Shown: one piece after another, positions 1-64,000 of the stretch
Layout of the letters: every line of letters begins with the position of its first letter
Position numbering within the stretch: position 1 is the stretch's first letter
DNA from: Acidobacteriota bacterium
GTDB taxonomy: Bacteria > Acidobacteriota > Polarisedimenticolia > Polarisedimenticolales > JAIQFR01
Length of the DNA: 64,000 bases
Reading direction: 5' to 3'
NCBI GenBank assembly: GCA_041494445.1
Contig: JBGQAU010000002.1
Coordinates: 16,793 to 80,792, forward strand
The notes under the pieces: model-generated
Told to the model about the DNA's origin: nothing
Database searches by the model: none
What the model saw: the letters and a program-made list of their open reading frames with translations, nothing else
Position numbers and translations under genes: made by a program

Positions 1-512
1 CACGGAGGGGAACGCTCCGCCAGGACCTCCCGGAGCAACTCGCGGAATCGGTCGCACTCGTGCTGGGCCTCACCGTCGTCAACGAATATCTCGCCGGCCG
101 CGGGCCCGACAAGGACGAGCGGTGGGCCGCGTGGGCGCTCCGAAAGCTGGTGGTGTTTCCGTTCGCCGTGCTCCCATTCCCGCTGCGCGAGGCGGGCTCC
201 ATGCTCGAGGCGAAGCTCCGGGGCCGCGGCCGCGGGCAGGCGAGGACCTCGCCGGCGCTCGAGCTCCTGACGAAGACGTGGGAGGCGGGGGCGGACGCCT
301 GGGACATCGTCACCGGGCCGCCACGACGCCGGGCGCAAGCGCTCGAGCAGGCGGCCGAGGTCGCGGCGACGTGGGCAGGGCTTCCGGTCGCTCAACCCAG
401 GCTCACGGGCCATTACCTGTGGGATGTCTACAAGGGCCGGGAACACCCGGACTCGGCGTGGCAATTCATGCGAGGCGTCCTGTACGGCTCCAAGAGGAAA
501 AAGGGCCGATAG
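1..512 (+). CDS. hypothetical protein of the element (5' end probably outside window)
   Basis: The frame of the listed 60..512 ORF stays open back to base 3. No recognisable motif. Stop is TAG at 510-512. Confidence 0.35.
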   Translation, partial: RRGTLRQDLPEQLAESVALVLGLTVVNEYLAGRGPDKDERWAAWALRKLVVFPFAVLPFPLREAGSMLEAKLRGRGRGQARTSPALELLTKTWEAGADAWDIVTGPPRRRAQALEQAAEVAATWAGLPVAQPRLTGHYLWDVYKGREHPDSAWQFMRGVLYGSKRKKGR

Positions 513-518
513 CAGGAT

Positions 519-532
519 TGCAGACGTCTGCA
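519..532. repeat. perfect 14-bp palindrome TGCAGACGTCTGCA (candidate operator or short hairpin)
   Basis: Read directly: TGCAGAC/GTCTGCA is self-complementary. It lies 7 nt after the stop of the preceding ORF. Confidence 0.6.
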
Positions 533-661
533 CACCCGAAACGAGGGCCCAGGATGGCTCAGGATCGACGCTCGCGAGGTGGGCAGTACGATCGGACGTC
601 CCATTCTGTCGAGCCCCGCCGGCGGGCGGCGGAGGGAGGGGACGTGCGAGCGAGAAGGCGC

Positions 662-690
662 TTGACGTGGGGCCAGGTGGGGAGTAAGTT
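662..690 (+). promoter_or_regulatory. candidate sigma70-type promoter for the small-ORF/xis/int module
   Basis: TTGACG (662-667), a 17-nt spacer, then TAAGTT (685-690), inside a 350-bp non-coding gap upstream of the coupled ORF chain. Confidence 0.35.
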
Positions 691-864
691 CTCCTCGAAA
701 ACGGCCCCGCACCCGGTAGGAGCCGGGCGCGGGACCTGACCCGAAACGGTGAGGTTAACACCGATGCGGGCTGCGCGAATCGTACCAGACTCCTCCAACA
801 GCGCGAAGCCCCCGCGATGCCTCCTCGCCGTCCATCTGCGCCCACGCGGCGCGAGGAGGATCCG

Positions 865-1134
865 ATGCCGAAGAAGACGTCCATCCTGAAGCAGGCTCCC
901 CAACCGACTCCGGAGCAGCACCTCGCCGGGTGCGCCGAGAACCTGGCCTACTCCGCGAACATCCTCCTGGCGGGGGCCCAGCTGTTCGGCACGATCGTGG
1001 ACCGGGCGCGGGACTGCAAGGATCGAGAGACCGCCGACGCCATGATCGAGTTCCAGAGGTGCGGTTTCGACGCGGCGGCCATCAGGGTTGGCGAGGACCT
1101 GGACGAATACCAGAAGGCCCTGGCGGAGGCGTGA
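865..1134 (+). CDS. hypothetical protein (89 aa)
   Basis: ATG at 865 is preceded by GAGGAGGA. It is part of the listed 817..1134 ORF. The stop lies 2 nt before the next start. Confidence 0.45.
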   Translation: MPKKTSILKQAPQPTPEQHLAGCAENLAYSANILLAGAQLFGTIVDRARDCKDRETADAMIEFQRCGFDAAAIRVGEDLDEYQKALAEA

Positions 1135-1136
1135 CG

Positions 1137-1394
1137 ATGGGAGACCTCATCAGGTTCCCGGAGCGAAAGACCCCGCGCCACCGAACTGCGGAGGAGCGAA
1201 CCAACGCGACCTTTGACGCGATCGGACCGCCAGCCTGCGTCGTGTGTCCGATCCTCGCAACATGCAAGACCCTTTGTGCAGGAATGCTGGAGTGGGCGAG
1301 ACGGTCCGACGCGATCGAGGAGGCAGCGGAGGCGGCCGCAGCGCAACCGCGGCGCCCACGACGGTCCACGAATCCGGAAGGGAAGGGGGCATAA
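1137..1394 (+). CDS. small Cys4 protein (85 aa), paralogue of the next gene
   Basis: MGDLIRFPE... with C-x2-CP-x4-C-x3-C (CVVCPILATCKTLC). Ends ...NPEGKGA. In frame with listed ORF 930..1394. Confidence 0.55.
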   Translation: MGDLIRFPERKTPRHRTAEERTNATFDAIGPPACVVCPILATCKTLCAGMLEWARRSDAIEEAAEAAAAQPRRPRRSTNPEGKGA

Positions 1395-1395
1395 C
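1372..1395 (+). repeat. 24-nt direct repeat copy 1 (ATCCGGAAGGGAAGGGGGCATAAC), forming gene end, SD and next start
   Basis: Identical to 1590..1613. Contains the purine-rich GGAAGGGAAGGGGG just upstream of the next start codon. Confidence 0.9.
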
Positions 1396-1396
1396 C

Positions 1397-1612
1397 ATGG
1401 GAACCGTGATTCCTTTTCCTGTGAAGACCGCGGCGCCCGTCGAAACCCTGGCCGAGGCGGGCTGGCGCTGCCTTCTGTGTCCGACCGCGAAAGACTGCCA
1501 GGAGTTCTGCCCCCCGGTCCACGAAGCGATGGTCATTCATACGCGAGCGGAAGCCCGGCGCGAGGTGATGCGGCCGCGACCGCCGGAGGATCCGGAAGGG
1601 AAGGGGGCATAA
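1397..1612 (+). CDS. small Cys4 protein (71 aa), paralogue of the previous gene
   Basis: MGTVIPFPV... with C-x2-CP-x4-C-x3-C (CLLCPTAKDCQEFC). Ends ...DPEGKGA. In frame with listed ORF 1244..1612. Confidence 0.55.
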   Translation: MGTVIPFPVKTAAPVETLAEAGWRCLLCPTAKDCQEFCPPVHEAMVIHTRAEARREVMRPRPPEDPEGKGA

Positions 1613-1613
1613 C
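1590..1613 (+). repeat. 24-nt direct repeat copy 2
   Basis: Identical to 1372..1395. Immediately followed by the GTG start at 1614. Confidence 0.9.
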
Positions 1614-1859
1614 GTGAACCGCAAACTCGACCCCGTCTACCTGACAGAGGCGGAATTGGCCAGGCGGTGGTGTGCGTCGCGATCAACGATTCAGCGGCTC
1701 GCTCGCGCAGGTCAGCTTCCGCACTTCATCCGGCCGGCGCCGCCCGGCGGCCAGCCCCGCCGGCTTTACCGAATCGCTGATATCGAGGCGCTCGAGGCCG
1801 ACGGCTACCAGGACGCCGCGGCATTGGCGTTCCGGGCGCCGAGGAAGGGAAGGGGGTGA
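1614..1859 (+). CDS. excisionase / AlpA-like helix-turn-helix DNA-binding protein
   Basis: 81 aa with LTEAELARRWCASRSTIQRLARAGQLP (HTH-like). Sits directly upstream of the integrase. Confidence 0.6.
   Translation: MNRKLDPVYLTEAELARRWCASRSTIQRLARAGQLPHFIRPAPPGGQPRRLYRIADIEALEADGYQDAAALAFRAPRKGRG
1843..1856 (+). repeat. third, partial copy of the purine-rich core GGAAGGGAAGGGGG
   Basis: Same 14-nt core as in 1376..1389 and 1594..1607, 4 nt upstream of the integrase ATG at 1861. Confidence 0.85.
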
Positions 1860-1860
1860 C

Positions 1861-2988
1861 ATGGCCGTCTACAGTCGAGGGGAACAGTGCTGGATCGACT
1901 TCTACTATGCGGGCAAGCGGTACAGGCGACCCGCGGGCACGAACGGGAAGGAGGCTCGGAAGGCGCTCGACCGGATCAAGGGAGATATCGCGTCCGGCGA
2001 CTTCGATCCCGCGGACCTCGATCCACAGCCGGAGGAGCTCGGTGTGCTCTTCGAGAAGGCGCTCGACCTGTACATCGAGCACCGCGAGGCGCAGGGGAAG
2101 CAGCGGGCCTCGTATCTCTACCTGGACCGCCTGTGGCGCGAGGTGCTCAAGGGCCGGCCCGTCCGGGAGATCACGTCGGAGGAGATCGAGATGCACCTCT
2201 CGACGTGGGGCGAGGACCGAGACTGGGCACCGGCGACCAGGAACTCGACACTCATGCAGCTCTCCGGCTTCCTCTCGTACTGCTATGGCCGGCGGTGGAT
2301 TGAGAGTCACCCGACCGAGAAAGGGCGCGTGCCACTCCTGGCCGTGGACAACTGCCGCGAGCGGTGGCTTACTCTCGCGGAAATCGAGACGCTCATCGAG
2401 AAGGCGCCGGAGTACATGAAGCCGATGATCCGCTTCGCGTGCTGCACGGCGATGCGCCTCGGCGAAATCTGCACCTTGACCCGCGCCTCGTACCAGAAGG
2501 CCGAGGACGGGAAGCCCTACCTCGTGACCGAGCGGACCAAGAACGGCGAACGCCTCGTGTGGCCCCTGGAGGGATGGGCGAAAGAGTACGTCGAGGCCCG
2601 CGTCGATGATCTGCCGTTCCCGGGGTCGCACCTGTTCGCCGGGCCGGATGGCGAGGCCGCGAGGGAGGGGATACTCCGCGGCTTCCAGGCCGTCGTCGAG
2701 GCGGCCGGCTTCGAGTACGGGCGCACCCGGCAGGGGATCACGTTCCATTCCCTGCGGAGGACGGCCGCGACCCTGGCCCTCAACGCCGGAGTCCCGGAGC
2801 ACGTCGTGCAGAAACTCGGGAACTGGAAGGACCGCGGGATGGTCGCGTTGTACGCGAGGGTCTCGGACGTGACGCTCCGAGATGCCGCGGGAAAGCTCGC
2901 GGGGCTCATCGGCGGTAGTCACAAGGTGGTCACAATCGACCGAGAGGCGCGCGAAGCTGGCGCCGCGAGGATCGGCGCAAGTGCTTGA
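1861..2988 (+). CDS. tyrosine recombinase / phage-type integrase
   Basis: The N-terminal SAM-like region and the C-terminal catalytic region carry AMRLGEI (Arg), HSLRRTAAT (H-x-x-R) and a terminal LYARV Tyr. Adjacent to a tRNA. Confidence 0.9.
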   Translation: MAVYSRGEQCWIDFYYAGKRYRRPAGTNGKEARKALDRIKGDIASGDFDPADLDPQPEELGVLFEKALDLYIEHREAQGKQRASYLYLDRLWREVLKGRPVREITSEEIEMHLSTWGEDRDWAPATRNSTLMQLSGFLSYCYGRRWIESHPTEKGRVPLLAVDNCRERWLTLAEIETLIEKAPEYMKPMIRFACCTAMRLGEICTLTRASYQKAEDGKPYLVTERTKNGERLVWPLEGWAKEYVEARVDDLPFPGSHLFAGPDGEAAREGILRGFQAVVEAAGFEYGRTRQGITFHSLRRTAATLALNAGVPEHVVQKLGNWKDRGMVALYARVSDVTLRDAAGKLAGLIGGSHKVVTIDREAREAGAARIGASA

Positions 2989-2996
2989 TTCTCTTA

Positions 2997-3084
2997 TGGT
3001 GCCGAAGGCCGGACTCGAACCGGCACGGGCTTAGGCCCACTAGATCCTGAATCTAGCGCGTCTACCAAATTCCGCCACTTCGGC
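2997..3084 (-). tRNA. tRNA-Leu(CAG), class II with long variable arm, CCA encoded
   Basis: The reverse complement folds as acceptor GCCGAAG/CTTCGGC, anticodon stem CTAGA/TCTAG with loop TTCAGGA, T arm GCCGG-TTCGAGT-CCGGC, then ACCA. Confidence 0.9.
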
Positions 3085-3191
3085 GAACCGTGCGGCGATA
3101 AACTACCAACCCCGGGACGCCCGTGTCAACAAGAAGCGCGCCGGCGCGATCGCCCGCGCGTGAGCCGATGCTCCGGGAAAAGCGAGGTTTC

Positions 3192-5450
3192 ATGCCGCAC
3201 GACAGGCCGGCGGTCCCCGATCGGGAGACCGTGGAGAAGGCCGTCCTCGACCATCTCCGCGAGCCCGGGTACCGGCCCGCGTCCCTCCGCGAGATCATCG
3301 ACTGGCTCCACGTGCCCCGCAAGGACCGGCCGGCCTACCGGGGCGCGGTGCGGGCCCTCCTGGTCTCCGGGCGGGTCGTTCACGTCGAGGGGCGGAAGCT
3401 CGCGGCCGTCGAGGAACGCACCGCCCGCGGCCGGATCCACGTCCACCCGCGAGGCTTCGGGTTCGTCCGCACCGACGACCCGGGGAAGGACGTGTTCATC
3501 CCGCCCCGGCGCCTCGGCGGCGCGCACCACGGCGATTCGGTGGAGGTGAGGATCCTCGGAACCGACCGCGAGGGGAGGCCCGAGGGCGAGGTCACCGACG
3601 TCGTGGATCGCAGGGGACGGCGCGTTCAGGGGCTCTTCCGGGCCCGCGACCGCGGAGGTCTCGTCCAGCCGTTCGACCCGTCGGCGCCGTCCGACATCTC
3701 GATCCCGGGATCGTTCCGGATGGACGCCGAGGACGGTGACGCGGTGGAGGTCCTGGTCCTGCGGCCCGGCGCCGCCGGCGCGCCGTCCGAGGGAAAGGTG
3801 GTCGAGGTCTTCGGCCGATTGGGCGACCCGGGCGTGGACACGATGGTGGTCGCGCGCCGCCACGAGCTCAGGACCGAGTTTCCCGAGGACGTTCTCGCGG
3901 CGGCGCGGCGGCTGCCGGACGCGGTCCCGGCCGCGGAGGCGGCGCACCGGGAGCGGTTCGACGATCCCGCTCCGGTGACGATCGACGGGGAGACCGCGCG
4001 GGATTTCGACGACGCGATCGCGGTGGTCGCGCTGCCGGGCGGCGGGTTCCGGCTCTTCGTTCACATCGCGGACGTGGCGTTCTTCGTCCGGCCGGGGGAC
4101 ACACTCGACGTCGAGGCGAGGGAGCGGGGCACGAGCGTCTACTTTCCCGACCGGGTGTTCCCGATGTTCCCCGAGAAGCTGTCGAACGATCTCTGCTCGC
4201 TCCGCCCCGGCGAGGACCGGCTGGTCCAGTCGGCGGTCCTCGACCTCAACCCGCGCGGGGAGGTGCGGGACGTCCGCTTCGCCGACGGGGTGATACGGTC
4301 GGCGGCGCGCCTCACGTACACGCAGGTGGCCGCGGTCCTCGACGGGAACGAGCCTGCCGCGCGGATTCCGAAGCGGGTCGCGGCGATGCTAGAGACCGCC
4401 GACCGGCTGCGGGACCTCCTGGAGCGGCGTCGCGCCGCGCGGGGCAGCATCGACTTCGACCTCCCCGAGCCGCGGATTCTCCTCGACGTCGAGGGGGCGA
4501 TGACCGGCATCGCGATCGAGCCCCGGAACCGCGCCCACCGGATGATCGAGGAGTTCATGCTCCTGGCCAACGAGGCGGTGGCCGGGCACCTCGACGGCGA
4601 GGGAGCGCCGTGCCTCTACCGGATCCACGAGGCGCCCGACCCGACGAAGATCGAGGCGCTGGCGGAGTTCGCCGCGACGTTCGGTCTGGTCCTGGCGTGG
4701 GACCCGGAGGCGGTGAAGCCCCGCGACATCCGGCGCCTCGTGGAGGCCGCGGAGGGGCGGCCCGAGCAGGCGCTCGTGAGCCAGGTCGCGCTCCGCTCGA
4801 TGAAGCAGGCGCGGTACAGCCCGGAGAACGCGGGCCACTTCGGCCTCGCCGCACCCGTGTACGCCCACTTCACCTCGCCGATCCGCCGCTACCCGGACCT
4901 GACGCTCCACCGGATGCTCCGCGCGTTCCGGCGCGGCGACGGGGGGCGCCTCGCGCTCCTCGCCGACGGGCTCGGGGAGCTGGCGGACTCCTGCTCGCGT
5001 CTGGAGCGCGAGGCCGAGGCCGCGGAGCGCGAGCTTCTCGAGTGGAAGAAGGTCGCGTTCATGAAGGGGAAGGAGGGGCAGGCGTTTGCCGGGATCGTCA
5101 CCGGGATCGCCCGGTTCGGCCTCTTCGTGCAGATCCTGGAGACGCTGGCCGAGGGGCTCCTGCGCGTCGAGGGGCTCGGGGACGAGCGGTTCGAGTTCGT
5201 GGAGAAGAGGATGGAGTTTCGCGGCGAGCGCACCGGCGCGACGTACCGGCTGGGAGACACGCTCTCGGTCGTCGTGGACCGGGTGGACCCCGTGCTGAGA
5301 CGACTCGATCTCTCCCTTCCGCCCGGGAGCCGGGCGCCCGGGGAGCGGAGCGGCGGGAGGCGTCGCAATCTGCGGGCGGCTTCGCCGCACGGGCGGGAGA
5401 GGCGCGGGCCGGGCGGCAAGGGCAAGGGGGGCGGCGGGAGGCGGCGGTGA
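3192..5450 (+). CDS. rnr: ribonuclease R (RNase II/VacB family, S1 domain, basic C-terminal tail)
   Basis: Cold-shock-like N-terminal domains, an RNB core (DFDDAI..., GHFGL...YAHFTSPIRRYPD), a C-terminal S1-like segment and a Gly/Arg/Lys tail. Alternative in-frame starts at 3123 and 3168. Confidence 0.9.
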   Translation: MPHDRPAVPDRETVEKAVLDHLREPGYRPASLREIIDWLHVPRKDRPAYRGAVRALLVSGRVVHVEGRKLAAVEERTARGRIHVHPRGFGFVRTDDPGKDVFIPPRRLGGAHHGDSVEVRILGTDREGRPEGEVTDVVDRRGRRVQGLFRARDRGGLVQPFDPSAPSDISIPGSFRMDAEDGDAVEVLVLRPGAAGAPSEGKVVEVFGRLGDPGVDTMVVARRHELRTEFPEDVLAAARRLPDAVPAAEAAHRERFDDPAPVTIDGETARDFDDAIAVVALPGGGFRLFVHIADVAFFVRPGDTLDVEARERGTSVYFPDRVFPMFPEKLSNDLCSLRPGEDRLVQSAVLDLNPRGEVRDVRFADGVIRSAARLTYTQVAAVLDGNEPAARIPKRVAAMLETADRLRDLLERRRAARGSIDFDLPEPRILLDVEGAMTGIAIEPRNRAHRMIEEFMLLANEAVAGHLDGEGAPCLYRIHEAPDPTKIEALAEFAATFGLVLAWDPEAVKPRDIRRLVEAAEGRPEQALVSQVALRSMKQARYSPENAGHFGLAAPVYAHFTSPIRRYPDLTLHRMLRAFRRGDGGRLALLADGLGELADSCSRLEREAEAAERELLEWKKVAFMKGKEGQAFAGIVTGIARFGLFVQILETLAEGLLRVEGLGDERFEFVEKRMEFRGERTGATYRLGDTLSVVVDRVDPVLRRLDLSLPPGSRAPGERSGGRRRNLRAASPHGRERRGPGGKGKGGGGRRR

Positions 5451-5878
5451 GCGGCGAGGTCCCCTGGTACCGCCTGATCGACCACTCGGGGGACATCGCG
5501 ATGCTGGTGCGCGCGGCGACGCTCCCCGCGCTCTACGACGCGGCGGCGCGGGCGCTGTTCGACGTGATCCTCGACGTCCGGACCGTCGAGCCGCGGGAGC
5601 GGCTCGACATCGGCGTCGAGGGCGCCGTGGATGCGGAAGACCTGCTGGTGCGCTTCCTGTCGGAGCTGCTGTTCCTGCACGACTCGCGCGGCTGGCTCTT
5701 CCGTGGCGCCGAGATCCTCGACATGGGTCCCGATCGCCTGCACGCCTCGGCGATCGGGGAGCCTTTCGATCCCGCCCGCCACGCGATCCAGCGGGAGATC
5801 AAGGCGGTGACGTACCACCACCTCTTGCTGTCCGAGGACGCGGAGGGGTGGTCGGCGCGCCTCGTGCTGGATCTTTAG
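5447..5878 (+). CDS. archease (RtcB cofactor/chaperone family)
   Basis: HSGDIA near the N-terminus, KAVTYHHL near the C-terminus, and a ...LVLDL end, all typical of archease. The GTG start overlaps the rnr stop (GTGA). Confidence 0.85.
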   Translation: MSGEVPWYRLIDHSGDIAMLVRAATLPALYDAAARALFDVILDVRTVEPRERLDIGVEGAVDAEDLLVRFLSELLFLHDSRGWLFRGAEILDMGPDRLHASAIGEPFDPARHAIQREIKAVTYHHLLLSEDAEGWSARLVLDL

Positions 5879-5889
5879 ACGCAAATGGG

Positions 5890-5919
5890 TTCAAATCCAT
5901 GACGCATATGCAGTATAGT
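5890..5919 (+). promoter_or_regulatory. candidate promoter in the AT-richer patch upstream of the cytochrome cluster
   Basis: TTCAAA (5890-5895), an 18-nt spacer, then TATAGT (5914-5919). This is the only clearly AT-richer stretch between archease and the giant cytochrome gene. Confidence 0.25.
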
Positions 5920-6144
5920 AGACTCGTATTGTCGTCAAATTCCCCAGTGACCTTGTGCGAATAGTCGCAGCGCTTCCCGCTACCGCCACCGCCGAGACGT
6001 TGGCAGCATGAAAGTTGACGAATTCTGCAACATCCGGAGCGGCAATAGGGTCCGAGGCGGGGGGCGAGCCGCCGTCGAAGGAGCGCACGGTTTTTGCACA
6101 TCGGCCGTCTCTGGCGGGATAACTCTGGGAGGAGGCCAAAGAGC

Positions 6145-9100
6145 ATGTACGTAAGAAAGGGAACGCTTCTCATGAAAACTCTTGTTAAGGGTGCGCTCGC
6201 GCTCGTCGTTCCCCTGCTGCTGGCCGGGGGGACTTCCTGGGCGGTCCCGCAGTATCTCGATGACGGAGCCTTGCAGAACGCTCAGGGAGGATGGAACCTG
6301 CCGGCGCAGGGCAGCTGCCCCGAGGCGAGCAGCGCGCTGACCCGGCCGGATTGCCTGGCGGTGCGGCTCACGTCGTATACCACGAGGGGGACCTGCGTGC
6401 CGACGGGCAACATCACCCGCAGCTGGAGCACGGGCGTCTGCAACGACACGGCTCACAACGCGGACCTGGCCACCTGCGAGAACACGTTACCTCTGGGCAG
6501 CCGGAAGTTCAGTGCCGGGAGCCCGAATGTCTGCGCCATCGTGATGAAGGGCGACGACAGGAACAAGGCCGTGTGTACGGCCGTGTACGGGGGCACCTGG
6601 GTCACGGCGGGAGCCTGCATCCCGGCCTGGGTGATGCCCGATCGAACCCAGTACACGCCGAACCTCTTCTCCGGCGCGCTTTCGGGCCCCTCCGGCCCGG
6701 GAGACCAGTGCCTCCGCTGCCACAACAGCGTCACCGAGTACAACGGTCCGAGGGTCAGGGACGTCGAGTGGTTCCTGCGGACCGGCCACAAGAACATGGC
6801 CAGGAAAGTGACGCCGGCCGCGGCTGGAGCGGGCCTGCCGTGGGCGGGCCCGGCCTACGCGTGCAGTCTGCCGGGCTTCAACGACATGACGAGCTGCGAG
6901 CTGCACGGCGGGACCTGGGATGCGGCACTGGTCACCTATCCTTCCGACGACAGCGCCGACCCGATCGATTGGCCGAACGGCAAGATCGGCTTCTGCAGCA
7001 ATACGGCTTACAAGACGCAGGCGACGTGCGTCGCCGCCGCCGGGACGTGGACCTGGTACACCCTGAAGTGGATCTATGGCGACTGGCTCAGCTCGCTGCC
7101 CAGGGCGATCTTCGCCGCGCCTCCCAGCTTCGGGAACGCGTCCTCGCCGAATACCTGCGTCGATCCGAGATCCGGGCTTTGCAGCCTCTCCCAGTACATC
7201 ACCCAGGCGACCTGCGAAGCCAATGCCGGCGTCTGGACTTCGAATGGCACCCAGGCGGGGTGCGAAACCAATAACGGCGCGGGCAGCTGGGTGGCGAAGC
7301 CGGGCGCCTCGTACTCCTGCGGGCGGTGCCACACCACCGGCTGGACCAGCGATTCCGTGGTCAACATCGCGAAGGAGCCCGAGAAGTCGTTTTCCGGCAT
7401 CGTTTGGAGTCGGCTGGGCGCTCCCACCGACGGCAAAGTGGACACCGCAGGGGCCGTCGCCGGCGATCCCAACAAGTCCTCCTCGTGGGACGTCTGGGGC
7501 ATCAGCTGCACCCGTTGCCACAACTCCGTGGTCGAGAACACGAGCGGAGTTTGCACTCCCCCCGGCACCGCCGCGGTGCAGTCGAGCCTCGTGACGCAGG
7601 CCCTCTGCGAGGCTGCCGGAGGCACGTGGAGCGCGGGCCCGCCCTATGCGGCGCCTGTCGGATTGTCGAGCCATCACAACGCGATGACGTCGGCCGACGC
7701 CTCCAGCGGAGGCTACTGCAGCGACATGACGCTCGGCAGCCTGACCAAGGAGCAGTGCGAATTCAAGGGCGGCACCTGGTACGCCGTGAATTGCAGCGAT
7801 CCGGTCTGGCCGTCGGCGCGACAGTGCCTGGACACCAGCGGCTGCAGCAATCACCTTTCGGTGTTCACCACGTCGGCGCTCTGCACGGGCGGCGTGTGCA
7901 GCGCCAACACCAGCTCGGCGACCTACGCGACGCCGGCAGATTGCGCGACGAACGGGGGCTTCTGGTACGAGCCCGGGACGTGCAGCAACCCGTTCTACTT
8001 CTCACAGGCCACGTGCACCGCCGCCGGCGGAGCCTGGGCGGCCAACACGTGGAACGCGAAGACCCCCGGAACCTGGAACGCCTCGTCGTGCAGCATCGGG
8101 GGCGGCACGTGCACGGCTCCGCAGTACGTCACCAGCGGCGACTGCACGGGTCACAGCGGAACGTGGAGCAGCAGCGGCAGCGGCTCCTGCTCGTTCCCCG
8201 CGTACACCACGCCGTCGGACTGCCAGTCGCATTCCGGCGCGTGGTCCGCCACCTGGAGCGACAACCTCCAGTGCATGGACGCGGGGGTCTGCAGTGACGT
8301 AACGAAGACGAACCAGATCGCGTGTCTGGCGGTGACTGGAAACACCTGGACCAACGGCAAATGGACCGGCACCAGGACCCGGCGAGGCCAGATGATCACG
8401 TCGGTCTGCATGAACTGCCACCGGCAGGAGACGGGCGGCAAGCCGTACGACAACGCCAGCGCCAACCCGGGGACGGAGGCCACGGTCAATCCGGGACTCT
8501 ATCTCAAGGCCGGGGCCGCCCACGGGACGTTCTCGTTCGTGAGCCACCCGCACGGCAACCAGTTCCTGAACAGCCCGCACGGGCAGTTCACCGGCACCTT
8601 CAACCAGATCGGAACCGCGACCTACGGCAACGGCTACGGCAGCTACTTCCAGAATGACGGCGAGGCGGCCAACACCGGCAACGGCTGCACCGGCTGCCAC
8701 GACGTGCACAAGAGCGTGGTGGAAGAAGCCTTCGAGCCGGCCCCCGGCCAAGAAGGCGCGATCAAGGAGGAGTGCACGGCCTGCCACAAGAAGAATCTGG
8801 CCGGGCTGCTGCACCCCGGCGGCGTGGGCACGCCGCTCGAGGAGATGGAGTCCGAGCCTGCCGACGCGTGCGTGAGCTGTCACATGCCCGACGGCATGCA
8901 CCTCTACCGGATCAAGGCGGATGCCGGGTACACCACGTTCCCGACGGCCGCGATCACGGCCACCACCGCGGCCCAGTGCACGGCCGCCGGCGGCACCTGG
9001 TCCAGCTCGAGCAGCAGCTGCACCGTCAACGCCAACATCTCGCCGGACGGCTCGTTCACGCGGGCGGTCTGGGTGGACATGGACCACGCGTGCGGCCAGT

Positions 9101-10287
9101 GCCACGGCGGCGGCACCGCGCAGGCGAGCACCACGGGCAGCACGAGCACCAGCACCGCGAGCGTCACCGTCACGACCTCCGCCGGCTTCCTGCCCGGCGA
9201 GAGAGTCAGGATTGCGGACGCCGGCGCCCTCGACTACGACGATCAGGGTCTCGGCAGGGGCGATCTCGACAGCTACATCGCCGCTGTGCCGGACGCCACG
9301 CACATCACTCTGGTCGCCAAGCCATCCTTGGCGGTCAGCGGAAAGAGCGTGGTGCAGAACCCCACCAAGAACGGCGCGGGCTACATGACCAGGACCCAAC
9401 TCGGCGCCCTCGCGGAAGGGATGCACAACGACCAGCCGAGCGTTTCGTTTGTCTATTCGCTCGGCAATCCCAACACGCAGGTCGTCAACCTGGACGCGTC
9501 GGCTTCGATGTGCAGCGGGAGCACCGCGGCCTGCGACGCATACGAGTGGGACTGCGGCTCCGACGGGACGCTTACGGCCCCGGCGTATCCGGAGAAGGCC
9601 ATCACCGCCACCTGCACGTACGCCACCGCGGGCACCAAGACGATCACCCTCACCGTGGAGCAGTACGGGGTGAACGGCGCCTCCACCAGCCGGCTCGTGA
9701 ACACGTACCCGTACGTTCCTGCGCCCGTGGTCGGGGGCACCTGCTCGTTCGGGGACGGGACCACCGAGAACACTTGGACCGCGACCGTCACCGACACCTC
9801 GACATCCGCTTCGAAGGTGACCGTGGGTTGGGGCGACAACACCCCGCTCACCAGCGACTTCACGAGCCCCTTCGGACCGTTCACGCACACCTACACGACC
9901 GCGGGCACCTACACGATCACCCACAAGGCGTACAACTCCAGGGGAGAGTCGAGCACCGAGACGTGCCAGGGGATCCTGGGGTACTTCCGGATCGCCGGCA
10001 CCGTGTTCAGGACCGGCGGGGTCCTGCCGGTGGCGTACGCGAGCGTCGAGGTGAAGCAGGGCGCAACCTTCACGGGATCGACCGTCAGAACGGTCATGAC
10101 GGCGGGGGACGGCACGTACACCATCGCGAACCTCAAGCCGGGTGCGTACAGTCTCCGCGCCCGTAAGAGCGGGTCCACGCTCACGTTCTCCGACGTGCTG
10201 AATGTCACGATCGGACCGAGCGGCACCGTCGACTTCACCGCGACAGGCGGGAGCAAGGCGGGAATGGGCAAGCCGTTGGCCCAGTAG
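6145..10287 (+). CDS. giant secreted multihaem cytochrome c (8 CXXCH) with Cys/Trp-rich repeats, two PKD-like modules and a carboxypeptidase-regulatory-like C-terminal domain
   Basis: SD GGGAGGAGG lies 9 nt upstream of ATG 6145 (alternative ATG at 6172). Signal peptide ...LLLAGGTSWA. Haem motifs are CLRCH, CGRCH, CTRCH, CMNCH, CTGCH, CTACH, CVSCH and CGQCH. PKD-like signatures are TYATAGTKTITLTV and HTYTTAGTYTITHKAYN. The C-terminus reads GTVF...DGTYTIANLKPGAYSLRA. Confidence 0.85.
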   Translation: MYVRKGTLLMKTLVKGALALVVPLLLAGGTSWAVPQYLDDGALQNAQGGWNLPAQGSCPEASSALTRPDCLAVRLTSYTTRGTCVPTGNITRSWSTGVCNDTAHNADLATCENTLPLGSRKFSAGSPNVCAIVMKGDDRNKAVCTAVYGGTWVTAGACIPAWVMPDRTQYTPNLFSGALSGPSGPGDQCLRCHNSVTEYNGPRVRDVEWFLRTGHKNMARKVTPAAAGAGLPWAGPAYACSLPGFNDMTSCELHGGTWDAALVTYPSDDSADPIDWPNGKIGFCSNTAYKTQATCVAAAGTWTWYTLKWIYGDWLSSLPRAIFAAPPSFGNASSPNTCVDPRSGLCSLSQYITQATCEANAGVWTSNGTQAGCETNNGAGSWVAKPGASYSCGRCHTTGWTSDSVVNIAKEPEKSFSGIVWSRLGAPTDGKVDTAGAVAGDPNKSSSWDVWGISCTRCHNSVVENTSGVCTPPGTAAVQSSLVTQALCEAAGGTWSAGPPYAAPVGLSSHHNAMTSADASSGGYCSDMTLGSLTKEQCEFKGGTWYAVNCSDPVWPSARQCLDTSGCSNHLSVFTTSALCTGGVCSANTSSATYATPADCATNGGFWYEPGTCSNPFYFSQATCTAAGGAWAANTWNAKTPGTWNASSCSIGGGTCTAPQYVTSGDCTGHSGTWSSSGSGSCSFPAYTTPSDCQSHSGAWSATWSDNLQCMDAGVCSDVTKTNQIACLAVTGNTWTNGKWTGTRTRRGQMITSVCMNCHRQETGGKPYDNASANPGTEATVNPGLYLKAGAAHGTFSFVSHPHGNQFLNSPHGQFTGTFNQIGTATYGNGYGSYFQNDGEAANTGNGCTGCHDVHKSVVEEAFEPAPGQEGAIKEECTACHKKNLAGLLHPGGVGTPLEEMESEPADACVSCHMPDGMHLYRIKADAGYTTFPTAAITATTAAQCTAAGGTWSSSSSSCTVNANISPDGSFTRAVWVDMDHACGQCHGGGTAQASTTGSTSTSTASVTVTTSAGFLPGERVRIADAGALDYDDQGLGRGDLDSYIAAVPDATHITLVAKPSLAVSGKSVVQNPTKNGAGYMTRTQLGALAEGMHNDQPSVSFVYSLGNPNTQVVNLDASASMCSGSTAACDAYEWDCGSDGTLTAPAYPEKAITATCTYATAGTKTITLTVEQYGVNGASTSRLVNTYPYVPAPVVGGTCSFGDGTTENTWTATVTDTSTSASKVTVGWGDNTPLTSDFTSPFGPFTHTYTTAGTYTITHKAYNSRGESSTETCQGILGYFRIAGTVFRTGGVLPVAYASVEVKQGATFTGSTVRTVMTAGDGTYTIANLKPGAYSLRARKSGSTLTFSDVLNVTIGPSGTVDFTATGGSKAGMGKPLAQ

Positions 10288-10351
10288 GCTTCCTGAACGG
10301 CCAAGAAGGGAATCCAAGAGAATGCGAACCCAGGAGATCCTCGGAGGAAAC

Positions 10352-11197
10352 ATGAAGAAGTTGACTCAAGGCGCGCTGATCGTCGCTCTTGGACTGTTCG
10401 CCGTGTCCTTCGCCTCGGCCTACACAGGAAACGCCGTGCCGGGCTCGGGAATCAACGGAACGGTCCACGATCTCAATCGAACGGACACGGGGATGGGCTA
10501 CACGGCAAATCCGGAGGATCCTCTCACCAGGATATGCATCTTCTGCCATGCCCCGCACCACACATACAGGCTGCTCCCGCAGAACGGCGGAAGCTTCACG
10601 GGTAGCGGTCCGACGGACCCGGCCCCGGACGTGTACGACTACCTGCCGCTGTGGAACCACGAGCTCACGATGAACTACACGCAGTACACGATGTACGTGA
10701 ACGGCGTCGGCGCCCCCACGATCGGCCCCAAGGCCTTGCAGGCCAGGGGCGACATGATCCCGGGAAGCGCCTCCCTGCTGTGCCTGAGCTGTCACGACGG
10801 AAGCGTTGCCGTCAACTCGTACGGCAATCCTTCTCAGGTGACGCCCACGAACCACTCGGTCAGCACCGGCAACAAGTTCATCGGGCAGACCTCGCCGTAC
10901 CTCATCGGCAAGGACAACTACCTCGGGAACCACCACCCCATCGGGTTCGACTACGACCAGGTGCAGGCCGGGGACAACGAGATCCGGCCCGCGGACGATG
11001 CCGACCTGGGTGGGGCCGGCAAGGTGCGGGATCACCTGTACGGTCCGGGGAACACGCGGATGGAGTGCGCGACCTGCCATGCCGTCCACAACAAGCAGAA
11101 CACGGGAGAAGCCCTGCTGTGGAGGAGTGATCAGGACAGCAGGCTCTGCCTCACCTGCCACGACAAGGGCACGAATCCGGGACCCACGATTCCGTAA
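10352..11197 (+). CDS. secreted tetrahaem cytochrome c (doubled-CXXCH type)
   Basis: SD GGAGG and signal peptide MKKLTQGALIVALGLFAVSFASA. Haem motifs are CIFCHAPH, CLSCHDG, CATCH and CLTCH. The N-terminal HDL...C-F-CH-PH...PLWN...CLSCHDG pattern is shared with the 16251 gene. Confidence 0.85.
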   Translation: MKKLTQGALIVALGLFAVSFASAYTGNAVPGSGINGTVHDLNRTDTGMGYTANPEDPLTRICIFCHAPHHTYRLLPQNGGSFTGSGPTDPAPDVYDYLPLWNHELTMNYTQYTMYVNGVGAPTIGPKALQARGDMIPGSASLLCLSCHDGSVAVNSYGNPSQVTPTNHSVSTGNKFIGQTSPYLIGKDNYLGNHHPIGFDYDQVQAGDNEIRPADDADLGGAGKVRDHLYGPGNTRMECATCHAVHNKQNTGEALLWRSDQDSRLCLTCHDKGTNPGPTIP

Positions 11198-11220
11198 CGC
11201 ACGATCGGTCGACGTTCGAC

Positions 11221-11260
11221 GAGAGGGGAATGGGAGCCATTCCCCTCTCGTCGTTCTTCC
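11221..11260 (+). terminator. candidate intrinsic terminator
   Basis: Perfect 13-bp stem GAGAGGGGAATGG/CCATTCCCCTCTC with a 3-nt loop, followed by the T-containing GTCGTTCTTCC. Lies 24 nt after the stop. Confidence 0.5.
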
Positions 11261-11416
11261 GCGGCTCCTCGCGCTCTCCCCCCGCGCCCGCGCGATGATA
11301 AGATGCGGCCTGCTTTCGGCTTTCCGGGATGGTCGGGTCCGTGGGGCACGGTCCTGATGGGACACGGAACGCTCTCCCCGCTTCGTGCTCGGGGTGTTCG
11401 CGGACGGGACGGGTCC

Positions 11417-12553
11417 ATGTCGAATGCTCTCAGGGGCATGGCTTGCGCCGCTCTGGCGCTCCTGGCGGCGGCGTGCGCCGCGCCCGTCAGGAAGAAGGAA
11501 GCCGGGGTGTTCTTCCCGCCCGCGCCCGAGCTTCCCCGGCTTCAATACCTGATCTCCTTCAGCGGCCTCAAGGACATCGAGCGGCAATCCGCGTTCGACC
11601 GTTTCGTGGTGGGCGAGACGCAGGACGTGAAGCTCGAGAAGCCTTACGGCGTCGCGGTCCACGAAGGGAAGATCTACGTTTGCGACACCAACGCGACGGT
11701 CGTCGTCTTCGACCTGGTGGGCAAGACCTTCCGGACCCTGAAGGGTGCGGTCGGCCCGGGAAAGCTGATCCAGCCGATCAACATCAGCATCGATGTCGAC
11801 GGCACCAAGTACGTGGCGGATCCGGTCCGCGGCCAGGTCGTGGCCTTCGACCGGAACGACGAGTACCTGAAGGCCTACGGGGCCCCCGGGGACTGGAAGC
11901 CCGTGGACGCGGTCCCGTTCGAGGACAGGCTCTACGTCGCCGACGTCGAGCACGGGATGGTCAAGGTCTTCGACAAGGGCAGCGGGGAGTCGCTCAAGAC
12001 CATCGGCGCCACGGGGGAGCCTTCCGAGCGGCTCGACCGCCCGACGAATCTGGCTTTCGACCGGGAGGGCTACCTCTACGTCACGGACGCCGGAAGATTC
12101 CAGGTGGTCAAGTTCGACCGGGATGGTCACTTCAAGTCGACGTTCGGGAAGGTCGGGGACAACCTGGGACACTTCGCGAGACCCAAGGGGATCGCTCTCG
12201 ATCGGGAAGGCCGCCTCTACGCGGTGGACGCCTCCTTCAACAACGTGCAGATCTTCAATAAGGATGGGCGGCTCCTGATGTTCTTCGGGGAGAGCGGGGA
12301 CAAGCCGGGTGGCTTCCTGCTGCCCGCGAAAGTCGCGATCGACTACGACAACCTGCAGTACTTCAAGGGCTACGTCGAACCCGACTTCCAGCCGGACTAC
12401 CTGGTTTTCGTGACAAGCCAGTTCGGAAGCCGCCTGGTCAACGTCCTGGCGTACGGGCGGGCCAAGGGGAAGAAGTATCCGACCGATGCGGAGATCCTGA
12501 AGTTGTTCGAGGAGCGGCGGAAGACGGAGCTTGAGAAACTGCAGAAGCAGTGA
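11417..12553 (+). CDS. NHL-repeat beta-propeller lipoprotein 1
   Basis: Lipobox LLAAAC. Repeated motifs such as YGVAVHEGKIYVCD, PINISIDVDGTKYVAD, PTNLAFDREGYLYVTD and [16 protein letters not shown] are typical of NHL blades. Confidence 0.85.
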   Translation: MSNALRGMACAALALLAAACAAPVRKKEAGVFFPPAPELPRLQYLISFSGLKDIERQSAFDRFVVGETQDVKLEKPYGVAVHEGKIYVCDTNATVVVFDLVGKTFRTLKGAVGPGKLIQPINISIDVDGTKYVADPVRGQVVAFDRNDEYLKAYGAPGDWKPVDAVPFEDRLYVADVEHGMVKVFDKGSGESLKTIGATGEPSERLDRPTNLAFDREGYLYVTDAGRFQVVKFDRDGHFKSTFGKVGDNLGHFARPKGIALDREGRLYAVDASFNNVQIFNKDGRLLMFFGESGDKPGGFLLPAKVAIDYDNLQYFKGYVEPDFQPDYLVFVTSQFGSRLVNVLAYGRAKGKKYPTDAEILKLFEERRKTELEKLQKQ

Positions 12554-12590
12554 GCCGCGGGGGAGCGCTGCCATCGCCGGCCGGGAGTCG

Positions 12591-13127
12591 ATGAAGGCGT
12601 GGATGATCGTGGTGTGCGTCTCGGTCGTCGCCGCGCAGTCCATGGGCTGCGGCGCGGCGGAGCGCCGCAGGGTCCTCACGTTCCTGTTCGACGGGGTGCC
12701 GCCGCCCAAGGCGGCCGAGGCGCCGGACGCCGGACAGCAGGAGATCCGGCCGGACGCCGGCCGGTCGAGAGACGTTGGCTACAGGGAACATGGCCCCTAC
12801 GCGGCGAGACAGTGCGGTGCGTGCCACCAGCCGGGAGCTGCCAACGCCCTCGTGGCGCCGAAAGAGAGTCTCTGTCTCCGGTGCCACGAGATCAAGCTGG
12901 ACAAGAAGTACGTCCACGGTCCCCTCGCCTCGGGCGGTTGCCTGTCGTGCCACGACCCCCATAGCTCCCAGTACCGCTACCTCCTCGTGTCCGAGTCCGA
13001 TGGCTTCTGCGTGAATTGCCACGACCCACAGGCGATCGCACGGATCGCCGCGCACGGAGGGTCCCAGGAGAACTGCACGACGTGTCATGACGCCCACCTG
13101 TCCGACACGAAGTACCTGCTGAAATAG
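12591..13127 (+). CDS. pentahaem c-type cytochrome lipoprotein (c7/c3-like modules)
   Basis: Lipobox AQSMGC. Haem motifs are CGACH, CLRCH, CLSCHDPH, CVNCH and CTTCHDAH. Confidence 0.85.
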   Translation: MKAWMIVVCVSVVAAQSMGCGAAERRRVLTFLFDGVPPPKAAEAPDAGQQEIRPDAGRSRDVGYREHGPYAARQCGACHQPGAANALVAPKESLCLRCHEIKLDKKYVHGPLASGGCLSCHDPHSSQYRYLLVSESDGFCVNCHDPQAIARIAAHGGSQENCTTCHDAHLSDTKYLLK

Positions 13128-13142
13128 GAACGGAGACCCGGC

Positions 13143-15176
13143 TTGCGCCCCAAGGCCATCCTCGTTCTCCTGGCGGTCGCGGGCTCCGCACTCTCCCTGA
13201 CCCTCGCCGACCTGAGCGTCTTCGTTCCGAAGTCGGTCGGAAGCGGCGCGTACCTCGATCTGTTCGGCTCGTTCGAGGAAGACGACAGCCGCAGCAGCTC
13301 GCGAACGTTCGGGTGGACCGACACCTTCGTCAAGGAGAAGCTCACTCTCTACTCGAACGGCTACCTCTATCACCCGCGTTTCCTGCAGTACCGGCTCTCC
13401 GTCGCCGGGGCCCTCAAACAGGAGAAGTACCAGCCCTCCTACTATGACAGGCCCCTGGGATGGCAGCGAGCCTCGGGCATCGAGTACGACGGAAAGCTCC
13501 TGTTCCTGGCCGACCATCCCTACACCCTGGAGTTGTTCGCCTCCCGCTACGAGCCCCTCTTCAAGGACGAAGCGGCGACGCGGCACAACAGCGTCGCGAC
13601 CCGGCAGGGCGGTCTCTTCCGGTACCGCAGGAGACCGTACCTGTTCCGGGCCGACTTCTCCAAAGGCACCAACCGGTCGGCCTCGTCGTACTCCGAGGTC
13701 ACCCGGTTCGGCGTGGACGGCGAGTATCTCAAGCAATACAGGAACGGAAACCAGTTCTCCCTGCGCGCCGGTTACACCCCCTCGCGGTTCGCCAGCTCCT
13801 CGGGAGTGGAGGGTCATTCTACGGAATCGCTCTTCAGCAGCTTCGTGGACCTGCAGCGGGCGCGGTTGGAGTCTGGCGTGACCAGAAACTCGCGCGATCA
13901 GGAGGACCGGGTGTCGGGGAGGTTCGAGAGCGACCAGTTCGCATGGTACGAGCGTCTGAGCGCGTACCTGCCGCTGAACCTGAGGAGCGACATCTCCTAC
14001 CGCTATCAGAACAACGAGAACACGTTCCCCGGCGAGGATGCTTCGGGCCGCCACAAGCTGTCGGACATCGGCAAGGACCTTGAACTCAATATCGATCACA
14101 GGCTCTACCAGAGCCTGGTCTCCCGATACACCTTCTTCGATAGATCGAGGGAGTCCTCGGGTGGCGATTCGTCGTTCACGTCCCACGCCCTGGCCTTCGA
14201 CTACAACAAGACGATTCCGCGGGGCAAGATCCTGGCGGCGTTGAGCTTCTCCCGGGGCGACTCGGACAACCGGGGCCGCGCGGACGTCGTGGACGAGCTG
14301 CACGCGGCAGCTGTCGGTGGGGCGTTCAGCCTCGGCCGGCAGAACGTGGAGCCGCTGAGCCTGGTCGTCTTCCTCAAGTCGCCCCTGCCGCCGTTCCAGA
14401 CGGTTCGCCTGGAGAAGAACGTTGACTACGTGGTGGCGCCGCTCCTGAACACGCTCGAGATCAGCGTGCTCCGTGTGCCGCCGGAATTCGAGGTGGCGGG
14501 GACGACGGACTACGACTTCCTGGTCTCCTATTCCCTCACCACCGACCGGTTCGAGCTCCGGACCGAAACGGTCGCGCACAGCGCGAGCGTCGAGCTGCTC
14601 GACAACCAGCTGACCCCGTACTACAGCTACGTGGCGGTCCGATCCACGACGCTCTCCGGGGTCCTCCCGGGCGGCCCTCTCGACTCCACGACCTACACGA
14701 CGGGCCTTAGATTCCAGAGCGGGCCGCTGCGAGGGCTGGGGGAATTTCAGTACCTGAAATGGGACGTCAGTCCCTACAGGGCCTGGAGGGTAGAGGTCCA
14801 GTACGTCGGCCCGCTGAACCCGACCACCACCGTCTACGGGACCGTGTCGTACCTGAATAAGCGGTATCCCCAAGGCACGTCCCTGCAGCTGCGCGAGGCC
14901 TACACGGACGAGAGGGAGTCCGTCACCGGCAGCCTCCGGAAGCAGCTCTCTCCGCGGGGTCTGATGCTGTCCGCGGGGGGTTCCGTTTCGCGATGGCAGG
15001 GGCGGATCCGTAGCGACGCCTACGCGCTGAACTCCTCCTTGGACTGGAAGATCGGGAAGCTGGCGCTCAGCGCCGGCGCGAGCGCGTACCTGTCCCAAAC
15101 GGAGGACGGCGTCATCCTGTCGAACCGGCGCTTCCATCAGTACTATTACGTGAGCGCCCGGAGAGAGCTGTTCTAG
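13143..15176 (+). CDS. predicted outer-membrane beta-barrel protein (candidate porin of a porin-cytochrome complex)
   Basis: Signal-peptide-like N-terminus. Alternating hydrophobic/polar strand pattern rich in Y, R, S and G throughout. C-terminal ...YYYVSARRELF ends in Phe. The start is a TTG with GGAG 6 nt upstream, so it is uncertain. Confidence 0.65.
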   Translation: MRPKAILVLLAVAGSALSLTLADLSVFVPKSVGSGAYLDLFGSFEEDDSRSSSRTFGWTDTFVKEKLTLYSNGYLYHPRFLQYRLSVAGALKQEKYQPSYYDRPLGWQRASGIEYDGKLLFLADHPYTLELFASRYEPLFKDEAATRHNSVATRQGGLFRYRRRPYLFRADFSKGTNRSASSYSEVTRFGVDGEYLKQYRNGNQFSLRAGYTPSRFASSSGVEGHSTESLFSSFVDLQRARLESGVTRNSRDQEDRVSGRFESDQFAWYERLSAYLPLNLRSDISYRYQNNENTFPGEDASGRHKLSDIGKDLELNIDHRLYQSLVSRYTFFDRSRESSGGDSSFTSHALAFDYNKTIPRGKILAALSFSRGDSDNRGRADVVDELHAAAVGGAFSLGRQNVEPLSLVVFLKSPLPPFQTVRLEKNVDYVVAPLLNTLEISVLRVPPEFEVAGTTDYDFLVSYSLTTDRFELRTETVAHSASVELLDNQLTPYYSYVAVRSTTLSGVLPGGPLDSTTYTTGLRFQSGPLRGLGEFQYLKWDVSPYRAWRVEVQYVGPLNPTTTVYGTVSYLNKRYPQGTSLQLREAYTDERESVTGSLRKQLSPRGLMLSAGGSVSRWQGRIRSDAYALNSSLDWKIGKLALSAGASAYLSQTEDGVILSNRRFHQYYYVSARRELF

Positions 15177-15199
15177 GGGGCCGAAAGGAGAGCGCCAGG

Positions 15200-16270
15200 G
15201 TGAGCACGCTCGGTGGGAAAGGCGGGGGCAGGAGAAGGACCGCGGTCCTGCTCGGCCTCGTCTCGCTGCTCTCGGGATGCGTCTCGAGGTGGACGCTCCG
15301 CACGGAGCAGCCGGCCCTCGCCCTCCAGTGGCCGTACCAGCCGATGAAGGCGAAGCTCACCTACCTCCGGTCGTTGACCGGTTTCGCGAAGCAGCAGGGC
15401 GCCGCCTCGACGTTCAAGGCCTTCGTCTACGGGGGCGAGAGCGAGGACCGGAACGCCTTCGTCCTGCCGGTGGCGGTGGCGACCGGGGCCGACGGTCGCA
15501 TCGCGGTCGCCGACATGGGGCGCAGGTGCGTTCACCTCTACGTTCCCGGTGAGCAAACCTACGTCCGGATCGACGGCTCGAAAGGGGAGAAGATCCGGTC
15601 GCCCGTCGCGGTCGTCTTCGACGACGAGCTGAGGCTCTACCTCTCCGACTCGGCGGGGAAGGTATTCGCGTTCGGCCGGCAGGGCGAGTTCCTCTTCACG
15701 CTGGAGAAGGCCGGCGAGGAAGTCCTCCGGCGGCCGACCGGTCTCGCGTACAGCCCCGGCCGAAAGCTGCTCTACGTCGTGGACACCCTCGCGAACAGGG
15801 TCCACGCCTTCAGCAAGAGCGGGGAAGTCGTCTTCTCCTTCGGCCGGCGAGGGGAGGAGGCGGGCAGCTTCAACTTCCCGACGCACATCTTCCGGTCCTC
15901 CGCGGGAGATCTCTACATCACGAACTCGCTCGACTTCCGGATCGAGATCTTCGACGAGACGGGAAAGCACCTCGGGTCCTTTGGCCATCACGGCGACGGC
16001 TCCGGGGACCTGGCGATGCCCAAGGGGCTGGCCGTGGACAAGGACGGCGTGGTCTACGTCGCCGACAGCATCTTCGACAACGTGCAGCTCTTCAACCGGC
16101 GAGGGGATTTTCTCCTGACTCTCGGCAGTAGAGGCGCGGACTTCGGCGAGTTCTGGCTCCCCTCCGGAGTCTTCATCAGTGAAAACGACGAACTGTACGT
16201 CTGTGACACCTACAATCGGCGCATACAGGTGTTTCGGATCACGGAGCGGTATGCTGAAGAATCGTCCTGA
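15200..16270 (+). CDS. NHL-repeat beta-propeller lipoprotein 2 (paralogue of 11417..12553)
   Basis: Lipobox LLSGC. NHL blades include PVAVATGADGRIAVAD, PTGLAYSPGRKLLYVVD, PKGLAVDKDGVVYVAD and LPSGVFISENDELYVCD. Confidence 0.85.
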   Translation: MSTLGGKGGGRRRTAVLLGLVSLLSGCVSRWTLRTEQPALALQWPYQPMKAKLTYLRSLTGFAKQQGAASTFKAFVYGGESEDRNAFVLPVAVATGADGRIAVADMGRRCVHLYVPGEQTYVRIDGSKGEKIRSPVAVVFDDELRLYLSDSAGKVFAFGRQGEFLFTLEKAGEEVLRRPTGLAYSPGRKLLYVVDTLANRVHAFSKSGEVVFSFGRRGEEAGSFNFPTHIFRSSAGDLYITNSLDFRIEIFDETGKHLGSFGHHGDGSGDLAMPKGLAVDKDGVVYVADSIFDNVQLFNRRGDFLLTLGSRGADFGEFWLPSGVFISENDELYVCDTYNRRIQVFRITERYAEESS

Positions 16271-18107
16271 TCCCGGCCCGCCCCGCTGGCGGGTCCTGGT
16301 CGGCGCCCTATGTCTGCTCGGCTCCGGGCTCGGGCCCGGCCCCTCGGCGCAGACGGCGGCGAACATCGCCAACACGAAGCACGACCTCTCGGTGTCGGGC
16401 GCGGGACCGATCCGGTCGCTGACGGAGACCCGGGTCTGCGTCTTCTGCCACACGCCCCACAACGGAATGCCGCTCTCGCCGCTCTGGAACAAGGAGCTCG
16501 AGCCGCAGGTCTACCAGGTTTACACGAGCCCGACTCTCAGGGCGGGCCCGCTTCCCCAGCCCACCGGCCCGACGAAACTGTGCCTGAGCTGCCATGACGG
16601 CACGATCGCCATGGGAGCGGTCCTCAATCCTGCCGGGGGAATCCTCATGGCGGGCGGCGACACGCTGCCCCCGGGGAGCCTCTCCGATTTCGGCCTCGAC
16701 CTGTCGGGGCACCACCCGGTCTCGTTCATGTACTCGAATTCGCTGCCCAACGAGGAGCTTCAGCCGTCGCCCCCCTCGGATCTCGTCTTCGGCGGCACGG
16801 ACGAGGTCCACTGCATCACGTGCCACGATCCGCACAGCGACGTTTACGGCAAGTTCCTGGCGAAGGACAATCGCTACTCGGCGCTCTGCACCAGCTGCCA
16901 CCTGATCGCGGGGTGGAGCGGGTCGGCCCACGCCACCTCGACGGCATCGGTGGCCGGCATCCTGCCCCGGCCCCCCAAGACGTGGCCGACGTGGACGCAG
17001 CTGAACGAGTGGGGGTGTGAGACGTGCCACACGCCCCATTTCGCCCCGACCGCGCAAGGCCTGCTGAATTTCACCGCCTTGCCGCCGTCCCCGTTCTCCT
17101 GCACCTCCGACGGATGTCACGTGTCGCAGCCGCCCTCGCCTCACGCCCTGACCGCCTCGGACGTCGGGGTGCCTGGCAGGACGGGGGTTCGCTCCGTGGC
17201 CGGGCGGGTGGACATCGGCGGTCAGACGCGGAAGATCTCCGCGCACCACGAGGATCCCGGCATGAACCCGTCGGGGCTTCGGAGACCGGGACAACCTTCC
17301 CGGCCCGGTGCCGGCGGCGTAGGCTGCTCGGATTGCCACAATCCTCACGTCGCCAACTCCCGGGAAGCCACCGCACCCTATGCCTCAGGCATGCTGCAGG
17401 GGGTGAGCGGCGTCGACAGAAACGGCGCGGATGTCCCCGCGGCGACCTACCAGTACGAGGTCTGCTTCAAGTGCCACGGCGACTACAATCCGGACGTGGA
17501 GTACGTTCCCCGCTTCCTCGGCGGCACGAACACGCGACTGGTGTTCGATCCCGGGAACCCCTCGTTCCACCCGGTCGTGGGCATGGGGAGGAACCCGAAC
17601 GTCCCCAGCATCCCGTCGTCCTTCGAGCCCACCATGAGCCCATCGGACGTGATCTATTGCACGGCCTGTCACGCCGACGACGGGGGAGTCTCGAGCGGGC
17701 CGCACGGGTCGTCCTTCGCGCCGATCCTGAAGGCGCGCTACGAGACCGCGGACAACACGCCGGAGAGCTACGAGAGCTACGCTCTCTGCTACCGCTGCCA
17801 CGACAGGTCCAGCATCCTGAGCGACGTGAGCTTCCGGAAGACGGGGATCCCCACGACGCCTTCGGGCGGAGGCCACAGCGGGCATCTCGCGGCAGGCGCG
17901 CCGTGCTCCGCGTGTCACGACGCGCACGGCGTGTACGAAACCGACGCGACGGGGACGGGATCCCACACGCATCTCATCGACTTCGACAAGCGGATCGTCT
18001 TGCCGAGGGGCGGCGCGTACCCGGTTTACAACGACGCGGGGGCGGGCTCAGGAAGCTGCAATCTCGTCTGTCACGGCAAGGAACACGACAACTGGTCCTA
18101 CCCCTGA
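16251..18107 (+). CDS. multihaem cytochrome c (10 CXXCH plus CX4CH and CX3CH variants)
   Basis: ATG 16251 overlaps the previous gene by 20 nt. Signal peptide. Canonical motifs are CVFCHTPH, CLSCHDG, CITCHDPH, CTSCH, CETCHTPH, CSDCHNPH, CFKCH, CTACH, CYRCH and CSACHDAH. Variants are CTSDGCH and CNLVCH. Confidence 0.85.
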   Translation: MLKNRPDPGPPRWRVLVGALCLLGSGLGPGPSAQTAANIANTKHDLSVSGAGPIRSLTETRVCVFCHTPHNGMPLSPLWNKELEPQVYQVYTSPTLRAGPLPQPTGPTKLCLSCHDGTIAMGAVLNPAGGILMAGGDTLPPGSLSDFGLDLSGHHPVSFMYSNSLPNEELQPSPPSDLVFGGTDEVHCITCHDPHSDVYGKFLAKDNRYSALCTSCHLIAGWSGSAHATSTASVAGILPRPPKTWPTWTQLNEWGCETCHTPHFAPTAQGLLNFTALPPSPFSCTSDGCHVSQPPSPHALTASDVGVPGRTGVRSVAGRVDIGGQTRKISAHHEDPGMNPSGLRRPGQPSRPGAGGVGCSDCHNPHVANSREATAPYASGMLQGVSGVDRNGADVPAATYQYEVCFKCHGDYNPDVEYVPRFLGGTNTRLVFDPGNPSFHPVVGMGRNPNVPSIPSSFEPTMSPSDVIYCTACHADDGGVSSGPHGSSFAPILKARYETADNTPESYESYALCYRCHDRSSILSDVSFRKTGIPTTPSGGGHSGHLAAGAPCSACHDAHGVYETDATGTGSHTHLIDFDKRIVLPRGGAYPVYNDAGAGSGSCNLVCHGKEHDNWSYP

Positions 18108-19438
18108 TCCCTTTGCCGCCCCTCGGCCTTTCCGGCGGGCTTCGGTGCCTCGGGCTTCCGGCCGGGGGTCACTCGATCGTAGTAGGAAGGCCTGTGACAC
18201 CCCGGGGAGCACCCTCCGCCGGTCTCGGTCTTCACGAACTTCAGGGGAAGGCTCCATTTCCCGAACGGGACGGCCTTCGCCATGAGCTTCGGCAGGTCGC
18301 CGCCGTGGATCTCGTGGCACAGCTTGCAGCTTCGCCCCTTCTGCCGGTTGTTCACGTGCAGATAGTGGAGGTTCCTCTCCCCGTCCCTGAAGTTCGTGGC
18401 GAAGGAAGTGTCCGGATACTGAACCAGATCCCGCTTGTGACAGCCGAAGCACAATGCGAACTCCGTGTCGGTGTACGGGACATAGACATCGGCAGGGAAT
18501 TCCTTCACCAGGAGCTTCGGGTACGGGCCGCCGTGGGGGTCGTGGCAGGGAGTGCACCTGCCGTCCTGGATGGGGCCGTGGAGCATCGTCATGCTCTTCG
18601 CAATGACGCCGCCGTGGCAGCCCAGGCAGGTCTCCTTCTCCGGCTTCAGCAGTAGCTTCCCCTGGTCGCTGGCGTGGGGGGAATGGCAGTTGGCGCAGCC
18701 TTTTCCGTCCTTCACGGCGACATGGGCGACCGGGGCCTTCTCGACCTTCCCCGCGATCTCCTCATGGCACTTGAAGCAGACTCGGGCGCCTTCCTCGGAC
18801 AGCAGCTTCGGGTGCGCGGCACCGTGCGGGTCGTGACACGAGGTGCAGCCGCTCGCCATCGCCGGATGCACGTCGGGCTTTTTCAACAGGTCCTGGATGC
18901 CGAGATGGCAGCCGGTGCACACCGCGTCTCCCTCCCTCAGCAGGAGCGCCTTCGTGTCAGATTCATGAGGGGTGTGGCAGGCCGTGCAGTCCCCGGCGGA
19001 GACGGGGCCGTGGAGGAACTTGAAGGCGACCCGGTCCGAATGACAGGACTCGCACAGGTCCTTGAGCGGCTGCGACAGGAGCTTCGGCTGGTCCCCGGCG
19101 TGAGGGTCGTGGCAGGTCGTGCACGATCCTTCCTTCACGGGCTCGTGGACGTGGCTCTTCTTCCCGAACGCGTCATGACAGTCGTCGCAGAGCCCGGGCG
19201 GCGTCTTGGTGAGCTTGAACGTCTTCGTGCCTTTCTGAGGATGCGGCGTCGCCACGGACTCGTGACAACTGTCGCAGGACTCCGTGACGGGGTGGACGAC
19301 CTTGTGCTTGAGCAGCGTCTCGTGGCACGAAGCGGAGACGCACCCTTCCTGGGCCGCGGCGTCGGAGCAGGCGACCCCCAGGCCGACCGTCACGAGCGGG
19401 GTGAGCAGGAGAGTCAAGAGAAGCCGTTTCTTTCCCAT
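18098..19438 (-). CDS. multihaem cytochrome c lipoprotein (13 CXXCH plus 2 variants) built from repeated c7-like units
   Basis: Lipobox LGVAC. Reiterated unit C-x2-CH ... (V/L)H-P ... C-x2-CH-(D/T/S)-PH ... PKLL. Canonical motifs are CDSCH, CDDCH, CTTCH, CESCH, CTACH, CTGCH, CTSCH, CFKCH, CANCH, CLGCH, CTPCH, CFGCH and CKLCH. Variants are CVSASCH and CSPGCH. Confidence 0.9.
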   Translation of the reverse strand: MGKKRLLLTLLLTPLVTVGLGVACSDAAAQEGCVSASCHETLLKHKVVHPVTESCDSCHESVATPHPQKGTKTFKLTKTPPGLCDDCHDAFGKKSHVHEPVKEGSCTTCHDPHAGDQPKLLSQPLKDLCESCHSDRVAFKFLHGPVSAGDCTACHTPHESDTKALLLREGDAVCTGCHLGIQDLLKKPDVHPAMASGCTSCHDPHGAAHPKLLSEEGARVCFKCHEEIAGKVEKAPVAHVAVKDGKGCANCHSPHASDQGKLLLKPEKETCLGCHGGVIAKSMTMLHGPIQDGRCTPCHDPHGGPYPKLLVKEFPADVYVPYTDTEFALCFGCHKRDLVQYPDTSFATNFRDGERNLHYLHVNNRQKGRSCKLCHEIHGGDLPKLMAKAVPFGKWSLPLKFVKTETGGGCSPGCHRPSYYDRVTPGRKPEAPKPAGKAEGRQRDQG

Positions 19439-19567
19439 GAACGTGTGATCCTACCAGAGGGCGGAGCCGTTTCGCAGGCGTCATCGCAACGCCGCGAAAA
19501 TAGCAAGAAGCGTGCCCGCACGGTCCGCGAGCGTGGTAGGCTGACCCGGCCGGGAGGACCATCCGCC

Positions 19568-21016
19568 ATGGCTCCGATTCCCGCCGCCGAGCGGCTCGAC
19601 GACTATCGCTGGCGCATTCCGCGGCAGGGGGCGATGCGGACCGACGGGATCGTCTTCGCCAGCGACCGCCTCATGCGGGACCTCCTGGGAGACCCGGCGC
19701 TCGAACAGGTGGCCAACGTCGCGTGCCTGCCCGGCATCGTCGGCGCTTCCCTGGCCATGCCCGACGCCCATTGGGGATACGGGTTCGCCATCGGAGGAGT
19801 CGCCGCGTTCGACGCGGAGGACGGGATTGTCTCGCCCGGGGGAGTCGGGTACGACATCAACTGCGGGGTGAGGCTGCTCCGATCGAGCCTCGACCGCGAC
19901 GAGGTCCGGCCCCTCATGACGCGGCTCGTCGACGCGCTCTTCGCGGCGGTCCCCACGGGGGTGGGATCGCACCGCAGGGAGGAGGTGCTCACCGAGAGGG
20001 AGGAGCGGGACCTCCTCGTGCGCGGCGCGGCGTGGGCGGTGGAGCGGGGATACGGCTGGTCGTCGGACCTCGAGGCGATCGAGGCCGGAGGCGTGCTGCC
20101 CGGGGCCGACCCGGACGCCGTCTCCGCGCGGGCGATCGAGCGGGGACGCGCGCAGGTGGGGACCGTCGGGAGCGGCAACCACTTCATCGAGGTCGGCTTC
20201 GTGGACGAGGTGTACGACGAGGCGGCCGCGTCGGCGTTCGGGCTCAGGCTCCACGGCGTGACGGTCCTGATCCACTCGGGCTCCCGCGGCCTCGGCTACC
20301 AGGTCTGCGACGACGCGGTGAAGGGCATGGTGAAGGCGGCCGCGAAGTACGGGATCGACCTCCCGGACCGCCAGCTCTGCTGCGCGCCTCTAGGGTCCAA
20401 GGAGGCCAGGGCCTATCTCGCGGCGATGGCGTGCGCGGCGAACTACGCCTTCGCCAACCGCCAGCGCATGGCGCACGGCGTGCGCGAGGCGTTCGAGAAG
20501 ACCTTCGGGGTCGGTCCCAGGGAGCACGGTCTGCACACCGTCTACGATGTCTGCCACAACGTGGCCAAGTTCGAAACGCACGAGGTGCAGGGGACTCCCC
20601 GACGGGTCTGCGTTCACCGGAAAGGGGCCACGCGCGCGTTCCCCGCCGGCCATCCGGACGTTCCGGAGCGATACCGAGGCGTCGGCCAGCCGGTCCTGAT
20701 CCCCGGGGACATGGGGCGCTACTCCTACGTGCTGGCGGGAGCCCCGGGCGCGATGCGCGAGACGTTCGGGAGCACTTGCCACGGAGCGGGCCGGGTCATG
20801 AGCCGGACGGCGGCGAAGCGCGCGGCGCGCGGCCGCTCGCTGCTGAAGGAGTTGGAGGCCCGGGGAGTCTCGATCCGATCCGCCGGGATGGCGACCGTGG
20901 CGGAGGAGATGCCCGAGGCCTACAAGGACGTGTCCGACGTCGTGGACGTCGTCCACGGGGCGGGGCTCTCCACGAAGGTGGCGCGGCTCGTTCCGATGGG
21001 CGTCATCAAGGGGTGA
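19568..21016 (+). CDS. rtcB: RNA 3'-phosphate/2',3'-cyclic phosphate ligase RtcB
   Basis: PDAHWGYGFAIGGV, GYDINCGVR, GSGNHFIE, HSGSRGLG and CHGAGR motifs, with the C-terminal ...PMGVIKG typical of RtcB. Confidence 0.92.
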   Translation: MAPIPAAERLDDYRWRIPRQGAMRTDGIVFASDRLMRDLLGDPALEQVANVACLPGIVGASLAMPDAHWGYGFAIGGVAAFDAEDGIVSPGGVGYDINCGVRLLRSSLDRDEVRPLMTRLVDALFAAVPTGVGSHRREEVLTEREERDLLVRGAAWAVERGYGWSSDLEAIEAGGVLPGADPDAVSARAIERGRAQVGTVGSGNHFIEVGFVDEVYDEAAASAFGLRLHGVTVLIHSGSRGLGYQVCDDAVKGMVKAAAKYGIDLPDRQLCCAPLGSKEARAYLAAMACAANYAFANRQRMAHGVREAFEKTFGVGPREHGLHTVYDVCHNVAKFETHEVQGTPRRVCVHRKGATRAFPAGHPDVPERYRGVGQPVLIPGDMGRYSYVLAGAPGAMRETFGSTCHGAGRVMSRTAAKRAARGRSLLKELEARGVSIRSAGMATVAEEMPEAYKDVSDVVDVVHGAGLSTKVARLVPMGVIKG

Positions 21017-21019
21017 GCG

Positions 21020-21057
21020 GGAAAAGAAAACGGGGCGGCCCCTCAAGGACCGCCCCG
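21020..21057 (-). terminator. candidate intrinsic terminator for the c3 cytochrome gene
   Basis: 8-bp stem CGGGGCGG/CCGCCCCG (21031-21038 / 21050-21057) with an 11-nt loop. On the minus strand it is followed by TTTTCTTTTCC. Confidence 0.45.
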
Positions 21058-21094
21058 GGCGTACCGCAAAGCGGACGTTTCTGTCCTCGGGACG

Positions 21095-21478
21095 CTACGC
21101 CGCCTTGACGTGACAGCTCTTGCAGCTCTTGGGGTCCGGCGCCTTCTTGCCCGCCGTGACGGACTTCTCGTGGCAACCCTTGCAGAGCTTGTGAGCGGCG
21201 TCCATCATCTTCGGCGTCTTGTCCTTGGCTTCCTTGCCGTGGCAAGTGGTGCACGCCTTGGGGGTCTCGCCCTCCTTCAGCCCGTGATGGCAGTCGGCAC
21301 ACTTCACGCCCCGGTCCGCGTGGGCCTTGTGCGGGAAGGTCACCGTCCCCATCTTCGTGTCGAACTTGATCGTCGCCTTGTCGGCCGGGATGTCCGCGGC
21401 CATCACGCACATGCTGACCAGGAACAACCCGGCTACCAGAAGCGCCACTCTCCTCACGATCGAGCCTCCTTTTCGCAC
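21095..21478 (-). CDS. tetrahaem cytochrome c3 (class III) family, periplasmic
   Basis: Signal peptide. TFPHKAH plus CADCHH, CTTCHG, CKGCHE and CKSCHV in about 100 mature residues. Confidence 0.85.
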   Translation of the reverse strand: MRKGGSIVRRVALLVAGLFLVSMCVMAADIPADKATIKFDTKMGTVTFPHKAHADRGVKCADCHHGLKEGETPKACTTCHGKEAKDKTPKMMDAAHKLCKGCHEKSVTAGKKAPDPKSCKSCHVKAA

Positions 21479-21894
21479 CCGCGGGTGCCCTGCGCGGCAC
21501 TCGCCGTTTATGGGTCGAACCGCCTTCGCGCCTCACGCGCGCCACATGTCCCGGCGTTCTCGGGAACGGCGTCACGAATAGCGGCAACACAGCACCAACC
21601 CGCTCCTTATACCACAACCCGACATCGATCCCGACGCCCCGATTTCGGCCCATGCCGCATCGGGCGAGAGCGTCTCCCTCTCCGGATGCGAACGTCGTGC
21701 CGATGCGGTGCCGGCGCCTCCCGCCCCGCTTCCGCCGTGCATTCCGTCCCATTTTGGCCCATTTCTGCGGGATATCGCCCAGGTGTCGCGTCACGGTCCG
21801 CACGAGGGCCCGGATCCCAGCGGCCCGACGCCTGGAGCGTTGCCGTAACATGTTGAACGATGGGTGGTTACATCGCCGATCTCGGATGGCCGAG

Positions 21895-21917
21895 CTCTTG
21901 CAAAAAGCGCGCAAGAG
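21895..21917 (+). promoter_or_regulatory. hairpin overlapping the putative ribosome-binding site of the response regulator gene
   Basis: CTCTTGC (21895-21901) pairs with GCAAGAG (21911-21917) across a 9-nt loop. The SD-like AGAGGG (21914-21919) lies in the 3' arm, 6 nt before ATG 21926. Confidence 0.3.
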
Positions 21918-21925
21918 GGCGATTC

Positions 21926-22324
21926 ATGAGCGAGCGAAGCCATCCGCACCCGAGAATCCTCGCGGTCGACGACGAATCGCTCATCCGCATGAGCCTCAGA
22001 ATCGCGCTGGCTCGGGAAGGCTACCTGGTGGACACCGCGTCCTGCGGCGTCGAGGCGATGGCGCTGCTCGACCGACACCGATACGACCTGGTGCTGCTCG
22101 ACCTCCGTCTCCCCGACGTGAGCGGGATCGAGGTCCTGCGCTACGCGCGCCGCCACGACCCGGAAGTCAAGGTGTTGCTGGTGACCGCGTCCACCAACGC
22201 GCCCACCGCTCTGGAGGCGGCGCAGGAGGGGGCGGCCGGAGTGGTCTCGAAGCCGTTCACGCTCCAGGCTATCGCGGCGGAGACGCGGCGCGTCATCGCG
22301 GGACCATCCCGGACCGGCGGCTGA
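21926..22324 (+). CDS. single-domain CheY-like response regulator (receiver only)
   Basis: ILAVDDE, DLVLLDLRLPD (phospho-Asp context), LLVTAS and SKPF motifs. No output domain. Confidence 0.85.
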   Translation: MSERSHPHPRILAVDDESLIRMSLRIALAREGYLVDTASCGVEAMALLDRHRYDLVLLDLRLPDVSGIEVLRYARRHDPEVKVLLVTASTNAPTALEAAQEGAAGVVSKPFTLQAIAAETRRVIAGPSRTGG

Positions 22325-22938
22325 TGGTGGTACGATGGGGCCCGCCGCGGAAGCGGCCGGGAGGCCCCATCGTGAGCTACAGCGCCCGGGACATCATGAT
22401 CAGGGAAGTGATCTGCGTCCAGCAGGACATGGACCTCCGCGACCTCGCCCGACTCTTCCTCGAGAAGGGGATCACCGGCGCTCCGGTTTTGGACCAAGAG
22501 GGCAACCTCGCCGGCGTGATCTCGCAGACCGACCTTCTCTACTACCAGCTCGCCCGGGGCGACGAGCTGATCCTCGAGTCGGACTTTTATCAGAGCGTCA
22601 AGGTGGAGGGGCGGCACCTGCCGGCGGGGTTCCAGGTGGAGGACGTCAACGTCCAGCGCGTCGCGGACGTCATGACCCCGGTGGTGCACTCCGTGCTGGA
22701 GACCAGCGACGTGGACGCCGTGGCGCGCATGATGACCCGCAAGCACATCCACCGGGTCATCGTCCGTAGGGGCCGCAAGGTGGCCGGAATCATCACCGCC
22801 CTGGACGTGCTGAGGATGTACGGCCGCGCGGTCGCCGCCGGGCGCGCGGTTGCGCGAGGCAAGGCGCGGGCGACGCCGCCCGCGGCGGCCGCGCGCGCGG
22901 GGCGGGGAAAGAAGCGGGCCACGAAGAGCAGGCGCTGA
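22324..22938 (+). CDS. CBS-domain pair protein with basic C-terminal tail
   Basis: Two CBS-like units ([12 protein letters not shown]...GITGAPVLD and [12 protein letters not shown]...HIHRVIVR). ATG 22324 overlaps the upstream stop. Alternative GTG start at 22372. Confidence 0.8.
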
Positions 22939-23047
22939 GCGGTTCCGGCACGGGGACCTCGGATCCGAGACACGGAAGAGCCTGACGACCGGACGCGGAG
23001 CCGCCGCGTCCCGCCGGAAGGCCGGGCAAGAGAAAAGGACGGCAGCC

Positions 23048-25351
23048 ATGATTCGTGACAACGACGCTCTCGACTACCACAGCATGGGGCGCCCGGGAAA
23101 GCTCGAGGTGGTTCCCTCGAAGCCCTGCCTGACGCAGAGGGACCTCTCCATGGCGTACACGCCCGGAGTGGCGATCCCCTGCCTCAGGATCCGCGACGAC
23201 CCCAATGACGCCTTCAAGTACACCGGGAAGGGCAACCTCGTCGCGGTGATCAGCAACGGCACGGCGGTGCTGGGCTTGGGCGACATCGGGGCGCTCGCCG
23301 GCAAGCCGGTCATGGAGGGCAAGGGAGTCCTCTTCAAGAGGTTCGCCGACGTGGACGTGTTCGATATCGAGCTGGACACGCACGACGCGGAGGAGATCAT
23401 CAAGTGCGTGAAGCTCCTCGAGCCGACGTTCGGCGGGATCAACCTCGAGGACATCAAGGCGCCCGAGTGCTTCCACATCGAGGAGACGCTCAAGAAGGAG
23501 ATGAACATCCCGGTGTTCCACGACGACCAGCACGGGACCGCCATCATCAGCGGCGCCGCGCTGCTGAACGCCGTCGGGATCGTCGGGAAGGACGTCAAGA
23601 AGATCCGCGTCGCGTTCTCCGGCGCGGGCGCCGCCGGGATCGCGTGCGCCAACATGTACGTCGCGCTCGGGGTGGACCCGAAGAACATCCTGATGGTGGA
23701 CAGCAAGGGCGTGCTCCACGACGGGCGCGAGAAGATGAACCCGTACAAGGAGAAGTACCGCCGCAAGACTTCCTCGAAGACCCTCGCCGACGCGATGAAG
23801 GACGCGGACGTGTTCGTCGGCGTGTCCGTGAAGGGGATGGTCACGCAGGACATGGTCCGCTCGATGGCGAAGGACCCGATTATCTTCGCCATGGCGAACC
23901 CGGATCCGGAGATCACCTACCCCGACGCCAAGGCGGCGCGCTCCGACCTGATCATGGCCACGGGGCGGTCCGACTATCCCAACCAGGTCAACAACGTGCT
24001 CGGCTTCCCCTTCATCTTCCGCGGAGCGCTCGACGTCCGGGCCGCCGCCATCAACGACGAGATGAAGATCGCCGCGGCGCATGCGCTGGCGACCCTCGCC
24101 AAGGAGGACGTCCCGGACGTCGTGATCAAGGCGTACGGCGGCGAGCGATTCTCGTTCGGCCGCGAGTACATCATCCCGAAGCCGTTCGATCCGCGCGTCC
24201 TGACCTGGGAGGCGCCGGCGGTGGCGAAGGCCGCCGTCGAGACCGGGGTGGCCAGAGCGCCGATCCAGGACTGGGACGAGTACGTCGCCGTGCTCGAGCG
24301 GCGAATCCTGGGGAGGGGCCGCGAGGTCATGCGGGTGGTTCGCCAGAAGGCGATTCGCAGCAAGAGCAAGCGGATCGTGTTCCCCGAGGGCGGCGAGGAG
24401 AAGGTCCTGCGGGCGTGCCAGCAGATCGTCGACGACAAGATCGCCGAGCCGGTCCTTCTGGGCGACGCCGAGCAGATCAAGGCGCACGTCAAGCAACTCG
24501 GCCTCGACCTGACCGGCGTCGAGATCGTGGATCATCTCAAGTCCCCCAAGGCGGAGTCGTACGCGAAGCGGCTCTACGAGCTGCGGCAGCGCAGCGGAGT
24601 GACTCCGTTCGCAGCGGCGCGTCTCCTGAAGGACCCGCACTACTTCGGCGTGATGATGGTCGAGAAGCACGACGCGGACGGCCTCGTCTGCGGCCTCAAC
24701 CGCTCGTACCCCGACACGATCCGGCCCGCCCTCCAGATCATGGGACTCAAGGAAGGGGTGACCCGGGTCTCCGGCATGTACTGCATGGTGCTCAAGGACA
24801 GGGTGCTGTTCTTCGCCGACGCGACCGTGAACATCGACCCCAGCGCCGAGGAGCTGGCCGAGATCGCCGTCTTGGCCGCCCTGATCGCGAAGGAGGACTT
24901 CGGCATCGATCCCCGGGTGGCGATGCTCTCGTTCAGCAACTTCGGGTCGGTGAAGCACCCGTTCACGGACAAGATGCGCCGGGCGACGGAGATCGCGAAG
25001 CGGCTCGCGCCGGAGCTGGTCGTGGACGGCGAGATGGCCGCGGACACGGCCCTCGTCCCGGAAATCTGCCAGACCACGTTCCCGCACTCGAAGATCGTGG
25101 GCGATGCCAACGTGCTCATCTTCCCGGGGCTCACCTCGGGGAACGTGGCCTATAAGCTGGTCCAGCACCTGGGTGGGGCCGAAGTGATCGGGCCGATTCT
25201 CATGGGGCTGAAGCGGCCGGTGAACGTCCTGAACCACTACTCGTCGGTGAGCGAGATCGTCAACATCACCGCGATCACCGCCGTCATGGCCCGCAGGGCG
25301 GACCAGCCCGTCGTCTCCGCCCAGACCCGAGCCGAAGCCGTCGTCCGGTGA
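23048..25351 (+). CDS. maeB: NADP-dependent malic enzyme (malic enzyme domain fused to PTA-like domain)
   Basis: [32 protein letters not shown] and FHDDQHGTA motifs, followed by a C-terminal phosphotransacetylase-like half. 767 aa. Confidence 0.9.
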
Positions 25352-25376
25352 TCCGCTCCCTCCGAGGACTTCCGGC

Positions 25377-25400
25377 GGCGGGCCGCGATGGCGGCCCGCC
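25377..25400 (+). terminator. candidate terminator hairpin after maeB
   Basis: Perfect 10-bp GC stem GGCGGGCCGC/GCGGCCCGCC with loop GATG, 26 nt after the stop. The downstream T-tract is weak (ACCGTGCCGTTTC). Confidence 0.45.
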
Positions 25401-25630
25401 ACCGTGCCGTTTCACGACCCCCGAGAGATCCGGGTTGCGCCATTTCCCGCAGCGATGCGGTGAATCGAGGGAGGCGCCTCGCGCGACGGACGGCCGGCGC
25501 GCGGGAATCGGACGCCAGGAGGGCGTCCCGGGTTCCCGGGAATCCGAGTACGGTGGCGCGTAGATTGCAAAATCGACGCCTCCCTTCGAGGGGAGGAGGC
25601 GGGGGCTTCCGCCCGAGACGAGACACGAGA

Positions 25631-28390
25631 ATGAGACGGTTTGTCGCCCTGGCCTTTCTGGCGGTCCTCGCCGTGGCGGCATCTGCCGCGCAGGCGGACG
25701 AGCCGTGCCTCGAGTGCCACAGCGCGGGCGCGCTCGGGAAGCCGCGCCTCGACGTCAAGCTCGACGTTCTCAAGGCGTCCGTCCACGGCACGGCGGGGAT
25801 CGGCTGCGCCGACTGTCACCAGTCGCTGGCGGGGGTCACCGACTTCCCGCACGGGAAGGTGGCTCCCGTGGATTGCGGGGGTTGCCACGGCGAGATCGCC
25901 AAGATCTACGACGGGAGCCTCCACGGGCAGGAGGTGAAGAGGGGAGCGAAGCTCGCGCCGCGCTGCCCGACCTGCCACGGGGGCCACGATGTCCTCCCGG
26001 TGAAGGATCCCCGGGCCAAGGTCGCCCGCGCGAGGATCCCGTTCCTCTGCGGCTCCTGTCACAAGGAAGGCACCCCGGTCACCCGGACCTACGACATCCC
26101 GCAGGACAAGATCCTCGAGCAGTACTCGGAGAGCATCCACGGTGAGGGGCTCCTGAAGCGCGGGCTCACCGTGGTCGCCGTGTGCATCGACTGCCACACG
26201 TCCCACAACCTGCTCCCGCACACGGACCCCCGCTCGAGCATCAATCGCAAGAACATCGCCAGGACCTGCGAGCAGTGCCACGGGCTCATCGAGCAGGTCC
26301 ACCAGAAGGTCATCCGCGGCGAGCTCTGGCAGAAGGCGCCCAACGAGGTCCCCGCCTGCGTGGACTGCCACCAGCCGCACCGGATCCGCAGGATCTTCTA
26401 CGACCAGGGGATATCGGACGCGCAGTGCCTGCGGTGCCACGCCGATCCGAAGATCGCCACGACACGGAGCGGGAAGCCCGTCTCGCTGTACGTGAACCCG
26501 GACGAGGTCCACGAGTCGATCCACCGGAACACGCGGTGCGCCCAGTGTCACACGGGCACCGATCCGACGGCCAAGGACCGGCCCTGCTCGGCGATCCGCA
26601 CGAAGGTGGACTGCTCGATCTGTCACGCCGAGATCTCGAAGACCTACGCCACGAGCACCCACGGGAGGCTCGTGGAGAGGGGCGACCCGAACGCGCCCCT
26701 CTGCCGCGACTGCCACGGGATCCACGGCGTCCGGTCCCGCAAGGACCTCCGGTCGAACACGTTCCCGACGAACGTCCCGGCGCTGTGCGGCCAGTGCCAC
26801 CGGGAGGGGAACAAAGCGGCGGTCCGGTACAAGGGGGATCAGCACCGCGTCGTCGAGAACTACACCGAGTCGATCCACGGGAGGGGGCTGCTCGGCAGCG
26901 GCCTCGTCACCACGGCGAAGTGCACGGACTGCCACACGGCGCACCACGTCCTGCCTCACGAGGATCCGACCTCCAGCGTGAACTCCGCGAACCTGCCGGG
27001 CACCTGCGGGAAGTGCCACACCGGGATCTACGAGACGTTCGAGAAGAGCATCCACTCTCCGGCGGTCTCGAAGAGCGACAAGCCGCTTCCCACCTGCTAC
27101 GACTGCCACAGCTCCCACCAGATCGCCCGGCACGACACGGAGGGGTTCAAGCTCGCGATCCTCGCCCAGTGCGGAACGTGCCACCGAGAGGTGACCGAGA
27201 GCTACTTCGAGACGTACCACGGAAAGGCGTCGAAGCTCGGCGGGACCACCACGGCGAAGTGCTACGACTGCCACGGATCGCACGACGTCCTCCCGCCGAC
27301 GGAGACGGCGTCGCACCTCTCGCGCCAGAACATCGTCGCGACCTGCGGCAAGTGCCATCCGGGCTCGCACCGGCGCTTCGCGGGATACCTCACGCACGCC
27401 ACGCATCACGACCGGCGCAAGTACCCCTGGCTCTACTGGTCCTTCTGGTTCATGACGATCCTCCTGGTGAGCACGCTCACGGTCTTCGGGGTGCACACGC
27501 TGCTGTGGCTCCCGCGCTCCTGGCAGCTGATGAAGCACCGGAAGACCCTCGAGGCCGCCCCCCACGGGAAGGAGTACCGCCGCTTTCCCAAGCTCTACCG
27601 CCAGCTCCACATCATGGTCATCGTGAGCTTCCTCGGCCTGGCCGTCACCGGGATGTGCCTGAAGTTCTCCTACCTCCCGTGGGCGCGCTGGATCGCGGGT
27701 CGCCTGGGCGGGTTCGAGTCGGCGGGATTCATTCACCGCGTCTGCGCGATCATCACCTTCGGGTATTTCGGAATCCACGCCTGGGACCTGTTCCGGAAGA
27801 AGCGCGCTTCGGGCCGGGGCTGGTTCCGGTTCATCTTCTCGGGGGACTCGATGGTCCCCAACGCGGGAGACCTCAAGGATCTCGCGGCGACGTTCAGGTG
27901 GTTCGTGGGCCGCGGCCCGCGCCCCGCCTACGGGCGGTGGACGTACTGGGAGAAGTTCGACTACTTCGCGGTGTTCTGGGGCGTGGCGATCATCGGAGCG
28001 ACCGGGCTCATGCTCTGGTTCCCCGAGCTGTTCACCTACATCCTGCCGGGCTGGTTCATCAACGTGGCCACCATCGTCCACTCGGACGAGGCGCTCCTGG
28101 CCACGGGCTTCATCTTCACGATCCACTTCTTCAACACGCACTTCCGGCCCGACCGCTTTCCGATGGACGCGGTGATCTTCACCGGCCGCACGACGGTGGA
28201 GGAGCTCAAGGAGGACCGCCCGCGCGAGTACGAGGCGCTTCTGCGGTCCGGCGAGCTCGAGAAGCATCTCGTGGATCCGCTCCCATCGTACGTCGTGAGG
28301 GGCTTCAGGATCTTCGGGGCGGCGGCGCTTCTGATCGGTATCGGGCTGATCCTCCTCATCGTGTGGGCGGAGGTTTTCGGGTATCGCTGA
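25631..28390 (+). CDS. 19-haem cytochrome c fused to an integral-membrane b-type cytochrome-like domain (candidate quinol:periplasm electron-transfer module)
   Basis: Signal peptide MRRFVALAFLAVLAVAASAAQA. I counted 19 CXXCH motifs. From about 27421 onward there are hydrophobic helices with conserved His (LHIMVIV, IHRVCAI...GIHAW, VHSDEALL...TIHFFNTH), homologous to the separate protein at 29651. Confidence 0.85.
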   Translation: MRRFVALAFLAVLAVAASAAQADEPCLECHSAGALGKPRLDVKLDVLKASVHGTAGIGCADCHQSLAGVTDFPHGKVAPVDCGGCHGEIAKIYDGSLHGQEVKRGAKLAPRCPTCHGGHDVLPVKDPRAKVARARIPFLCGSCHKEGTPVTRTYDIPQDKILEQYSESIHGEGLLKRGLTVVAVCIDCHTSHNLLPHTDPRSSINRKNIARTCEQCHGLIEQVHQKVIRGELWQKAPNEVPACVDCHQPHRIRRIFYDQGISDAQCLRCHADPKIATTRSGKPVSLYVNPDEVHESIHRNTRCAQCHTGTDPTAKDRPCSAIRTKVDCSICHAEISKTYATSTHGRLVERGDPNAPLCRDCHGIHGVRSRKDLRSNTFPTNVPALCGQCHREGNKAAVRYKGDQHRVVENYTESIHGRGLLGSGLVTTAKCTDCHTAHHVLPHEDPTSSVNSANLPGTCGKCHTGIYETFEKSIHSPAVSKSDKPLPTCYDCHSSHQIARHDTEGFKLAILAQCGTCHREVTESYFETYHGKASKLGGTTTAKCYDCHGSHDVLPPTETASHLSRQNIVATCGKCHPGSHRRFAGYLTHATHHDRRKYPWLYWSFWFMTILLVSTLTVFGVHTLLWLPRSWQLMKHRKTLEAAPHGKEYRRFPKLYRQLHIMVIVSFLGLAVTGMCLKFSYLPWARWIAGRLGGFESAGFIHRVCAIITFGYFGIHAWDLFRKKRASGRGWFRFIFSGDSMVPNAGDLKDLAATFRWFVGRGPRPAYGRWTYWEKFDYFAVFWGVAIIGATGLMLWFPELFTYILPGWFINVATIVHSDEALLATGFIFTIHFFNTHFRPDRFPMDAVIFTGRTTVEELKEDRPREYEALLRSGELEKHLVDPLPSYVVRGFRIFGAAALLIGIGLILLIVWAEVFGYR

Positions 28391-28415
28391 CCCGACGAGG
28401 CGGAGAGGGACGATC

Positions 28416-29654
28416 ATGGTGTTTCGGCAGGGGATGAGTTGCGGCTTCCTGCTGGCCGCCTCGGTGGCGGCCCTGGGAGGGGCCGCATGGGCCGCCAAGG
28501 GAGGCGGCGACGCCGCCTGTCTCGAGTGCCATTCGGGCGGCAACCTAGGGAAGCCCGAGCTGGATGTGGACGCGAAGGTGCTCCATGCGTCGCTCCACGG
28601 CGCGGCGGGGCTCTCGTGCACCGACTGCCACGCGGACCTCGTGGCGGCGAGGGAGTTCCCCCACGGCAAGACGGGGCCACCCGCGTGCGGCACTTGTCAC
28701 GACGCCGAGCGGCAGGCGGTGGAGCGGTCGGCGCACCGGCAGAACGACGCGGCGTCCCCTCGGTGCTGGTCCTGCCACGGCGGCCACGACGTGCTCAAGG
28801 CCGGGGACAAGGCCTCGAAGGTCGCGCCGCTGAACCAACCGACCACCTGCCTGCGGTGCCACGCCGATACTAAGCTCGCGGCGGATCACGGCCTGCCGGT
28901 CCGGGAGAGTCCGGAAGCGTTCCAGAGGAGCACCCACTACCAGCAGCTGCTCTCGGGGAACGGCGCGGCGCCGACCTGCACCACGTGCCACGGGGCCCAC
29001 GACAACGTGTCGCATCGGGACGCGAACTCGCCGATCGCCCGCCGGAACGTCGCATCGACGTGCGGCATGTGCCATTCGGGGATCGCCGATCAGTTCCTGG
29101 CGAGCGTTCACGGCGTGAACCTGACGAAGGCGAACGCCGACGTGCCGACCTGCACGGGGTGTCACAGCGAGCACTCGATCCGGGGACCGAAGGATCCCTC
29201 CTCGCCGGTCTACCCGACCCACGTCGCCACGACCTGCTCCCACTGCCACGAGAACGAGAGGCTCGCGAGCCAGTACGGCATCGCCGCGGCGAGGCTCCAG
29301 ACCTTCACCGGGTCCTACCACGGGGCGGCCAGCCGCTTCGGCGACGCCACCGTCGCCAACTGCGCCTCCTGCCACGGGGCCCACGACATCCGGCCGTCCG
29401 GCGACCCGAAGTCGAGCATCAACCCCTCGAACCTCACGCGGACCTGCGGGAAGTGCCACCCGCAGGCGGGCCTGAACTTCGCCTCGGGGAAGATTCACGT
29501 TCGCGATCTCCCGGAGGACAACTACTGGGCTTGGATGGTCAAGCGGGTGTACCTGTCGATGATCTGGTCGGTCATCGGGGGGTTCGTGGCGCTGATCCTC
29601 CTGGACCTCTGGTGGAGGGCGAGGACGCGCTGGTCGGCGAGGGGCAGGGCATGA
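28416..29654 (+). CDS. 11-haem cytochrome c with C-terminal membrane anchor, paralogue of the c-domain of the upstream gene
   Basis: The N-terminus ...CLECHSGGNLGKPELDVDAKVLHASLHGAAGLSCTDCH parallels CLECHSAGALGKPRLDVKLDVLKASVHGTAGIGCADCH. 11 CXXCH motifs. One C-terminal TM helix. Confidence 0.85.
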   Translation: MVFRQGMSCGFLLAASVAALGGAAWAAKGGGDAACLECHSGGNLGKPELDVDAKVLHASLHGAAGLSCTDCHADLVAAREFPHGKTGPPACGTCHDAERQAVERSAHRQNDAASPRCWSCHGGHDVLKAGDKASKVAPLNQPTTCLRCHADTKLAADHGLPVRESPEAFQRSTHYQQLLSGNGAAPTCTTCHGAHDNVSHRDANSPIARRNVASTCGMCHSGIADQFLASVHGVNLTKANADVPTCTGCHSEHSIRGPKDPSSPVYPTHVATTCSHCHENERLASQYGIAAARLQTFTGSYHGAASRFGDATVANCASCHGAHDIRPSGDPKSSINPSNLTRTCGKCHPQAGLNFASGKIHVRDLPEDNYWAWMVKRVYLSMIWSVIGGFVALILLDLWWRARTRWSARGRA

Positions 29655-30544
29655 GCCAGGCGATACAGGACGTGTCGTCGTTCATCGGCGACGACGAGAT
29701 CTTCGTCCGGATGACGCTGGCGCAGCGGCTCCAGCATGCCTTGATCATCGTCACGTTCACGACGCTGGTCCTGACCGGATTCCCGCTGGTCTATCCGAGC
29801 TTGGGGATCTGGAACTGGATCGGGCTCGGCCCCTCCGGCTTCGGCGTCCGCTCGCTCGTGCACCGGATCGCCGGAGGCGGGCTGATCTTCGTCAGCCTCT
29901 GGCACGTCGCCTACGTGATGCTGACCGAGGAGGGAGGGCGTTACTTCCGCGAGATGATGCCGAAGCTGGTCGACGCCCGGCAGCTGATCGAGTCGTTCAT
30001 GAACAAGCTCGGCCTCATGGAGTCGCTGCACCGGCGAGGCCTGCTCAGGGGGCTCCTGGACCGGAACCCCTGGCTCCGCTTCGCCGAGCCGCCCCGGTAC
30101 GGGAAGTACAACTGGGTCGAGAAGTTCGAGTACCTCGCCATCGTGTGGGGCAACTTCGTGATGATCCTGACCGGTCTCTGCCTCTGGTTCTTCGAGGCGG
30201 CGTTCGCGCTTTTCCCGAAGCCGGCCGTCGACATCATCAAGCTGGTCCACGGATTCGAGGCGCTGCTCGCCTTTCTCGCGATCATCATCTGGCACATGTA
30301 CTGCGTCCACCTCAACCCGGAGGTGTTCCCGATGAGCCGCATGTGGCTCAACGGGAGGATCTCCGGTAAGCTTCTCCGTCACCACTACCCGGGTTGGTAC
30401 CGGGAGATCGAGGCCGAACGCCGGGAGAAGGCCCGCGTCGAGGCGGCGCTCCGGTGGTACGACTTGCAGCAGCCGCCCGGGGGGGCGGAGGGCGCGCGGA
30501 ATGTCGCAGGAGACGGGGAAGGGGGCCGCCCGGCGGGACGCTGA
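29651..30544 (+). CDS. integral-membrane b-type cytochrome-like subunit (FdnI/HydC-like, 4 TM)
   Basis: ATGA overlap with the upstream stop. Four hydrophobic helices with His residues (LQHALII, VHRIAGG...LWHVAY, VHGFEALL...IWHMYCVH). Aligns by eye with 27421..28390. Confidence 0.75.
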   Translation: MSQAIQDVSSFIGDDEIFVRMTLAQRLQHALIIVTFTTLVLTGFPLVYPSLGIWNWIGLGPSGFGVRSLVHRIAGGGLIFVSLWHVAYVMLTEEGGRYFREMMPKLVDARQLIESFMNKLGLMESLHRRGLLRGLLDRNPWLRFAEPPRYGKYNWVEKFEYLAIVWGNFVMILTGLCLWFFEAAFALFPKPAVDIIKLVHGFEALLAFLAIIIWHMYCVHLNPEVFPMSRMWLNGRISGKLLRHHYPGWYREIEAERREKARVEAALRWYDLQQPPGGAEGARNVAGDGEGGRPAGR

Positions 30545-31175
30545 GGACCTCGGGCGAGCCGTCGCGATTCTGGTCGCGGTCGGGATCGCCCTGGGCCTGG
30601 GGTTCAACGCGCTGGGAAGGGCGGGGACGCCCCCGCGAGGGCTTCCCTGGATCGCCGAGGTGAAGCCCCTTCTCACCCTCGAAGAGTTGAGGGGAAGGAT
30701 TCCGGGCGCCGCTCCGGCGCCGCCGGCCGCGCGCGCGCCCGTCAGCGACGATCCGCTGGCCCTCTCGGGAGGTGCGGTGGAAAGTGGGGCGGGCGTTCCG
30801 GAGATCCCTGACGTCGACCGGCCGGTCAAGATCCAGCTCCCCGCGGTGAAGAAGTTCTTCGATGCCGGCGCGGCGCTGTTCGTGGACGCCCGCGAGGCGG
30901 CCGACTACGCCGCGGGGCACGTGCGCGGGGCCGTCAACCTGCCGTTCGACGAGTCGGTCACCGATCCCGAGCGGCTCGAGAAGCTCGCCAGCGGCGGGAA
31001 GCCGATCATCGTGTATTGCGGCGGTGGTGGCTGCGAGGTGTCGATCCAGCTCGCCGGAGCGCTGATGCAGGCGGGCCACCGCAAGGTGCTGGTCGACGAG
31101 GGCGGGTTCGGGGAGTGGGAAGCCGCGAAGTACCCGATCGCCAAGGGGGACGAGCCCGGGGAAGCGACGCGCTGA
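30501..31175 (+). CDS. membrane-anchored rhodanese-domain protein
   Basis: N-terminal TM helix, then FVDAREAADYAAGHVRGAVNLP and the active-site loop IIVYCGGGGCEVS. Confidence 0.8.
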   Translation: MSQETGKGAARRDAEDLGRAVAILVAVGIALGLGFNALGRAGTPPRGLPWIAEVKPLLTLEELRGRIPGAAPAPPAARAPVSDDPLALSGGAVESGAGVPEIPDVDRPVKIQLPAVKKFFDAGAALFVDAREAADYAAGHVRGAVNLPFDESVTDPERLEKLASGGKPIIVYCGGGGCEVSIQLAGALMQAGHRKVLVDEGGFGEWEAAKYPIAKGDEPGEATR

Positions 31176-31639
31176 TGGACGCGTTCCGCCGCCTGCTCTC
31201 CGATCGCCGCACGATCCGGGCCGGGCAGCTCGCGATCGGCCTGATCTTCGTGACCGCCTCGCTGAGCAAGATCGGCGACCTCTCCGCGTTCGCGCAGCAG
31301 GTCCACAACTTCCGGGTCGCGCCGGTGTGGAGCGAGAACCTGATCGCGATGACCCTCCCCTGGATCGAGTTGGTCGCCGCGTTGTCCCTGATCCTCGGCG
31401 TGCGCCCGCGGTCCGGAGCCGCGGTCGTCACGGTGCTGATGGCCGGGTTCACCGCCGGCGTCGTCCTGGCGATGGCCCGCGGCCTCGACTTCGAGTGCGG
31501 GTGCTTCGGGACCGCGGATCACACGAGGGTCGGCGCGATCAAGCTCGCGGAGAACCTGCTGATGCTGGGGACCTCGCTCGTGGCCGTCCGATGGCCGGTC
31601 GGGGCTTCGCCTAGCGCGACGGCTGGCCGAGCTTATTGA
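31175..31639 (+). CDS. DoxX/MauE-family membrane protein
   Basis: Four hydrophobic helices, FVTASLSKIGD and a CGCFG motif typical of MauE-like proteins. The start overlaps the rhodanese stop (TGATG). Confidence 0.75.
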   Translation: MDAFRRLLSDRRTIRAGQLAIGLIFVTASLSKIGDLSAFAQQVHNFRVAPVWSENLIAMTLPWIELVAALSLILGVRPRSGAAVVTVLMAGFTAGVVLAMARGLDFECGCFGTADHTRVGAIKLAENLLMLGTSLVAVRWPVGASPSATAGRAY

Positions 31640-31886
31640 CCGCCCGGGTCGCGCGGGACTTCGTCCGCGCCGCGGCGTTGTCGTGGAGGATTCCCAGCTT
31701 CGCCGTGCGGTCGACGAGGGAGAGCGTCTCAGGCAGCAGTTCCCGGGCCGCCTTTTCGTCGCCCGAGGCCACCGCCTTCCGGAACTTCTTCACCTGCGTG
31801 CGCAGGCGCGATGCGTGCTGCCGGTTGAGGACGCGGCGCTTCTCGTCCTGGCGGTGTTTCTTGAGCGCGGATGTGTGGGACGCCAT
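31611..31886 (-). CDS. rpsT: 30S ribosomal protein S20
   Basis: MASHTSALKKHRQDEKRRVLNRQHASRLRT... is a typical S20 sequence. Confidence 0.9.
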   Translation of the reverse strand: MASHTSALKKHRQDEKRRVLNRQHASRLRTQVKKFRKAVASGDEKAARELLPETLSLVDRTAKLGILHDNAAARTKSRATRAVNKLGQPSR

Positions 31887-32033
31887 ACGGGGTCTCTCGC
31901 TCCTTCCCGTCGCGCCGGGACCGGGGGCTTGCTGCCGGCCCCCGAGGAGCCGGTGGGGCCCCCGTTCCGCTTCCACGCGACGTAAGCGCGAATTCTAGAG
32001 AACCGGGGCCGGATCGTCAAGGGACGGCCGGGC

Positions 32034-32873
32034 TTACCTCCTGGAGGCGCCCAGGCTCGACAGCTTGTCCCGCGCGATCCGGGCCTCGTCGCTCGACGGA
32101 TACGTCGTGGCGACATAGCGGAGCTGGACGATCGCCTGAGCGATCTGGTTCTGCTCGAGGAAGGCCAGTCCTTTCTTCAGGTTGGCCGCGGCGGCCCGGT
32201 CGCTCTGCGGGTACTTGTCGAGCACCCGGTCGAACGCCTCGACCGCCTCGGCGAACTTCCCCTGGCTGAAGAGGCATTCGGCGACCCAGTAGAGCGCATT
32301 GTCGGCGAGATCGCTGTCCGGGTATCGGGTCGCGTACTCCTGGAACCCGGAGACCGCCAGGACGAAGTTCCCCTTGGAAAAGTCGGCGTAGGCCGTGTTG
32401 TAGAGCGACTGCGGGTCGGGGACCGCTTCGGCGGAAGCCGTCCCCGGGGCGGGCGGCGCCACGGCGACCTCGGGAGCGGCCCCGGCGGGCGACCCCGGAG
32501 ACGCGGCGGCGGCGCGGCGCGCCAGCTCGCGGTTGGCCTGGACGTCCGACGACAGACGGTCCACCCGCCGGTTCGTCTCCTTGACTCGCTCGTCCAGCGC
32601 GGCTTGCTGGCGCGTGACCTCGTCGAGCCGGACCCTGAGGTCCGCGAATTCGGAGCGCTTCACGGGATCCTGGCCGGTCATTCTGCTCTCGACTCCGGCG
32701 AGGTGCTCCCGCGCGTCGGCCTGCTCCTTCCCGATCTTCAGGATGTCCTGCCGCACGTCGGCCATGTCCTTCTCGAGCCGGGCCACCTGGTCCGGCAACA
32801 CGCAGGCCGACGCCGCGAGCGCCGCGGCGATCGCGGGGGCGAGGCGCAGCATGTGTCGGGCCGCTCCGCGCAT
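32034..32873 (-). CDS. cpoB: Tol-Pal system protein CpoB/YbgF (coiled coil plus TPR)
   Basis: Signal/lipobox region, coiled-coil N-terminal half, and TPR-like C-terminal half (YNTAYADFSKGNF..., ALYWVAECLFSQGKF...). Last gene of the tol-pal cluster. Confidence 0.8.
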   Translation of the reverse strand: MRGAARHMLRLAPAIAAALAASACVLPDQVARLEKDMADVRQDILKIGKEQADAREHLAGVESRMTGQDPVKRSEFADLRVRLDEVTRQQAALDERVKETNRRVDRLSSDVQANRELARRAAAASPGSPAGAAPEVAVAPPAPGTASAEAVPDPQSLYNTAYADFSKGNFVLAVSGFQEYATRYPDSDLADNALYWVAECLFSQGKFAEAVEAFDRVLDKYPQSDRAAAANLKKGLAFLEQNQIAQAIVQLRYVATTYPSSDEARIARDKLSSLGASRR

Positions 32874-32919
32874 GGTGTGCTCCTCGATGGCCGGTCGGCG
32901 GAGATTTGCCTTCGCGGCG

Positions 32920-33498
32920 TCAGGACTCGATGACGAACTCGGCCCGGCGGTTCTTCGCCCTCGCGGCGTCGTCGTGGCCGGGATCCACCGGGCGCTCCTT
33001 GCCGTACGAGATGGTCCTGAGGCGCGACGGGTCGATCCCGAGCCCCGCGAGGTAGTCCCTTACCGAAGCCGCACGGCGCTGGCCGAGCGCCAGGTTGTAC
33101 TCCACCGTCCCGCGCTCGTCGCAGTTCCCTTCGACCCTCACGACGCGCCCCGGGTTCGCCTTGAGCCACTCCGCGTTGGCCTGAAGCGTCGCGCGCGTCG
33201 CGTCGGACAGATCGGACTTGTCGTAGTCGAAGTAGACCGTCGACAGAATCTTCTTCCGGTTCAGCTCGTCCACCGTGCTCTCCGCGGCGATGGGCGTCGA
33301 GGAGACCGGCTGGGTCGGGAAGGACTCGGTCACCTCTTTCTTCGGCTCGGCCCCCGGCGGTTGCGCGGGCACGGCCTTGTGCTCGGCCTCGGCGGGCGTC
33401 GCGGCCGGAGAGATCGGCTGCGTCCTCCGGCAGCTCCCCGCCGACAGGAGCGGGACCACGAGCAGAACAGCGCAGAACAGAGCGAGGCGGGAGCGCAT
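32920..33498 (-). CDS. pal: peptidoglycan-associated lipoprotein Pal (OmpA-like domain)
   Basis: Lipobox LLSAGSC. VYFDYDKSDL..., GNCDERGTVEYNLALGQRRA and NRRAEFV motifs. Confidence 0.9.
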   Translation of the reverse strand: MRSRLALFCAVLLVVPLLSAGSCRRTQPISPAATPAEAEHKAVPAQPPGAEPKKEVTESFPTQPVSSTPIAAESTVDELNRKKILSTVYFDYDKSDLSDATRATLQANAEWLKANPGRVVRVEGNCDERGTVEYNLALGQRRAASVRDYLAGLGIDPSRLRTISYGKERPVDPGHDDAARAKNRRAEFVIES

Positions 33499-33614
33499 CG
33501 TGATTCTCCTTCGCGCGCGAGCGCGCCGACCGTTCGAGGTTAACAGAACCCGGTAGCGGGATGCAAGGAAACCCGGGTGACCCCGGGAACGACGTCGACG
33601 AGCCGCCACCCCCC

Positions 33615-34961
33615 TCAGCGGGACCAGTCGGGAGTGTAGGAGTCGCTTCCGCGGGTCAGCTGGCGCACGCCGGTGCCGTCGGCGGCCATGGCGTAGATCT
33701 GCCACGCGCCGGAGCGGTTCGACGCGAACACCAGGTGCCGGCCGTCGCCTGCCCATCTCGGGTCCTCGTTGCTCCCTTCGCCGCGGGTGAGGCGGGTCGA
33801 GGCACCGGTCACGAGGTTCAGCACCACCACGTCGAAGCGCCCCTCGCGGCGCGAGACGAACGCCAGGCGGTCCCCCTTCGGCGACCACGCAGCGGAGTCG
33901 TTGAAGTCCCCCTCGGTGGACACGCGGCGCACGTTGAGCCCCTCCGCGTCCATGATGTAGACCTGGGGGCTGCCGGAGCGATCGGAGGTGAACGCGATCT
34001 CCCGTCCGTTGGGAGAGAAGGACGGCGAGGTCTCGATGCCGGGGGTGTGCGTGAGGCGCGTGTTGCGGCCGGTGCCCAGGTCCACCACGTAGATCTCGGA
34101 GTTCCCGTCGGCGTCCGAGTTGTACACGATCCTCCGCCCGTCCTGCGACCAGGCCGGAGCCGAATTCAGGTCGCCGCCCGCGGTGGCCACGCGGGTCCGG
34201 CGGCCTTCGTTGTCCATGAGGTAGATCGCCGGGCGGCCGCTGCTCCACGAAACGTACGCGAGACGCTCCCCGTCGGGGGACCACGCGGGCGAGAGGTTCA
34301 GCGTCCCGGAGGTCGTGAGCCGGCGGAGCCGGCGCCCGTCGTAGTCCATCAGGTAGATCTCCTTCCCGTCGCCGTGCTTCGAGCAGAACGCGATACGGGA
34401 CAGGGCCACTCCGGGGCGCCCCGTGAAGTGGCGCACGAGGTCGTCGGAGAGCTGATGGGCGATCCGTCGGGCAAGGTCCGTCCCGCCGCCGTAACGGCGG
34501 GCGAACGCCATCGTCCGGCTGGGATTGTCGTAGAGCCTGGCCTCGAGGTCGATCCGGTCCCCCTGGAGGGCGACGCGGCACAACACCAGCGTGTCCGCGC
34601 CGATCGACCGCCAGTCGTCGTAGGGGACCGCGTTCGCCTTCGGGGCGGGCACCAGCCGGTACAACGACGGGTCCACGACGTCGAAGAAGCCGGCGAAGCG
34701 GAGGTCGTCGCGAAGGGTTTCGACGATCTCCTGGGCCGGTCCCGCCGCCGAGGCGGCGGCGTCGGCGGCGGGCAGCGCGATGCGGATCGGTGTGAACCCT
34801 TCGCCGGTGACCACGCCGGTGATCTGGGGCTGGGAGGGTTGCTGGGGCAGCGCCGGTCCCGAGGCGGCGGCGATCGCCGCGACCGCGACGAGGGCGGTGC
34901 TTCGGACGAAGGCGCGTCGAGAGGCGGCCGCGCCGGCACGGGAAAGCGGATCAGGCATCAC
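33615..34961 (-). CDS. tolB: Tol-Pal system beta-propeller protein TolB
   Basis: N-terminal TolB domain plus repeated PAWSPDG/PSFSPNG/AAWSPKG WD40-like blades. Confidence 0.9.
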   Translation of the reverse strand: MMPDPLSRAGAAASRRAFVRSTALVAVAAIAAASGPALPQQPSQPQITGVVTGEGFTPIRIALPAADAAASAAGPAQEIVETLRDDLRFAGFFDVVDPSLYRLVPAPKANAVPYDDWRSIGADTLVLCRVALQGDRIDLEARLYDNPSRTMAFARRYGGGTDLARRIAHQLSDDLVRHFTGRPGVALSRIAFCSKHGDGKEIYLMDYDGRRLRRLTTSGTLNLSPAWSPDGERLAYVSWSSGRPAIYLMDNEGRRTRVATAGGDLNSAPAWSQDGRRIVYNSDADGNSEIYVVDLGTGRNTRLTHTPGIETSPSFSPNGREIAFTSDRSGSPQVYIMDAEGLNVRRVSTEGDFNDSAAWSPKGDRLAFVSRREGRFDVVVLNLVTGASTRLTRGEGSNEDPRWAGDGRHLVFASNRSGAWQIYAMAADGTGVRQLTRGSDSYTPDWSR

Positions 34962-34982
34962 GGGTCCTCGAGCACCTTGCGC

Positions 34983-35777
34983 TCACGGGTTCCCTGGGCT
35001 CCAGCGGAACTCGAAGCGCGCGGCGAACGGCGGCTGTCCCCAGCCGGAGGGGAGCGGGGGCAGCGGGGAAGCGTCCTGGACCGCGCTGAGCGCGGAACGG
35101 TCGAGCGACGGGACCCCGCTGGAGTCGGCGACCTTGACGTTGCGGAGGGTTCCGTCGCGATCCACGTCGAACGTGACCGTCACCGAAAGGGTGCCGCGCA
35201 CGCCTTCCAGCACCGGCCGGATCCAGCGGCTCTGCAAGGACGCGACGACGGTCGCCCGGTACCAGGCGAGCTGGGAATCCACCACGTCCATCGAGAAGAT
35301 GCCGGTACCGCCGGCGGCGCCGACCCCCGGTCCCGCGGGCCCTGGGGATCCTGACGCAGGGCCAGGGGACGCCGGTCCGGGCGGCGGCATCGGGCCGGTG
35401 GTCGGGAGCGGCGGCGCGGTCTTCGGCTGCGGCTTCTCCGTCTTTCCTTCCTTCTTCTTGTTCTTGTTGTTCTTGTCGGCCGCCTTCGCCGGCGGCTTCG
35501 GAGCGTCGAGCCGGACGCCGGACGCCGGAGCCGGCGGCGCGGCATGGGGGGGCGCGGAAGCTCCGCCGCCGGCGGAGGTCCCCGGCGAGGGAAACGGCGC
35601 CGCAAGCCCTACGACCCAGGCGTCGCCGATCGGCGCCGGCCGGTGGTGAAGACCGGGTAAGATCGCCAGCGCGGCGGTGGCGCAGACGTGGACGAAGAGG
35701 GAGCCGGTCACGAAGGGAACCAGCGGGCTTCGCCGGGGCCCGACCCGGATCACCAGCGAGATCCCTCGCCGCGTCAC
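34983..35777 (-). CDS. tolA: TolA/TonB-family energy transducer
   Basis: N-terminal TM helix, Pro/Ala/Lys-rich spacer and a TonB_C-like C-terminus (...TVTFDVDRDGTLRNVKVADSSG...). Sits between tolR and tolB. Confidence 0.7.
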   Translation of the reverse strand: MTRRGISLVIRVGPRRSPLVPFVTGSLFVHVCATAALAILPGLHHRPAPIGDAWVVGLAAPFPSPGTSAGGGASAPPHAAPPAPASGVRLDAPKPPAKAADKNNKNKKKEGKTEKPQPKTAPPLPTTGPMPPPGPASPGPASGSPGPAGPGVGAAGGTGIFSMDVVDSQLAWYRATVVASLQSRWIRPVLEGVRGTLSVTVTFDVDRDGTLRNVKVADSSGVPSLDRSALSAVQDASPLPPLPSGWGQPPFAARFEFRWSPGNP

Positions 35778-36217
35778 GGCTTCCTCTCCCCGGGGATCAC
35801 GAGCGGGACCGTGACCAGCGCCACGCGGGTCACGCCGGCCTTGCGGATCCGGTCCATGACCAGCAGGACCTCTCCGTAGGGGAGGAGCTTGTCCGCGCGG
35901 AGGAACACCGTCTCCCCGGGTCGAGTCGAGGCGAGCGTCTTCATCTGCTGGCCGAGGAGATCGAGGTGGACCGGGCGATCGTTGATTCGGATCCTGCCGT
36001 CGCGGTCGAGAGAGACCACGACCCGAGCCTCCTCCATCTCCGCGGCGGTCTCCGTGGCGGGCAGATCGAGCTTGATGCCGCGCTCCAACATCGGCGCGGC
36101 CACCATCGAGATGATCAGCAGCACGAGCATCACGTCCACGAGGGGTGTGACGTTGATCTCGGCGAGCGCCCTCCGGCCTCCCGACCTGCCGCCCCCACTC
36201 GACACCGAGACGCCCAC
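35774..36217 (-). CDS. tolR: TolR/ExbD biopolymer transport protein
   Basis: INVTPLVDVMLVLLIISMV is a signature helix. The GTG start at 36217 lies 5 nt after the tolQ stop. The listed 35774..36961 ORF overextends upstream. Confidence 0.8.
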   Translation of the reverse strand: MGVSVSSGGGRSGGRRALAEINVTPLVDVMLVLLIISMVAAPMLERGIKLDLPATETAAEMEEARVVVSLDRDGRIRINDRPVHLDLLGQQMKTLASTRPGETVFLRADKLLPYGEVLLVMDRIRKAGVTRVALVTVPLVIPGERKP

Positions 36218-36222
36218 TTGGA

Positions 36223-36909
36223 TCAGGCCCTCCGCCCCTGCACGCGGTGGATGAAGTCGGCGATGAACTCGTCGGTCTTCGCGTCCATGCCGCGAAGCCG
36301 ACCGTGGAAGTGATTGTAGGCGATCACCGCGGGGATCGCGGCGGCGAGGCCGGCGGCGGTCGTGACCAGGGCCTCGGTGATCCCCGGCGCGTACGCCGCG
36401 ATCGACGCGGCGCCCGCGGTGCCGATTCCGTGGAAGGCTTTCATGATCCCCCAGACCGTCCCGAAGAGCCCGATGAAAGGGGTGGCGCTGGCGGTGGTGG
36501 CGAGGAAGCCCAGGCTCCTCTCGAGTCGGGCGGTCTGCACGAGGGCGCTCTTGCGGAGCATCCGGTCGAGCGAGTCCAGCTCGTCTCCCTGGGGCGCTCC
36601 ACCGGGGGGGGGATTGAGGCTGATCTCGCGGAATCCGGCGCGGAACACCTCGGCGAGCGGGCTCTCGCGGAGCGTGGTCGTCGAATCCTGGATCGCGGCG
36701 AGGCCGCCGCCCTTCCTGAACCGCTCGAGGAAGGTCTCGGTCTCCCTCTCGGCCCTCCGGAAAACGCGCAGCCGCTCCGCGATGATCCCCCACGAGACCA
36801 CCGAGAACACCGACAGGACGAGGAGGACGAACCTCCCCATCGCGCCGGAATCGCGGATCAGCGCCCAGATTTCGACTTCGCCGGCCGTCGCGGCGGGAAC
36901 CATGAGCAT
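36223..36909 (-). CDS. tolQ: TolQ/ExbB (MotA/TolQ/ExbB proton channel family)
   Basis: Three TM helices and the GLFGTVWGIM motif. Confidence 0.85.
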   Translation of the reverse strand: MLMVPAATAGEVEIWALIRDSGAMGRFVLLVLSVFSVVSWGIIAERLRVFRRAERETETFLERFRKGGGLAAIQDSTTTLRESPLAEVFRAGFREISLNPPPGGAPQGDELDSLDRMLRKSALVQTARLERSLGFLATTASATPFIGLFGTVWGIMKAFHGIGTAGAASIAAYAPGITEALVTTAAGLAAAIPAVIAYNHFHGRLRGMDAKTDEFIADFIHRVQGRRA

Positions 36910-37098
36910 GCACGACCTCCCGCGCGGCGATCGAGCCCGAGGCTCGCGCGCCGCTCGCCAAGGGTCATGCTAACCGAGGGGGGTGGGGGCGGCAAGACGC
37001 GCGCGGGGTCCGGCCGCGCCTCGACGCGGTTCTCCCGGCCGTGCTAGGATCGCGACTCCGCGCCGATGCGCCCAAAAACGCGCGGTGTCTCCGAGCCG

Positions 37099-38829
37099 AT
37101 GCTCAAGACCCTTCGAATCCGCAACGTCGCCATCATCGAGGATCTCACCGTCGACTTCGGGCCCGGGCTCAACGTGCTGACGGGGGAGACCGGCGCGGGG
37201 AAGTCCATCATCGTGGACGCCCTCGGGCTCGCGGCCGGGGATCGCGGGGACGCGACGCGCGTGCGCACCGGGGCCGAACGGGCCGTCGTCGAGGCGGTGT
37301 TCGCTGCGGGGGCGTCGGCATCGGTCCGCGCGCTCCTGTCGGAGCGCGGACTCGACGACGCGGGGGACGATCTGGTGGTCCGAAGGGAGGTGTCGGCCTC
37401 GGGGGGGAAGGTGTTCCTCAACGGCTCCCCTGCCACCCTGGGCGCCCTTCGGGAGATCGGGGACCGGCTCGTGGAGCTGCACGGCCAGCACGAGCACCAG
37501 GACCTGCTGGAGCCGGACCGCCACCTGGCGCTACTGGACGAGTTCGGCCATCACGACGCGCTGGCGCGATCGGTCGAGGAGGGGTGCGACGCGGTCCTCG
37601 GCGCCCGGGAGCGGCTGGATCGGCTCCGCGCGACGTCCGAAGAATCCCGGTCGCGGGGCGACGACTTGGAGCGGCGGGTCCGAGAGATCGACGCCGCGGC
37701 GCCCGCGCCCGGGGAGTCGGAAAGGCTCGACCGGGAGCGTCGCGTGCTTCAGCACGCGGGGACGCTGGCCCGCCTCCTCGACGAGATGGTGGAGCTGCTC
37801 TACGAGGGCGAACCTTCCGCGGCGTCGCTGGCCGCGGCCGCGGGGCGGCGGGCTTTAGAGGCCGCGTCGGTGGACCCGGCGCTCGAGGAGGCCGCGACGC
37901 GGATCGAGTCGGCGCGGATCGAGCTGCAGGATGCCGGCGCCACGCTCCGGGACTATCGCGAGCAGGCGGATTTCGACCCCGCTCGGCTGGAGGCGGTGGA
38001 GGCGCGCCGCGTGCTCCTGGAGCGGCTGCGCCTGCGGTACGGCGCGGACGAGGAGGCGATCCTCGCCCATCGCGAGGCGTGCGCGCGGGAGCTCGCGACG
38101 CTCAGGGACCTCTGCGGCGAGATCCGGCGGGGGGAGGAAGCGGTCGCGGCCGAGGAGGGGCGGTACCTCGAAGCCGCCGCGGCGCTGGGCCGTGCGCGCC
38201 GCGAGGCGTCGGAGCGCCTGTGCGTCGCGGTGGAGGCGCAGCTTCGGCACCTGGCGCTCGGTCGCGCCGCGTTCTCGGTGCGGTTCTCGGCGGCGAGGGG
38301 TCCTCTCGTCGGATCGGGAGAGCGCGGCGCGGGTCCGCTGGGACGGAGGGGCGCCGAGCGCGCGGAGTTCCTCCTCGCGGCGAATCCCGGCGAAGAAGAG
38401 CGCCCCCTGGCGCGGGTCGCGTCGGGCGGCGAGCTGTCGAGGGTGATGCTCGCCCTCCACTTGGTGCTGGAAGGGGCCGCGGAGGGTCGCGTCCTGGTAT
38501 TCGACGAGGTCGACGCCGGCGTGGCGGGGGCGGTCGCCGACGCCGTGGGGTCGCGGCTCGCGCGGCTCGGCGAGCGGAACCAGGTCCTCTGCGTGACGCA
38601 CCTTCCGCAGGTGGCCGCCCACGCCGATCATCATTACCATGTCCTGAAGCGGGTCACCGCGGGGCGCACGCGCGCCGACGCGCGGCGCCTGGGCGCGCGC
38701 GAGCGGGTCGATGAGCTGGCGCGGATGCTCGGAGGGCGGGAGGTCACCGCCGCCTCGCGCCGGAACGCGGCGGCGCTGCTGGCGGCCGCCGGCGACGGGA
38801 AAAGGCGGTCTCAGAGGAGGGAGGCGTGA
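37099..38829 (+). CDS. recN: DNA repair protein RecN
   Basis: MLKTLRIRNVAIIEDLTVDFGPGLNVLTGETGAGKSII, long coiled coil, and C-terminal SGGELSR...LVFDEVDAGV. Confidence 0.9.
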   Translation: MLKTLRIRNVAIIEDLTVDFGPGLNVLTGETGAGKSIIVDALGLAAGDRGDATRVRTGAERAVVEAVFAAGASASVRALLSERGLDDAGDDLVVRREVSASGGKVFLNGSPATLGALREIGDRLVELHGQHEHQDLLEPDRHLALLDEFGHHDALARSVEEGCDAVLGARERLDRLRATSEESRSRGDDLERRVREIDAAAPAPGESERLDRERRVLQHAGTLARLLDEMVELLYEGEPSAASLAAAAGRRALEAASVDPALEEAATRIESARIELQDAGATLRDYREQADFDPARLEAVEARRVLLERLRLRYGADEEAILAHREACARELATLRDLCGEIRRGEEAVAAEEGRYLEAAAALGRARREASERLCVAVEAQLRHLALGRAAFSVRFSAARGPLVGSGERGAGPLGRRGAERAEFLLAANPGEEERPLARVASGGELSRVMLALHLVLEGAAEGRVLVFDEVDAGVAGAVADAVGSRLARLGERNQVLCVTHLPQVAAHADHHYHVLKRVTAGRTRADARRLGARERVDELARMLGGREVTAASRRNAAALLAAAGDGKRRSQRREA

Positions 38830-39314
38830 AGAGAATCGCTGTCTACCCCGGCACGTTCGATCCCGTCACGAACGGGCACCTGGACCTCGTCGAGCGCGGG
38901 CGCCGGCGGTTCGACCGACTCGTCATGGCGATCCTGAGCAACGAGGAGAAGCAGCCGATGTTCACCCTGGAGGAGCGGATCGGCTTCCTCCGCGAGGCGA
39001 CGTCCCAGTGGCCGGACGTCGAGGTGGCCACGTTCGACGGCCTGCTCGTCGACCACGCCCGGCGCATCGGCGCCTCCGTGATCCTGAGGGGGCTCCGCGC
39101 CGTCTCGGACTTCGAGTACGAGCTGCAGATGGCGATGATGAACCGGCGCCTCGCGCCCGACGTCGAGACGGTGTTTCTCATGCCCAGCGAGGCGTACTCC
39201 TACGTCTCCTCGAGGCTCGTGCGCGAGGTGGCGCGGCTCGGAGGGAACGTCACGGGGCTCGTCCCCGCCGGCGTGGCACGGGCGCTCGCGCGGCGCCACT
39301 CGGAGCGGCGTTGA
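38826..39314 (+). CDS. coaD: phosphopantetheine adenylyltransferase
   Basis: IAVYPGTFDPVTNGHLD and ...SSRLVREV motifs. GTGA overlap with recN. Confidence 0.9.
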   Translation: MKRIAVYPGTFDPVTNGHLDLVERGRRRFDRLVMAILSNEEKQPMFTLEERIGFLREATSQWPDVEVATFDGLLVDHARRIGASVILRGLRAVSDFEYELQMAMMNRRLAPDVETVFLMPSEAYSYVSSRLVREVARLGGNVTGLVPAGVARALARRHSERR

Positions 39315-40609
39315 GCGGCCCGCCCCCCTGCCGCCTGCCGTACGGCAAGGAGGGACTGGATCTCCCGTCCACGCCGTTCCGCCTCGAGACCGTGACGCCC
39401 CCCCGTCCCCCCTCGCCTCCGATCGGCGACGAGGGGATCCGCGAGGCTCTCGCGCGCCCCGTGGCGTCTCCCAGCCTCGCCGAGATCTTTCACGGCGCGC
39501 GCCGCGTGCTGGTGGTGGTTTCCGACGCAACGCGCGCCACCGGCTCGGAACGGTTCCTGCCGCCGCTCGTCGAACGGATCGAGGCAGTGTCGAAGGCCGA
39601 GATCCGATTCGCCGTGGCCAGCGGCATCCATCGCCGGCCGACGCGGGAGGACGTGGAGACGATCCTCGGGCCGCGCCTCGCGGCGGGCCACGAGGTCCTG
39701 CTGCACGATCCCGACGACCGATCCCGCCTCGTGGAGCTGGGCCGGACGCGGGCCGGGACGCCGGTCGCGATCCACGCGGCGGTGCGGGAGCAGGATCGGG
39801 TCGTGCTGACCGGATCGGTGGGCTTCCACTACTACGCCGGCTTCTCCGGAGGGCGGAAGGCGCTCGTTCCCGGCCTCGCCTCGCGGGCCACGGTCACGGC
39901 GAACCACCTCCGCGCGCTCCGCGCCGATGGGACGCGCCACCCGATGGCGCGCGCCGGGCGCCTCGGCGGGAACCCGGTCCACCTGGACATGGCCGACGGG
40001 GCGGCCCTCGTCGGCCCCCATCTCCTGGTCAACTCGGTGCTGGGGGAGGACGGCGCCATCGAGCGGCTGTGGGTCGGCCACTGGCGGAGGGCCCACGAGG
40101 CCGCATGCCGCCACGTGCGGGCGACCCGAAGCGTGAGGGCCCGGCCACGCGATCTCGTGGTCGCCTCCGCGGGCGGCGAGCCCACCGACATCGACCTCAT
40201 CCAGTCGCACAAGGCGTTCGAGGCCGCGATCGGGGCGGTCAAGCCGGGCGGCGCGTTCGTGCTGGTCGCGCGTTGCCGGGAGGGGGCGGGACATGCCGAC
40301 TTCCTCCCGTTCTTCGGGCACGGGAGCGAGGAGGAGATGGTCCGGGCTCTCCGGGAGGACTTCCGCGTCTATCGCCAGACGGCGCTGGCCTGGTACCGCA
40401 AGGCGAAAGCCTGCCGCCTGATCCTCGTCTCCGGCCTCCCCGCGGACACCGTCCGGCTGCTCGGGGCGGAGCCGGCGCGGGACCTGGAGGAGGCGTTCCG
40501 CATCGCTCGCGCCAGCGTGGGAGCGGGATCCCGAGGGTGGGTGCTGGCCCACGGGAGCCGGCTGCTCATCGAGGGGGACGCTCCCGGCGAATCGGCGGCC
40601 GCGGCGTGA
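39311..40609 (+). CDS. LarA-like (DUF2088, lactate racemase N-terminal domain) protein
   Basis: GSVGFHYYAGFSGGRKALVPG and SGIHR motifs characteristic of the LarA family. The proposed TTG start overlaps the coaD stop, so the start is uncertain. Confidence 0.65.
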   Translation: MSGPPPCRLPYGKEGLDLPSTPFRLETVTPPRPPSPPIGDEGIREALARPVASPSLAEIFHGARRVLVVVSDATRATGSERFLPPLVERIEAVSKAEIRFAVASGIHRRPTREDVETILGPRLAAGHEVLLHDPDDRSRLVELGRTRAGTPVAIHAAVREQDRVVLTGSVGFHYYAGFSGGRKALVPGLASRATVTANHLRALRADGTRHPMARAGRLGGNPVHLDMADGAALVGPHLLVNSVLGEDGAIERLWVGHWRRAHEAACRHVRATRSVRARPRDLVVASAGGEPTDIDLIQSHKAFEAAIGAVKPGGAFVLVARCREGAGHADFLPFFGHGSEEEMVRALREDFRVYRQTALAWYRKAKACRLILVSGLPADTVRLLGAEPARDLEEAFRIARASVGAGSRGWVLAHGSRLLIEGDAPGESAAAA

Positions 40610-40659
40610 GCCGGCTCGCGCTTGACCCCCCTCGCGAGCGGCCCCTATACTCGCGATGC

Positions 40660-41970
40660 ATGAGAAGCGTGCTGGTTTTCGCGACGCTCGTGCTCCTCGT
40701 CGCCGCTCCGGCGGCGGCGGCGGAGCCCAAGGTCCGGCTCGTCGATTTCGACGACATCGTCACTCCCGTGAGCGCGGATCGCGTGGTGCACGCCATCGAG
40801 CGGGCCGATCGCGACGGCGAGAGCCTGGTCGTGATCCGGCTGGACACTCCCGGCGGTCTCGTGTCCTCCCTCGAGCGCATCGTCCAGGGCGAACTCCGCG
40901 CGAGGACTCCCGTGGTGGCCTGGGTGGGGCCCGCGGGGGCGAAGGCGGCGTCGGCCGGGTTCCTGATCCTGATCGCCGCGGACGTCGCGGCCATGGCGCC
41001 GGGGACCCACACGGGTGCCGCCGCGGTGATCTCTTCGCTCTTCGGCGCGAATCCCGAGAGCGACGTCGGTCTGAAGAAGGCCTCGAGCGACCTCGCCGCG
41101 CGCGCCCGGACGCTCGCGGAGCACCGGGGCAGGAACGTTGAGGCGTGCGAGAAGGCGGTGCTCTCGGCCGACGCCTACACCGACGGCCAGGCGCTCAAGG
41201 ACAAGGTCATCGATCTCGTCGCGAACGACGTGGACGATCTGCTCCGGCAGCTCGACGGGCGCGAGATCCGGCGGTTCGACGGGAGCGTGACGAAGCTCAC
41301 GACCGCGCACGCTCGCGTCGTGCGGGAAGAGACGACGTTCGGGGAAGAGGTGCTCGGGATTCTCGCGAACCCGGTGGTGGCGTATCTCCTGCTCCTCGTG
41401 GGGCTCGGCGGGCTTTACGTGGAGCTGAGCCACCCGGGGCTGGTGTTTCCAGCGGTGACGGGCGTGCTCTGCCTCCTGCTGTTCGCATTCTCCGCGCAGG
41501 TGCTCCCGGTGTCGGCCGTCGGCATCCTGCTCATCCTGCTGGCGATCGTGCTGTTCATCCTGGAAATCAAGGTCGTCTCCCACGGGATGCTGGCGGTGGG
41601 CGGCCTCGTGTGTCTCGTGGTGGGGTCGCTCATGCTGTTCAGGGGACCGATTCCCGAGATGAGGCTTCCCTTGTTGGCGGTGCTCCCCGCGAGCCTGACC
41701 CTGGCGGCGGCGTGCACGCTCGCGGTCCGGCTTGCGGTGCGCGCTCGGTGGGCGCCCGTCGCCACGGGTGCCGAGGGTTTGAGGGGCGAGATCGGGACCG
41801 CGGTGAGCGACCTCGCTCCCGAGGGAAAGGTCTTCGTTCACGGCGAGATCTGGGACGCGGTGTCCGCGGCCGGTCCGCTGTCGATGAACACGCGCGTCCG
41901 GGTGGTGCGGGTGGAGGCGATGCGTCTGACCGTCGAGCCGGCGGAAAGGTCGCCGGTGGAGGGGGGCTGA
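40660..41970 (+). CDS. nfeD: NfeD-family membrane-bound ClpP-class serine protease
   Basis: Signal peptide, protease domain (IRLDTPGGLVSS, GAKAASAGFLI), multi-TM middle region and a C-terminal OB-like NfeD domain (GKVFVHGEIWDA...). Confidence 0.8.
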   Translation: MRSVLVFATLVLLVAAPAAAAEPKVRLVDFDDIVTPVSADRVVHAIERADRDGESLVVIRLDTPGGLVSSLERIVQGELRARTPVVAWVGPAGAKAASAGFLILIAADVAAMAPGTHTGAAAVISSLFGANPESDVGLKKASSDLAARARTLAEHRGRNVEACEKAVLSADAYTDGQALKDKVIDLVANDVDDLLRQLDGREIRRFDGSVTKLTTAHARVVREETTFGEEVLGILANPVVAYLLLLVGLGGLYVELSHPGLVFPAVTGVLCLLLFAFSAQVLPVSAVGILLILLAIVLFILEIKVVSHGMLAVGGLVCLVVGSLMLFRGPIPEMRLPLLAVLPASLTLAAACTLAVRLAVRARWAPVATGAEGLRGEIGTAVSDLAPEGKVFVHGEIWDAVSAAGPLSMNTRVRVVRVEAMRLTVEPAERSPVEGG

Positions 41971-41971
41971 G

Positions 41972-42094
41972 ATGCTCGGCGTGGAGTTGCCCGTCGGGAT
42001 CCTCGCGGCGCTGCGCTACGCGGAGATCGCCTCGGAGAAGAACTCGACCCTCGTGTTCCCGTTGCCCATCGACCTGATCAAGGGGTTCCTGTAG
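41972..42094 (+). pseudogene. remnant of a stomatin/SPFH (slipin) gene: only the C-terminal ~40 codons remain
   Basis: Translation MLGVELPVGILAALRYAEIASEKNSTLVFPLPIDLIKGFL matches the conserved stomatin C-terminal segment (LRY...AAEKNSTIVFPLPID). It starts 2 nt after the nfeD stop. The SPFH core is absent. Confidence 0.6.
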
Positions 42095-42135
42095 GCGTGA
42101 TCTGAGGCCCCGCGGTCCCAGACGGGAGGAGTCCG

Positions 42136-43182
42136 GTGAGTGCCACGGCGGGAAGCGGCCGAGAGCCCGGGGCGCCGCCCGTCCCGCCGGACGGCGTCGA
42201 TCCGGAGGTGCTGGCCGCTCTGCTGGAGCTGCACCGCCGCCTCGACCTGCCCGATCAGCTCCAGGTGCTGGTCGAGCGCGCCGCGGCCTGGACCGGCGCG
42301 GACGCGTGCTTCGCTCTCGCGCCCGACGAGGAGCGGCAGGTCCTCGTGCCGGTGGCCTCGGTCCGCGCGCGGGGGAGCTTCGACCTGACCGGGGCGCGGC
42401 TGAGGTCCGGCGAGGTGCGGCGATGGGTCGAAGAGGGAGAGCCGCCGGGCCGCGCCGCCGACCTCCTGTCCGGCGTCCTTCCCGCATCGAGCGCGATGCT
42501 CCCGCTCCGGGGCGACGGGGACGAGGCCGTCGGCCTCCTGGTGGTCGTCAACGCGCGCGGCATGGGCGCGGAGATGGACCTCGTTCGGTCGCTCGCGACC
42601 CTCGGCCGCCGGGCGATCGAGAACGCGATCCAGGTCCGCGCGATACGGGATCTCGTCATCAAGGACGACACGACCGAATGCTTCAACCGGAGGTACTTCG
42701 AGGATTTCCTCGCCGAGGAACTGTCCAGGGCCAGCCGGTTCCACGCTCCGCTCTCGCTGATCTTCTTCGACATGGACGGGCTCAAGCAGGTCAACAGCCT
42801 GCTCGGTCACGCCATGGGGAGCCGAGCGCTCTATGAGGTTTCCGTCCGTGTTCGCGTGAAGGTCCGGAAGTTCGACAAGCTGTTTCGGTTCGGCGGTGAC
42901 GAGTTCTGTATCGTGCTGCCGGAGACGGAGTGGCACGGCGCGCTCGAGGTCGCCGAGCGCGTGCGCGTGGCGATCGCCGGCAAGGCTTTCCTCGCGGACC
43001 GACTCGGCGAGAAGGGGGGCGTGAAGATGACCGCCTCCTTCGGCATCGCCTCGTTCCCCCTCCACGCCCGGAGCAAGGCGGAGCTCCTGGAGCGCGCCGA
43101 CTGGGCGATGCAGCGGATCAAGAACGGCGTGAAGAACTCCATAGCGGTCGCGGAGATCGTCGAGGACGGGCATGAATCCTGA
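42136..43182 (+). CDS. GAF-like sensor diguanylate cyclase (GGDEF with RxxD I-site)
   Basis: N-terminal GAF-like half. RYFEDFL..., FFDMDGLKQVN, and RKFD five residues before GGDEF. Confidence 0.85.
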   Translation: MSATAGSGREPGAPPVPPDGVDPEVLAALLELHRRLDLPDQLQVLVERAAAWTGADACFALAPDEERQVLVPVASVRARGSFDLTGARLRSGEVRRWVEEGEPPGRAADLLSGVLPASSAMLPLRGDGDEAVGLLVVVNARGMGAEMDLVRSLATLGRRAIENAIQVRAIRDLVIKDDTTECFNRRYFEDFLAEELSRASRFHAPLSLIFFDMDGLKQVNSLLGHAMGSRALYEVSVRVRVKVRKFDKLFRFGGDEFCIVLPETEWHGALEVAERVRVAIAGKAFLADRLGEKGGVKMTASFGIASFPLHARSKAELLERADWAMQRIKNGVKNSIAVAEIVEDGHES

Positions 43183-43741
43183 AGCCCGCGACGAGACCGG
43201 GGTCGCACGTGAGGTGCGCATCCAGGGGCCCGCCCTTTTCGTCGCCGGCGGCGTGCTTCTCGCGCTGCTCGCCCTCGCGTTCTGGGCGGGGCGGTGGTTC
43301 GAGCGGCAGGTGTCGCCGCCACCGGCGGCCGTCGGGCGCGATACGCCGGGACACGTGGCCAAGGACGAGCCGACGGCCGACGACGTCACGTTCTTCGACA
43401 CGCTCGGGGGAGGTGGAAAGGCCGCGGAGCCCCAGCGCGAGGCCCGCCCGAAGGGCCCGCCCGCCGAGCCGCCCTCCGTCGCGCCCGCGACGGCCGTCGC
43501 GCGAGGCGGGCCGTTCTTCGTGCAGGTTTTCGCCGGTAGGGACCGGCAGGCCGCCGAGGAGATCGTCCGGTCCCTCGGCGGTCGCGGCTACCCCGTCACC
43601 GTGGAAGGCGAGCGCGAGGGACGGGGGGCGCTCTTCAAGGTCCGGGTCGGCGGCTACCCCGACCGAGCGGAGGCCCAGACGGTCGCCGACCGGCTCAAGC
43701 GCGAAGGCGAGGCCGGGGCGTGGGTGACCCGGCGAGATTGA
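43172..43741 (+). CDS. SPOR-domain membrane protein
   Basis: N-terminal TM helix. C-terminal FFVQVFAGRDRQAAEEIV...FKVRVGGYPDRAEAQTVADRL is SPOR-like. Confidence 0.75.
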   Translation: MNPEARDETGVAREVRIQGPALFVAGGVLLALLALAFWAGRWFERQVSPPPAAVGRDTPGHVAKDEPTADDVTFFDTLGGGGKAAEPQREARPKGPPAEPPSVAPATAVARGGPFFVQVFAGRDRQAAEEIVRSLGGRGYPVTVEGEREGRGALFKVRVGGYPDRAEAQTVADRLKREGEAGAWVTRRD

Positions 43742-43860
43742 GCCGACGGGAGGGCCGCGACGGGTCCGCACCCAGGGGGAGGGGTGTGTTATGTTGAACG
43801 GGCGAGGCTTGCGCAGGCGCCCTCGAGTCTTAGATTTGCCCGATGTGCGGAGGACGGATC

Positions 43861-44995
43861 GTGAGGAGCCCGGATCTCCAGGATCTCGCCGACCGGATCG
43901 AGGCGCTCGCCGACAAGGTGGACGCGCTCCGGAGGTTCCTTTGATGTGGACCGGAAGCAGGGCGAGCTCTCCGACGTGGAGCAGCAGCTGACCCTGCCGG
44001 AGGTCTGGGGGGACGCCGACCGCGCGCGCCGGCTCCGGCAGAGACGGTCCAGGCTCCTCGAGAGCATCGAGACCGCGCGGGGCCTCAAGACGCTCCAGGA
44101 CGACGCGAAGACCTTTCTCGAGCTGGCCCGGGAGGGAGAGGACGTCGGCGGCGAACTGGCCGGCGCCGTGGCGACGCTGGGCGCGCGGACCGAAGAGGTC
44201 GAGCTCGCGATGCTCCTGACCGGGGAGCACGACGCGGCGGACGCGATCCTCGAGGTGCACCCGGGCGCGGGCGGGACCGAGTCCCAGGACTGGGCCGAAA
44301 TGCTGCTGCGCATGTACACGCGGTGGGCGGAGCGCCGCGGCTTCAGAGTGGAGACCCTCGACTACCAGGCGGGGGACGAGGCCGGCATCAAGAGCGTCAC
44401 GCTGGGGATCCGCGGGCCGAACGCGTACGGCTACCTCCGGACGGAGCGCGGCGTCCACCGGCTCGTGCGGATTTCGCCCTTCGACGCCCAGGCGCGCCGT
44501 CACACGTCGTTCGCGTCGGTCGACGTGATCCCGGAAGCCGGGGCGGACGTGGACGTGGTGGTCGACGACAAGGACCTGAGGATCGACACGTACCGGTCCT
44601 CGGGGGCGGGCGGCCAGCACGTGAACGTCACGGATTCCGCCGTCAGGATCACGCACCTCCCGAGCGGGATCGTCGTGACGTGCCAGAACGAGCGCTCCCA
44701 GCACCGGAACCGCGACATCGCCATGCAGATCCTCAAGGCCAAGCTCCTCGATCGCGCGCAGAAGGAGGCGGACGAGAGGATGGCGCTGGAGGTGGGGGAG
44801 AAGAAGAAGATCGAATGGGGAAGCCAGATCCGGTCGTACGTTCTCGCGCCGTACCGGCTCGTGAAGGACCACCGGACCGGCACCGAGGTCGGGGACGCGG
44901 ACCGCGTGCTCGACGGAGACCTGGACGGGTTCATCCGCGCGGCGCTGGCCGTCGCGCGGGAGCCGGGGGAGGCCCGGGCGGGGCGCCCGGCCTGA
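43861..44995 (+). CDS. prfB: peptide chain release factor 2, requires programmed +1 frameshift at 43939-43945
   Basis: Frame 0 (GTG 43861 with SD GGAGG 7 nt upstream; alternative ATG 43843) ends ...RRFL-TGA. The +1 frame continues DVDRKQGELSD... and contains the SPF and GGQ motifs. Confidence 0.9.
43931..43945 (+). promoter_or_regulatory. RF2 autoregulatory +1 frameshift site
   Basis: GGAGG TTC CTT TGA T: an internal SD 3 nt upstream of the slippery CTT followed by an in-frame TGA, as in the classical prfB site. Confidence 0.85.
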
Positions 44996-45038
44996 GCGCC
45001 CGCGGCGAAAAGCCAAGGGCGACCTGGGGCTGAGAATC

Positions 45039-46103
45039 GTGTCGAAGGAAACGAGAGCACAGGCCGGGATCGAGCTGGATTTGAGGGAGCGCGAGATCCT
45101 GCGGTCCGTGATCCAGGCGCACGTCCTGACCGGGGAGCCGGTGGGATCGAGGACCCTATCCCGGGAGCGGGCGCTGGACCTGTCCCCCGCGACGATCCGG
45201 AACATCATGTCCGACCTCGCGGAAAAAGGTCTCCTGTCCCAGCCGCACCCGTCGGCGGGGCGGGTCCCGACCGACCGGGGCTACCGGTTGTACGTGGACC
45301 GGTTGATGGAGCCGGCCAGGATGGCTCCCGCCCAGGCCCACGCGATCGACGAGGCGCTCCTGAGGAGCCGCGGAGGGATCCCGGAGCTCCTCGGCGAGGC
45401 GAGCCGTCAGCTGTCGCGCTTCTCGAAGCACGTCGGCGTGGTCCTCGCGCCGGAACTGCGGCGGATCGTCGTGGAGCACCTCGAGTTCATCCGTCTCGAG
45501 AAGCAGCGGGTGGTCGCGATCCTGGTGGATCGCGCGGGAGTCGTGCACAACCGGATCCTCGACGTCGAGGACCCTCTCGAGCAGGAAGAGCTGGACCGGA
45601 TCGGGCGTCAGCTCTCGGAGCAGTACTCGGGCTTCACGCTTCCGAGGATGCGTGAGGCGGTGCTGCGCCGGATGTCCGAGGAGACGGCCCAGTGCGACGG
45701 CCTCGTCGCCGCGACCCTCGAGCTGGGACGGCGCGCGGTCGACCTCGAGACCGCGGGGGACGTGTTCGTCGAGGGGGCCTCGAACCTCCTCGGCTCGCCG
45801 GAGTTCGCCAACCTGCAGCGAATGAGGTCGCTGTTCAGGACGCTGGAGGAGAAGAGCCGCCTCGTGGAGCTCCTGAACCGGGTCCTCGAGGGGGAAGGGG
45901 TCCAGGTGGTCATCGGAAGAGAGAACCTGGCGTCGGACCTCGCGGACCTCTCGGTCGTTGCCTCCACTTACGGCGCCGGGGACCGCGTCATGGGAACGGT
46001 GGGGATCGTGGGTCCGACGCGGATGGAGTACGCGAGAGCCATCGCGCTTGTGGAGCATCTGGCGCGGGTCCTGACCCGGCTTCTGTCGAGCACGGGCGAG
46101 TAA
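45039..46103 (+). CDS. hrcA: heat-inducible transcription repressor HrcA
   Basis: LDLREREILRSVIQAHVLTGEPVGSRTL...ATIRNIMSDLAEKGLL...PHPSAGRVPTDRGYR. Confidence 0.9.
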   Translation: MSKETRAQAGIELDLREREILRSVIQAHVLTGEPVGSRTLSRERALDLSPATIRNIMSDLAEKGLLSQPHPSAGRVPTDRGYRLYVDRLMEPARMAPAQAHAIDEALLRSRGGIPELLGEASRQLSRFSKHVGVVLAPELRRIVVEHLEFIRLEKQRVVAILVDRAGVVHNRILDVEDPLEQEELDRIGRQLSEQYSGFTLPRMREAVLRRMSEETAQCDGLVAATLELGRRAVDLETAGDVFVEGASNLLGSPEFANLQRMRSLFRTLEEKSRLVELLNRVLEGEGVQVVIGRENLASDLADLSVVASTYGAGDRVMGTVGIVGPTRMEYARAIALVEHLARVLTRLLSSTGE

Positions 46104-46118
46104 CGACGCTCGGGAGCT

Positions 46119-46775
46119 TTGGAAATGACGAAACCCAGCCAAGACCGGCCGCCGCACGAGATCCCCGACGATCCGGAGGAGATCGAGATCCTCGAGATCG
46201 AAGGGATGGCGGAGTCCGCCGTCCCGGCCGCGGACAGGGATCTCGACATCCTCTTCGACGAGCGGCAGGAGGCCCCGGCGCAGGCGCCGCCGCCCGTCCG
46301 GGAGCCGCCGCGAGAGACCGCGGCCAGCGGCGAGCGGCTGATGAGGCTCCAAGCGGATTTCGACAACCTGAGGAAGCGGATCGAGCGGGAGGAGGCGGAG
46401 TTCAGGAAGGTGGCGACGAGCAGGCTGGTGACGGCGCTCCTGCCGGTGCTCGACAACTTCGAGCGGGCGCTCGCCTCTGCGCGCCCGGAGCGGGACGAGG
46501 GGGCGTTCCGCACGGGCGTCGAGATGATCCACCGCCAGCTGCTGGACGTCTTCCGGAAGGAGGGGCTCACGCCGGTGGACGCCCTGGGCCGACCCTTCGA
46601 TCCCATGATGCACGAGGCGCTGGCCACCGAGCCGTCGTCGACGTTGCCGCCGAACACCGTCATCGAAGAGATCCAGCGGGGCTATTTTCTTCACGACCGA
46701 CTGCTGCGCCCGGCCCTCGTGCGCGTGAGCGAGGGCGCGGCCGCGGAGGACGCCGATCCCAGGGAGGAGCCGTAG
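46119..46775 (+). CDS. grpE: nucleotide exchange factor GrpE
   Basis: RLQADFDNLRKR..., LPVLDNFERA and FDPMMHEA motifs. Confidence 0.9.
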   Translation: MEMTKPSQDRPPHEIPDDPEEIEILEIEGMAESAVPAADRDLDILFDERQEAPAQAPPPVREPPRETAASGERLMRLQADFDNLRKRIEREEAEFRKVATSRLVTALLPVLDNFERALASARPERDEGAFRTGVEMIHRQLLDVFRKEGLTPVDALGRPFDPMMHEALATEPSSTLPPNTVIEEIQRGYFLHDRLLRPALVRVSEGAAAEDADPREEP

Positions 46776-48638
<1,863 letters not shown>

Positions 48639-48680
48639 GAGCGAGTGGGGCGGCGGCCCGGGTCGCCGTGGAGGAGCAGG

Positions 48681-49790
48681 GTGTCCGATCGGGACTACTA
48701 CGAGATTCTCGGGGTGACCCGGGGTGCTTCTGCCGCCGACATCAAGAAGGCCTACCGGCGCCTCGCGGTGAAGCACCACCCGGACAAGAACCAGGGGAAC
48801 AAGGACGCCGAGGAGAAGTTCAAGGAGGCGGCCGAGGCGTATGCCGTCCTCTCGGATCCGGAGAAGCGGGAGCGGTACGACCGGTTCGGGCGGGCGGGCC
48901 TCGGCGCGCAGGACGGTTTCCGCGGGTTCGATCAGGAGATCTTCGCGGACTTCGCGGATGTCCTGGGCGACTTCTTCGGGTTCGGGAGCCTGTTCGGGGG
49001 AGGGCGCCGGCGCGCCGCCCGCCGGCCGGGAGACGATCTCCGCTACGACCTCGAGCTGGAGTTCGACGAGGCCGTGCGCGGCCTCGAGACCAGGATCAAG
49101 GTGCCTCGCACCGAGAAATGCGCCGATTGCGGCGGCCGCGGAGCGAAGACCGCCGACGGCATCAAGACGTGCCCGCAGTGCGGCGGGCGCGGGCAGGTCG
49201 CCTTCCGACAGGGGTTCTTCACCCTGACGCGGCCCTGCGGCCGCTGCCGCGGAGCGGGGCGCGTCATCACCGCGCCCTGCCCTCAGTGCGAGGGAAAAGG
49301 GAAAGTGCGCCGGGAGCGCACGCTGACGGTGCGGATCCCCACCGGCGTGGACGAGGGGATGCACCTGCGGCTCGCCGGCGAGGGAGAGGCGAGCCCCGAC
49401 GACGGGCCTCCCGGGGACCTCTACGTGGTGGTCCACGTCGCCGCGCACCCGTTCTTCCGCCGCGACGGCGACCATCTCCACTGCGAGGTGCCGATCGGCT
49501 TCGCGCAGGCCGCGCTGGGCTCGAAAATCACCATCGAGACGCTCGACGGCGAGGAGGAGTTCGAGATCCCGCCGGGGACCCAGTCCGGAACCGTGTTCAG
49601 GCTCCAGGGCAAGGGGATTCCCGCGCTGGACGGCGGCCGCCGTGGCGACCAGTACGTTTCGGTGATGCTCCGGACGCCGAGCCGCCTCACCGCGGAGACG
49701 CGCGAGCTGTTCGAACGTCTCGCGGAGCTCGAAGGCGAGGAGGCCACCGGCCGGGGCCTGTTCGACCGTGTGAAGGACATCTTCAACTAG
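48681..49790 (+). CDS. dnaJ: co-chaperone DnaJ
   Basis: J domain DYYEILGV...HPDKN, G/F region and four CxxCxGxG zinc-finger repeats. GTG 48681 is preceded by GGAGGAG. The listed ORF starts at 48645. Confidence 0.9.
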
Positions 49791-49833
49791 CGCCCGCGCG
49801 AGCGACGCCCGCGCGCGACACGGATCACCCCTC

Positions 49834-50709
49834 ATGCCGCAGGACACCTCGTGGATCGCGGTCGTCCTCGAGATCCCGTCGGATCTGGAGGAAGAGGTCG
49901 CCGCGGCCCTCGGCTCCTCGAGCCTCGGAGTCGAGACGGTGCCGGCGGCTCCCGGCGCCGTCCGCCTGCGCGTCTACCTGCCCGGGGGGCGTGATTCCCG
50001 TGCGGACCTCGACGAGGCGGCCGGCGCACTCCGGGGCCAAGGGCTCGATCCGATCGCCTGTGGCCTCGGCGTCGAGGCGGTGGAGGACGGGCGGTGGGTG
50101 GAGCGGTACCAGGCCGCGCTCCGACCGTTGCCGCTCGGGGACCGGTTCGTCGTGGTTCCGGGCGGGAACGCGCCGTCCGGGAGCGGGAGGGACCCGATTC
50201 TCCTGGTTCCCGGTCGGGCCTTCGGCACGGGCGAGCACCCGACGACCCGACTCTGCGCCGCGGCGCTGGAGCGCCGGGTGCGTCCGGGGAGCCGATGGCT
50301 CGATCTCGGGACCGGGAGCGGGATCCTCGCGGTGGTGGCCGCGCGGTGCGGCGCCGGCTTCGTCGAGGCCGTGGACGAGGACGGGGAGGCGGTCGAAGTG
50401 GCCGTCGCGGTCGTCGAGGCCAACGGTGCAGCCGCGCAGGTGCGGGTCCGGCACGGATCCGCGGTTGCCCTCGCGGGAAGCCGCCTCGACGGGTGCGTCG
50501 CCAACGTCGCGACGCGGTATTTCCTCGATCATGCCCCGGAGGTCGCGGCGGTCCTGAGACCGGCGGGCGTCCTCCTGTGCTCGGGGCTGCTCGGCGACGA
50601 CGCGGCCGACGTGTCCCGGGCCCTGGATTCCGCGGGGCTCCGGACGGTCGAGCGTCGGGACGAGGGACCCTGGTGTCTCCTCGTCGCGCGGCGCGGGACG
50701 GCGACCTGA
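49834..50709 (+). CDS. prmA: ribosomal protein L11 methyltransferase
   Basis: [16 protein letters not shown] and [11 protein letters not shown] motifs. Confidence 0.85.
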
Positions 50710-51455
50710 TGGAGCGGATCCGCAGGGTCCACCACTCCGACGTGCCCGGGACGGGCTCGGTGATCGTGCTCGACCCGGAGGAGACGCATCACGCGGTTCG
50801 TGTGCTGAGGCTCCGCCCGGGCGATCCGCTCTCGGTTTTCGACGGCAAGGGGCGCGAGTGGGAGGCGGTGCTGCTCTCCGCCGACCGCGCTTCGGCGGCG
50901 GTGCGGACCGTTTCCGAGCTGCCCGGCCGGGTGGATCCGGTGCTCGCGGTCACGCTCTTCCAGGCCCTGTGCCGCCCGGAGCGCATGGAGTGGCTGATCC
51001 AGAAGGGGACGGAGGTCGGTCTCGCCGCGATCCGCCCGTTCTCGGCCCGCCGCTCCGAGGCCGGGGATCCGTCCGGCGGCCGGCTCCGCCGTTACAGGAG
51101 GGTGGCCCTCGAGGCGGCAAAACAGAGCGGCCGGCGTGCGGTTCCCGAGGTCGCCGAGCCGGTCGTGGCCGTGCCGCCGCCTCCCGAGGGGACCCGCGCG
51201 TTGCTGCTGGATGCGGGGCCCGGCGCGCGGCCGCTCGCCGAATGGATCGCGGCTCCGGAGCCCGCCGAGGTGTGGCTCGCGGTCGGTCCGGAAGGCGGAT
51301 TCGAGCCGGAGGAGGCGGCGTCGCTCGAGGCGTCGGGATGGCGGCGTGCCAGCATCGGGCCGAGGACGCTCCGCACGGAGACGGCGGGCGTCGTCGCCGC
51401 CGCCCTCGTGCTTTACGCCTGGGGGGACCTCGGGTCGGGGCGGAGCGTCGGTTGA
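50709..51455 (+). CDS. rsmE: 16S rRNA (uracil1498-N3)-methyltransferase RsmE
   Basis: [27 protein letters not shown] and GPEGGF...RTLRTETA motifs. The start overlaps the prmA stop. Confidence 0.85.
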
Positions 51456-51481
51456 AGCGCTGGGCCGCGCTTCCCTATAAT
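51452..51481 (+). promoter_or_regulatory. candidate sigma70-type promoter for ilvE
   Basis: TTGAAG (51452-51457), an 18-nt spacer, then a perfect TATAAT (51476-51481). Lies 64 nt upstream of ATG 51545. Confidence 0.4.
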
Positions 51482-51544
51482 CCCCTCTCACGCGCCTTAG
51501 CTTCAGCCGTCCCTCTCGCCGGCCGGCCCGGCTTCGGAGGCCCG

Positions 51545-52465
51545 ATGTCCTTCACCCCCAGCAAGCTCATCTGGATGAACGGGAAACTCGTGCCCTGGGA
51601 CGAGGCGCGCATCCACGTCCTGTCCCACGTCGTCCACTACGGGTCCTCCGTGTTCGAGGGGATTCGGTGCTACGACACGAAGCGAGGCCCGGCCGTCTTC
51701 CGGCTGCGCGAGCACGTCGCGCGGATGTTCGACTCCGCGCGGATCTACCGGATGCCGATCCCCTACACGCCGGAGCAGACATCGGCGGCGTGCCTCGAGA
51801 CGGTGAAGGCCAACGGGTTCCGAGCGTGCTACATCCGCCCGGTGGCGTACCGAGGGTACGGCGACGTGGGCGTGAACCCGCACGGCTGTCCCGTGGACCT
51901 CGTGATCGCCACGTGGGCATGGGGGGCCTACCTGGGCGCGGAGGCGCTCGAGCGCGGGGTGGAGGTGCAGGTCTCCTCCTGGACGCGGCTGGCTCCCAAC
52001 ACGCTGCCCGCCATGGCGAAAGCCGGGGCCAACTATGCCAACTCGCAGCTGATCAAGATGGAGGCGATCGCCAACGGTTACGCCGAGGGGATCGCCCTCG
52101 ACCGCGAGGGGTACGTGAGCGAGGGATCGGGCGAGAACATCTTCCTGGCGCGCGACGGAAGGCTCGTCACCCCGCCGCTCGGAGCGTCCATCCTCCCCGG
52201 AATCACACGCGCGAGCGTGATCCTCCTGGCCCGGGAGCAGGGGCTCGAGGTCGAGGAACAGCGGATTCCCCGGGAGGCGCTCTACCTCGCCGACGAGCTG
52301 TTCTTCACCGGGACCGCGGCGGAGATCACGCCGGTGCGGAGCGTCGACCGGATCGAGGTCGGGTCGGGCCGGCCGGGGCCGATCACCCGCCGGCTCGATG
52401 CGGCGTTCCGCTCGATCCTCTCCGGCGAGGTCGAGGACAGGCACGGCTGGCTCGTGCCGGTTTGA
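51545..52465 (+). CDS. ilvE: branched-chain amino acid aminotransferase
   Basis: [33 protein letters not shown] and [12 protein letters not shown] motifs. Confidence 0.9.
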
Positions 52466-52583
52466 GCGCCCCTCTGCCTTGCCGCAGGCCGATTTGACTC
52501 CCGGCGGAGGCGTCCCTAGATTCAACCCTCGGGGCGGGCCGGTTCCCGCCCGCCGACTGCCCGCGCGGCAGTGAGGAGTCGCC

Positions 52584-53756
52584 GTGCACATCAACGACCT
52601 GCTCAAGATCGCCACCGACCACGGAGCGTCCGACCTCCACCTCAAGGTCGGCAGCCACCCCGTGATCCGCGTCGACGGAAGGTTGATCCCGCTGACGGAC
52701 CAGAAGCGCCTCATGCAGGAGGACACCATCGCGATGGCCTTCAGCATCATGAGCGCGCGTCAGAAGCAGAAGTTCAAGGACAACTTCGAGATCGACATGG
52801 CGTACTCCGTCCCCGGGCTCGGCCGCTTCCGCTGCAGCGTCTTCCAGCAACGGGGGACCGTGGGAGTCGTGCTCCGGGTCATCCCCGTCCGGATTCTCAC
52901 CATCCGCGATCTGCTGCTGCCGCAGGTCGTCGAGCAGATCGGGTTGGAGCGGCGCGGCCTCGTCCTCGTCACGGGAACGACCGGATCGGGAAAATCCACG
53001 ACGCTCGCGGCGTTGATCGACTACATCAACTCGACGCGCACCGAGCACATCATGACGATCGAGGACCCGATCGAGTTCCTGCATCGGGACAAGAAGAGCC
53101 TCGTGAACCAGCGCGAGGTCGAGGTGGACACCCGGTCCTTCGCCACCGCACTCCGCTCCGCGCTGCGGCAGGATCCGGACGTGGTCCTGGTCGGCGAGAT
53201 GCGGGACTACGAGACCATCGAGACGGCGCTCACGGCCGCCGAGACCGGCCACCTGGTTCTGTCCACGCTGCACACCCTCGACGCCACGGAGACCGTGAAC
53301 CGTATCATCTCCGTTTTCCCTCCCCATCAGCAGAAGCAGATCCGGCTGCAGCTCGCGGCGGTCCTGAAGGCCGTCGTCTCGATGCGGCTGGTGCCGCGGG
53401 CCGACGGGCAGGGCCGGGTGCCCGCCGTCGAGGTGCTGCGCTCCACCGCCTACATTCGCGACTGCGTCGAGAACAAGGAGAAGACCAAGCTCATCCACGA
53501 CGCCATCGCGGCGGGGACCTCGCAGTACGGGATGCAGACCTTCGACCAGTCGCTCTACCGGCTGTACAAGAACGACCTGATCTCGCTGGAGGAGGCCCTC
53601 CGCCAGGCGTCGAACCCCGACGAGTTCAAGCTCAAGGTCGCGGGGATCCAGTCCACGTCCGACCTGTCCCACGAGGAGATGGAGCGGACGATCCACTCTC
53701 CGGGACCGTCGGGAGAAGGCACGTTGGATTCGCCGTTCGAGTACTCGAAGAGCTAG
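52584..53756 (+). CDS. pilT: type IV pilus retraction ATPase PilT family
   Basis: ASDLHL, Walker A GTTGSGKSTT, MTIEDPIEF, LRQDPDVVLVGEMRD and TGHLVLSTLHT motifs. GTG start. Confidence 0.9.
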   Translation: MHINDLLKIATDHGASDLHLKVGSHPVIRVDGRLIPLTDQKRLMQEDTIAMAFSIMSARQKQKFKDNFEIDMAYSVPGLGRFRCSVFQQRGTVGVVLRVIPVRILTIRDLLLPQVVEQIGLERRGLVLVTGTTGSGKSTTLAALIDYINSTRTEHIMTIEDPIEFLHRDKKSLVNQREVEVDTRSFATALRSALRQDPDVVLVGEMRDYETIETALTAAETGHLVLSTLHTLDATETVNRIISVFPPHQQKQIRLQLAAVLKAVVSMRLVPRADGQGRVPAVEVLRSTAYIRDCVENKEKTKLIHDAIAAGTSQYGMQTFDQSLYRLYKNDLISLEEALRQASNPDEFKLKVAGIQSTSDLSHEEMERTIHSPGPSGEGTLDSPFEYSKS

Positions 53757-53766
53757 AATCCGCGGC

Positions 53767-54255
53767 ATGGCGGCGGAGGGTTCCGGCAAAGGGGCGCTCG
53801 ACCGGGCGCTCGATCTCGTGTCGCGCCGGCCCCTGACCCGGGCCGAGGTCCGCCTCAAGCTCGTCGCCGAGGGGTACGATCCGTCCGACGCGGGCGCGGC
53901 GGTGGACCGTCTCGCGGCTTCGGGCGTCCTGGACGACTCACGGCTGGCCTCGCATTACCTCCTCACGCGATCGGAGCGGCTCGGGCACGGGCGCGAGCGG
54001 CTGCTGAGGGATCTCCTGAGCCGCGGCGTCGACCCCGAGGTCGCCGAGAGCGCCTGGGTGGCGGTCGTCGGGACCGGCGACCTCGACCCCGGCGCCCAGC
54101 TCGCCCGCGAAGCGGAGCGCCGCGTGGCCGCCCAAGGCGGCGTGCTCGACCGGAAGCGGTACGCCCGCGTGTATAATGCGCTGCTCCGCGCCGGCTTCGA
54201 CCCCGGGGCCGTCGCAGCGGCGCTCGAGCGGTACCGCGCCGACATCGAGAGCTGA
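53767..54255 (+). CDS. recX: recombination regulator RecX
   Basis: Three-repeat helical pattern with ...LDDSRLASHY... and ...YARVYNALLRAGF.... Confidence 0.75.
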   Translation: MAAEGSGKGALDRALDLVSRRPLTRAEVRLKLVAEGYDPSDAGAAVDRLAASGVLDDSRLASHYLLTRSERLGHGRERLLRDLLSRGVDPEVAESAWVAVVGTGDLDPGAQLAREAERRVAAQGGVLDRKRYARVYNALLRAGFDPGAVAAALERYRADIES

Positions 54256-54318
54256 CCCTCGACCCACCCGGGCCGGCACCGGGCGGGCCCTTCCGAACCA
54301 CCAAGGGGACCGATCACC

Positions 54319-56997
54319 ATGACCTCGGCCGAGACCCGACGCGCGTTCCTGGAGTTCTTCGCCTCCCGCGGGCACCGCATCGTGCCCAGCTCCCCTCTGG
54401 TCCTCCCGGACGACCCGACGCTGCTGTTCGCCAACGCGGGGATGAACCAGTTCAAGAACGTGTTCACCGGGAGGGAGAAGCGCGACTATACCCGCGCCGC
54501 CTCGTCGCAGAAGTGCCTGCGCGTGTCGGGCAAGCACAACGATCTCGAGCAGGTCGGCAGGACGCCTCGCCACCACACCTTCTTCGAGATGCTCGGGAAT
54601 TTCTCGTTCGGGGACTACTTCAAGGCGGACGCCGTGGCTCTCGCGTGGGACCTCGTCACCCGGGTGTACGGCATCCCGGAGGACCGGCTCTGGGTCACCG
54701 TGTTCGGCGGCTCGGAGGCGGTGCCGGGAGACGACGAGGCGCTGGCGCTGTGGCGCGACCGCGTCGGCGTCAGGCCGGACCGGATCCTGCGCCTCGGCGA
54801 GAAGGACAACTTCTGGCGCATGGGGGACACGGGTCCCTGCGGGCCGTGCAGCGAGATCCACTTCGATCTGGGAGAGGACCTGACGTCCGTCCGGGGCGAG
54901 TCGAATCCCGCCACCGACGAGCACCGCTACGTCGAGATCTGGAACCTCGTGTTCATGCAGTTCGAGCAGCGCGACGACGGGAGTTACTCGCCGCTTCCCG
55001 CCCCGAGCATCGACACCGGGATGGGGCTCGAGCGGATCACGGCGGTGGTCCAGGAGAAGCGCAGCAACTACGACACCGACTTGTTCACGCCGATCCTCGA
55101 GGCGGCCGCGGCTCGCGCGGGGACCCGTTACGGCGGTGGCGGCGAGACGGACTTCTCCCTTCGCGTCGTCGCGGACCACGCGCGGGCCCTCTGTTTCCTC
55201 GTCGCCGACGGTGTCGTGCCGTCCAACGACAAGCGAGGCTACGTGCTGCGGCGGGTCCTGCGGAGGGCGATCCGTCACGGGCTGAAGCTGGGCATACGGG
55301 AGCCTTTCCTGCACGAAGTCGCCCCGGCGGTCCTCCACTCTCTCTCCGCCGTGTACCCCGAGCTCCTCGCCGCGTCGGACGCGATCCTCGAGGTTGCGCG
55401 CCGCGAGGAGGAGCGCTTCGCGGAGACGATCTCGGCGGGGATCGGCCTCCTCGAGCGCTCGATGTCGGGCCTTAAAGACGGATCGAGGACGCTCCCGGGC
55501 TCCGAGCTGTTCCGTCTCTACGACACCTTCGGGCTCCCGCTGGACCTGGCGCAGGACATCGCGGAGGAGCGAGGAGTCGCCCTCGATTCGGACGGCTTCG
55601 AGCGTGAGATGGCGCGGCAGCGCGCGCGCGCGCAGGCGTCATGGAAGGGGCGCGACCGCGGGGAGGCGGCTCAGCTCTGGGGATCGCTCGCGGGGAAGGT
55701 GCGGACGCGCTTCCTCGGGTACGAGACCACGAAGGCGGACGGCGTCCCCGTCGTCGCGGTACGCGCCCCGGCCGGCGGCGAGGGGCCGATCGCGGCAGGG
55801 GAAGAGGGGGAGATCCTGCTCGAGAGCACGCCGTTCTACGGCGAGGCCGGTGGCCAGGTCGGCGACACCGGCTGGCTGATCTCCGCCTCGGGGCGCGCGC
55901 GGGTGCTGGACGCGTATCGTCCGGCGGACGGGATCGTCGCGCACCGCGTGCGGGTGGAGGCGGGGCGGATCGCCGAGGGGGACACCGTGCGGGCGGAGGT
56001 GGACGAGGCGCGTCGCGAGGCGATTCGCCGGAACCACACCGCGACGCATCTCCTGCACGCGGCGCTGCGGGAGGTGGTCGGCACCCACGTCAAGCAGGCC
56101 GGCTCCCTCGTGGCGCAGGATCGGCTGCGGTTCGACTTCAGCCACTTCGCGGCCCTGAGTGACCGCGCGCTGGCGGACATCGAGTCCCTGATGAACCGCA
56201 AGGTTCTCCAGGACCTCCCGGTGGGCGCCGAGGAGATGGCGCTGTCCGACGCCCTCCGCACCGGAGCGATGGCGTTGTTCGGGGAGAGGTACGGCGACCG
56301 CGTGCGGGTGATTCGCGTGGGGGACTTCTCCACGGAGCTCTGCGGCGGAACGCATTGCGCGCGATCCGGCGAGATCGGGCTCGTGAAGGTCGTGCAGGAG
56401 CGGGGGATCGCCGCGGGCACGCGGCGGATCGAGGCGGTCACCGGCGAGGGCTCCCTCGCACGATTCCGCGAGGACCACCACGTGGTGAAGGCGCTGGAGG
56501 AGCTGCTCGCGGTCCCGAAGGACGCCGTGGTCGCCGAATTACAGAAGCGTATCGAGCACATGAAAGCGCTCCAACGCGAGCTGGAACAGCAGCGGATCCG
56601 GTCCGCGCGCCTCGAGCTTGCCCGGGAGGCCTCCGATCCCCACATTGTAGAGGGAGTGAAGGTCGTGGCCGCACGCGCCGACGCCCTCTCGCCGCAGGAG
56701 GCGAGGGTTCTCGCCGACGGGCTACGACAGAAGCTCGGCTCCGGCTGCGTGGTGATCGGCCGCTCGGACGGGGCCAAGGCGTACCTCCTGGTCACGGTGA
56801 CGCGCGACCTGGAGGACACGCTCCCCGCGGGCGACGTGGTTCGCGAGCTGGCGAAGGTCGTCGGCGGCGGAGGCGGAGGCAAGAAGGACCTCGCCGAGGC
56901 GGGAGGGAAGGACCCCTCGAGGCTCGACGAGGCGCTGGGTATCGAGTCGCTCTCGCGCGCCTTCAAGGCGATTCGGGAGAGGAAACCGCCAACATGA
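54319..56997 (+). CDS. alaS: alanine--tRNA ligase
   Basis: [35 protein letters not shown], the editing domain HTATHLL and a C-terminal DHHA1-like domain [14 protein letters not shown]. Confidence 0.95.
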
Positions 56998-57671
56998 CAC
57001 GGAAGCTCCTCGGGGGGATGACGGCGGCCGCCGCGATCATCGCGTTCCTGGCCGCCGCCCTTCCCACTTCCGCGGAGGAGCTTCTGTACTACGTCAAGGA
57101 CGGGGCGATCGTCGTCACGAACGTCTCCGACCGACGAGACGCCCGTCCGGTTCCCGGCTTCGAGTCGACGCGGCGGTTCTCCGGTGCCGCCCTTCCCGCG
57201 ACCTCCTACGACGTCTTCATCGACCGGGTCGCCCGCGAGAACGGCCTGGACCCGTCGCTCATCAAAGCCGTGGCCCTCGTGGAGTCCGGCTTCGAGCCCC
57301 GCGCGGTCTCGTCCAAGGGGGCGCGGGGGATCATGCAGCTGCTGCCCGCCACCGCGAAGCGCTACGGGGTCACCGACCTCCACGACCCGTACCAGAGCCT
57401 GAGGGCCGGCGCCAGACACCTGCGCGATCTTCTGGACGAATTCGGAGGCGACGTCACGCTGGCCCTCGCCGCCTACAACGCCGGCGCGGGCGCGGTCCGA
57501 CGGTACGGCGGCGTGCCCGCCTACGCCGAGACGCGCGCCTACGTGACTCGCGTCCAGAAGAAGCTGGATGCTTGCCCCCGGCGACGTGTCCCCGCTCGAA
57601 GGCCGGATTCCCTCGCGCTCGCGGTAACGCTCCGCGTGACGGCGGACGGATCGGTGATCCTCGTCAACTGA
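56994..57671 (+). CDS. lytic transglycosylase (SLT domain)
   Basis: Signal peptide. [25 protein letters not shown] and [10 protein letters not shown] motifs. ATGA overlap with alaS. Confidence 0.8.
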
Positions 57672-57945
57672 CGCGGCGGCTCGGTGCGAACGATGGGGGG
57701 CGACACCGATTCGAAGCGCGACCGAGGTGCCGACCGGCCGGCGCAGCCGGGGGCCACCCATGCCCGGCAAGAAAAAGCACGGATGTAAGACAAAAGTTGG
57801 ATTTGAGCGCTGAACCGACCGATGACGGCCCGGTGTCCGATCGGCGCGAGGCGGTCCTGCGGAGAGGAGAGGATATGCACCGCGAGGGGCCGAGACGGGT
57901 GCGGACCCCGAGTCCGCAGGCGCGTAAGCCGATCCGAAGCACTTG

Positions 57946-57974
57946 TTGACAAATCCGCTTGACCGTAATAGATG
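57946..57974 (+). promoter_or_regulatory. candidate promoter for the HTH-TPR regulator gene
   Basis: A perfect TTGACA (57946-57951), a 17-nt spacer, then TAGATG (57969-57974). About 50 nt upstream of ATG 58027. Confidence 0.3.
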
Positions 57975-58026
57975 AGAGACGAGAAGCCGCCGTCAGACAG
58001 GCTCGAGGGCTCGGGGGGGGGTAAGG

Positions 58027-59295
58027 ATGAGCCGCCTAGCCAGGAATGCGGCAGCGAGGGGCGAGGATCTCCTGCCTTCGAAACCGGCGCGCGAGGAGGA
58101 GCGGGGCCCGGAACAACCGTCGTCCGCTCGGCTCGGGTCGTACTTGCGTCGCCTGAGGGAGGGGTACGGCTACACGCTCCGCAGGGTGGAAGAGGCCGCG
58201 ATGGTGCTCGGCGAGGTCATCGACAACTCGCAACTCAGCCGTTTCGAGAAGGGAAAGGCGATCCCTTCCTTCGACAAGCTCCGCGCCCTCGCCAGGATCT
58301 TCAACGTGTCGGTCCAGACCTTCTCGGACGTCCTCGACCTCGAGGCGTACGAGGCCTTCGAGCCCGCGTCCCACGGGTTCGACGATCTGATCCGGGAGGC
58401 GACGGGCCTGTTCGCGTCGGGCGAGCACGGCAAGGCGTTCGTGACCTTCGAACGCGCCCTGGGCGTCGCGCTCGAGGAGCCCGAGACGGCCCTGGCGGCG
58501 GAACGCGAAGCGCAGGCGCACTGGAGCATGATCACGTCGCTCCGGGCCCTGGGCAAACTGGCGATGACCGAGCGCGAGTTGCGCGAAATCCTGAAAGCGC
58601 GATCGAAGCTGAGCGGGGTCACGCGGACCCGCACGGTGCTCGAGCTGAGCTACGTCCTTCGCGAGCTGGGCGACCTGTACCTCGCCGGAGTTCTGGCCCG
58701 GGAGGCGCTCGAACTCGCCCTCGGGCAGGGAGACGTGAAGACGCAGGCGGGCGTCCTCAACACGCTCGGGAACATTCACCACGACGAGGGAGACGCCGAT
58801 CGCGCGCTCGGGTTCTACCAGCGGTCGCTCACGATCCTCGATGCCCTCGGCGGGCACGAGAAGCTCCGGAGCACGGTGACGACGAACCTCGGCGGATGCC
58901 TCGTGGAGCTCGGCCGGTTCGACGAAGGGATCGGACGGCTCCGTGAGGCGCACGCGAAGGCCCGCGAGATGGGCTTTAGACGGGTCGCCGCGCTGTCGCT
59001 GACCCGGCTCTCCGAGGCCTTCATGCGACGAGGAGAGCGCGATCGGGCCCTCGAGGCCCTCGGTGAGTCGGACGCTCTCGCGTCCCGGCCCGACGAGGCC
59101 TACCAGGACATCATGTTCCTCAACGCTTACCACCGCTGGCAGATGGCCCGCCACGAGGGGAACCCGACGCGCGAGAAGATCGCGTTCGGCCGCCTGCGCC
59201 ATCTCCGCTCCACGCTCGAGCGGAAGTTCCCGGAGGTAAATGAGTTCGACCGGCATATCGAGCGGATCGGGAGAACCCATGCGCACACACCGTAG
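58027..59295 (+). CDS. XRE-family helix-turn-helix regulator with C-terminal TPR array
   Basis: LGSYLRRLREGYGYTLRRVEE...SQLSRFEKGKAIPSFDKLRALARIF (HTH_XRE-like), followed by repeated TPR-like helices (GNIHHDEGDADRALGFYQRSL...). Confidence 0.75.
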   Translation: MSRLARNAAARGEDLLPSKPAREEERGPEQPSSARLGSYLRRLREGYGYTLRRVEEAAMVLGEVIDNSQLSRFEKGKAIPSFDKLRALARIFNVSVQTFSDVLDLEAYEAFEPASHGFDDLIREATGLFASGEHGKAFVTFERALGVALEEPETALAAEREAQAHWSMITSLRALGKLAMTERELREILKARSKLSGVTRTRTVLELSYVLRELGDLYLAGVLAREALELALGQGDVKTQAGVLNTLGNIHHDEGDADRALGFYQRSLTILDALGGHEKLRSTVTTNLGGCLVELGRFDEGIGRLREAHAKAREMGFRRVAALSLTRLSEAFMRRGERDRALEALGESDALASRPDEAYQDIMFLNAYHRWQMARHEGNPTREKIAFGRLRHLRSTLERKFPEVNEFDRHIERIGRTHAHTP

Positions 59296-60010
59296 TTTCG
59301 TCGCTGCGGTCGTCTTCCTCGCCACCGCAGGGTACGCTTTCGAGGCGCGCGCCGAGGTCGTGGCGGAGACGGACGTCACCGGCAACTACTTCCGCACCGA
59401 GGTCCTCGTCGGCGCCTCGGCCAAGAAGCCGAAGATCTGGTCGGTTCAGCGGCCGCGCGCGCTCTCCTATCCCCTGAATCCCGAGGGCGACCTGAACGGC
59501 GACCTGTGGCCGGTCATCGCCGAGAACCCGCACGAGGCCAACCATCCGTGGGTGGTCTGGAGCCGCAACACGCGGACGGGCTACGACCTCGCATGGGCCC
59601 GCTGGCTGCCGACCGGATGGACGCGTCCGGCCTGGGTGGAGGACCCGGTCGAAGCGAGCGTGGGCGACGACGTCGATCCCCGCGTCGCGTTCGGCTCGGA
59701 GGGCCGGCCGTACCTGGTGTGGTGGCGGAACGAGGGCGGGGTGGGCCGCGTCTACCTCAGCATCTTCCTGGTCAGCCGCTGGATGCCGGCGTATCCCGTC
59801 TCCGACGGCGGGGTGGACAGCCGGCTGCCGGGGATCACGCTCCTCGACGACGGGCGGATCCAGGTGGACTACGACACCCCGGCGGGACACGTCGTCCGCT
59901 TCGTGACCTTCATCCGGCCGATGTCGATCACCGACGACATCGACCCGATGGCTCGGCTCAACGGCGGGACGCCCGGGTTTCAGCTGCCCCCGAGCAACCC
60001 GGGTTACTGA
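59279..60010 (+). CDS. secreted hypothetical protein with Trp-rich repeated strands
   Basis: Signal peptide MRTHRSFVAAVVFLATAGYAFEARA. Repeated HPWVVWSRN...YDLAWARW and RPYLVWWRN...RVYLSIF. ATG 59279 overlaps the regulator gene by 17 nt. Confidence 0.55.
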   Translation: MRTHRSFVAAVVFLATAGYAFEARAEVVAETDVTGNYFRTEVLVGASAKKPKIWSVQRPRALSYPLNPEGDLNGDLWPVIAENPHEANHPWVVWSRNTRTGYDLAWARWLPTGWTRPAWVEDPVEASVGDDVDPRVAFGSEGRPYLVWWRNEGGVGRVYLSIFLVSRWMPAYPVSDGGVDSRLPGITLLDDGRIQVDYDTPAGHVVRFVTFIRPMSITDDIDPMARLNGGTPGFQLPPSNPGY

Positions 60011-60123
60011 GCCGTCCGCCTTTCCTACTCTCCCGGCCGCACGGGCGGTGCGGTCCGGCCGAACCTCTCGGGGATGGATCGTAGGTCCCGCGCGTGCTAC
60101 CTTTCGCCGGCGCGAGGGCGCCG

Positions 60124-60762
60124 ATGCGTCTCAACCTGCCGAACAGCCTGACGGTCACCAGGATTTTCCTGGTCCCGTTGCTCGTGGTGGTGCTGCTCAC
60201 GCCGCCGTGGGCCACCGCCTGGGTGAAATCCAAGCTGCAGGACGTGGATTACGCCGCCTGGATCGGCCACCTCGCCAGTTGGCTGTCGGACTGGCGCGAG
60301 GTGGTCGGCGTGGTCATCTTCCTCACGGCGGCCGCCACGGACTGGCTCGACGGCTACCTGGCGAGGCGCCGCGACGAGGTCACGACCCTCGGCCAGCTCC
60401 TGGATCCGATCGCCGACAAGCTGCTCACCGGGTCCGCGTTCATCTCCCTGGTCGAGCTCCAGCTGGCGCCGGCGTGGATCGTGGTCGTGATCATCGGGCG
60501 CGAGTTCGCGGTCACAGGGCTCAGGAGCGTCGCCGCGGCGCATGGACTGGTCATCGCGGCGTCGCCGTGGGGGAAGTTCAAGACCGGGAGCCAAGTCGTG
60601 GCGATCACGCTGATCATCCTGACCAGCACCCTCGAGCGATGGGGGCGGTTCGGCTTCGTCGGCGTCGCGGCGCTGTGGGTGGCGATGGCCGTGGCGCTCG
60701 TGTCGGCCGTGGACTACTTCGTGAGGTTCGCTCGCCGGTTCGACCTCGAGGCCCGGCCATGA
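60124..60762 (+). CDS. pgsA: CDP-diacylglycerol--glycerol-3-phosphate 3-phosphatidyltransferase
   Basis: LPNSLTVTRI and the CDP-alcohol motif DWLDGYLARR...G..LDPIADK. Confidence 0.85.
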   Translation: MRLNLPNSLTVTRIFLVPLLVVVLLTPPWATAWVKSKLQDVDYAAWIGHLASWLSDWREVVGVVIFLTAAATDWLDGYLARRRDEVTTLGQLLDPIADKLLTGSAFISLVELQLAPAWIVVVIIGREFAVTGLRSVAAAHGLVIAASPWGKFKTGSQVVAITLIILTSTLERWGRFGFVGVAALWVAMAVALVSAVDYFVRFARRFDLEARP

Positions 60763-61448
60763 TCGGGCGCGCCGTGGCGCACGTGAGAGACCGGATCGGC
60801 AGCGGCCTGCTCATCGTGTTGCCGCTGCTGATCACCATCTGGCTCCTGAGCATTCTCTTCAACCTGATCAACACGCGGGTGACCCCGTGGGTGCTCGCGG
60901 CGCTCCGGGCGGCGCGGACTCCCGGCCTCGAGCTGTGGCCCGCCCGGGCCTTGGTCCCGCTGATCGGTGTGGTCCTCACCGCCGTCCTCATCTACCTCGC
61001 GGGGCTCCTGACCGGGAACCTCGTCGGCCGGCGCGTCCTTGCGATCTTCGAGTCGGCCATGCTCCGCATCCCGCTGGTCAAGGGGATCTACGGCGCCGCG
61101 CGCCAGCTGCTGGACGCCGTGAGCCTCACCGGCAAGCGCCCGTTCTCGCGCGTCGTCCTGGTGGAGTTCCCCAGGGCGGGAATCTGGACCGTCGGTTTCG
61201 TCACCCAGGAGCGCGTGCACGGGATCGGCGGCCCGCGGGGAGACGAGGACGCGGTGCCGGTGTTCGTCCCGACCGCGCCGAATCCCACTTCCGGCTGGGT
61301 GCTCTTCGTTCGCGAGGTGGATCTCGTGGACCTCGACCTGACGATCGAGCAGGGGCTCAAGCTCATCGTGTCGGGGGGGATCGTGAGCCCCGAGGATCTC
61401 GGCGCCCACCGAACTCCCAAGGCCCGAGCCGCCGCGTCGCCGCCGTGA
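60759..61448 (+). CDS. DUF502-family membrane protein
   Basis: Two N-terminal TM helices and the motifs IPLVKGIYGA...PFSRVVLVEFPR...PTAPNPTSG. ATGA overlap with pgsA. Confidence 0.7.
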   Translation: MIGRAVAHVRDRIGSGLLIVLPLLITIWLLSILFNLINTRVTPWVLAALRAARTPGLELWPARALVPLIGVVLTAVLIYLAGLLTGNLVGRRVLAIFESAMLRIPLVKGIYGAARQLLDAVSLTGKRPFSRVVLVEFPRAGIWTVGFVTQERVHGIGGPRGDEDAVPVFVPTAPNPTSGWVLFVREVDLVDLDLTIEQGLKLIVSGGIVSPEDLGAHRTPKARAAASPP

Positions 61449-62065
61449 GAGGGAGCCCGTTCTATCGCGTGGCGCGCGCCACGTTCCGCGTCCTCGCGCT
61501 CCCCCTGTTCCGCTTCAGCGTCGAAGGGGCCGAGCGGATCCCCGCGACGGGCCCCGCGATCGTGGCCGCGCTGCACCGATCCTGGCTCGACCCCGCGTGC
61601 GTCGGCGGGGCGTGTCCCCGCCCCGTCTACTTCCTGATGCAAAGGGACGTGTACCATAAGCCGTGGGGCCGATGGTTCTACCGTCGCATGGGAGCCATAC
61701 CGGTCCCGGTGGGGGGGACGCCCTCCGTCGCGGCACTGAAGGCGGCGGTTCAGTGCCTGGAGGAAGGGGCGGTCCTCGGGATCTTCCCCGAGGGAGGGAT
61801 CGGCGGAAAGGGCTCCCGGACGGCGTTGTATCGCGGCGTGGCGTATCTCGCGGTGCGCTGCGGGGCACCGGTGATCCCCGCGGCGATCCACGGTTCGGCT
61901 CGGGCCTGGCCGCACGGGAGAAATTGGCCGGCGCCCGCGAGGGTCAGGGTGCGGTTCCACGCCCCGCTCGACCCGCCGACCGGGCTCGGAGGAACGGAGG
62001 CCGTGGACGATCTGATGCGGCGGACGAGGCTGGCCCTCGACGAAGCGGAGGAAGGGCGCTCATGA
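61445..62065 (+). CDS. plsC: 1-acyl-sn-glycerol-3-phosphate acyltransferase
   Basis: HRSWLD (H-x4-D) and IFPEGG acyltransferase motifs. GTGA overlap. Confidence 0.8.
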   Translation: MRGSPFYRVARATFRVLALPLFRFSVEGAERIPATGPAIVAALHRSWLDPACVGGACPRPVYFLMQRDVYHKPWGRWFYRRMGAIPVPVGGTPSVAALKAAVQCLEEGAVLGIFPEGGIGGKGSRTALYRGVAYLAVRCGAPVIPAAIHGSARAWPHGRNWPAPARVRVRFHAPLDPPTGLGGTEAVDDLMRRTRLALDEAEEGRS

Positions 62066-62622
62066 GGCTGTTCCTGGCGATCGACCTTCCCGCGCCGGTG
62101 AGAAGTGCCGTCGCGGAGGTCGGGGAGCGGCTCCGCGGAAACTGCCCGGGCTGGCGCTGGGTCCGCCCCGAGGGGATCCACCTCACCCTCCGATTCCTCG
62201 GCGAGGTCGCCCCGGCGGACGATGCCCGGCAGCGAGAGACCTGGCGCCGCGCGGTCGCGGCCCATCCCTGCTTCCGGTTCCACGTCGGCGGTCTCGGCGT
62301 ATTCCCCGGCGGCACGCGGCCGAAGGTCCTCTGGGTGGGGTTGGAGGAAACGTCGGCGTCACGGGTGCTGGCGCCCCTCGCGGCCGCGCTCGAGAGCGCC
62401 GCGCGGGACCTCGGGTTCGAGGCGGAGGAGCGTCCGTTCCGCGCGCACCTCACCCTCGCACGGGCGGCGATCGAGGCTCGTCCGGTCGCCCCGCCGCCTG
62501 GGGTTGCCGCGATTGCGACGGACGTGCTCGCGGAGGAGGTCGTTCTGTTCCGGAGCGAGCTCGGCCCCGGCGGAGCGCGCTACAGCCGGCTCGAGGCGTT
62601 CCCCCTCGGCGGGGTGCCGTGA
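62062..62622 (+). CDS. thpR: RNA 2',3'-cyclic phosphodiesterase ThpR/LigT (2H phosphoesterase)
   Basis: MRLFLAIDLP plus two H-x-T-x motifs (HLTLRF, HLTLAR). ATGA overlap. Confidence 0.8.
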   Translation: MRLFLAIDLPAPVRSAVAEVGERLRGNCPGWRWVRPEGIHLTLRFLGEVAPADDARQRETWRRAVAAHPCFRFHVGGLGVFPGGTRPKVLWVGLEETSASRVLAPLAAALESAARDLGFEAEERPFRAHLTLARAAIEARPVAPPPGVAAIATDVLAEEVVLFRSELGPGGARYSRLEAFPLGGVP

Positions 62623-63236
62623 GCGCCGCGCCGCTCCTGTCCGCCGCCGCCGGTTTCGCGCTCGGGAGCATCCCGTTCGGCTGGCTCCTGGCTCTCCGCA
62701 TCGCGCGCCGCGACGTCCGGAGGGCGGGGAGCGGGAACATCGGGGCGACGAACGTGCTTCGCGTCGCCGGCCCGGGCCCCGCGGCGGTCACGCTCCTGCT
62801 CGACGCGGCGAAGGGGGCCGCGGCGGTGGTCCTGGCCGGCGCGATCGGATCCGGCGACGGGATCTCCGGCCAGGCGGGGTGCCTCGGGGCGATCGCGGGC
62901 CACGTCTTCACGCCGTGGCTGGGATTCCGCGGCGGGAAGGGCGCGGCGACCGGCGCGGGGGCGCTCGCGGTGCTCGCGCCGATTCCGCTGGCGGCATCGC
63001 TCGCGGTGTTCGGAGCGGTGGTGGGCGTGACGCGCCGCGTCTCGGCGGGCTCTCTCGCCGCCGCGGCGGCATTCCCGGCCTGGGCCGCCGTGCTCGGAGC
63101 GGGGCTCGCAACCGTCGCGACCGGCGTGGCCGTGGCCGTGCTGCTCCTGTTCAGCCACCGGGCCAACCTGGCCCGCTTCCTGTCCCGGCGGGAGCCGAAG
63201 ATCGGCCTGGGCGGATCCCGCGGGGAGAGACCTTGA
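62619..63236 (+). CDS. plsY: glycerol-3-phosphate acyltransferase PlsY
   Basis: GSIPFG, GSGNIGATN and FRGGKG motifs. GTGA overlap. Confidence 0.9.
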   Translation: MSAAPLLSAAAGFALGSIPFGWLLALRIARRDVRRAGSGNIGATNVLRVAGPGPAAVTLLLDAAKGAAAVVLAGAIGSGDGISGQAGCLGAIAGHVFTPWLGFRGGKGAATGAGALAVLAPIPLAASLAVFGAVVGVTRRVSAGSLAAAAAFPAWAAVLGAGLATVATGVAVAVLLLFSHRANLARFLSRREPKIGLGGSRGERP

Positions 63237-64000
63237 ACCCGGGCGCGCGGGTCGCGGTGGTCGGCGGCGGAGCGTGGGGGACCGCCCTCGCCGTTCACGC
63301 CGCGCGCCTGGGCCATCCGGTAGGCCTTTGGATGCGCGAGCCCGATCTCGTCGCGCGCATGGCGCGGCGCCGAGACAACCCGCTTCATCTCCCGGGCGTG
63401 TCCGTTCCCGAGGGGGTCGTGCCGACGACCGATCTCGACGAGGCGGTCCGCGGCGCGTCGCTTGTGGTGGCGGTGGTCCCGACGCCGCACGCGCGCACCG
63501 TGTACCGGAGGCTCGCTCCGTCCCTGGCTGCCGGAGTGCCGGTGCTGCTCGCCGCCAAGGGGATCGAGGAGACGAGCCTCGCGCTGCCGTCGGAGGTCGC
63601 GTCGCAGGAGCTGGGGACGGCGCGGCCGGCGGCGGTCCTGTCGGGGCCCTCGTTCGCCGCGGAGGTCGCGCGGGGCGTGCCGACGGCGGTGGTGGTCGCC
63701 TCGGAGGACCTCGATCTCGCGGTCCGCCTTCGCGATCTTCTCTCGAGCCCCGCGCTCAGGTTCTACGCGAGCCCGGACGCTCGAGGGGTCCAGCTCGCGG
63801 GCGCGCTCAAGAACGTCATCGCGATCGCCGCGGGCGTGCTCGACGGGCTCGGGCTCGGCCACAATACCCTCGCGGCGCTGGTCACCCGGGGGCTAAGGGA
63901 GATCTCGAGGCTCGGCGTCGCCCTCGGCGCCGATCCCGCCACGTTCTTCGGCCTCGCGGGTCTCGGCGACCTGGTGCTCACCTGCACGGGGGACCTCTCG
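63233..64000 (+). CDS. gpsA: NAD(P)H-dependent glycerol-3-phosphate dehydrogenase (3' end outside window)
   Basis: Not in the ORF track because it has no stop in the window. Translation ...VAVVGGGAWGTALA...SGPSFAAEVA...ALKNVIAIAAG.... The proposed TTG start overlaps the plsY stop. Confidence 0.85.
   Translation, partial: MNPGARVAVVGGGAWGTALAVHAARLGHPVGLWMREPDLVARMARRRDNPLHLPGVSVPEGVVPTTDLDEAVRGASLVVAVVPTPHARTVYRRLAPSLAAGVPVLLAAKGIEETSLALPSEVASQELGTARPAAVLSGPSFAAEVARGVPTAVVVASEDLDLAVRLRDLLSSPALRFYASPDARGVQLAGALKNVIAIAAGVLDGLGLGHNTLAALVTRGLREISRLGVALGADPATFFGLAGLGDLVLTCTGDLS

Follow-up and report, generated by a model that had tools for sequence, protein, structure and literature searches.

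Organization of the Prophage End and the Integrase Operon

The window, the whole 64,000-nucleotide stretch of DNA that was analysed, begins inside a prophage, whose right end occupies positions 1 to ~3036 and is inserted in a tRNA-Leu(CAG) gene of an Acidobacteriota chromosome. The GC content of the host DNA is 73–75% versus 66–68% in the prophage part, and the host RNase R is 83% identical to that of 'Terriglobia bacterium' MAGs. The tRNA gene, located by ARAGORN on the minus strand (2997–3084), is the integration site (attR). Similarity to related Acidobacteriota genomes begins at 2996/2997, which is the 3′ end of the tRNA. Up to ~3036 the T-arm shows compensatory differences and one additional T relative to these genomes, and past ~3036 the sequences are identical; the 3′ part of the tRNA, from 2997 to ~3036, is supplied by the phage. 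Further upstream, the prophage has genes for an endolysin-like protein, a protease-like protein and an LPD22 polyvalent protein (1917 aa). The left end lies beyond the 8.9 kb that precede the window in L001, and a search of this additional sequence for the att repeat found no copy.

Next to the tRNA, the plus strand holds an operon of five genes in the order orfA-mini1-mini2-xis-int. A candidate promoter, TTGACG-17 nt-TAAGTT (662–690), was read by eye 5′ of the operon and has a counterpart, TTGACG-17-TACGTT, in the related phage locus L005. Because a consensus promoter scanner did not flag this element, it is only its conservation that points to a promoter. The element is followed by a conserved structured leader (697–864), which keeps ~85% nucleotide identity to L005 although the orfA proteins of the two phages appear unrelated. 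The predicted minimum free energy of the leader is −80.7 kcal/mol (z = −3.5, 0/200 shuffles), and its L005 counterpart has z = −2.1. Alifold gives four hairpins at −59.8 kcal/mol from the window and L005 sequences, a sample of two that allows no covariation. In the final hairpin, CCUCCUC (823–829) is paired with GAGGAGG (855–861), the SD of orfA. The leader has no family match in Rfam. A 2-nt indel relative to L005 within 817–864 speaks for a non-coding stretch here and a start of orfA at 865.

The first gene, orfA (865–1134, 89 aa), is a gene call in L001 and has no family match above cut-off in Pfam, PHROGs, NCBIfam or PDB sequences. The gene at the same position in L005 encodes 102 aa with no evident sequence similarity to orfA. 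The fourth gene (1614–1859, 81 aa) matches Pfam HTH_17 (E = 6.9e-7, 29.9 bits, cut-off 27 bits) and PHROG 66, 'excisionase and transcriptional regulator' (2.9e-7), while its score against TIGR01764 'excise' (18.5 bits) is under the cut-off. Small, adjoining int and carrying an HTH_17 domain, it is a predicted excisionase-family DNA-binding protein and is called xis here. The last gene (1861–2988) encodes a tyrosine integrase of 375 aa, with matches to Phage_integrase (1.3e-17) and Arm-DNA-bind_2 (6.3e-8) in Pfam and to PHROG 1 integrase (1.6e-53). Several Pseudomonas phages (YMC11/02/R656, PMG1 and others) carry integrases that are ~28% identical to it.

A Rare Pair of Cys4 Proteins

Between orfA and xis lie two adjacent small genes on the plus strand. 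The first, mini1 (1137–1394), encodes 85 aa from the ATG at 1137 to the TAA at 1392–1394, with its Cys motif at 1236–1277. The second, mini2 (1397–1612), encodes 71 aa from the ATG at 1397 to the TAA at 1610–1612, with its Cys motif at 1469–1510. Their layouts are MGDLIRFP...CVVCPILATCKTLC...NPEGKGA and MGTVIPFP...CLLCPTAKDCQEFC...DPEGKGA, respectively. The common N-terminus (MGxxIxFP), Cys motif (C-x2-C-P-x4-C-x3-C) and PEGKGA end, which the first-pass annotation had described for this pair, are thus all present in the sequence. The two proteins align by BLASTP with E = 3e-6 and 37% identity across the C-terminal 52 aa. Outside the repeated cassette described below they are saturated with differences, 35/30/34 of 71 codons at the three codon positions, and they are ancient paralogues.

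Relatives of these proteins are extremely scarce, as the family comprises four proteins among ~15 billion. A HMMER profile scan of 1.84 billion representative proteins matched only P0003 (a mini1 homologue, E = 4e-6), P0004 and, spuriously, one long protein. Homology searches by word index returned, for mini1, mini2 and a five-unit alignment, only the queries themselves, P0003 and P0004. The minis have no significant match in Pfam (none at E ≤ 1), PHROGs, NCBIfam or PDB sequences, and tblastn of P0004 gave no match among the INPHARED phages. Scans of sequence collections with the core of the leader, with patterns of the cassette and of the mini2/P0004 peptides, and with both integrases brought no more relatives, and an HMM scan that covered every six-frame ORF in the window and in 89 loci revealed no more paralogues. 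The earlier statement that no described family has this layout therefore holds across Pfam, PHROGs, NCBIfam, PDB sequences and INPHARED, and the four small Cys4 proteins constitute a very rare orphan family, which comes from Acidobacteriota prophages.

The comparison with these distant relatives carries a coding signature. Between mini1 and P0003, pN is 0.375 and pS 0.66, with differences by codon position of 29/31/48. Between mini2 and its orthologue, the C-terminal unit of P0004, which are 54% identical, pN is 0.26 and pS 0.66, with differences of 19/17/39. The pN/pS ratio of ~0.4–0.57 and the excess of third-position change indicate that mini1 and mini2 are genuine coding genes under purifying selection, and that the frames do not lack conservation or a coding signature in related elements, the outcome named earlier as fatal to the gene pair. 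A weak GC3 signal in mini1 (0.65/0.62/0.71) counts against this.

The structure of P0004, encoded in L005, bears on how the two proteins may work. Its 126 aa consist of an N-unit and a C-unit fused in one chain, and the C-terminal end is again PEGKGA. The gene stands directly before int and beside a tRNA-Met, and L005 has no HTH (xis) gene between the mini gene and int. Because a related phage has both units fused in one protein, mini1 and mini2 probably act together, as a pair that may be a heterodimer; the occurrence of split and fused forms predicts a physical partnership of both units. The CX2CX5CX3C core is present in mini1, mini2, P0003 and the C-unit of P0004, and the N-unit of P0004 has x7 ahead of the last Cys. 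Each mini most likely holds one metal centre, either Zn or an Fe-S cluster, on the C-x2-C-x5-C-x3-C loop. AlphaFold2 models are of low confidence, with pLDDT 62 for mini1 (5-row alignment) and 49 for P0004 (4 rows), which is not good enough to search by fold. The most likely role of the pair would be in integration/excision or lysogeny control.

The Repeated Cassette

The same 24 nucleotides, ATCCGGAAGGGAAGGGGGCATAAC, span the ends of the two mini genes, at 1372–1395 and 1590–1613 on the plus strand. The first copy codes for ..PEGKGA* and contains the SD for mini2 and the TAA stop, with the ATG of mini2 2 nt past the stop; behind the second copy, the GTG start of xis is 1 nt past the stop. The cassettes are part of a repeat alignment of 44 nt at 82%, of which the final 24 are identical. 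A 14-mer core, GGAAGGGAAGGGGG, occurs in three exact copies in 64 kb, all on the plus strand, at 1376, 1594 and 1843. The third copy (1843–1856) lies in a different frame, at the end of xis (..RKGRG*), and is followed by the TGA-C-ATG of int. Both the identity of the last 24 nt before the next start in the two genes and the recurrence of the core before the integrase, as reported in the first-pass annotation, are confirmed. At the local base composition the chance of the 14-mer is 4e-8 per position, and ~0.003 copies are expected per 64 kb strand. The core encodes EGKG(A) in the minis versus RKGRG in Xis, and since the Xis copy uses a different frame, the nucleotides matter and not the peptide alone.

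The identical 24-nt block is a clear outlier, because the genes are otherwise saturated. However, the conservation of the PEGKGA peptide accounts for much of this identity. Once PEGKGA is accepted as conserved, only ~7–8 of the 24 sites are free, and the surprise is ~0.5^7 = 0.008, not 0.5^24. Both cassettes use the rare Ala codon GCA (5% usage), a further point for constraint on the nucleotides. The single copy in L005, GTCCGGAAGGAAAAGGGGCGTAAC-GTG, differs from the cassette of the window within PEGKGA only at three synonymous purine-to-purine sites, a pattern that speaks for constraint on the peptide, on the purines or on both. The orthologues have 3/6 PEGKGA codons in common, which equals the background (17/37 identical codons among identical residues), whereas copies 1 and 2 of this phage have 7/7 in common, including the stop (p ~0.008, computed after the fact). 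As the copies match perfectly within the phage and the orthologue carries three synonymous changes, the cassettes may have been homogenised by gene conversion or copying; the argument draws on 7 sites and one outgroup. The gene conversion proposed earlier is thus weakly favoured by the comparison with L005. A G-quadruplex at the cassette was rejected, as the L005 version, GGAAGGAAAAGGGG, is unable to form even a two-tetrad G4.

A Chain of Putatively Coupled Junctions

The gene junctions of the operon share a common design. The orfA/mini1 junction, GGAGGCG-TGA-CG-ATG (1124–1139), has the same architecture as those at the cassettes, and the four gaps from stop to start are 2, 2, 1 and 1 nt (1134/1137, 1394/1397, 1612/1614 and 1859/1861). 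All six junctions, four in the window and two in L005, follow the pattern GGrGG.., TGA or TAA, C, 0–1 nt, and ATG or GTG. The AAGGGGG element ends 7, 6 and 4 nt ahead of the three starts, within the upstream ORF, and the SD-to-start spacing is 4–7 nt. The predicted duplex with the anti-SD reaches −14.9 kcal/mol for cassette copy 1 and −20.6 kcal/mol for the third 14-mer copy, and −9.7 to −11.7 kcal/mol for the remaining SDs of the operon; these energies assume the universal CCUCC 16S tail, which may not be that of the host. Stops within a few nt of the next start and SDs inside the upstream ORF at functional spacing are the features of coupled junctions. The best reading of the cassette is that of a putative translational-coupling junction, in which a strong ribosome-binding site and a stop would hand ribosomes from gene to gene. 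Of the functions suggested at first, an SD cassette for coupling fits all the anatomy, and a protein-binding site is not supported.

In the proposed mechanism, one promoter and the structured leader would drive orfA, mini1, mini2, xis and int together. An extended purine-rich SD, GGGAAGGGGG, within the last codons of the upstream gene would pair with the CCUCC-containing 16S tail, and the stop codon, the C and the next start that follow it would form the hand-over point. As terminating ribosomes can reinitiate, the synthesis of Xis and Int would be chained to the translation of the preceding genes. The identity of the copies would have three likely reasons: the conserved PEGKGA end, the use of the same bases as SD, stop and spacer, and the probable homogenisation within the phage. 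The explanation as a whole, a five-gene operon at the prophage end with an SD/stop hand-over cassette and paired Cys4 proteins, is given a probability of roughly 60%.

Predicted local folds around the junctions are no more stable than those of shuffled sequences (z ~0), which gives no support for the SD-masking hairpin often used in strict coupling. Such a hairpin was also considered for mini2, where codons 5–8 (1409–1420, plus strand) form a row of four rare T-ending codons, ATT CCT TTT CCT (IPFP), a pyrimidine tract complementary to the cassette. In the phage genes these codons have frequencies of 0.109, 0.073, 0.06 and 0.073 (joint 3.5e-5), and the tract pairs with 1379–1389 in the minimum free energy fold at −14.7 kcal/mol. 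This candidate was rejected, as 97% of synonymous recodings of the tract fold at least as stably (mean −18.7), so that the rare codons weaken the occlusion of the SD rather than create it, which speaks for constraint at the nucleotide level. A point against the SD reading is that an exact repeat of 14 nt exceeds the need of an SD, and pairing alone leaves the upstream GGAA part unexplained.

Alternative Explanations of the Repeat

One alternative is that the copies are short recombination linkers, direct repeats at gene boundaries involved in the gain, loss, duplication, splitting and fusion of small genes by illegitimate or short-homology recombination, with SD activity as a secondary property. 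The identical 24-mers bound mini2, and the exact 14-mer flanks xis on both sides; L005 has no xis between its mini gene and int, and the two units that are split here are fused there. Moreover, GAACCG follows the cassette at both junctions, and GAACCGC appears again 11 nt past the L005 cassette. Two points speak against such a history: a deletion between the 14-mers around xis would not be clean, as mini2 would run out of frame into the int region, and the mini1 tail and the L005 linker are very different in length with no traceable homology. Simple insertion or deletion of a cassette as the origin of the split and fused genes was rejected on account of these unalignable linker regions. With two lineages only in the comparison, the linker origin is considered unlikely.

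Somewhat less probable still is an identity that reflects only history and peptide conservation, in which PEGKGA was inherited from the duplication, the xis copy is an SD by coincidence or hitch-hiking, and no special selection acts on the repeat as such. The few free sites and the modest post hoc p value agree with it, as does the SD of the other putatively coupled junction of the phage, GGGAAGGGAGGCGTAG, which is alike but not identical. It is opposed by the exact 14-mer that recurs in another frame at the homologous position of the next gene, just ahead of its stop, by the rare GCA codon common to both copies, and by the saturation of the paralogues elsewhere at every codon position.

A programmed frameshift site, with the G5 run as the slip site and an upstream SD-like stimulator, would produce mini1-mini2, mini2-Xis and Xis-Int fusions that resemble P0004, the natural fusion. 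If ribosomes slipped by −1 on GGG at 1386–1388, they would read ..EGKG-GIT-MGTVIPFP.., a mini1-mini2 fusion; with a +1 slip they would pass into the xis frame from copy 2 and into the int frame from copy 3. A stop followed by C is a weak termination context in E. coli, and a C follows every stop here. However, the same sequence would need −1 at the first junction and +1 at the second, a canonical slippery heptamer (X XXY YYZ) is absent, no downstream stimulatory structure is evident (z ~0), and every downstream gene possesses a start codon of its own at proper SD spacing, with mini2 retaining the MG of the family N-terminus. Frameshifting is accordingly regarded as very unlikely.

Least probable of all is a binding of Int (arm-type), Xis or the mini-proteins to the 14-mers as DNA sites, an alternative raised earlier: three direct repeats do lie near xis and an int with an arm-binding domain, but they are 1.14–1.66 kb from the crossover region (~3037) in the tRNA, whereas arms usually span ≤ ~200 bp of the core, every copy is in coding sequence at a gene end where arm sites are usually non-coding, at intervals of 218 and 249 nt the copies do not form helically phased arrays, L005 has a single copy, and none is near the promoter at 662–690.

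Meaning of the Operon Design

The proposed hand-over at the cassette is neat but mechanistically ordinary, and known principles stand. If the coupling reading is true, the operon is a clean natural ribosome relay, in which the synthesis of the integrase is chained through four upstream frames, the leader hides the first ribosome-binding site, and the same bases serve as peptide, SD and stop. A far-reaching version is improbable: the two minis would be the subunits, sometimes fused, of an as yet undescribed Fe-S or Zn sensor that controls the direction of prophage integration and excision, or their timing, and the 24-nt SD/stop cassette would act as a portable module for coupling, spread between gene ends by gene conversion and able to split, fuse or insert small genes of the int operon. 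Phage biology by experiment is almost absent for Acidobacteriota. The value of the locus is in annotation, as a small test case for a dual coding and SD constraint, and as a lead on lysogeny control in this phylum.

Comparison with Known Systems

The auxiliary [4Fe-4S] motif of the SPASM domain in radical SAM enzymes is CX2CX5CX3C (PMC5715301). The minis have the same Cys spacing, a resemblance in spacing only: they are free-standing proteins of 71–85 aa with four Cys per unit, without the rest of the seven-Cys motif, a radical SAM domain or a Pfam match. The small size, the C-x2-C-x5-C core and the basic C-terminal tail also recall the WhiB-like (Wbl) proteins of actinobacteria and actinophages, as well as the Fe-S loop of MutY/EndoIII (C-x2-C-x5-C); the match of the minis to a profile of the MutY cluster loop is not significant (E = 0.43). 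In contrast to the Wbl proteins (C-Xn-C-X2-C-X5-C), the fourth Cys of the minis is downstream rather than upstream, no Pfam Whib match is found, and the host phylum is Acidobacteriota.

The gene order resembles the xis-int modules of tRNA-integrating temperate phages of the lambda or P4/AlpA type, where an HTH_17 gene lies directly 5′ of an arm-domain tyrosine integrase, with the att tRNA adjoining and, here, putative coupling to int. Unlike the usual modules, this operon also includes orfA and two Cys4 genes behind a conserved structured leader, and L005 lacks the HTH gene at that position. Another parallel is FseA of ICEMlSymR7A: programmed frameshifting joins two adjacent small ORFs that lie 5′ of an excisionase, and in other elements the pair is a single ORF. 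The likeness, a small ORF pair upstream of excision genes that is split or fused, is one of layout. Here, each mini unit starts from its own codon with its own SD, and frameshifting finds no support.

A functional parallel is termination-reinitiation coupling, known in polycistronic operons such as trpE/D, trpB/A, the ribosomal protein operons and many phage operons. The operon described here shares with them a stop and start within 1–2 nt, an SD in the last codons of the upstream gene, and a chain of junctions along the whole operon. It differs in that the same 14–24-nt sequence stands at three successive, putatively coupled junctions, is read in two frames and also codes for a conserved peptide end.

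Two small genes and a repeated cassette

Direct reading of the sequence and the ORF listing across 1137-1860 agree in every detail with the first-pass description of two adjacent four-cysteine genes that share an identical stretch of 24 nt. The first gene, mini1, runs on the + strand from ATG 1137 to TAA 1392-1394 and encodes 85 aa (MGDLIRFP...ACVVCPILATCKTLC...NPEGKGA), and mini2 runs from ATG 1397 to TAA 1610-1612 on the same strand, encoding 71 aa (MGTVIPFP...RCLLCPTAKDCQEFC...DPEGKGA). The cassette, ATCCGGAAGGGAAGGGGGCATAAC (repeat family D1), occupies 1372-1395 and 1590-1613. Its 14-nt core, GGAAGGGAAGGGGG, is found in three exact copies, at 1376, 1594 and 1843, the last being the one already proposed before the integrase start. 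The per-position chance of this 14-mer at the local base composition is 4e-8, and no further copy with up to two mismatches occurs in the 64 kb. The third copy lies at the equivalent place in the next gene, xis, with its end 1 nt before the stop codon, and is read there in another frame (..P RKGRG-stop); the bases of the cassette matter, not the peptide alone.

Word-indexed searches with the two proteins returned nothing beyond the genes themselves, and no match was found in Pfam, PHROG, NCBIfam, PDB sequences or INPHARED, in line with the suspicion that no such family had been described. A profile HMMER search of 1.84 billion cluster representatives added two proteins: P0003 (109 aa, MGDLVQFP...ACVACPELATCREACEPMIEW....) and P0004 (126 aa), which carries two units in one polypeptide. 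Its N-unit reads MGRVIRFP...CARCRNVERC...C, and its C-unit, ..TVLPFR...AGWRCLLCPNCKECRELCPEV...GPEGKGA, is 54% identical to mini2. A search with the alignment of all units added nothing. Between mini2 and the P0004 C-unit pN is 0.26 and pS 0.66, with 19/17/39 differences at codon positions 1/2/3; between mini1 and P0003 the values are 0.375, 0.66 and 29/31/48. Because third-position differences are in excess and pN lies below pS in both pairs, these comparisons show purifying selection on the protein in the mini frames, and the coding signature in relatives on which the first-pass annotation had made its reading depend is present. The GC3 signature is weak, especially in mini1, so that the case for coding rests mainly on conservation. 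The minis form a new orphan family that is extremely rare and whose general kind is familiar: it counts four proteins, in three phage lineages, among ~15 billion predicted ones.

Setting in the prophage

Five genes, orfA (865-1134), mini1, mini2, xis and int, lie on the + strand with stop-to-next-start gaps of 2, 2, 1 and 1 nt. The xis product (1614-1859, 81 aa) is an HTH_17/excisionase-family protein (Pfam 6.9e-7, PHROG 66), and int (1861-2988, 375 aa) is a tyrosine integrase with Pfam Arm-DNA-bind_2 and Phage_integrase domains. A tRNA-Leu(CAG) stands at 2997-3084 on the - strand. The GC content is 66-68% to ~3000 and 73-75% beyond. An identical metagenome contig, L001, adds 8.9 kb upstream (window base 1 is L001 base 8865) with endolysin-like and protease-like genes and the gene of an LPD22 polyvalent protein of 1917 aa that has its C-terminus at window position 512. 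The closest genomes are Acidobacteriota MAGs labelled Terriglobia (RNase R identity 83%), and the match to them begins exactly at the tRNA-Leu 3' end. The 3' part of the tRNA, to ~3036, shows compensatory T-arm differences and one extra T relative to the related genomes L010-L013, and from ~3037 on the sequence is theirs. This suggests that the phage supplied the 3' end, with a crossover in the anticodon/variable-arm region. Gene content, GC step, start of homology and tRNA differences therefore place the mini-gene locus at the attR side, or right end, of a prophage in tRNA-Leu.

Several observations concern neighboring and related sequences. The LPD22-domain protein (window 1-512, L001 3623-9376) ends just 5' of the operon; at this position the related phage locus L005 has a 135-aa Bbp16-like protein instead. 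In L010, a related 'Terriglobia' MAG, 87 nt beside tRNA-Leu (5744-5830) are ~80% identical to the int 3' end (window 2910-2996), and tblastn found no integrase at that locus; the stretch resembles what an earlier integration into this site would leave behind. The near-identical assembly GCA_041479655.1 (contig JBGOYL010000087.1, otherwise 99.97% identical) has C>A at window 2718, turning TAC into TAA within int, which is called as pieces of 285 and 60 aa. Either the prophage is decaying in that population or the base is an assembly error. That record leaves mini1 and xis unannotated.

Probable translational coupling at the junctions

The order in L005 is a Bbp16-like phage gene, a conserved leader, a 102-aa orfA' unrelated to orfA, P0004, a 428-aa integrase and tRNA-Met, with no HTH_17 gene between P0004 and int. 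One plan is common to all six junctions of the two phages. In the window these read GGAGGCG TGA CG ATG (orfA/mini1), GGGGGCA TAA CC ATG (mini1/mini2), GGGGGCA TAA C GTG (mini2/xis) and GGGGG TGA C ATG (xis/int), and in L005 CGGGGCG TGA CC ATG (orfA'/P0004) and AGGGGCG TAA C GTG (P0004/int). C follows the stop at every junction, and the stop is TAA at three (window 1392-1395 and 1610-1613; L005 2706-2709).

The universal 16S 3' tail is 3'-UCUUUCCUCC-5', a generic tail that may differ from that of this organism. GGGAAGGGGG can pair with about 10 of its bases, G-U included. Against the generic tail, the cassette duplex is computed at -14.9 kcal/mol and the xis/int duplex at -20.6, with -9.7 to -11.7 for the other Shine-Dalgarno (SD) sequences of the operon. 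A similar sequence (GGGAAGGGAGGCGTAG..ATG) stands at a further coupled junction in this phage. On its simplest reading, the cassette would be a strong extended SD placed in the end of the upstream gene, as the first-pass annotation had proposed among its options, and the mechanism would be ordinary translational coupling, in which termination-reinitiation at each junction links the translation of successive genes.

The L005 cassette is GTCCGGAAGGAAAAGGGGCGTAAC-GTG vs ATCCGGAAGGGAAGGGGGCATAAC-GTG in the window. Its PEGKGA codons differ by GGG to GGA, AAG to AAA and GCA to GCG, all synonymous and purine-to-purine, so that both the peptide and the purine character are kept; three of the six codons are identical across lineages, vs 17/37 among identical residues overall, and the individual bases thus change at the same rate as the background. 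Within the window, all seven synonymous positions (stop counted) agree, including the rare Ala codon GCA (5% usage), in paralogues that show saturation elsewhere (35/30/34 differences over 71 codons); the nominal p of this identity is ~0.5^7 = 0.008. Taken together, these patterns point to copying or gene conversion in the window phage, so that this earlier suggestion is probably right, on the thin evidence of seven sites and a single outgroup. The order and similarity of the units suggest that their duplication is older than the split of the two phages; the C-unit corresponds more clearly to mini2 than the N-unit does to mini1. At its N-terminus the L005 integrase is extended by ~22 aa (MITENRAATSG.., L005 2710-2780), encoded by DNA that contains GAACCGC, a heptamer also present after the window cassette where xis starts. 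A lost xis might have left it behind, a signal too weak to call.

A role of the repeats as recombination linkers has some plausibility, since the repeat flanks both xis and mini2, and the units, separate in the window, are fused in L005; however, simple deletion between repeats gives no clean product, and the linker regions cannot be aligned. The protein-binding alternative, with arm-type or Xis-binding sites, is rejected: the copies lie inside genes, 1.1-1.6 kb away from the crossover region, and a single copy is present in L005. Programmed frameshifting is likewise rejected. The G5 run could slip, and -1 at junction 1 would give a fusion like P0004, but this one sequence would also have to slip +1 at junction 2, and it lacks a canonical slippery heptamer and precedes downstream genes that each have their own start. 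A G-quadruplex is impossible with the L005 version.

Codons 5-8 of mini2 (the IPFP motif) are ATT CCT TTT CCT, four rare T-ending codons with a joint usage of 3.5e-5, and this tract can pair with the cassette at a predicted -14.7 kcal/mol. An SD-masking hairpin built by these codons is rejected: synonymous recodings with the normal codons of the phage average -18.7, and 97% match or exceed the stability of the actual sequence. The rare codons thus loosen a pairing that would otherwise form between the PFP and GKG codons, which fits a model of selection for an open initiation region. Local folding around all junctions is no more stable than in shuffles.

The leader

A promoter-like element, TTGACG-17 nt-TAAGTT, lies upstream of the operon (662-690, + strand), followed by a leader of ~165 nt before orfA. 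The non-coding segments 545-600 and 655-870 are ~85% identical to L005 about 1740-2020, whereas the adjoining proteins of the two phages are unrelated or far more diverged. The leader, with no Rfam family match, has a predicted fold of four hairpins (z=-3.5), and the final hairpin would sequester the orfA SD (CCUCCUC : GAGGAGG). It could be a translational switch over the whole int operon.

Possible role and relation to known clusters

Since the two units are fused in P0004, a Rosetta-stone argument predicts that mini1 and mini2 act together. Judged only by their position, the minis are probably small partner proteins that bind metal, are translated together with Xis and Int, and modulate integration/excision or lysogeny. 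Both AlphaFold models are of low confidence. All units keep an invariant C-x2-C-x5-C, and the fourth Cys follows at x3 (in the N-unit of P0004 at x7); the motif spans 14 residues. Pfam placed the minis in none of the SPASM, WhiB or MutY/EndoIII families, and the sole search hint was an insignificant profile match to the MutY loop (E=0.43). The C-x2-C-x5-C found in WhiB and MutY/EndoIII clusters is common to the minis. The full CX2CX5CX3C is the spacing of the SPASM auxiliary [4Fe-4S] motif (PMC5715301), which the minis match in cysteine spacing.

Follow-up and report, generated by a model that had tools for sequence, protein, structure and literature searches.

The window, by which we mean the whole 64-kb stretch of DNA analysed, contains a block at 5879-19567 that lies between the genes encoding archease and the RNA ligase RtcB. 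The conserved backbone to its left is anchored by a tRNA-Leu(CAG), identified by ARAGORN at 2997-3084 on the minus strand, which showed 86% nucleotide identity to positions 7157-7243 of L001, a related Terriglobia MAG. It continues with the backbone gene for RNase R (3123-5450, plus strand), which is colinear with L001 and with another relative, L175, and for which the Pfam families RNB, S1 and OB_RNB are listed in an identical gene. The archease gene (5447-5878, plus strand; PF01951, E=6.3e-36) forms the left border of the slot; it begins with a GTG codon overlapping the RNase R stop, and its product is 65% identical to the archease of L001 and 73% identical to that of L175. The right border is formed by rtcB (19568-21016, plus strand; PF01139, E=3e-172), whose product is 82-92% identical to those of the relatives. 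Both genes are intact, full length and co-oriented. The archease TAG was found at 5876-5878 and the rtcB ATG at 19568, exactly where an earlier note on this DNA had placed them, and the distance between the two genes is 13,689 nt. Archease is the activator of RtcB, and the usual adjacency of the pair is absent here, the genes being 13.7 kb apart.

The earlier note had assigned the entire interval to one functional theme, and the interval indeed holds only five multihaem cytochromes, two NHL propellers and a large β-barrel. These are encoded by eight genes in the order cytA, cytB, NHL1, cytC, barrel, NHL2, cytD and cytE, all on the plus strand except cytE. The first, cytA (6145-10287), encodes a secreted protein of 1380 residues with eight CxxCH motifs, PKD domains, a CarboxypepD_reg domain and nine C-x(2-5)-GG-x-W repeats; this protein is the likely terminus of the conduit at the cell surface or outside the cell. 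It is followed by cytB (10352-11197), a 4-haem cytochrome with a signal peptide; NHL1 (11417-12553), a six-bladed NHL β-propeller with a lipoprotein-like N-terminus; and cytC (12603-13127), a 5-haem cytochrome. Downstream of the barrel gene are NHL2 (15200-16270), an NHL β-propeller lipoprotein; cytD (16251-18107), with 10-12 haem motifs; and cytE (18098-19438, minus strand), with 13-15 haem motifs and a lipobox-like N-terminus. CytD and CytE both match the MtrC/MtrF domain II/IV family, and their genes are convergent, with stop codons overlapping by 10 nt. The five cytochromes of the block, with 4 to 15 haem motifs, all have signal- or lipobox-like N-termini.

The outer-membrane β-barrel (13143-15176, plus strand) has 677 residues and ends in a C-terminal Phe. 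Its AlphaFold model was all-β with about 30 strands and a pLDDT of 86.6. The Foldseek matches were large outer-membrane barrels with TM-scores of about 0.3-0.37; MtrB (6r2q_B) gave the top query-normalised TM-score among the matches listed, although this was only 0.37. Searches of Pfam and NCBIfam returned no match for the barrel even at E<=10, MtrB_PioB included, and the protein is a member of no curated family. Judged from its gene content, the block would constitute a self-contained eight-gene, 13.7-kb porin-cytochrome module for putative extracellular electron transfer.

The borders of the block agree with the earlier proposal that the whole cytochrome cluster sits exactly between archease and rtcB, but the cytochrome genes of the window are not confined to it, as more were found downstream of rtcB. 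A second segment absent from L001 (21095-22324) carries a 4-haem cytochrome c3 (21095-21457, minus strand) and a receiver-only response regulator (21926-22324, plus strand). A third (23048-30544, plus strand) carries a malic enzyme/PTA fusion (23048-25351), a 19-haem cytochrome of 919 residues (25631-28390), an 11-haem cytochrome of 412 residues (28416-29654) and a cytochrome b561 (29612-30544), all on the plus strand; the latter three probably form an inner-membrane quinol-oxidising module.

The composition of the block was compared with that of the rest of the window. The left junction was confirmed to be AT-rich: the stretch 5882-5941 has a GC content of 38%, the lowest of any 60-nt stretch in all 64 kb (mean 69.3%, sd 6.3). 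The impression that the GC content of the block is not obviously different did not hold, as we found 66.0% in the block and 70.2% in the rest of the window. The deficit comes mostly from codon positions 1 and 2; GC3 is slightly lower in the block (0.877 vs 0.905, Mann-Whitney p=0.006). Codon usage also differed, with a pooled cluster-backbone distance of 0.149 compared with 0.078 ± 0.012 for random backbone subsets, none of 2000 of which reached that value. These effects are small, and the GC content at other loci bearing the module is similar, at 65-69%.

The left junction, which is also the upstream region of cytA (5879-6144, plus strand), holds, besides the AT-rich patch, a sigma-70-like TTCAAA-18-TATAGT (5890-5919) and a degenerate -24/-12-like GCGCAC-N5-TTGCA (6083-6098). 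The patch looks more like a candidate promoter region of the cluster than an insertion scar. At the opposite end, a sigma-54-type -24/-12 motif, GGCACGCTTCTTGC, lies at 19503-19516 on the minus strand, about 65 nt upstream of the cytE start, and is conserved in two relatives that carry the same cluster type, L170 and L172. Next to rtcB, a segment at 19528-19567 (plus strand) is common to the window, L170, L172 and L174 and marks the right border of the slot; it is kept in L174 although the cluster of L174 is a different one. Within this segment are an extended -10-like TGGTAGGCT (19534-19542) and a ribosome-binding site, GGGAGGA. Because a divergent cytochrome gene and the extended -10-like motif precede rtcB, its co-transcription with archease in the window appears very unlikely.

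Comparison with relatives supported the proposal that the block was inserted between a once-adjacent archease and rtcB. Archease is immediately upstream of rtcB on the same strand at 99 of 142 evaluable loci (70%) drawn from many phyla, the median gap between the paired genes being 40 nt, and no homologue of the block was found upstream of rtcB at any of 160 loci in two collection scans. In L001 (RtcB 82% identical), the order is tRNA-Leu, RNase R, archease, a 55-nt spacer and rtcB without the cluster, and the locus aligns colinearly with the window to the left and to the right of the slot. The genes are also adjacent in the Acidobacteriota loci L008, L009, L024, L028, L031 and L053. Archease and RtcB homologues of a group with 76-82% identity were found on contigs of equal size (4.0-7.6 kb); if these are the same contigs, this group would have no room for a 13.7-kb cluster between the two genes. 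Adjacency of archease and rtcB was the ancestral state. The reverse history, in which the cluster was ancestral here and was deleted from L001 and the other adjacent-pair relatives, could draw on the absence from L001 of both cytochrome-bearing segments downstream of rtcB, so that this lineage could conceivably have lost electron-transfer genes in general. However, several lineages would each have had to undergo a precise deletion, and in most loci across many phyla, as in other Acidobacteriota loci, the two genes are adjacent with about 40 nt between them; we therefore regard this history as quite improbable.

The way in which the block is joined to its flanks was examined for signs of misassembly. 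Contigs in GCA_041479655.1 and in a Logan assembly break within cytA, at window positions 9151-9177, as would be expected if a cytochrome contig had been misjoined, or wrongly binned, between archease and rtcB. Nevertheless, the two NCBI contigs share a 27-nt overlap at the break, across which cytA is colinear with its homologue in locus L084. Moreover, the join between archease and cytA is present in two other, independent assemblies, as is the join between cytE and rtcB, and L170, L171 and L172 independently place the cluster beside rtcB. An artefact is accordingly the least probable of the explanations considered here.

A classical mobile element is hardly more probable as the source of the block. 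The earlier note had seen no integrase, transposase or flanking direct repeats; this is correct for the block, but an intact tyrosine integrase with an Arm-binding domain (PF00589 and PF12167; 1861-2988, plus strand) lies outside it, preceded by an excisionase-like HTH gene (PF12728; 1614-1859, plus strand). The two genes abut the 3' end of the tRNA-Leu, 2.9 kb to the left of archease, and positions 1-2996 of the window showed no similarity to L001. Delivery of the block by this element would have to account for the tRNA-Leu, RNase R and archease genes that intervene and are syntenic with L001. In addition, we found no direct or inverted repeats flanking 5879-19567, no tRNA at its edges and no mobility genes within it, and no integrase or transposase family was present among the listed flanking genes at five other loci of the module. 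The integrase and the HTH gene constitute a separate integrative element at the tRNA-Leu, beyond RNase R and archease, and are no part of the cytochrome block.

Four closer relatives, with RtcB proteins 83-92% identical to that of the window, carry a cytochrome cluster just upstream of rtcB. L170 (RtcB 92%) and L172 (87%) have the same eight-gene cluster type, while L173 and L174 (83% each) have different clusters of cytochromes, propellers and rotamases. In L174/L175, another cluster of 11 genes and 15,663 nt lies between archease and rtcB. Similarity between the window and L175 ends about 10 nt past the archease stop, and the window becomes similar to L174 again from about 40 nt ahead of the rtcB ATG. 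The window and L174/L175 therefore have the same slot borders with different contents, the left border being seen in these two genomes only. The slot genes of L173 and L174 differ in set and order from those of the window and show 24-39% identity to the window cluster or none, in contrast to 76-83% for the flanks. Even for L170 and L172, the cluster proteins are 43-74% identical to those of the window, compared with 81-92% for the flank proteins, and the window cluster is no closer to these copies than to copies at unrelated loci. The insertion is old and shared, being neither recent nor private to the window genome. Because related bacteria carry quite different clusters in the slot, its content resembles an old, exchangeable island.

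The module also occurs with the same gene order in unrelated contexts (L083, L084, L165, L166 and L167). Trees built from six or seven concatenated cluster proteins, with L170 excluded, grouped the window with L084, which comes from an unrelated locus, rather than with L172 (93-95% bootstrap), whereas the flank tree grouped it with L170 (100% bootstrap). Set against the flank tree, the cytochrome phylogeny thus gave a divided answer on transfer: it is discordant for L172 and L084, while the divergence from L170 is compatible with vertical descent. Differences at 4-fold degenerate sites pointed the same way. Between the window and L172 they amounted to 0.525 ± 0.016 for the cluster, compared with 0.405 ± 0.012 for the flanks, an excess of about 6 standard errors, although such sites are near saturation (about 0.58) and the weaker codon bias of the cluster could inflate its value. 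Between the window and L170 the excess was modest (0.418 ± 0.023 vs 0.350 ± 0.012), and the cluster value is within the range of the flank genes (0.21-0.47; rtcB 0.424). Nucleotide identity is about 75% in the cluster and steps up to about 87% in the flanks, mostly owing to non-synonymous change, and the window-L170 pair fits vertical descent with fast protein evolution.

These last observations are what would be expected from one ancient insertion followed by vertical descent only, the low identity of the cluster reflecting fast evolution of surface-exposed cytochromes and their partners. Outer-membrane and extracellular cytochromes have been reported to evolve faster than inner-membrane ones, with elevated dN/dS (PMC12977616), and for this reason the cytochromes downstream of rtcB are an imperfect control. 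The RtcB tree also placed all five cluster-bearing RtcBs in one clade without adjacent-pair genomes, that is, genomes with known or inferred archease-rtcB adjacency, but only in 55 of 200 bootstraps; several independent insertions into the slot are possible. Vertical descent alone is nonetheless unlikely in view of the dissimilar slot genes of L173 and L174 between conserved flanks, the pairing of the window cluster with L084 and the excess divergence from L172.

The block is most likely a replaceable extracellular-electron-transfer island in a conserved slot. We propose that archease and rtcB were originally an adjacent, co-oriented pair, whose short spacer would have gained an extracellular electron transfer cluster in the ancestor of a subclade of the Terriglobia (Acidobacteriota). 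The module may carry its own promoters, the sigma-54-like one upstream of cytE and the AT-rich region upstream of cytA, and rtcB would have retained or acquired a promoter-like element of its own. The content of the slot would later have diversified and, at least in part, been swapped for other variants. We assign this explanation as a whole a probability of roughly 0.7. The most likely route of exchange would be homologous recombination in the conserved flanks, with RNase R and archease to the left of the slot and rtcB, c3, CBS and malic enzyme to its right; mobility genes and repeats would play no part in it. The stronger view, that the spacer serves in this subclade as a dedicated exchange slot for whole conduits swapped by flank recombination, is tentative, and we rate it at somewhat less than even odds.

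Like a classical genomic island, the block is present or absent at the same site in relatives (absent from L001, present or replaced in L170-L175), but it has no flanking direct repeats or att sites and no integrase, transposase or tRNA at its borders. A parallel may also be found in the O-antigen and capsule replacement loci, in which conserved flanks enclose divergent or unrelated sets of cell-surface genes without an integrase. Here, too, deeply divergent gene sets occupy the same slot in close relatives (24-39% identity vs 76-92% for the flanks); the cargo, however, is respiratory machinery, and exchange by flank recombination is a proposed mechanism. If the slot does serve for exchange, relatives would differ in their surface respiratory machinery much as strains differ in O-antigen or capsule type. 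The locus would offer a clean, datable case of soil Acidobacteriota gaining and diversifying extracellular electron-transfer machinery, and its flanks could serve to retrieve variants of the conduit from metagenomes for comparison and to test whether exchange follows the available electron acceptors. It also indicates that archease and rtcB, although widely paired, can become separated while rtcB apparently keeps a promoter of its own. For annotators, the locus defines a module of eight genes, found again in many genomes, whose barrel belongs to an uncurated family.

Electron-transfer cytochrome genes are known to spread horizontally and to turn over rapidly (mtrCAB, PMC8805035; Geobacter, PMC12977616). 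As in those cases, a whole conduit cluster appears transferable and cytochrome repertoires differ between close relatives; unlike them, different conduits here share one fixed slot between two conserved housekeeping genes without mobility genes. The block resembles MtrCAB of Shewanella and Pcc/Ext of Geobacter in having an outer-membrane barrel beside multihaem cytochromes with signal or lipoprotein sequences, and the barrel model has MtrB as one of its best structural matches. It differs from MtrCAB and Pcc/Ext in its barrel of about 30 strands, outside MtrB_PioB and all Pfam and NCBIfam families, its two NHL propellers and its giant 8-haem PKD/CarboxypepD_reg protein. The syntenic EET1 'porin-scaffold-cytochrome' clusters of peat Terriglobia (Fiorito et al., bioRxiv 10.64898/2026.05.27.727921) are similar by description, with a porin, multihaem cytochromes and a scaffold in the same phylum and class; that paper makes no mention of archease, rtcB, NHL repeats or exchange between genomes. 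The Uet cluster of 'Ca. Tenderia' encodes the barrel UetC, multihaem cytochromes and the NHL-repeat proteins UetH and UetI (bioRxiv 10.1101/2022.05.06.490989; PMC10734462). Compared by gene content, it shares with the block a barrel, multihaem cytochromes and two NHL-repeat proteins, but it also has a peptidyl-prolyl isomerase, a cupredoxin and trihaem c7 proteins. The slot variants of L173 and L174, which include rotamases, are nearer to Uet in gene content than is the window cluster.

Genes were called in this window of about 69% GC by third-position GC and cross-checked with public gene calls for identical DNA. RNase R (3123-5450) was followed by archease (5447-5878; PF01951, E = 6e-36), whose GTG start overlapped the RNase R stop, and rtcB was located at 19568-21016 (PF01139, E = 3e-172). 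The interval between archease and rtcB contained eight genes: cytA (6145-10287; 1380 aa with 8 CxxCH motifs and PKD and CarboxypepD_reg domains), cytB (10352-11197; 4 haem motifs), NHL1 (11417-12553; an NHL propeller), cytC (12603-13127; 5 haem motifs), a gene for a 677-aa barrel protein (13143-15176), NHL2 (15200-16270; an NHL propeller), cytD (16251-18107; 10-12 haem motifs) and, on the minus strand, cytE (18098-19438; 13-15 haem motifs). The barrel protein lay outside all curated families, with no match in Pfam or NCBIfam scans. Its AlphaFold model, built with 38 homologues, had a mean pLDDT of 86.6 and an all-beta fold of about 30 long strands; Foldseek matched it to large outer-membrane barrels, among which MtrB of the Mtr complex gave the top query-normalised TM-score of the matches listed, yet this was only 0.37. 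The domain, haem-motif and structural evidence agreed with the earlier note, which had described the block as multihaem cytochromes, NHL propellers and a barrel. From this gene composition, we infer that the block would encode an extracellular electron-transfer conduit of the porin-cytochrome kind, in which the NHL propellers are likely scaffolds. We also observed that only 16 of the 60 cysteines of CytA are within CxxCH motifs and that a C-x(2-5)-GG-x-W repeat (e.g. CEAAGGTW) occurs nine times between residues 144 and 952 of the protein; no Pfam or NCBIfam family matched this repeat, which may be disulfide-rich. The convergent cytD and cytE overlap at their stop codons by 10 nt (18098-18107), which leaves no space for a terminator between them.

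To place the block among other genomes, 160 rtcB loci were gathered from the matches listed in reference genomes and metagenomes, and the sequence of 142 of them extended 700 nt or more upstream of rtcB. Archease immediately preceded rtcB on the same strand in 99 of these 142 (median gap, 40 nt), and none of the 160 loci listed had a cluster homologue upstream of rtcB. The best genome-scan match among those listed was L001, a Terriglobia metagenome-assembled genome locus (RtcB 82% identical) with the order tRNA-Leu, RNase R, archease, a 55-nt spacer, rtcB and a CBS-domain gene. The window was colinear with L001 apart from three window-only segments: the block itself (5881-19586), a segment with cytochrome c3 and a response regulator (21020-22378), and a segment with malic enzyme, two multihaem cytochromes and cytochrome b (22932-30501). 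Because adjacency prevailed in 99 of 142 loci and L001 is free of the cluster, we took archease-rtcB adjacency as the ancestral state and the block as an insertion, which supports the possibility, raised in the earlier note, that the block was inserted between once adjacent genes. The statement of the note that the whole cytochrome cluster sits between them needs one correction: cytochrome genes continue downstream of rtcB. When the 55-nt L001 spacer was aligned to each window junction, the similarity amounted to no more than a few bases, so no scar could be read.

Among the matches listed from both collection scans with RtcB, one relative exceeded 67% identity; closer RtcB relatives were obtained solely via a protein-database search, and the metagenome scan gave nothing for dating the insertion. 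The protein-database search revealed a distinct group of about 43 RtcBs, 75-92% identical to that of the window, and four of these were looked up. The cluster type of the window was immediately upstream of rtcB in L170 (RtcB 92%) and L172 (87%), and other cytochrome/propeller/rotamase clusters occupied this position in L173 and L174 (83% each). All four loci shared the downstream c3, CBS, malic enzyme, 919-aa and 412-aa cytochrome, cytochrome b and rhodanese genes of the window; the response regulator was present in L170, L172 and L174, but not in L173. In the genome of L174, archease (locus L175) was on the same contig as rtcB, in the order RNase R, archease, 11 genes and rtcB, so that 15,663 nt separated the two genes. 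The 11 genes included those for a 698-aa protein, a CsgG-like protein, a rotamase, NHL proteins and cytochromes with up to 26 haem motifs. The similarity between the window and L175 stopped about 10 nt past the archease stop, and that between the window and L174 restarted about 40 nt before the rtcB ATG; the borders of the slot therefore coincide in the two genomes. Two proteins of the merged L174/L175 locus were unusually haem-dense, namely p654 (L174 6664-8628; 654 aa, 26 CxxCH), which was only about 34% identical to CytE of the window, and cyt429 (L174 8642-9931; 429 aa, 16 CxxCH).

In the RtcB neighbor-joining tree, the cluster-bearing genomes formed one clade nested among genomes with known or inferred archease-rtcB adjacency. 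A window/L170/L172 clade without adjacent-pair genomes and without other-cluster genomes was recovered in 175 of 200 bootstraps, and a clade of all five cluster-bearing genomes without adjacent-pair genomes in only 55 of 200. In the group with 76-82% RtcB identity, archease and RtcB homologues were found on contigs of equal length (4.0-7.6 kb); judging from these lengths, the contigs, if identical, could not hold the 13.7-kb cluster between the two genes. Overall, the results support an insertion that is ancient within the subclade and a slot that behaves as a replaceable island.

We searched the ends of the block for flanking direct or inverted repeats and tRNAs and its borders for mobility genes, and found none. 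The earlier note had seen no integrase, transposase or flanking direct repeats; one correction is needed, as an intact tyrosine integrase gene lies outside the block at 1861-2988. Together with an excisionase-like HTH gene (1614-1859), it directly adjoins the 3' end of tRNA-Leu(CAG) (2997-3084, minus strand). Positions 1-2996 have no counterpart in L001, which makes it probable that this tRNA is the insertion site of a separate integrative element. The left junction was described in the earlier note as AT-rich, and indeed no other 60-nt stretch of the 64 kb was as low in GC as positions 5882-5941 (38%). The sole sigma-70-like match in 5700-6300 (TTCAAA-18-TATAGT, 5890-5919) falls inside this patch, which we read as a probable promoter rather than an insertion scar. 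No terminator was found after archease. Perfect GGCAC-N5-TTGC motifs were present upstream of the cytA homologues in L083, L166 and L167, three genomes with the module at other loci, and the window had just a degenerate copy upstream of cytA (6083-6098). A perfect sigma-54-type motif (19516-19503), which precedes cytE by about 65 nt, was conserved in L170 and L172, and a parallel sigma-54-like motif, GGCGCGTAGATTGC (25555-25568), precedes the gene for the 919-aa multihaem cytochrome by about 63 nt. A whole-window scan with the sigma-54 consensus gave 3 matches against 2.3 expected, which is no excess over chance; only the positions of two of them, just upstream of cytochrome genes, are suggestive. 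Within the last 40 nt before rtcB, an extended -10-like element, TGGTAGGCT (19534-19542), was shared by the window, L170, L172 and L174 and missing in L001, and rtcB may be transcribed on its own in the window.

The GC content of the block was 66.0%, compared with 70.2% in the rest of the window, and most of this deficit came from codon positions 1 and 2, that is, from amino-acid composition. The block had a GC3 of 0.877, slightly below the 0.905 of 28 backbone genes (p = 0.006), and the pooled codon-usage distance of the block was 0.149, a value reached by 0 of 2000 random backbone subsets (0.078 +/- 0.012). The earlier note had judged by eye that the GC content of the block is not obviously different; when measured, it is lower. 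The downstream multihaem cytochromes were backbone-like (GC3 0.92-0.94), and other module-bearing loci had 65-69% GC. The compositional signal is real but small, as would suit an insertion that is old or whose donor had a similar GC content. Two other assemblies confirmed the archease-cytA and cytE-rtcB joins and broke inside cytA at 9151-9177 with a 27-nt contig overlap; cytA was colinear with its homologue in L084, another genome with the module elsewhere, across this break. That the independent GCA_041479655.1 and Logan SRR29605729 break at exactly the same Ser/Thr-rich stretch, GSTSTSTASVTVTT, suggests a repeat or strain variation.

The barrel had 142 homologues at E <= 0.001 (best non-self identity 58%), which led to five other genomes. 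All five kept the module gene order (giant PKD cytochrome, small cytochrome, NHL, small cytochrome, barrel, NHL, cytD-like, cytE-like), and the flanking genes were different and unrelated in each case. Between the window and L170 or L172, flank proteins were 81-92% identical, whereas cluster proteins were only 43-74% identical, no higher than against the copies at unrelated loci (e.g. NHL1 77-79%, cytD 69-72%, barrel 51-54%). The flank tree joined the window to L170 at 100%, with L172 next, and concatenated trees of six or seven cluster proteins, from which L170 was excluded, joined the window to L084 (93-95% bootstrap) and not to L172. Such discordance may reflect exchange or fast protein evolution, and we compared these by differences at 4-fold degenerate sites in codons of identical residues. 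Between the window and L172, the difference was 0.405 +/- 0.012 in the flanks and 0.525 +/- 0.016 in the cluster, the latter as high as for unrelated loci (0.44-0.56) and close to saturation (~0.58). For L170, the values were 0.350 +/- 0.012 and 0.418 +/- 0.023, and the cluster value was inside the range of individual flank genes. Replacement thus has good support when cluster types are compared and when the window is set against L172; vertical descent with rapid protein change, as reported for outer-membrane cytochromes (PMC12977616), would fit the window-L170 pair.

The block may resemble the genes next to omcS in Geobacter; a literature search for omcS companion genes gave no match. Clusters joining a barrel, multihaem cytochromes and NHL proteins, as the block does, are already known, e.g. 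the Uet cluster of 'Ca. Tenderia' (PMC10734462), and a recent paper on peat Terriglobia (bioRxiv 10.64898/2026.05.27.727921) describes syntenic porin-scaffold-cytochrome clusters and does not mention archease, rtcB or exchange. Horizontal spread of mtrCAB (PMC8805035) and high cytochrome turnover in Geobacter (PMC12977616) are also documented. New in this case is that several deeply divergent clusters occupy one fixed slot, free of integrase, between a pair of housekeeping genes.

Downstream of rtcB, three gene sets are probable parts of the same pathway as the putative conduit: the periplasmic cytochrome c3, the response regulator, and the cytochromes of 919 and 412 aa with cytochrome b. The module of L166 lies directly between homologues of the response regulator and of the 919-aa cytochrome, the latter fused there to a cytochrome b domain. 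A receiver-only response regulator, a sigma-54 activator and a 919-aa-like cytochrome/cytochrome b fusion flank the module in L166 (2457-2825, 17205-20039) and L167 (549-1223), which hints at a larger conserved regulon. The segments 21020-22378 and 22932-30501, absent from L001, are present in L170-L174; the latter encodes a malic enzyme/PTA fusion, a 19-haem cytochrome, an 11-haem cytochrome and cytochrome b561, and the electron-transfer genes are interleaved with the housekeeping rtcB and CBS genes. Core-chromosome genes occupy 31611-57000 (ribosomal protein S20, a TPR protein with a YfiO-family match, TolB, TolQ, RecN-like, NfeD, a GGDEF protein, DnaK and alanyl-tRNA synthetase), and the island therefore sits in a housekeeping neighborhood.

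Follow-up and report, generated by a model that had tools for sequence, protein, structure and literature searches.

A small two-cysteine, one-tryptophan module repeated in a giant octahaem cytochrome of an Acidobacteriota bacterium resembles a segment of phage T4 gp8

Background

The window analysed here, a stretch of 64,000 nucleotides of DNA from an Acidobacteriota bacterium, contains the gene of a very large multihaem cytochrome in which one short string, C-x3-[GAS]-G-x-W, recurs again and again. What larger unit does this string belong to, and what might its copies do in a haem protein? The initial annotation, which listed ten copies and about three near-variants, did not recognise them as a named domain, and took them for a disulfide-stapled modular stalk or a binding array.

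Results

The host gene (6094..10287, + strand) encodes a secreted octahaem c-type cytochrome, 1397 aa long when counted from the first TTG; P0002, its database copy, is 100% identical and starts at the ATG at 6145, giving 1380 aa. Eight CXXCH motifs, a Sec-like signal and a cytochrome c7/c3-type domain (Cytochrome_C7, PF14522, 39.8 bits against a cut-off of 24.8) place the protein among multihaem c-type cytochromes. The likely signal peptide, MKTLVKGALALVVPLLLAGGTSWA (6172-6243, + strand), was judged from the signal-like N-terminus in the sequence. The protein is one of at least 142 members of a family of very large surface cytochromes, and its eight CXXCH motifs are all invariant in 119 relatives. 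At the C-terminus (9472..10239, + strand), Pfam-A/NCBIfam models match two PKD domains and a carboxypeptidase-regulatory-like domain (CarboxypepD_reg); modules of these kinds are typical of surface proteins. A Foldseek search of the PDB with the whole 1013-residue model of the giant cytochrome gave no significant match.

All ten listed strings are present in the translation of this ORF, with their motif cysteines at aa 268, 312, 374, 505, 555, 617, 641, 684, 710 and 962 (nt 6895-9000), and the near-variants were located at aa 161, 390 and 744. Profile searches added degenerate copies at aa 114-135, 567-579 and 584-599, which brings the count to 10 exact, 3 relaxed and 3 to 4 degenerate copies. 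When the residues of the protein were shuffled 20,000 times, the strict pattern occurred 0.06 times on average and three times at most, against ten observed. The partner cysteine, expected some 10 to 15 residues upstream, was found at 11 residues in six units, but it is 13 to 18 residues away in five others, and absent in the units at aa 390 and 962. The full unit reads G-x-C-S-[DN]-P-x-Y-T-[TDN]-[QEK]-x-x-C-[ET]-A-x-G-G-T-W-T, and the string first noticed would be the C-terminal half of a module of about 22 to 26 residues that folds independently. Pairwise DNA identity of the copies is 65 to 84%, which indicates old copies held at the protein level rather than a low-complexity run. A recent DNA duplication is excluded: over about 30 nt, no two copies exceed 84% identity.

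A consensus of 578 units gives the rules of the module. Cys1 and Cys2, 10 residues apart, and the Trp are present in 100% of units. In 96% of them, position 13 holds one of the classic helix N-caps, T, D, N or S. Positions 21 and 22 are mostly Gly (69% and 64%), and at position 11 one finds Y, F, L or H, which would fit a core residue; this consensus shows no conserved charged or catalytic residue. Profile A2 (22 columns), built solely from units of proteins unrelated to the host, recognises 11 host units at iE<1e-4 and the whole protein at E=1.1e-46. Together with the 578-unit consensus, this recognition places the host repeat in a sequence pattern of the type found in phage T4 gp8. The pattern tested, which the host carries, is G-x-C-[ST]-x(3)-[YFLI]-[T]-[TDNS]-x(3)-C-x(3)-G-G-x-W.

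The units are named below after their motif cysteine, and all lie on the + strand. The most N-terminal one, GVCNDTAHNADLATCENTLPLG (aa 114-135, 6433..6498), is degenerate: its Trp and Gly-Gly are gone, while the orthologue form, GVCNDLVNTTQxxCEAxxDRxW, is canonical. C116 and C128 are conserved in 116 to 117 of 118 aligned relatives, and the AF2 model has a strand and a helix here (pLDDT 84-91). It is followed by u161 (aa 142-175, 6517..6618; C147...C161-x7-W169), a long-loop variant found family-wide (117/118) and modelled as strand-helix-strand with pLDDT 85-92. The unit u268 (aa 252-281, 6847..6936; C257-x10-C268ELHGGTW), detected by A2 (iE 2.7e-8) and AF2, is kept in 104 of the 118 relatives. 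Lineage-specific insertion accounts for u312, GFCSNTAYKTQATCVAAAGTW (aa 296-324, 6979..7065; iE 4e-12; strand-helix-strand, pLDDT 86-93), which at most 5 of 118 relatives share. Motif and profile matches define u374, GLCSLSQYITQATCEANAGVW, and u390, TQAGCETNNGAGSW (7168..7296 for the two); both are sporadic in the family (15-52/118), and u390 has no upstream Cys of its own.

The densest block of units lies between haem motifs 3 (aa 472) and 4 (aa 772; 8407-8421, + strand). The haem-free gap of about 300 residues announced for this region does exist between the two motifs, but it holds a family-invariant histidine, so it is haem-related: of the His-His pair at aa 527-528 (within SSHHNAMT; 7672..7677, + strand), His527 (H510 in model numbering) is invariant in 119 family members and is a candidate distal haem ligand. 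Just past motif 3 comes u505 (aa 483-517, 7540..7644; C487-x17-C505EAAGGTW), limited to a subclade (10-23/118), and then u555 (aa 537-568, 7702..7797; C542-x12-C555EFKGGTW), which is family-wide (116-118/118); each is backed by motif, profile and AF2. Two degenerate units without the GGxW half, CSDPVWPSARQCL (aa 567-579) and CSNHLSVFTTSALCT (aa 584-598), give weak profile matches and low pLDDT (7792..7890 for both). They are followed by u617 (C602-x14-C617ATNGGFW) and u641, GTCSNPFYFSQATCTAAGGAW, the most canonical copy (7882..8055; iE 1.4e-5 and 5e-12), by the tandem of u684, GTCTAPQYVTSGDCTGHSGTW, and u710, GSCSFPAYTTPSDCQSHSGAW (8098..8259; iE 1.2e-7 and 4e-9; AF2), and by u744, GVCSDVTKTNQIACLAVTGNTW (8275..8367; iE 2.7e-7), the final unit ahead of haem motif 4. 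The stretch between the two motifs would therefore be mostly a string of units. Much further on, u962 (aa 943-975, 8920..9018; TTAAQC962TAAGGTW...C976; helix-strand-strand, pLDDT 81-86) forms an insertion in the stretch from haem motif 7 to haem motif 8 and occurs in 11 of 118 relatives; since they share this insertion, Cys962 and Cys976 are probably paired. A stalk would be only part of the picture, as many copies sit singly in loops throughout the haem domain.

About 120 Thermoanaerobaculia-type orthologues have 0 to 16 units each, most commonly 4 to 5, and the host has 12. Unit positions are kept in more than 100 orthologues, and those with 0 to 3 units still have all eight haem motifs. Around seven units, including two N-terminal Cys pairs, may be ancestral to the family, and around five more would have been gained in the host lineage.

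When u641 is modelled alone with AF2 (51-unit alignment), pLDDT is 80 and the secondary structure is E4-6/H14-19/E24-26, that is, strand(Cys1)-loop-helix(Cys2)-GlyGly-strand(Trp). In the full-length model, strand-helix-strand is seen at 7 units and partially at most others; pLDDT is 41-60 at aa 574-627 and 734-752, both parts of the dense block. The number of non-haem cysteines (44 in the host) is even in 110 of 119 octahaem family members (p=3e-23). Moreover, Cys1, Cys2 and Trp vanish jointly in orthologues, and other orthologues bear the unit at different sites. The disulfide staple predicted by the initial annotation fits this parity, the gain and loss of whole units, and the predicted fold, and we infer from sequence and model that Cys1 and Cys2 of a same unit would be connected.

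By sequence profile, the best PDB match of the repeat is T4 gp8, residues 141-161, MCSIASLTDKDECLKLGGKWT (1N7Z, E=0.017). Foldseek, run with the AF2 single-unit model, also ranks 1n7z_A first among 350,542 chains (26 columns, rmsd 0.8 Å, TMq 0.77), with an E-value of 3.5, weak on account of the small size of the unit. This structural match carries the caveat that 1N7Z may have been memorised by AF2. The strand-helix-strand model of the single unit and this top match point to a gp8-like fold in prediction. The motif is present at the corresponding gp8 site in 1468 T4-like phage records, and in the four distant ones that were translated, G-x-C-S...C-x3-GG-x-W is intact. The reducing cytoplasm is where gp8 assembles, so the disulfide may be dispensable for the fold.

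Among 1.84 billion proteins (1.84e9), all searched exhaustively with a profile, 286 were carriers at E<=1e-3. Does the repeat travel with multihaem cytochromes? Among the best 150 carriers this is so for 25, which have at least three CXXCH motifs, but the other 125 have fewer than three and include prepilin-type, phage tail/baseplate-like and EGF-domain proteins. A prepilin N_methyl motif is present in 14 of 87 non-cytochrome carriers; further domains in this group are phage tail-tip, T4 neck, gp8 or gp10_D3, EGF and fn3. Among viral models, the matches were to gp8, gp10 and tail proteins.

The repeat is indeed a modular one without a named domain: with a cut-off as loose as E<=1, Pfam-A and NCBIfam gave no family for aa 500-752, and they had none over the units of the 10 + 87 other carriers examined. 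The latter produced sub-threshold Phage-Gp8 and Gp10_D3 matches only, plus a borderline Toxin_13 in P0005 (21.8 bits, cut-off 21), most likely spurious, since it concerns one carrier and the host protein is unmatched. Carriers with retrieved source names are all hypothetical or titled after another domain. In the literature, motif strings matched DNA primers only, and reviews contained no description of the motif. A word-indexed homologue search with aa 480-770 returned P0001 only, and missed even the host protein itself, because the repeats have few exact 5-mers in common; the same kind of search with a profile of two concatenated units gave no match. No match was obtained either by tblastn with a four-unit stretch of P0012 against a phage collection, perhaps because of the low-complexity filter.

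The host is the first gene of a conserved operon, which continues beyond it on the + strand over 10352..18107. The following genes encode a 4-haem cytochrome (10352-11197), an NHL propeller (11303-12553), a 5-haem cytochrome (12531-13127), a putative outer-membrane barrel of 677 aa ending in Phe (13143-15176), a second NHL propeller (15200-16270) and an MtrC-like multihaem cytochrome (16179-18107). A minus-strand ORF (15173-16489) was discarded as the shadow of the plus-strand NHL gene. The same gene order is repeated at loci L001-L003, L005-L007, L010-L012, L014-L016 and L022. The 677-aa protein was assigned as a putative barrel from its signal-like N-terminus and C-terminal Phe; Pfam/NCBIfam gave no match, and so no MtrB/PioB or barrel family. 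Gene content and synteny fit a porin-cytochrome (Mtr/Pcc-like) conduit, although this protein matches no barrel family, and the operon is a candidate extracellular electron-transfer conduit of Thermoanaerobaculia. It has been proposed that clusters of this kind, in Thermoanaerobaculia, serve as conduits for the reduction of metal oxides (bioRxiv 10.1101/2020.10.01.322446).

Discussion

We consider it probable that the units are an insertable structural module, with a mechanical and chemical role in an exposed, disulfide-stabilised spacer or domain. Such a module would start with a G-x-C-S strand containing Cys1, go on with an x-P-x-Tyr loop and an N-capped two-turn helix, T-[TDN]-Q-x-x-C-E-A-A, containing Cys2, stop at the Gly-Gly, and end with the Trp return strand. 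The Cys1-Cys2 disulfide would pin the first strand onto the helix, and Tyr and Trp would form a tiny hydrophobic core. This building block could go into surface loops or into tandem strings, and its users would be proteins working outside the cytoplasm, such as the baseplate and tail proteins of phages, proteins resembling type IV pilins, and surface cytochromes. The giant cytochrome and its units would be surface-exposed, and the units may provide a rigid, protease-resistant exposed domain or spacer on its cell-surface side.

Alternatively, the repeat may be a binding array of the adhesin type, whose exposed aromatic and Ser/Thr-rich surfaces attach the cytochrome to Fe/Mn oxide, exopolysaccharide or partner cells, the same unit contacting host surfaces in phages and pili. 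We give this possibility a minor share. Carriers are enriched in contact proteins (tail-tip, tail-fibre-like, gp8/gp10-like baseplate wedge and prepilin-type), the operon of the cytochrome is predicted to serve extracellular electron transfer, for which touching solids is important, orthologues differ in copy number (0 to 16), as many adhesins do, and Ser and Thr make up 27% of the dense block. However, the strongly conserved positions can all be explained by folding (Cys pair, aromatic core, N-cap, Gly-Gly C-cap), which favours a structural module, while surface positions are variable and form no conserved ligand-binding signature. A module of 22 residues would almost certainly have its Trp and Tyr packed inside, against the disulfide. 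Furthermore, gp8 is described as joining parts of the baseplate rather than binding a receptor (PMC3004832).

Two other functions were considered, and both seem very improbable. The first is an electron-hopping relay, in which regularly spaced Trp and Tyr (12 and 8, respectively, at aa 480-770 of this redox protein) would carry electrons or holes across the 300 residues devoid of haem motifs. Distance along the chain does not imply distance in the fold, however, and the invariant His527 suggests that part of the block packs on the haem core. Among the best 150 carriers, 125 have fewer than three CXXCH motifs, and orthologues with 0 to 3 units retain all their haem motifs. Potentials for Trp/Tyr radical hopping also lie far above the range of bis-His c-haems. 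The second function is that of redox-active or metal-binding cysteines, the C-x10-C pairs acting as free thiols in metal binding or disulfide shuttling. Two invariant cysteines per unit would allow it, and P0017 has, elsewhere, a sub-threshold MopE-type putative metal-binding motif (22.9 bits against a 27-bit cut-off). Yet there are no conserved His, Met or acidic partners, one Cys sits in a strand and the other in a helix at a spacing that suits a staple, the even parity across the family is what obligate pairing predicts, and carriers are extracytoplasmic.

Finally, an artefact of chance or composition in a gene rich in G, A, S and T (45% of the protein) and at high GC (65-75% in the window), which the initial annotation had named as its own possible refutation, is virtually eliminated by the shuffles, by the fixed spacing of rare Cys and Trp, by the recognition of units by an outside profile, and by old copies conserved in position among orthologues.

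A repeat family overlooked by curated libraries is now defined, a profile HMM can be built directly from alignment A2, and T4 gp8 supplies a solved structural template. Unannotated sequence of large surface cytochromes in candidate metal-respiring Acidobacteriota is mostly accounted for. For protein engineering, a module of about 22 residues, insertable in many loops and stackable in tandem, could serve to stabilise or to space. The repeat alone leaves views on the mechanism of extracellular electron transfer unchanged. A bolder proposal, which we regard as rather unlikely, is that of an unnamed mini-domain spanning phages, bacteria and eukaryote-looking EGF carriers, which moves among genes as a surface-contact element, and whose expansion in cytochromes is adaptive. 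If true, it would move among phage baseplate/tail-fibre, pilin and extracellular cytochrome genes, the 0 to 16 copies would tune the reach of the conduit or its grip on insoluble minerals, and the module may rank among the smallest autonomous disulfide-stapled folds.

How does this system compare with known ones? The host operon, in which a secreted multihaem cytochrome is encoded with predicted periplasmic cytochromes and a large putative barrel, recalls MtrC/OmcA of Shewanella and the Pcc and Ext clusters of Geobacter, and it includes an MtrC-like domain II/IV cytochrome. It differs from these porin-cytochrome conduits by its two NHL propellers and by a putative barrel without MtrB/PioB match, and MtrC and OmcA are not known to carry such a repeat. 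As for the repeat, EGF-like domains, thrombospondin type 1 repeats and the Myxococcus cysteine-rich repeat TIGR02232/DUF4215 are likewise small and Cys-dependent, and occur as tandem arrays or insertions, at variable copy number, in proteins that are secreted or lie at the surface. Their models give no match to the host repeat, which has one Cys pair, an invariant Trp and a helix, whereas EGF and thrombospondin repeats are all-beta or irregular with three disulfides. The closest likeness is to T4 gp8 (~139-164), which reads G-x-C-S-x3-[LIY]-T-x-K-x-x-C-x3-G-G-x-W-T, as does a host unit. This segment is not known as a module or repeat in its own right, and PF09215 (Phage-Gp8) spans the whole protein. 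In gp8 it is a single copy inside a beta-sandwich protein assembled in the cytoplasm, whereas in the host 13 to 16 copies, in tandem and scattered, are carried by a secreted haem protein.

The repeat in the giant cytochrome

The repeat lies in an octahaem c-type cytochrome encoded by ORF 6094-10287 (plus strand), 1397 aa long if read from the first TTG; its database copy P0002, identical in sequence, begins at ATG 6145. Its eight CXXCH motifs are found at aa 206, 409, 472, 772, 865, 894, 926 and 1000, and Pfam recognizes Cytochrome_C7, PKD (twice) and, at the C-terminus, CarboxypepD_reg. The repeat seen in the initial annotation was confirmed where it had been placed: all ten strings quoted fit C-x3-[GAS]-G-x-W (motif Cys at aa 268, 312, 374, 505, 555, 617, 641, 684, 710 and 962), and the three near-variants are present (aa 161, 390 and 744). 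The strict pattern arose on average 0.06 times, and at most three times, per shuffle in 20,000 residue shuffles of the protein, against 10 copies observed. The partner Cys, reported some 10-15 residues upstream, is 11 residues away in six units and 13-18 in five others. DNA identity between copies is only 65-84%, and these are therefore old, protein-level repeats.

The haem-free gap of about 300 residues exists in the sequence (aa 472-772), but it contains a His-His pair (7672-7677, aa 527-528) of which His527 is shared by all 119 relatives and could be a distal haem ligand. Part of the gap therefore probably belongs to the haem core, and is not fully separate from it. Long antisense or out-of-frame ORFs, among them 6487-7854, 8002-10353 and 15173-16489 (all minus strand), look like shadows of real genes; GC content where they occur is 65-75%. 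ORF 15173-16489, which has no family match and lies opposite a clear NHL propeller gene on the plus strand, was rejected as a gene.

A wider family with one solved copy

Alignment of the window's own copies gives the consensus xxxGxCSxxxYxTxAxCxAxGGTW. As anticipated, the dense block is not a named domain: Pfam-A and NCBIfam models give nothing there, even at E<=1. With a profile of the 12 window units, HMMER was run exhaustively against 1.84 billion representative proteins and retrieved 286 carriers at E<=1e-3, of which 47 reach E<=1e-10. In the best 150 of these 286, 578 distinct units follow G-x-C-S-[DN]-P-x-Y-T-[TDN]-[QEK]-x-x-C-[ET]-A-[AN]-G-G-T-W-T, with the upstream partner Cys (Cys1), the motif Cys (Cys2) and the Trp invariant. 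A2, a profile built only from units of other proteins, matches eleven units of the window protein at iE<1e-4 (whole-protein E=1.1e-46) and, weakly, degenerate copies at aa 567-579 and 584-599, which argues that the repeat is a member of a wider family and not a quirk of a single gene.

A single copy can already be seen in a structure from 2003. The best PDB sequence match to A2 is the T4 baseplate wedge protein gp8 (1N7Z residues 141-161, MCSIASLTDKDECLKLGGKWT, E=0.017), followed by its homologue 9F4A. The 21 residues of the gp8 site are matched in 1468 T4-like phage records, and the pattern is retained in all four distant gp8 sequences translated, for instance GTCSVPTITNKSDCVAVGGTWD in a Vibrio phage and GSCSISGIDDKIECITIGGKWT in Aeromonas phage 25.

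For a single window unit (aa 625-654, 51-unit alignment), AF2 predicts strand 4-6, helix 14-19 and strand 24-26 with a mean pLDDT of 80. When this 30-residue model was compared with 350,542 PDB chains, Foldseek ranked 1n7z_A top (26 columns, rmsd 0.8 Å, query TM 0.77), with an E-value no better than 3.5, given how short the unit is; its matches among viral models are gp8-like, gp10-like and tail proteins. The likeness may, however, reflect gp8 having been learned by AF2. In the full-length model (aa 18-1030, 64 sequences, mean pLDDT 68), a complete strand(Cys1)-loop-helix(Cys2)-turn-strand(Trp) is predicted at the degenerate N-terminal unit N116 and at u161, u268, u312, u505, u555 and u641 (units named by their motif Cys), seven in all, and a partial one at most remaining units; the model is poor (pLDDT 41-60) in parts of the dense block. 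A Foldseek search with the whole model brought up no solved structure related to the giant cytochrome.

Conservation among the 578 units is consistent with this fold. At position 13, 96% of units have one of the classic helix N-cap residues (T, D, N or S), and positions 21-22, mostly Gly (69% and 64%), would cap the helix at its C-terminus. Y, F, L or H occupies position 11, where gp8 has L or I; such residues are expected in a core. The variable positions are those predicted to face solvent, and no charged or catalytic residue is conserved. P0001, a carrier of 435 aa, also contains, beside full units, a 17-residue shortened variant (CSDPTHTxxxxCxAAGx) arranged head to tail and devoid of the Trp strand, which suggests that the helix-plus-disulfide half can stand alone.

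Cytochrome family and genomic neighbourhood

The genome scan revealed full-length orthologues (36-47% identity, eight CXXCH) in Thermoanaerobaculia/Acidobacteriota MAGs, some of which are bins labelled as Binatia, Deltaproteobacteria or Planctomycetota, and more distant relatives in Nitrospirota. One of the latter (L019, ORF 9836-15070) has 1745 aa, 34 CXXCH and zero repeat copies, with operon-like genes upstream in a different order. At least 142 relatives are present in the protein database, nearly all with Cytochrome_C7, PKD and CarboxypepD_reg and with generic names. They contain 0 to 16 units, most commonly 4-5; the window protein, with 12, is second to P0003, with 16. The repeat is conserved in homologues, units u161, u268, u555, u641 and u710 being kept family-wide, likewise the N-terminal pairs C75-C87 and C116-C128. 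Units u312, u374/u390, u505 and u962 are sporadic or restricted to subclades, and orthologues have units at other sites, between haem motifs 4 and 5 (L001, L013) or after haem 8 (L013, L016). The module thus behaves as a cassette that surface loops acquire and lose.

The giant cytochrome gene is the first of an operon, followed by a 4-haem cytochrome (10352-11197), an NHL propeller (11303-12553), a 5-haem cytochrome (12531-13127), a 677-aa putative outer-membrane barrel (13143-15176; signal-like N-terminus, C-terminal Phe, no family match), a second NHL propeller (15200-16270) and an MtrC-like cytochrome (16179-18107). This seven-gene order (6094-18107) is kept in at least 13 loci; it is shared by Thermoanaerobaculia and by Binatia- and Nitrospirota-labelled MAGs. 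For syntenic clusters of cytochrome and beta-barrel genes in Thermoanaerobaculia, the metal reducer Thermoanaerobaculum aquaticum among them, a role as metal-oxide reduction conduits has been proposed (bioRxiv 10.1101/2020.10.01.322446). Two NHL propellers in a putative electron conduit are unusual.

An archease gene (5468-5878, Pfam E=7e-36) lies directly upstream of the operon and an RtcB RNA ligase gene (18674-21016) directly downstream; as these partners are usually neighbours, this suggests that the 12-kb operon was inserted between them. In the RtcB ORF (780 aa) the RtcB domain begins only at aa 345, which could correspond to an N-terminal extension or to a start called too early. A tyrosine integrase (Phage_integrase and Arm DNA-binding domain) adjoins tRNA-Leu(CAG) (minus strand 2997-3084; feature span 1672-3084), an arrangement typical of the boundary of an integrated mobile element, here left of the window start.

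Nature of the repeat

We think it rather likely that the repeat is a disulfide-stapled strand-helix-strand mini-module, an insertable structural element of extracytoplasmic proteins, which would have been multiplied on this surface cytochrome to form an exposed and rigid domain rich in Ser and Thr.

On the question whether the repeat accompanies multihaem cytochromes, it proved not to be specific to them: 25 of the best 150 of 286 carriers have at least three CXXCH. Of 87 carriers no longer than 900 aa and with no more than one CXXCH, 14 have a prepilin N-terminal methylation motif, and other domains of low-CXXCH carriers are phage tail-tip, T4 neck, gp8, gp10-D3, EGF, fn3, Glug and Fib_succ_major. 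In several phage-like carriers the array follows an N-terminal anchoring domain and precedes a C-terminal one; in P0012, a T7 tail-fibre N-terminal match below threshold (E=0.0024, 18 bits versus a 25.2 cut-off) is succeeded by units at aa 128-293 and by some 500 further residues. P0023 and P0048, eukaryotic-looking EGF-domain proteins from unannotated metagenome assemblies, have six units each; if truly eukaryotic, the module is not limited to bacteria and phages. The kinds of carrier protein suggest an array binding minerals or glycans, yet the conservation pattern gives no such hint, and we hold this reading to be rather unlikely. A Trp/Tyr electron relay is highly improbable, given that most carriers lack haem and that orthologues with few units retain all haems.

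The window protein has 44 non-haem Cys, and the non-haem Cys count is even in 110 of the 119 relatives with eight CXXCH (binomial p=3e-23), as would follow from obligate pairing. Across the family alignment, a unit's Cys1, Cys2 and Trp are jointly present or absent (14 gaps at all three columns for u268, 113-117 for u312, 107 for u962), and both Cys of u962 (962, 976) fall within a single insertion. This supports obligate pairing within the unit, a connectivity that we infer from these patterns; to a free-thiol or metal site we give very little credence, and an artefact is the least probable reading of all.

No description of the repeat family was found in the searchable literature. It is new to the Pfam-A and NCBIfam catalogues, and merits an HMM and a name. 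Small cystine-stapled extracellular repeats form a well-known class, to which the probably stapled module described here is an uncatalogued addition.
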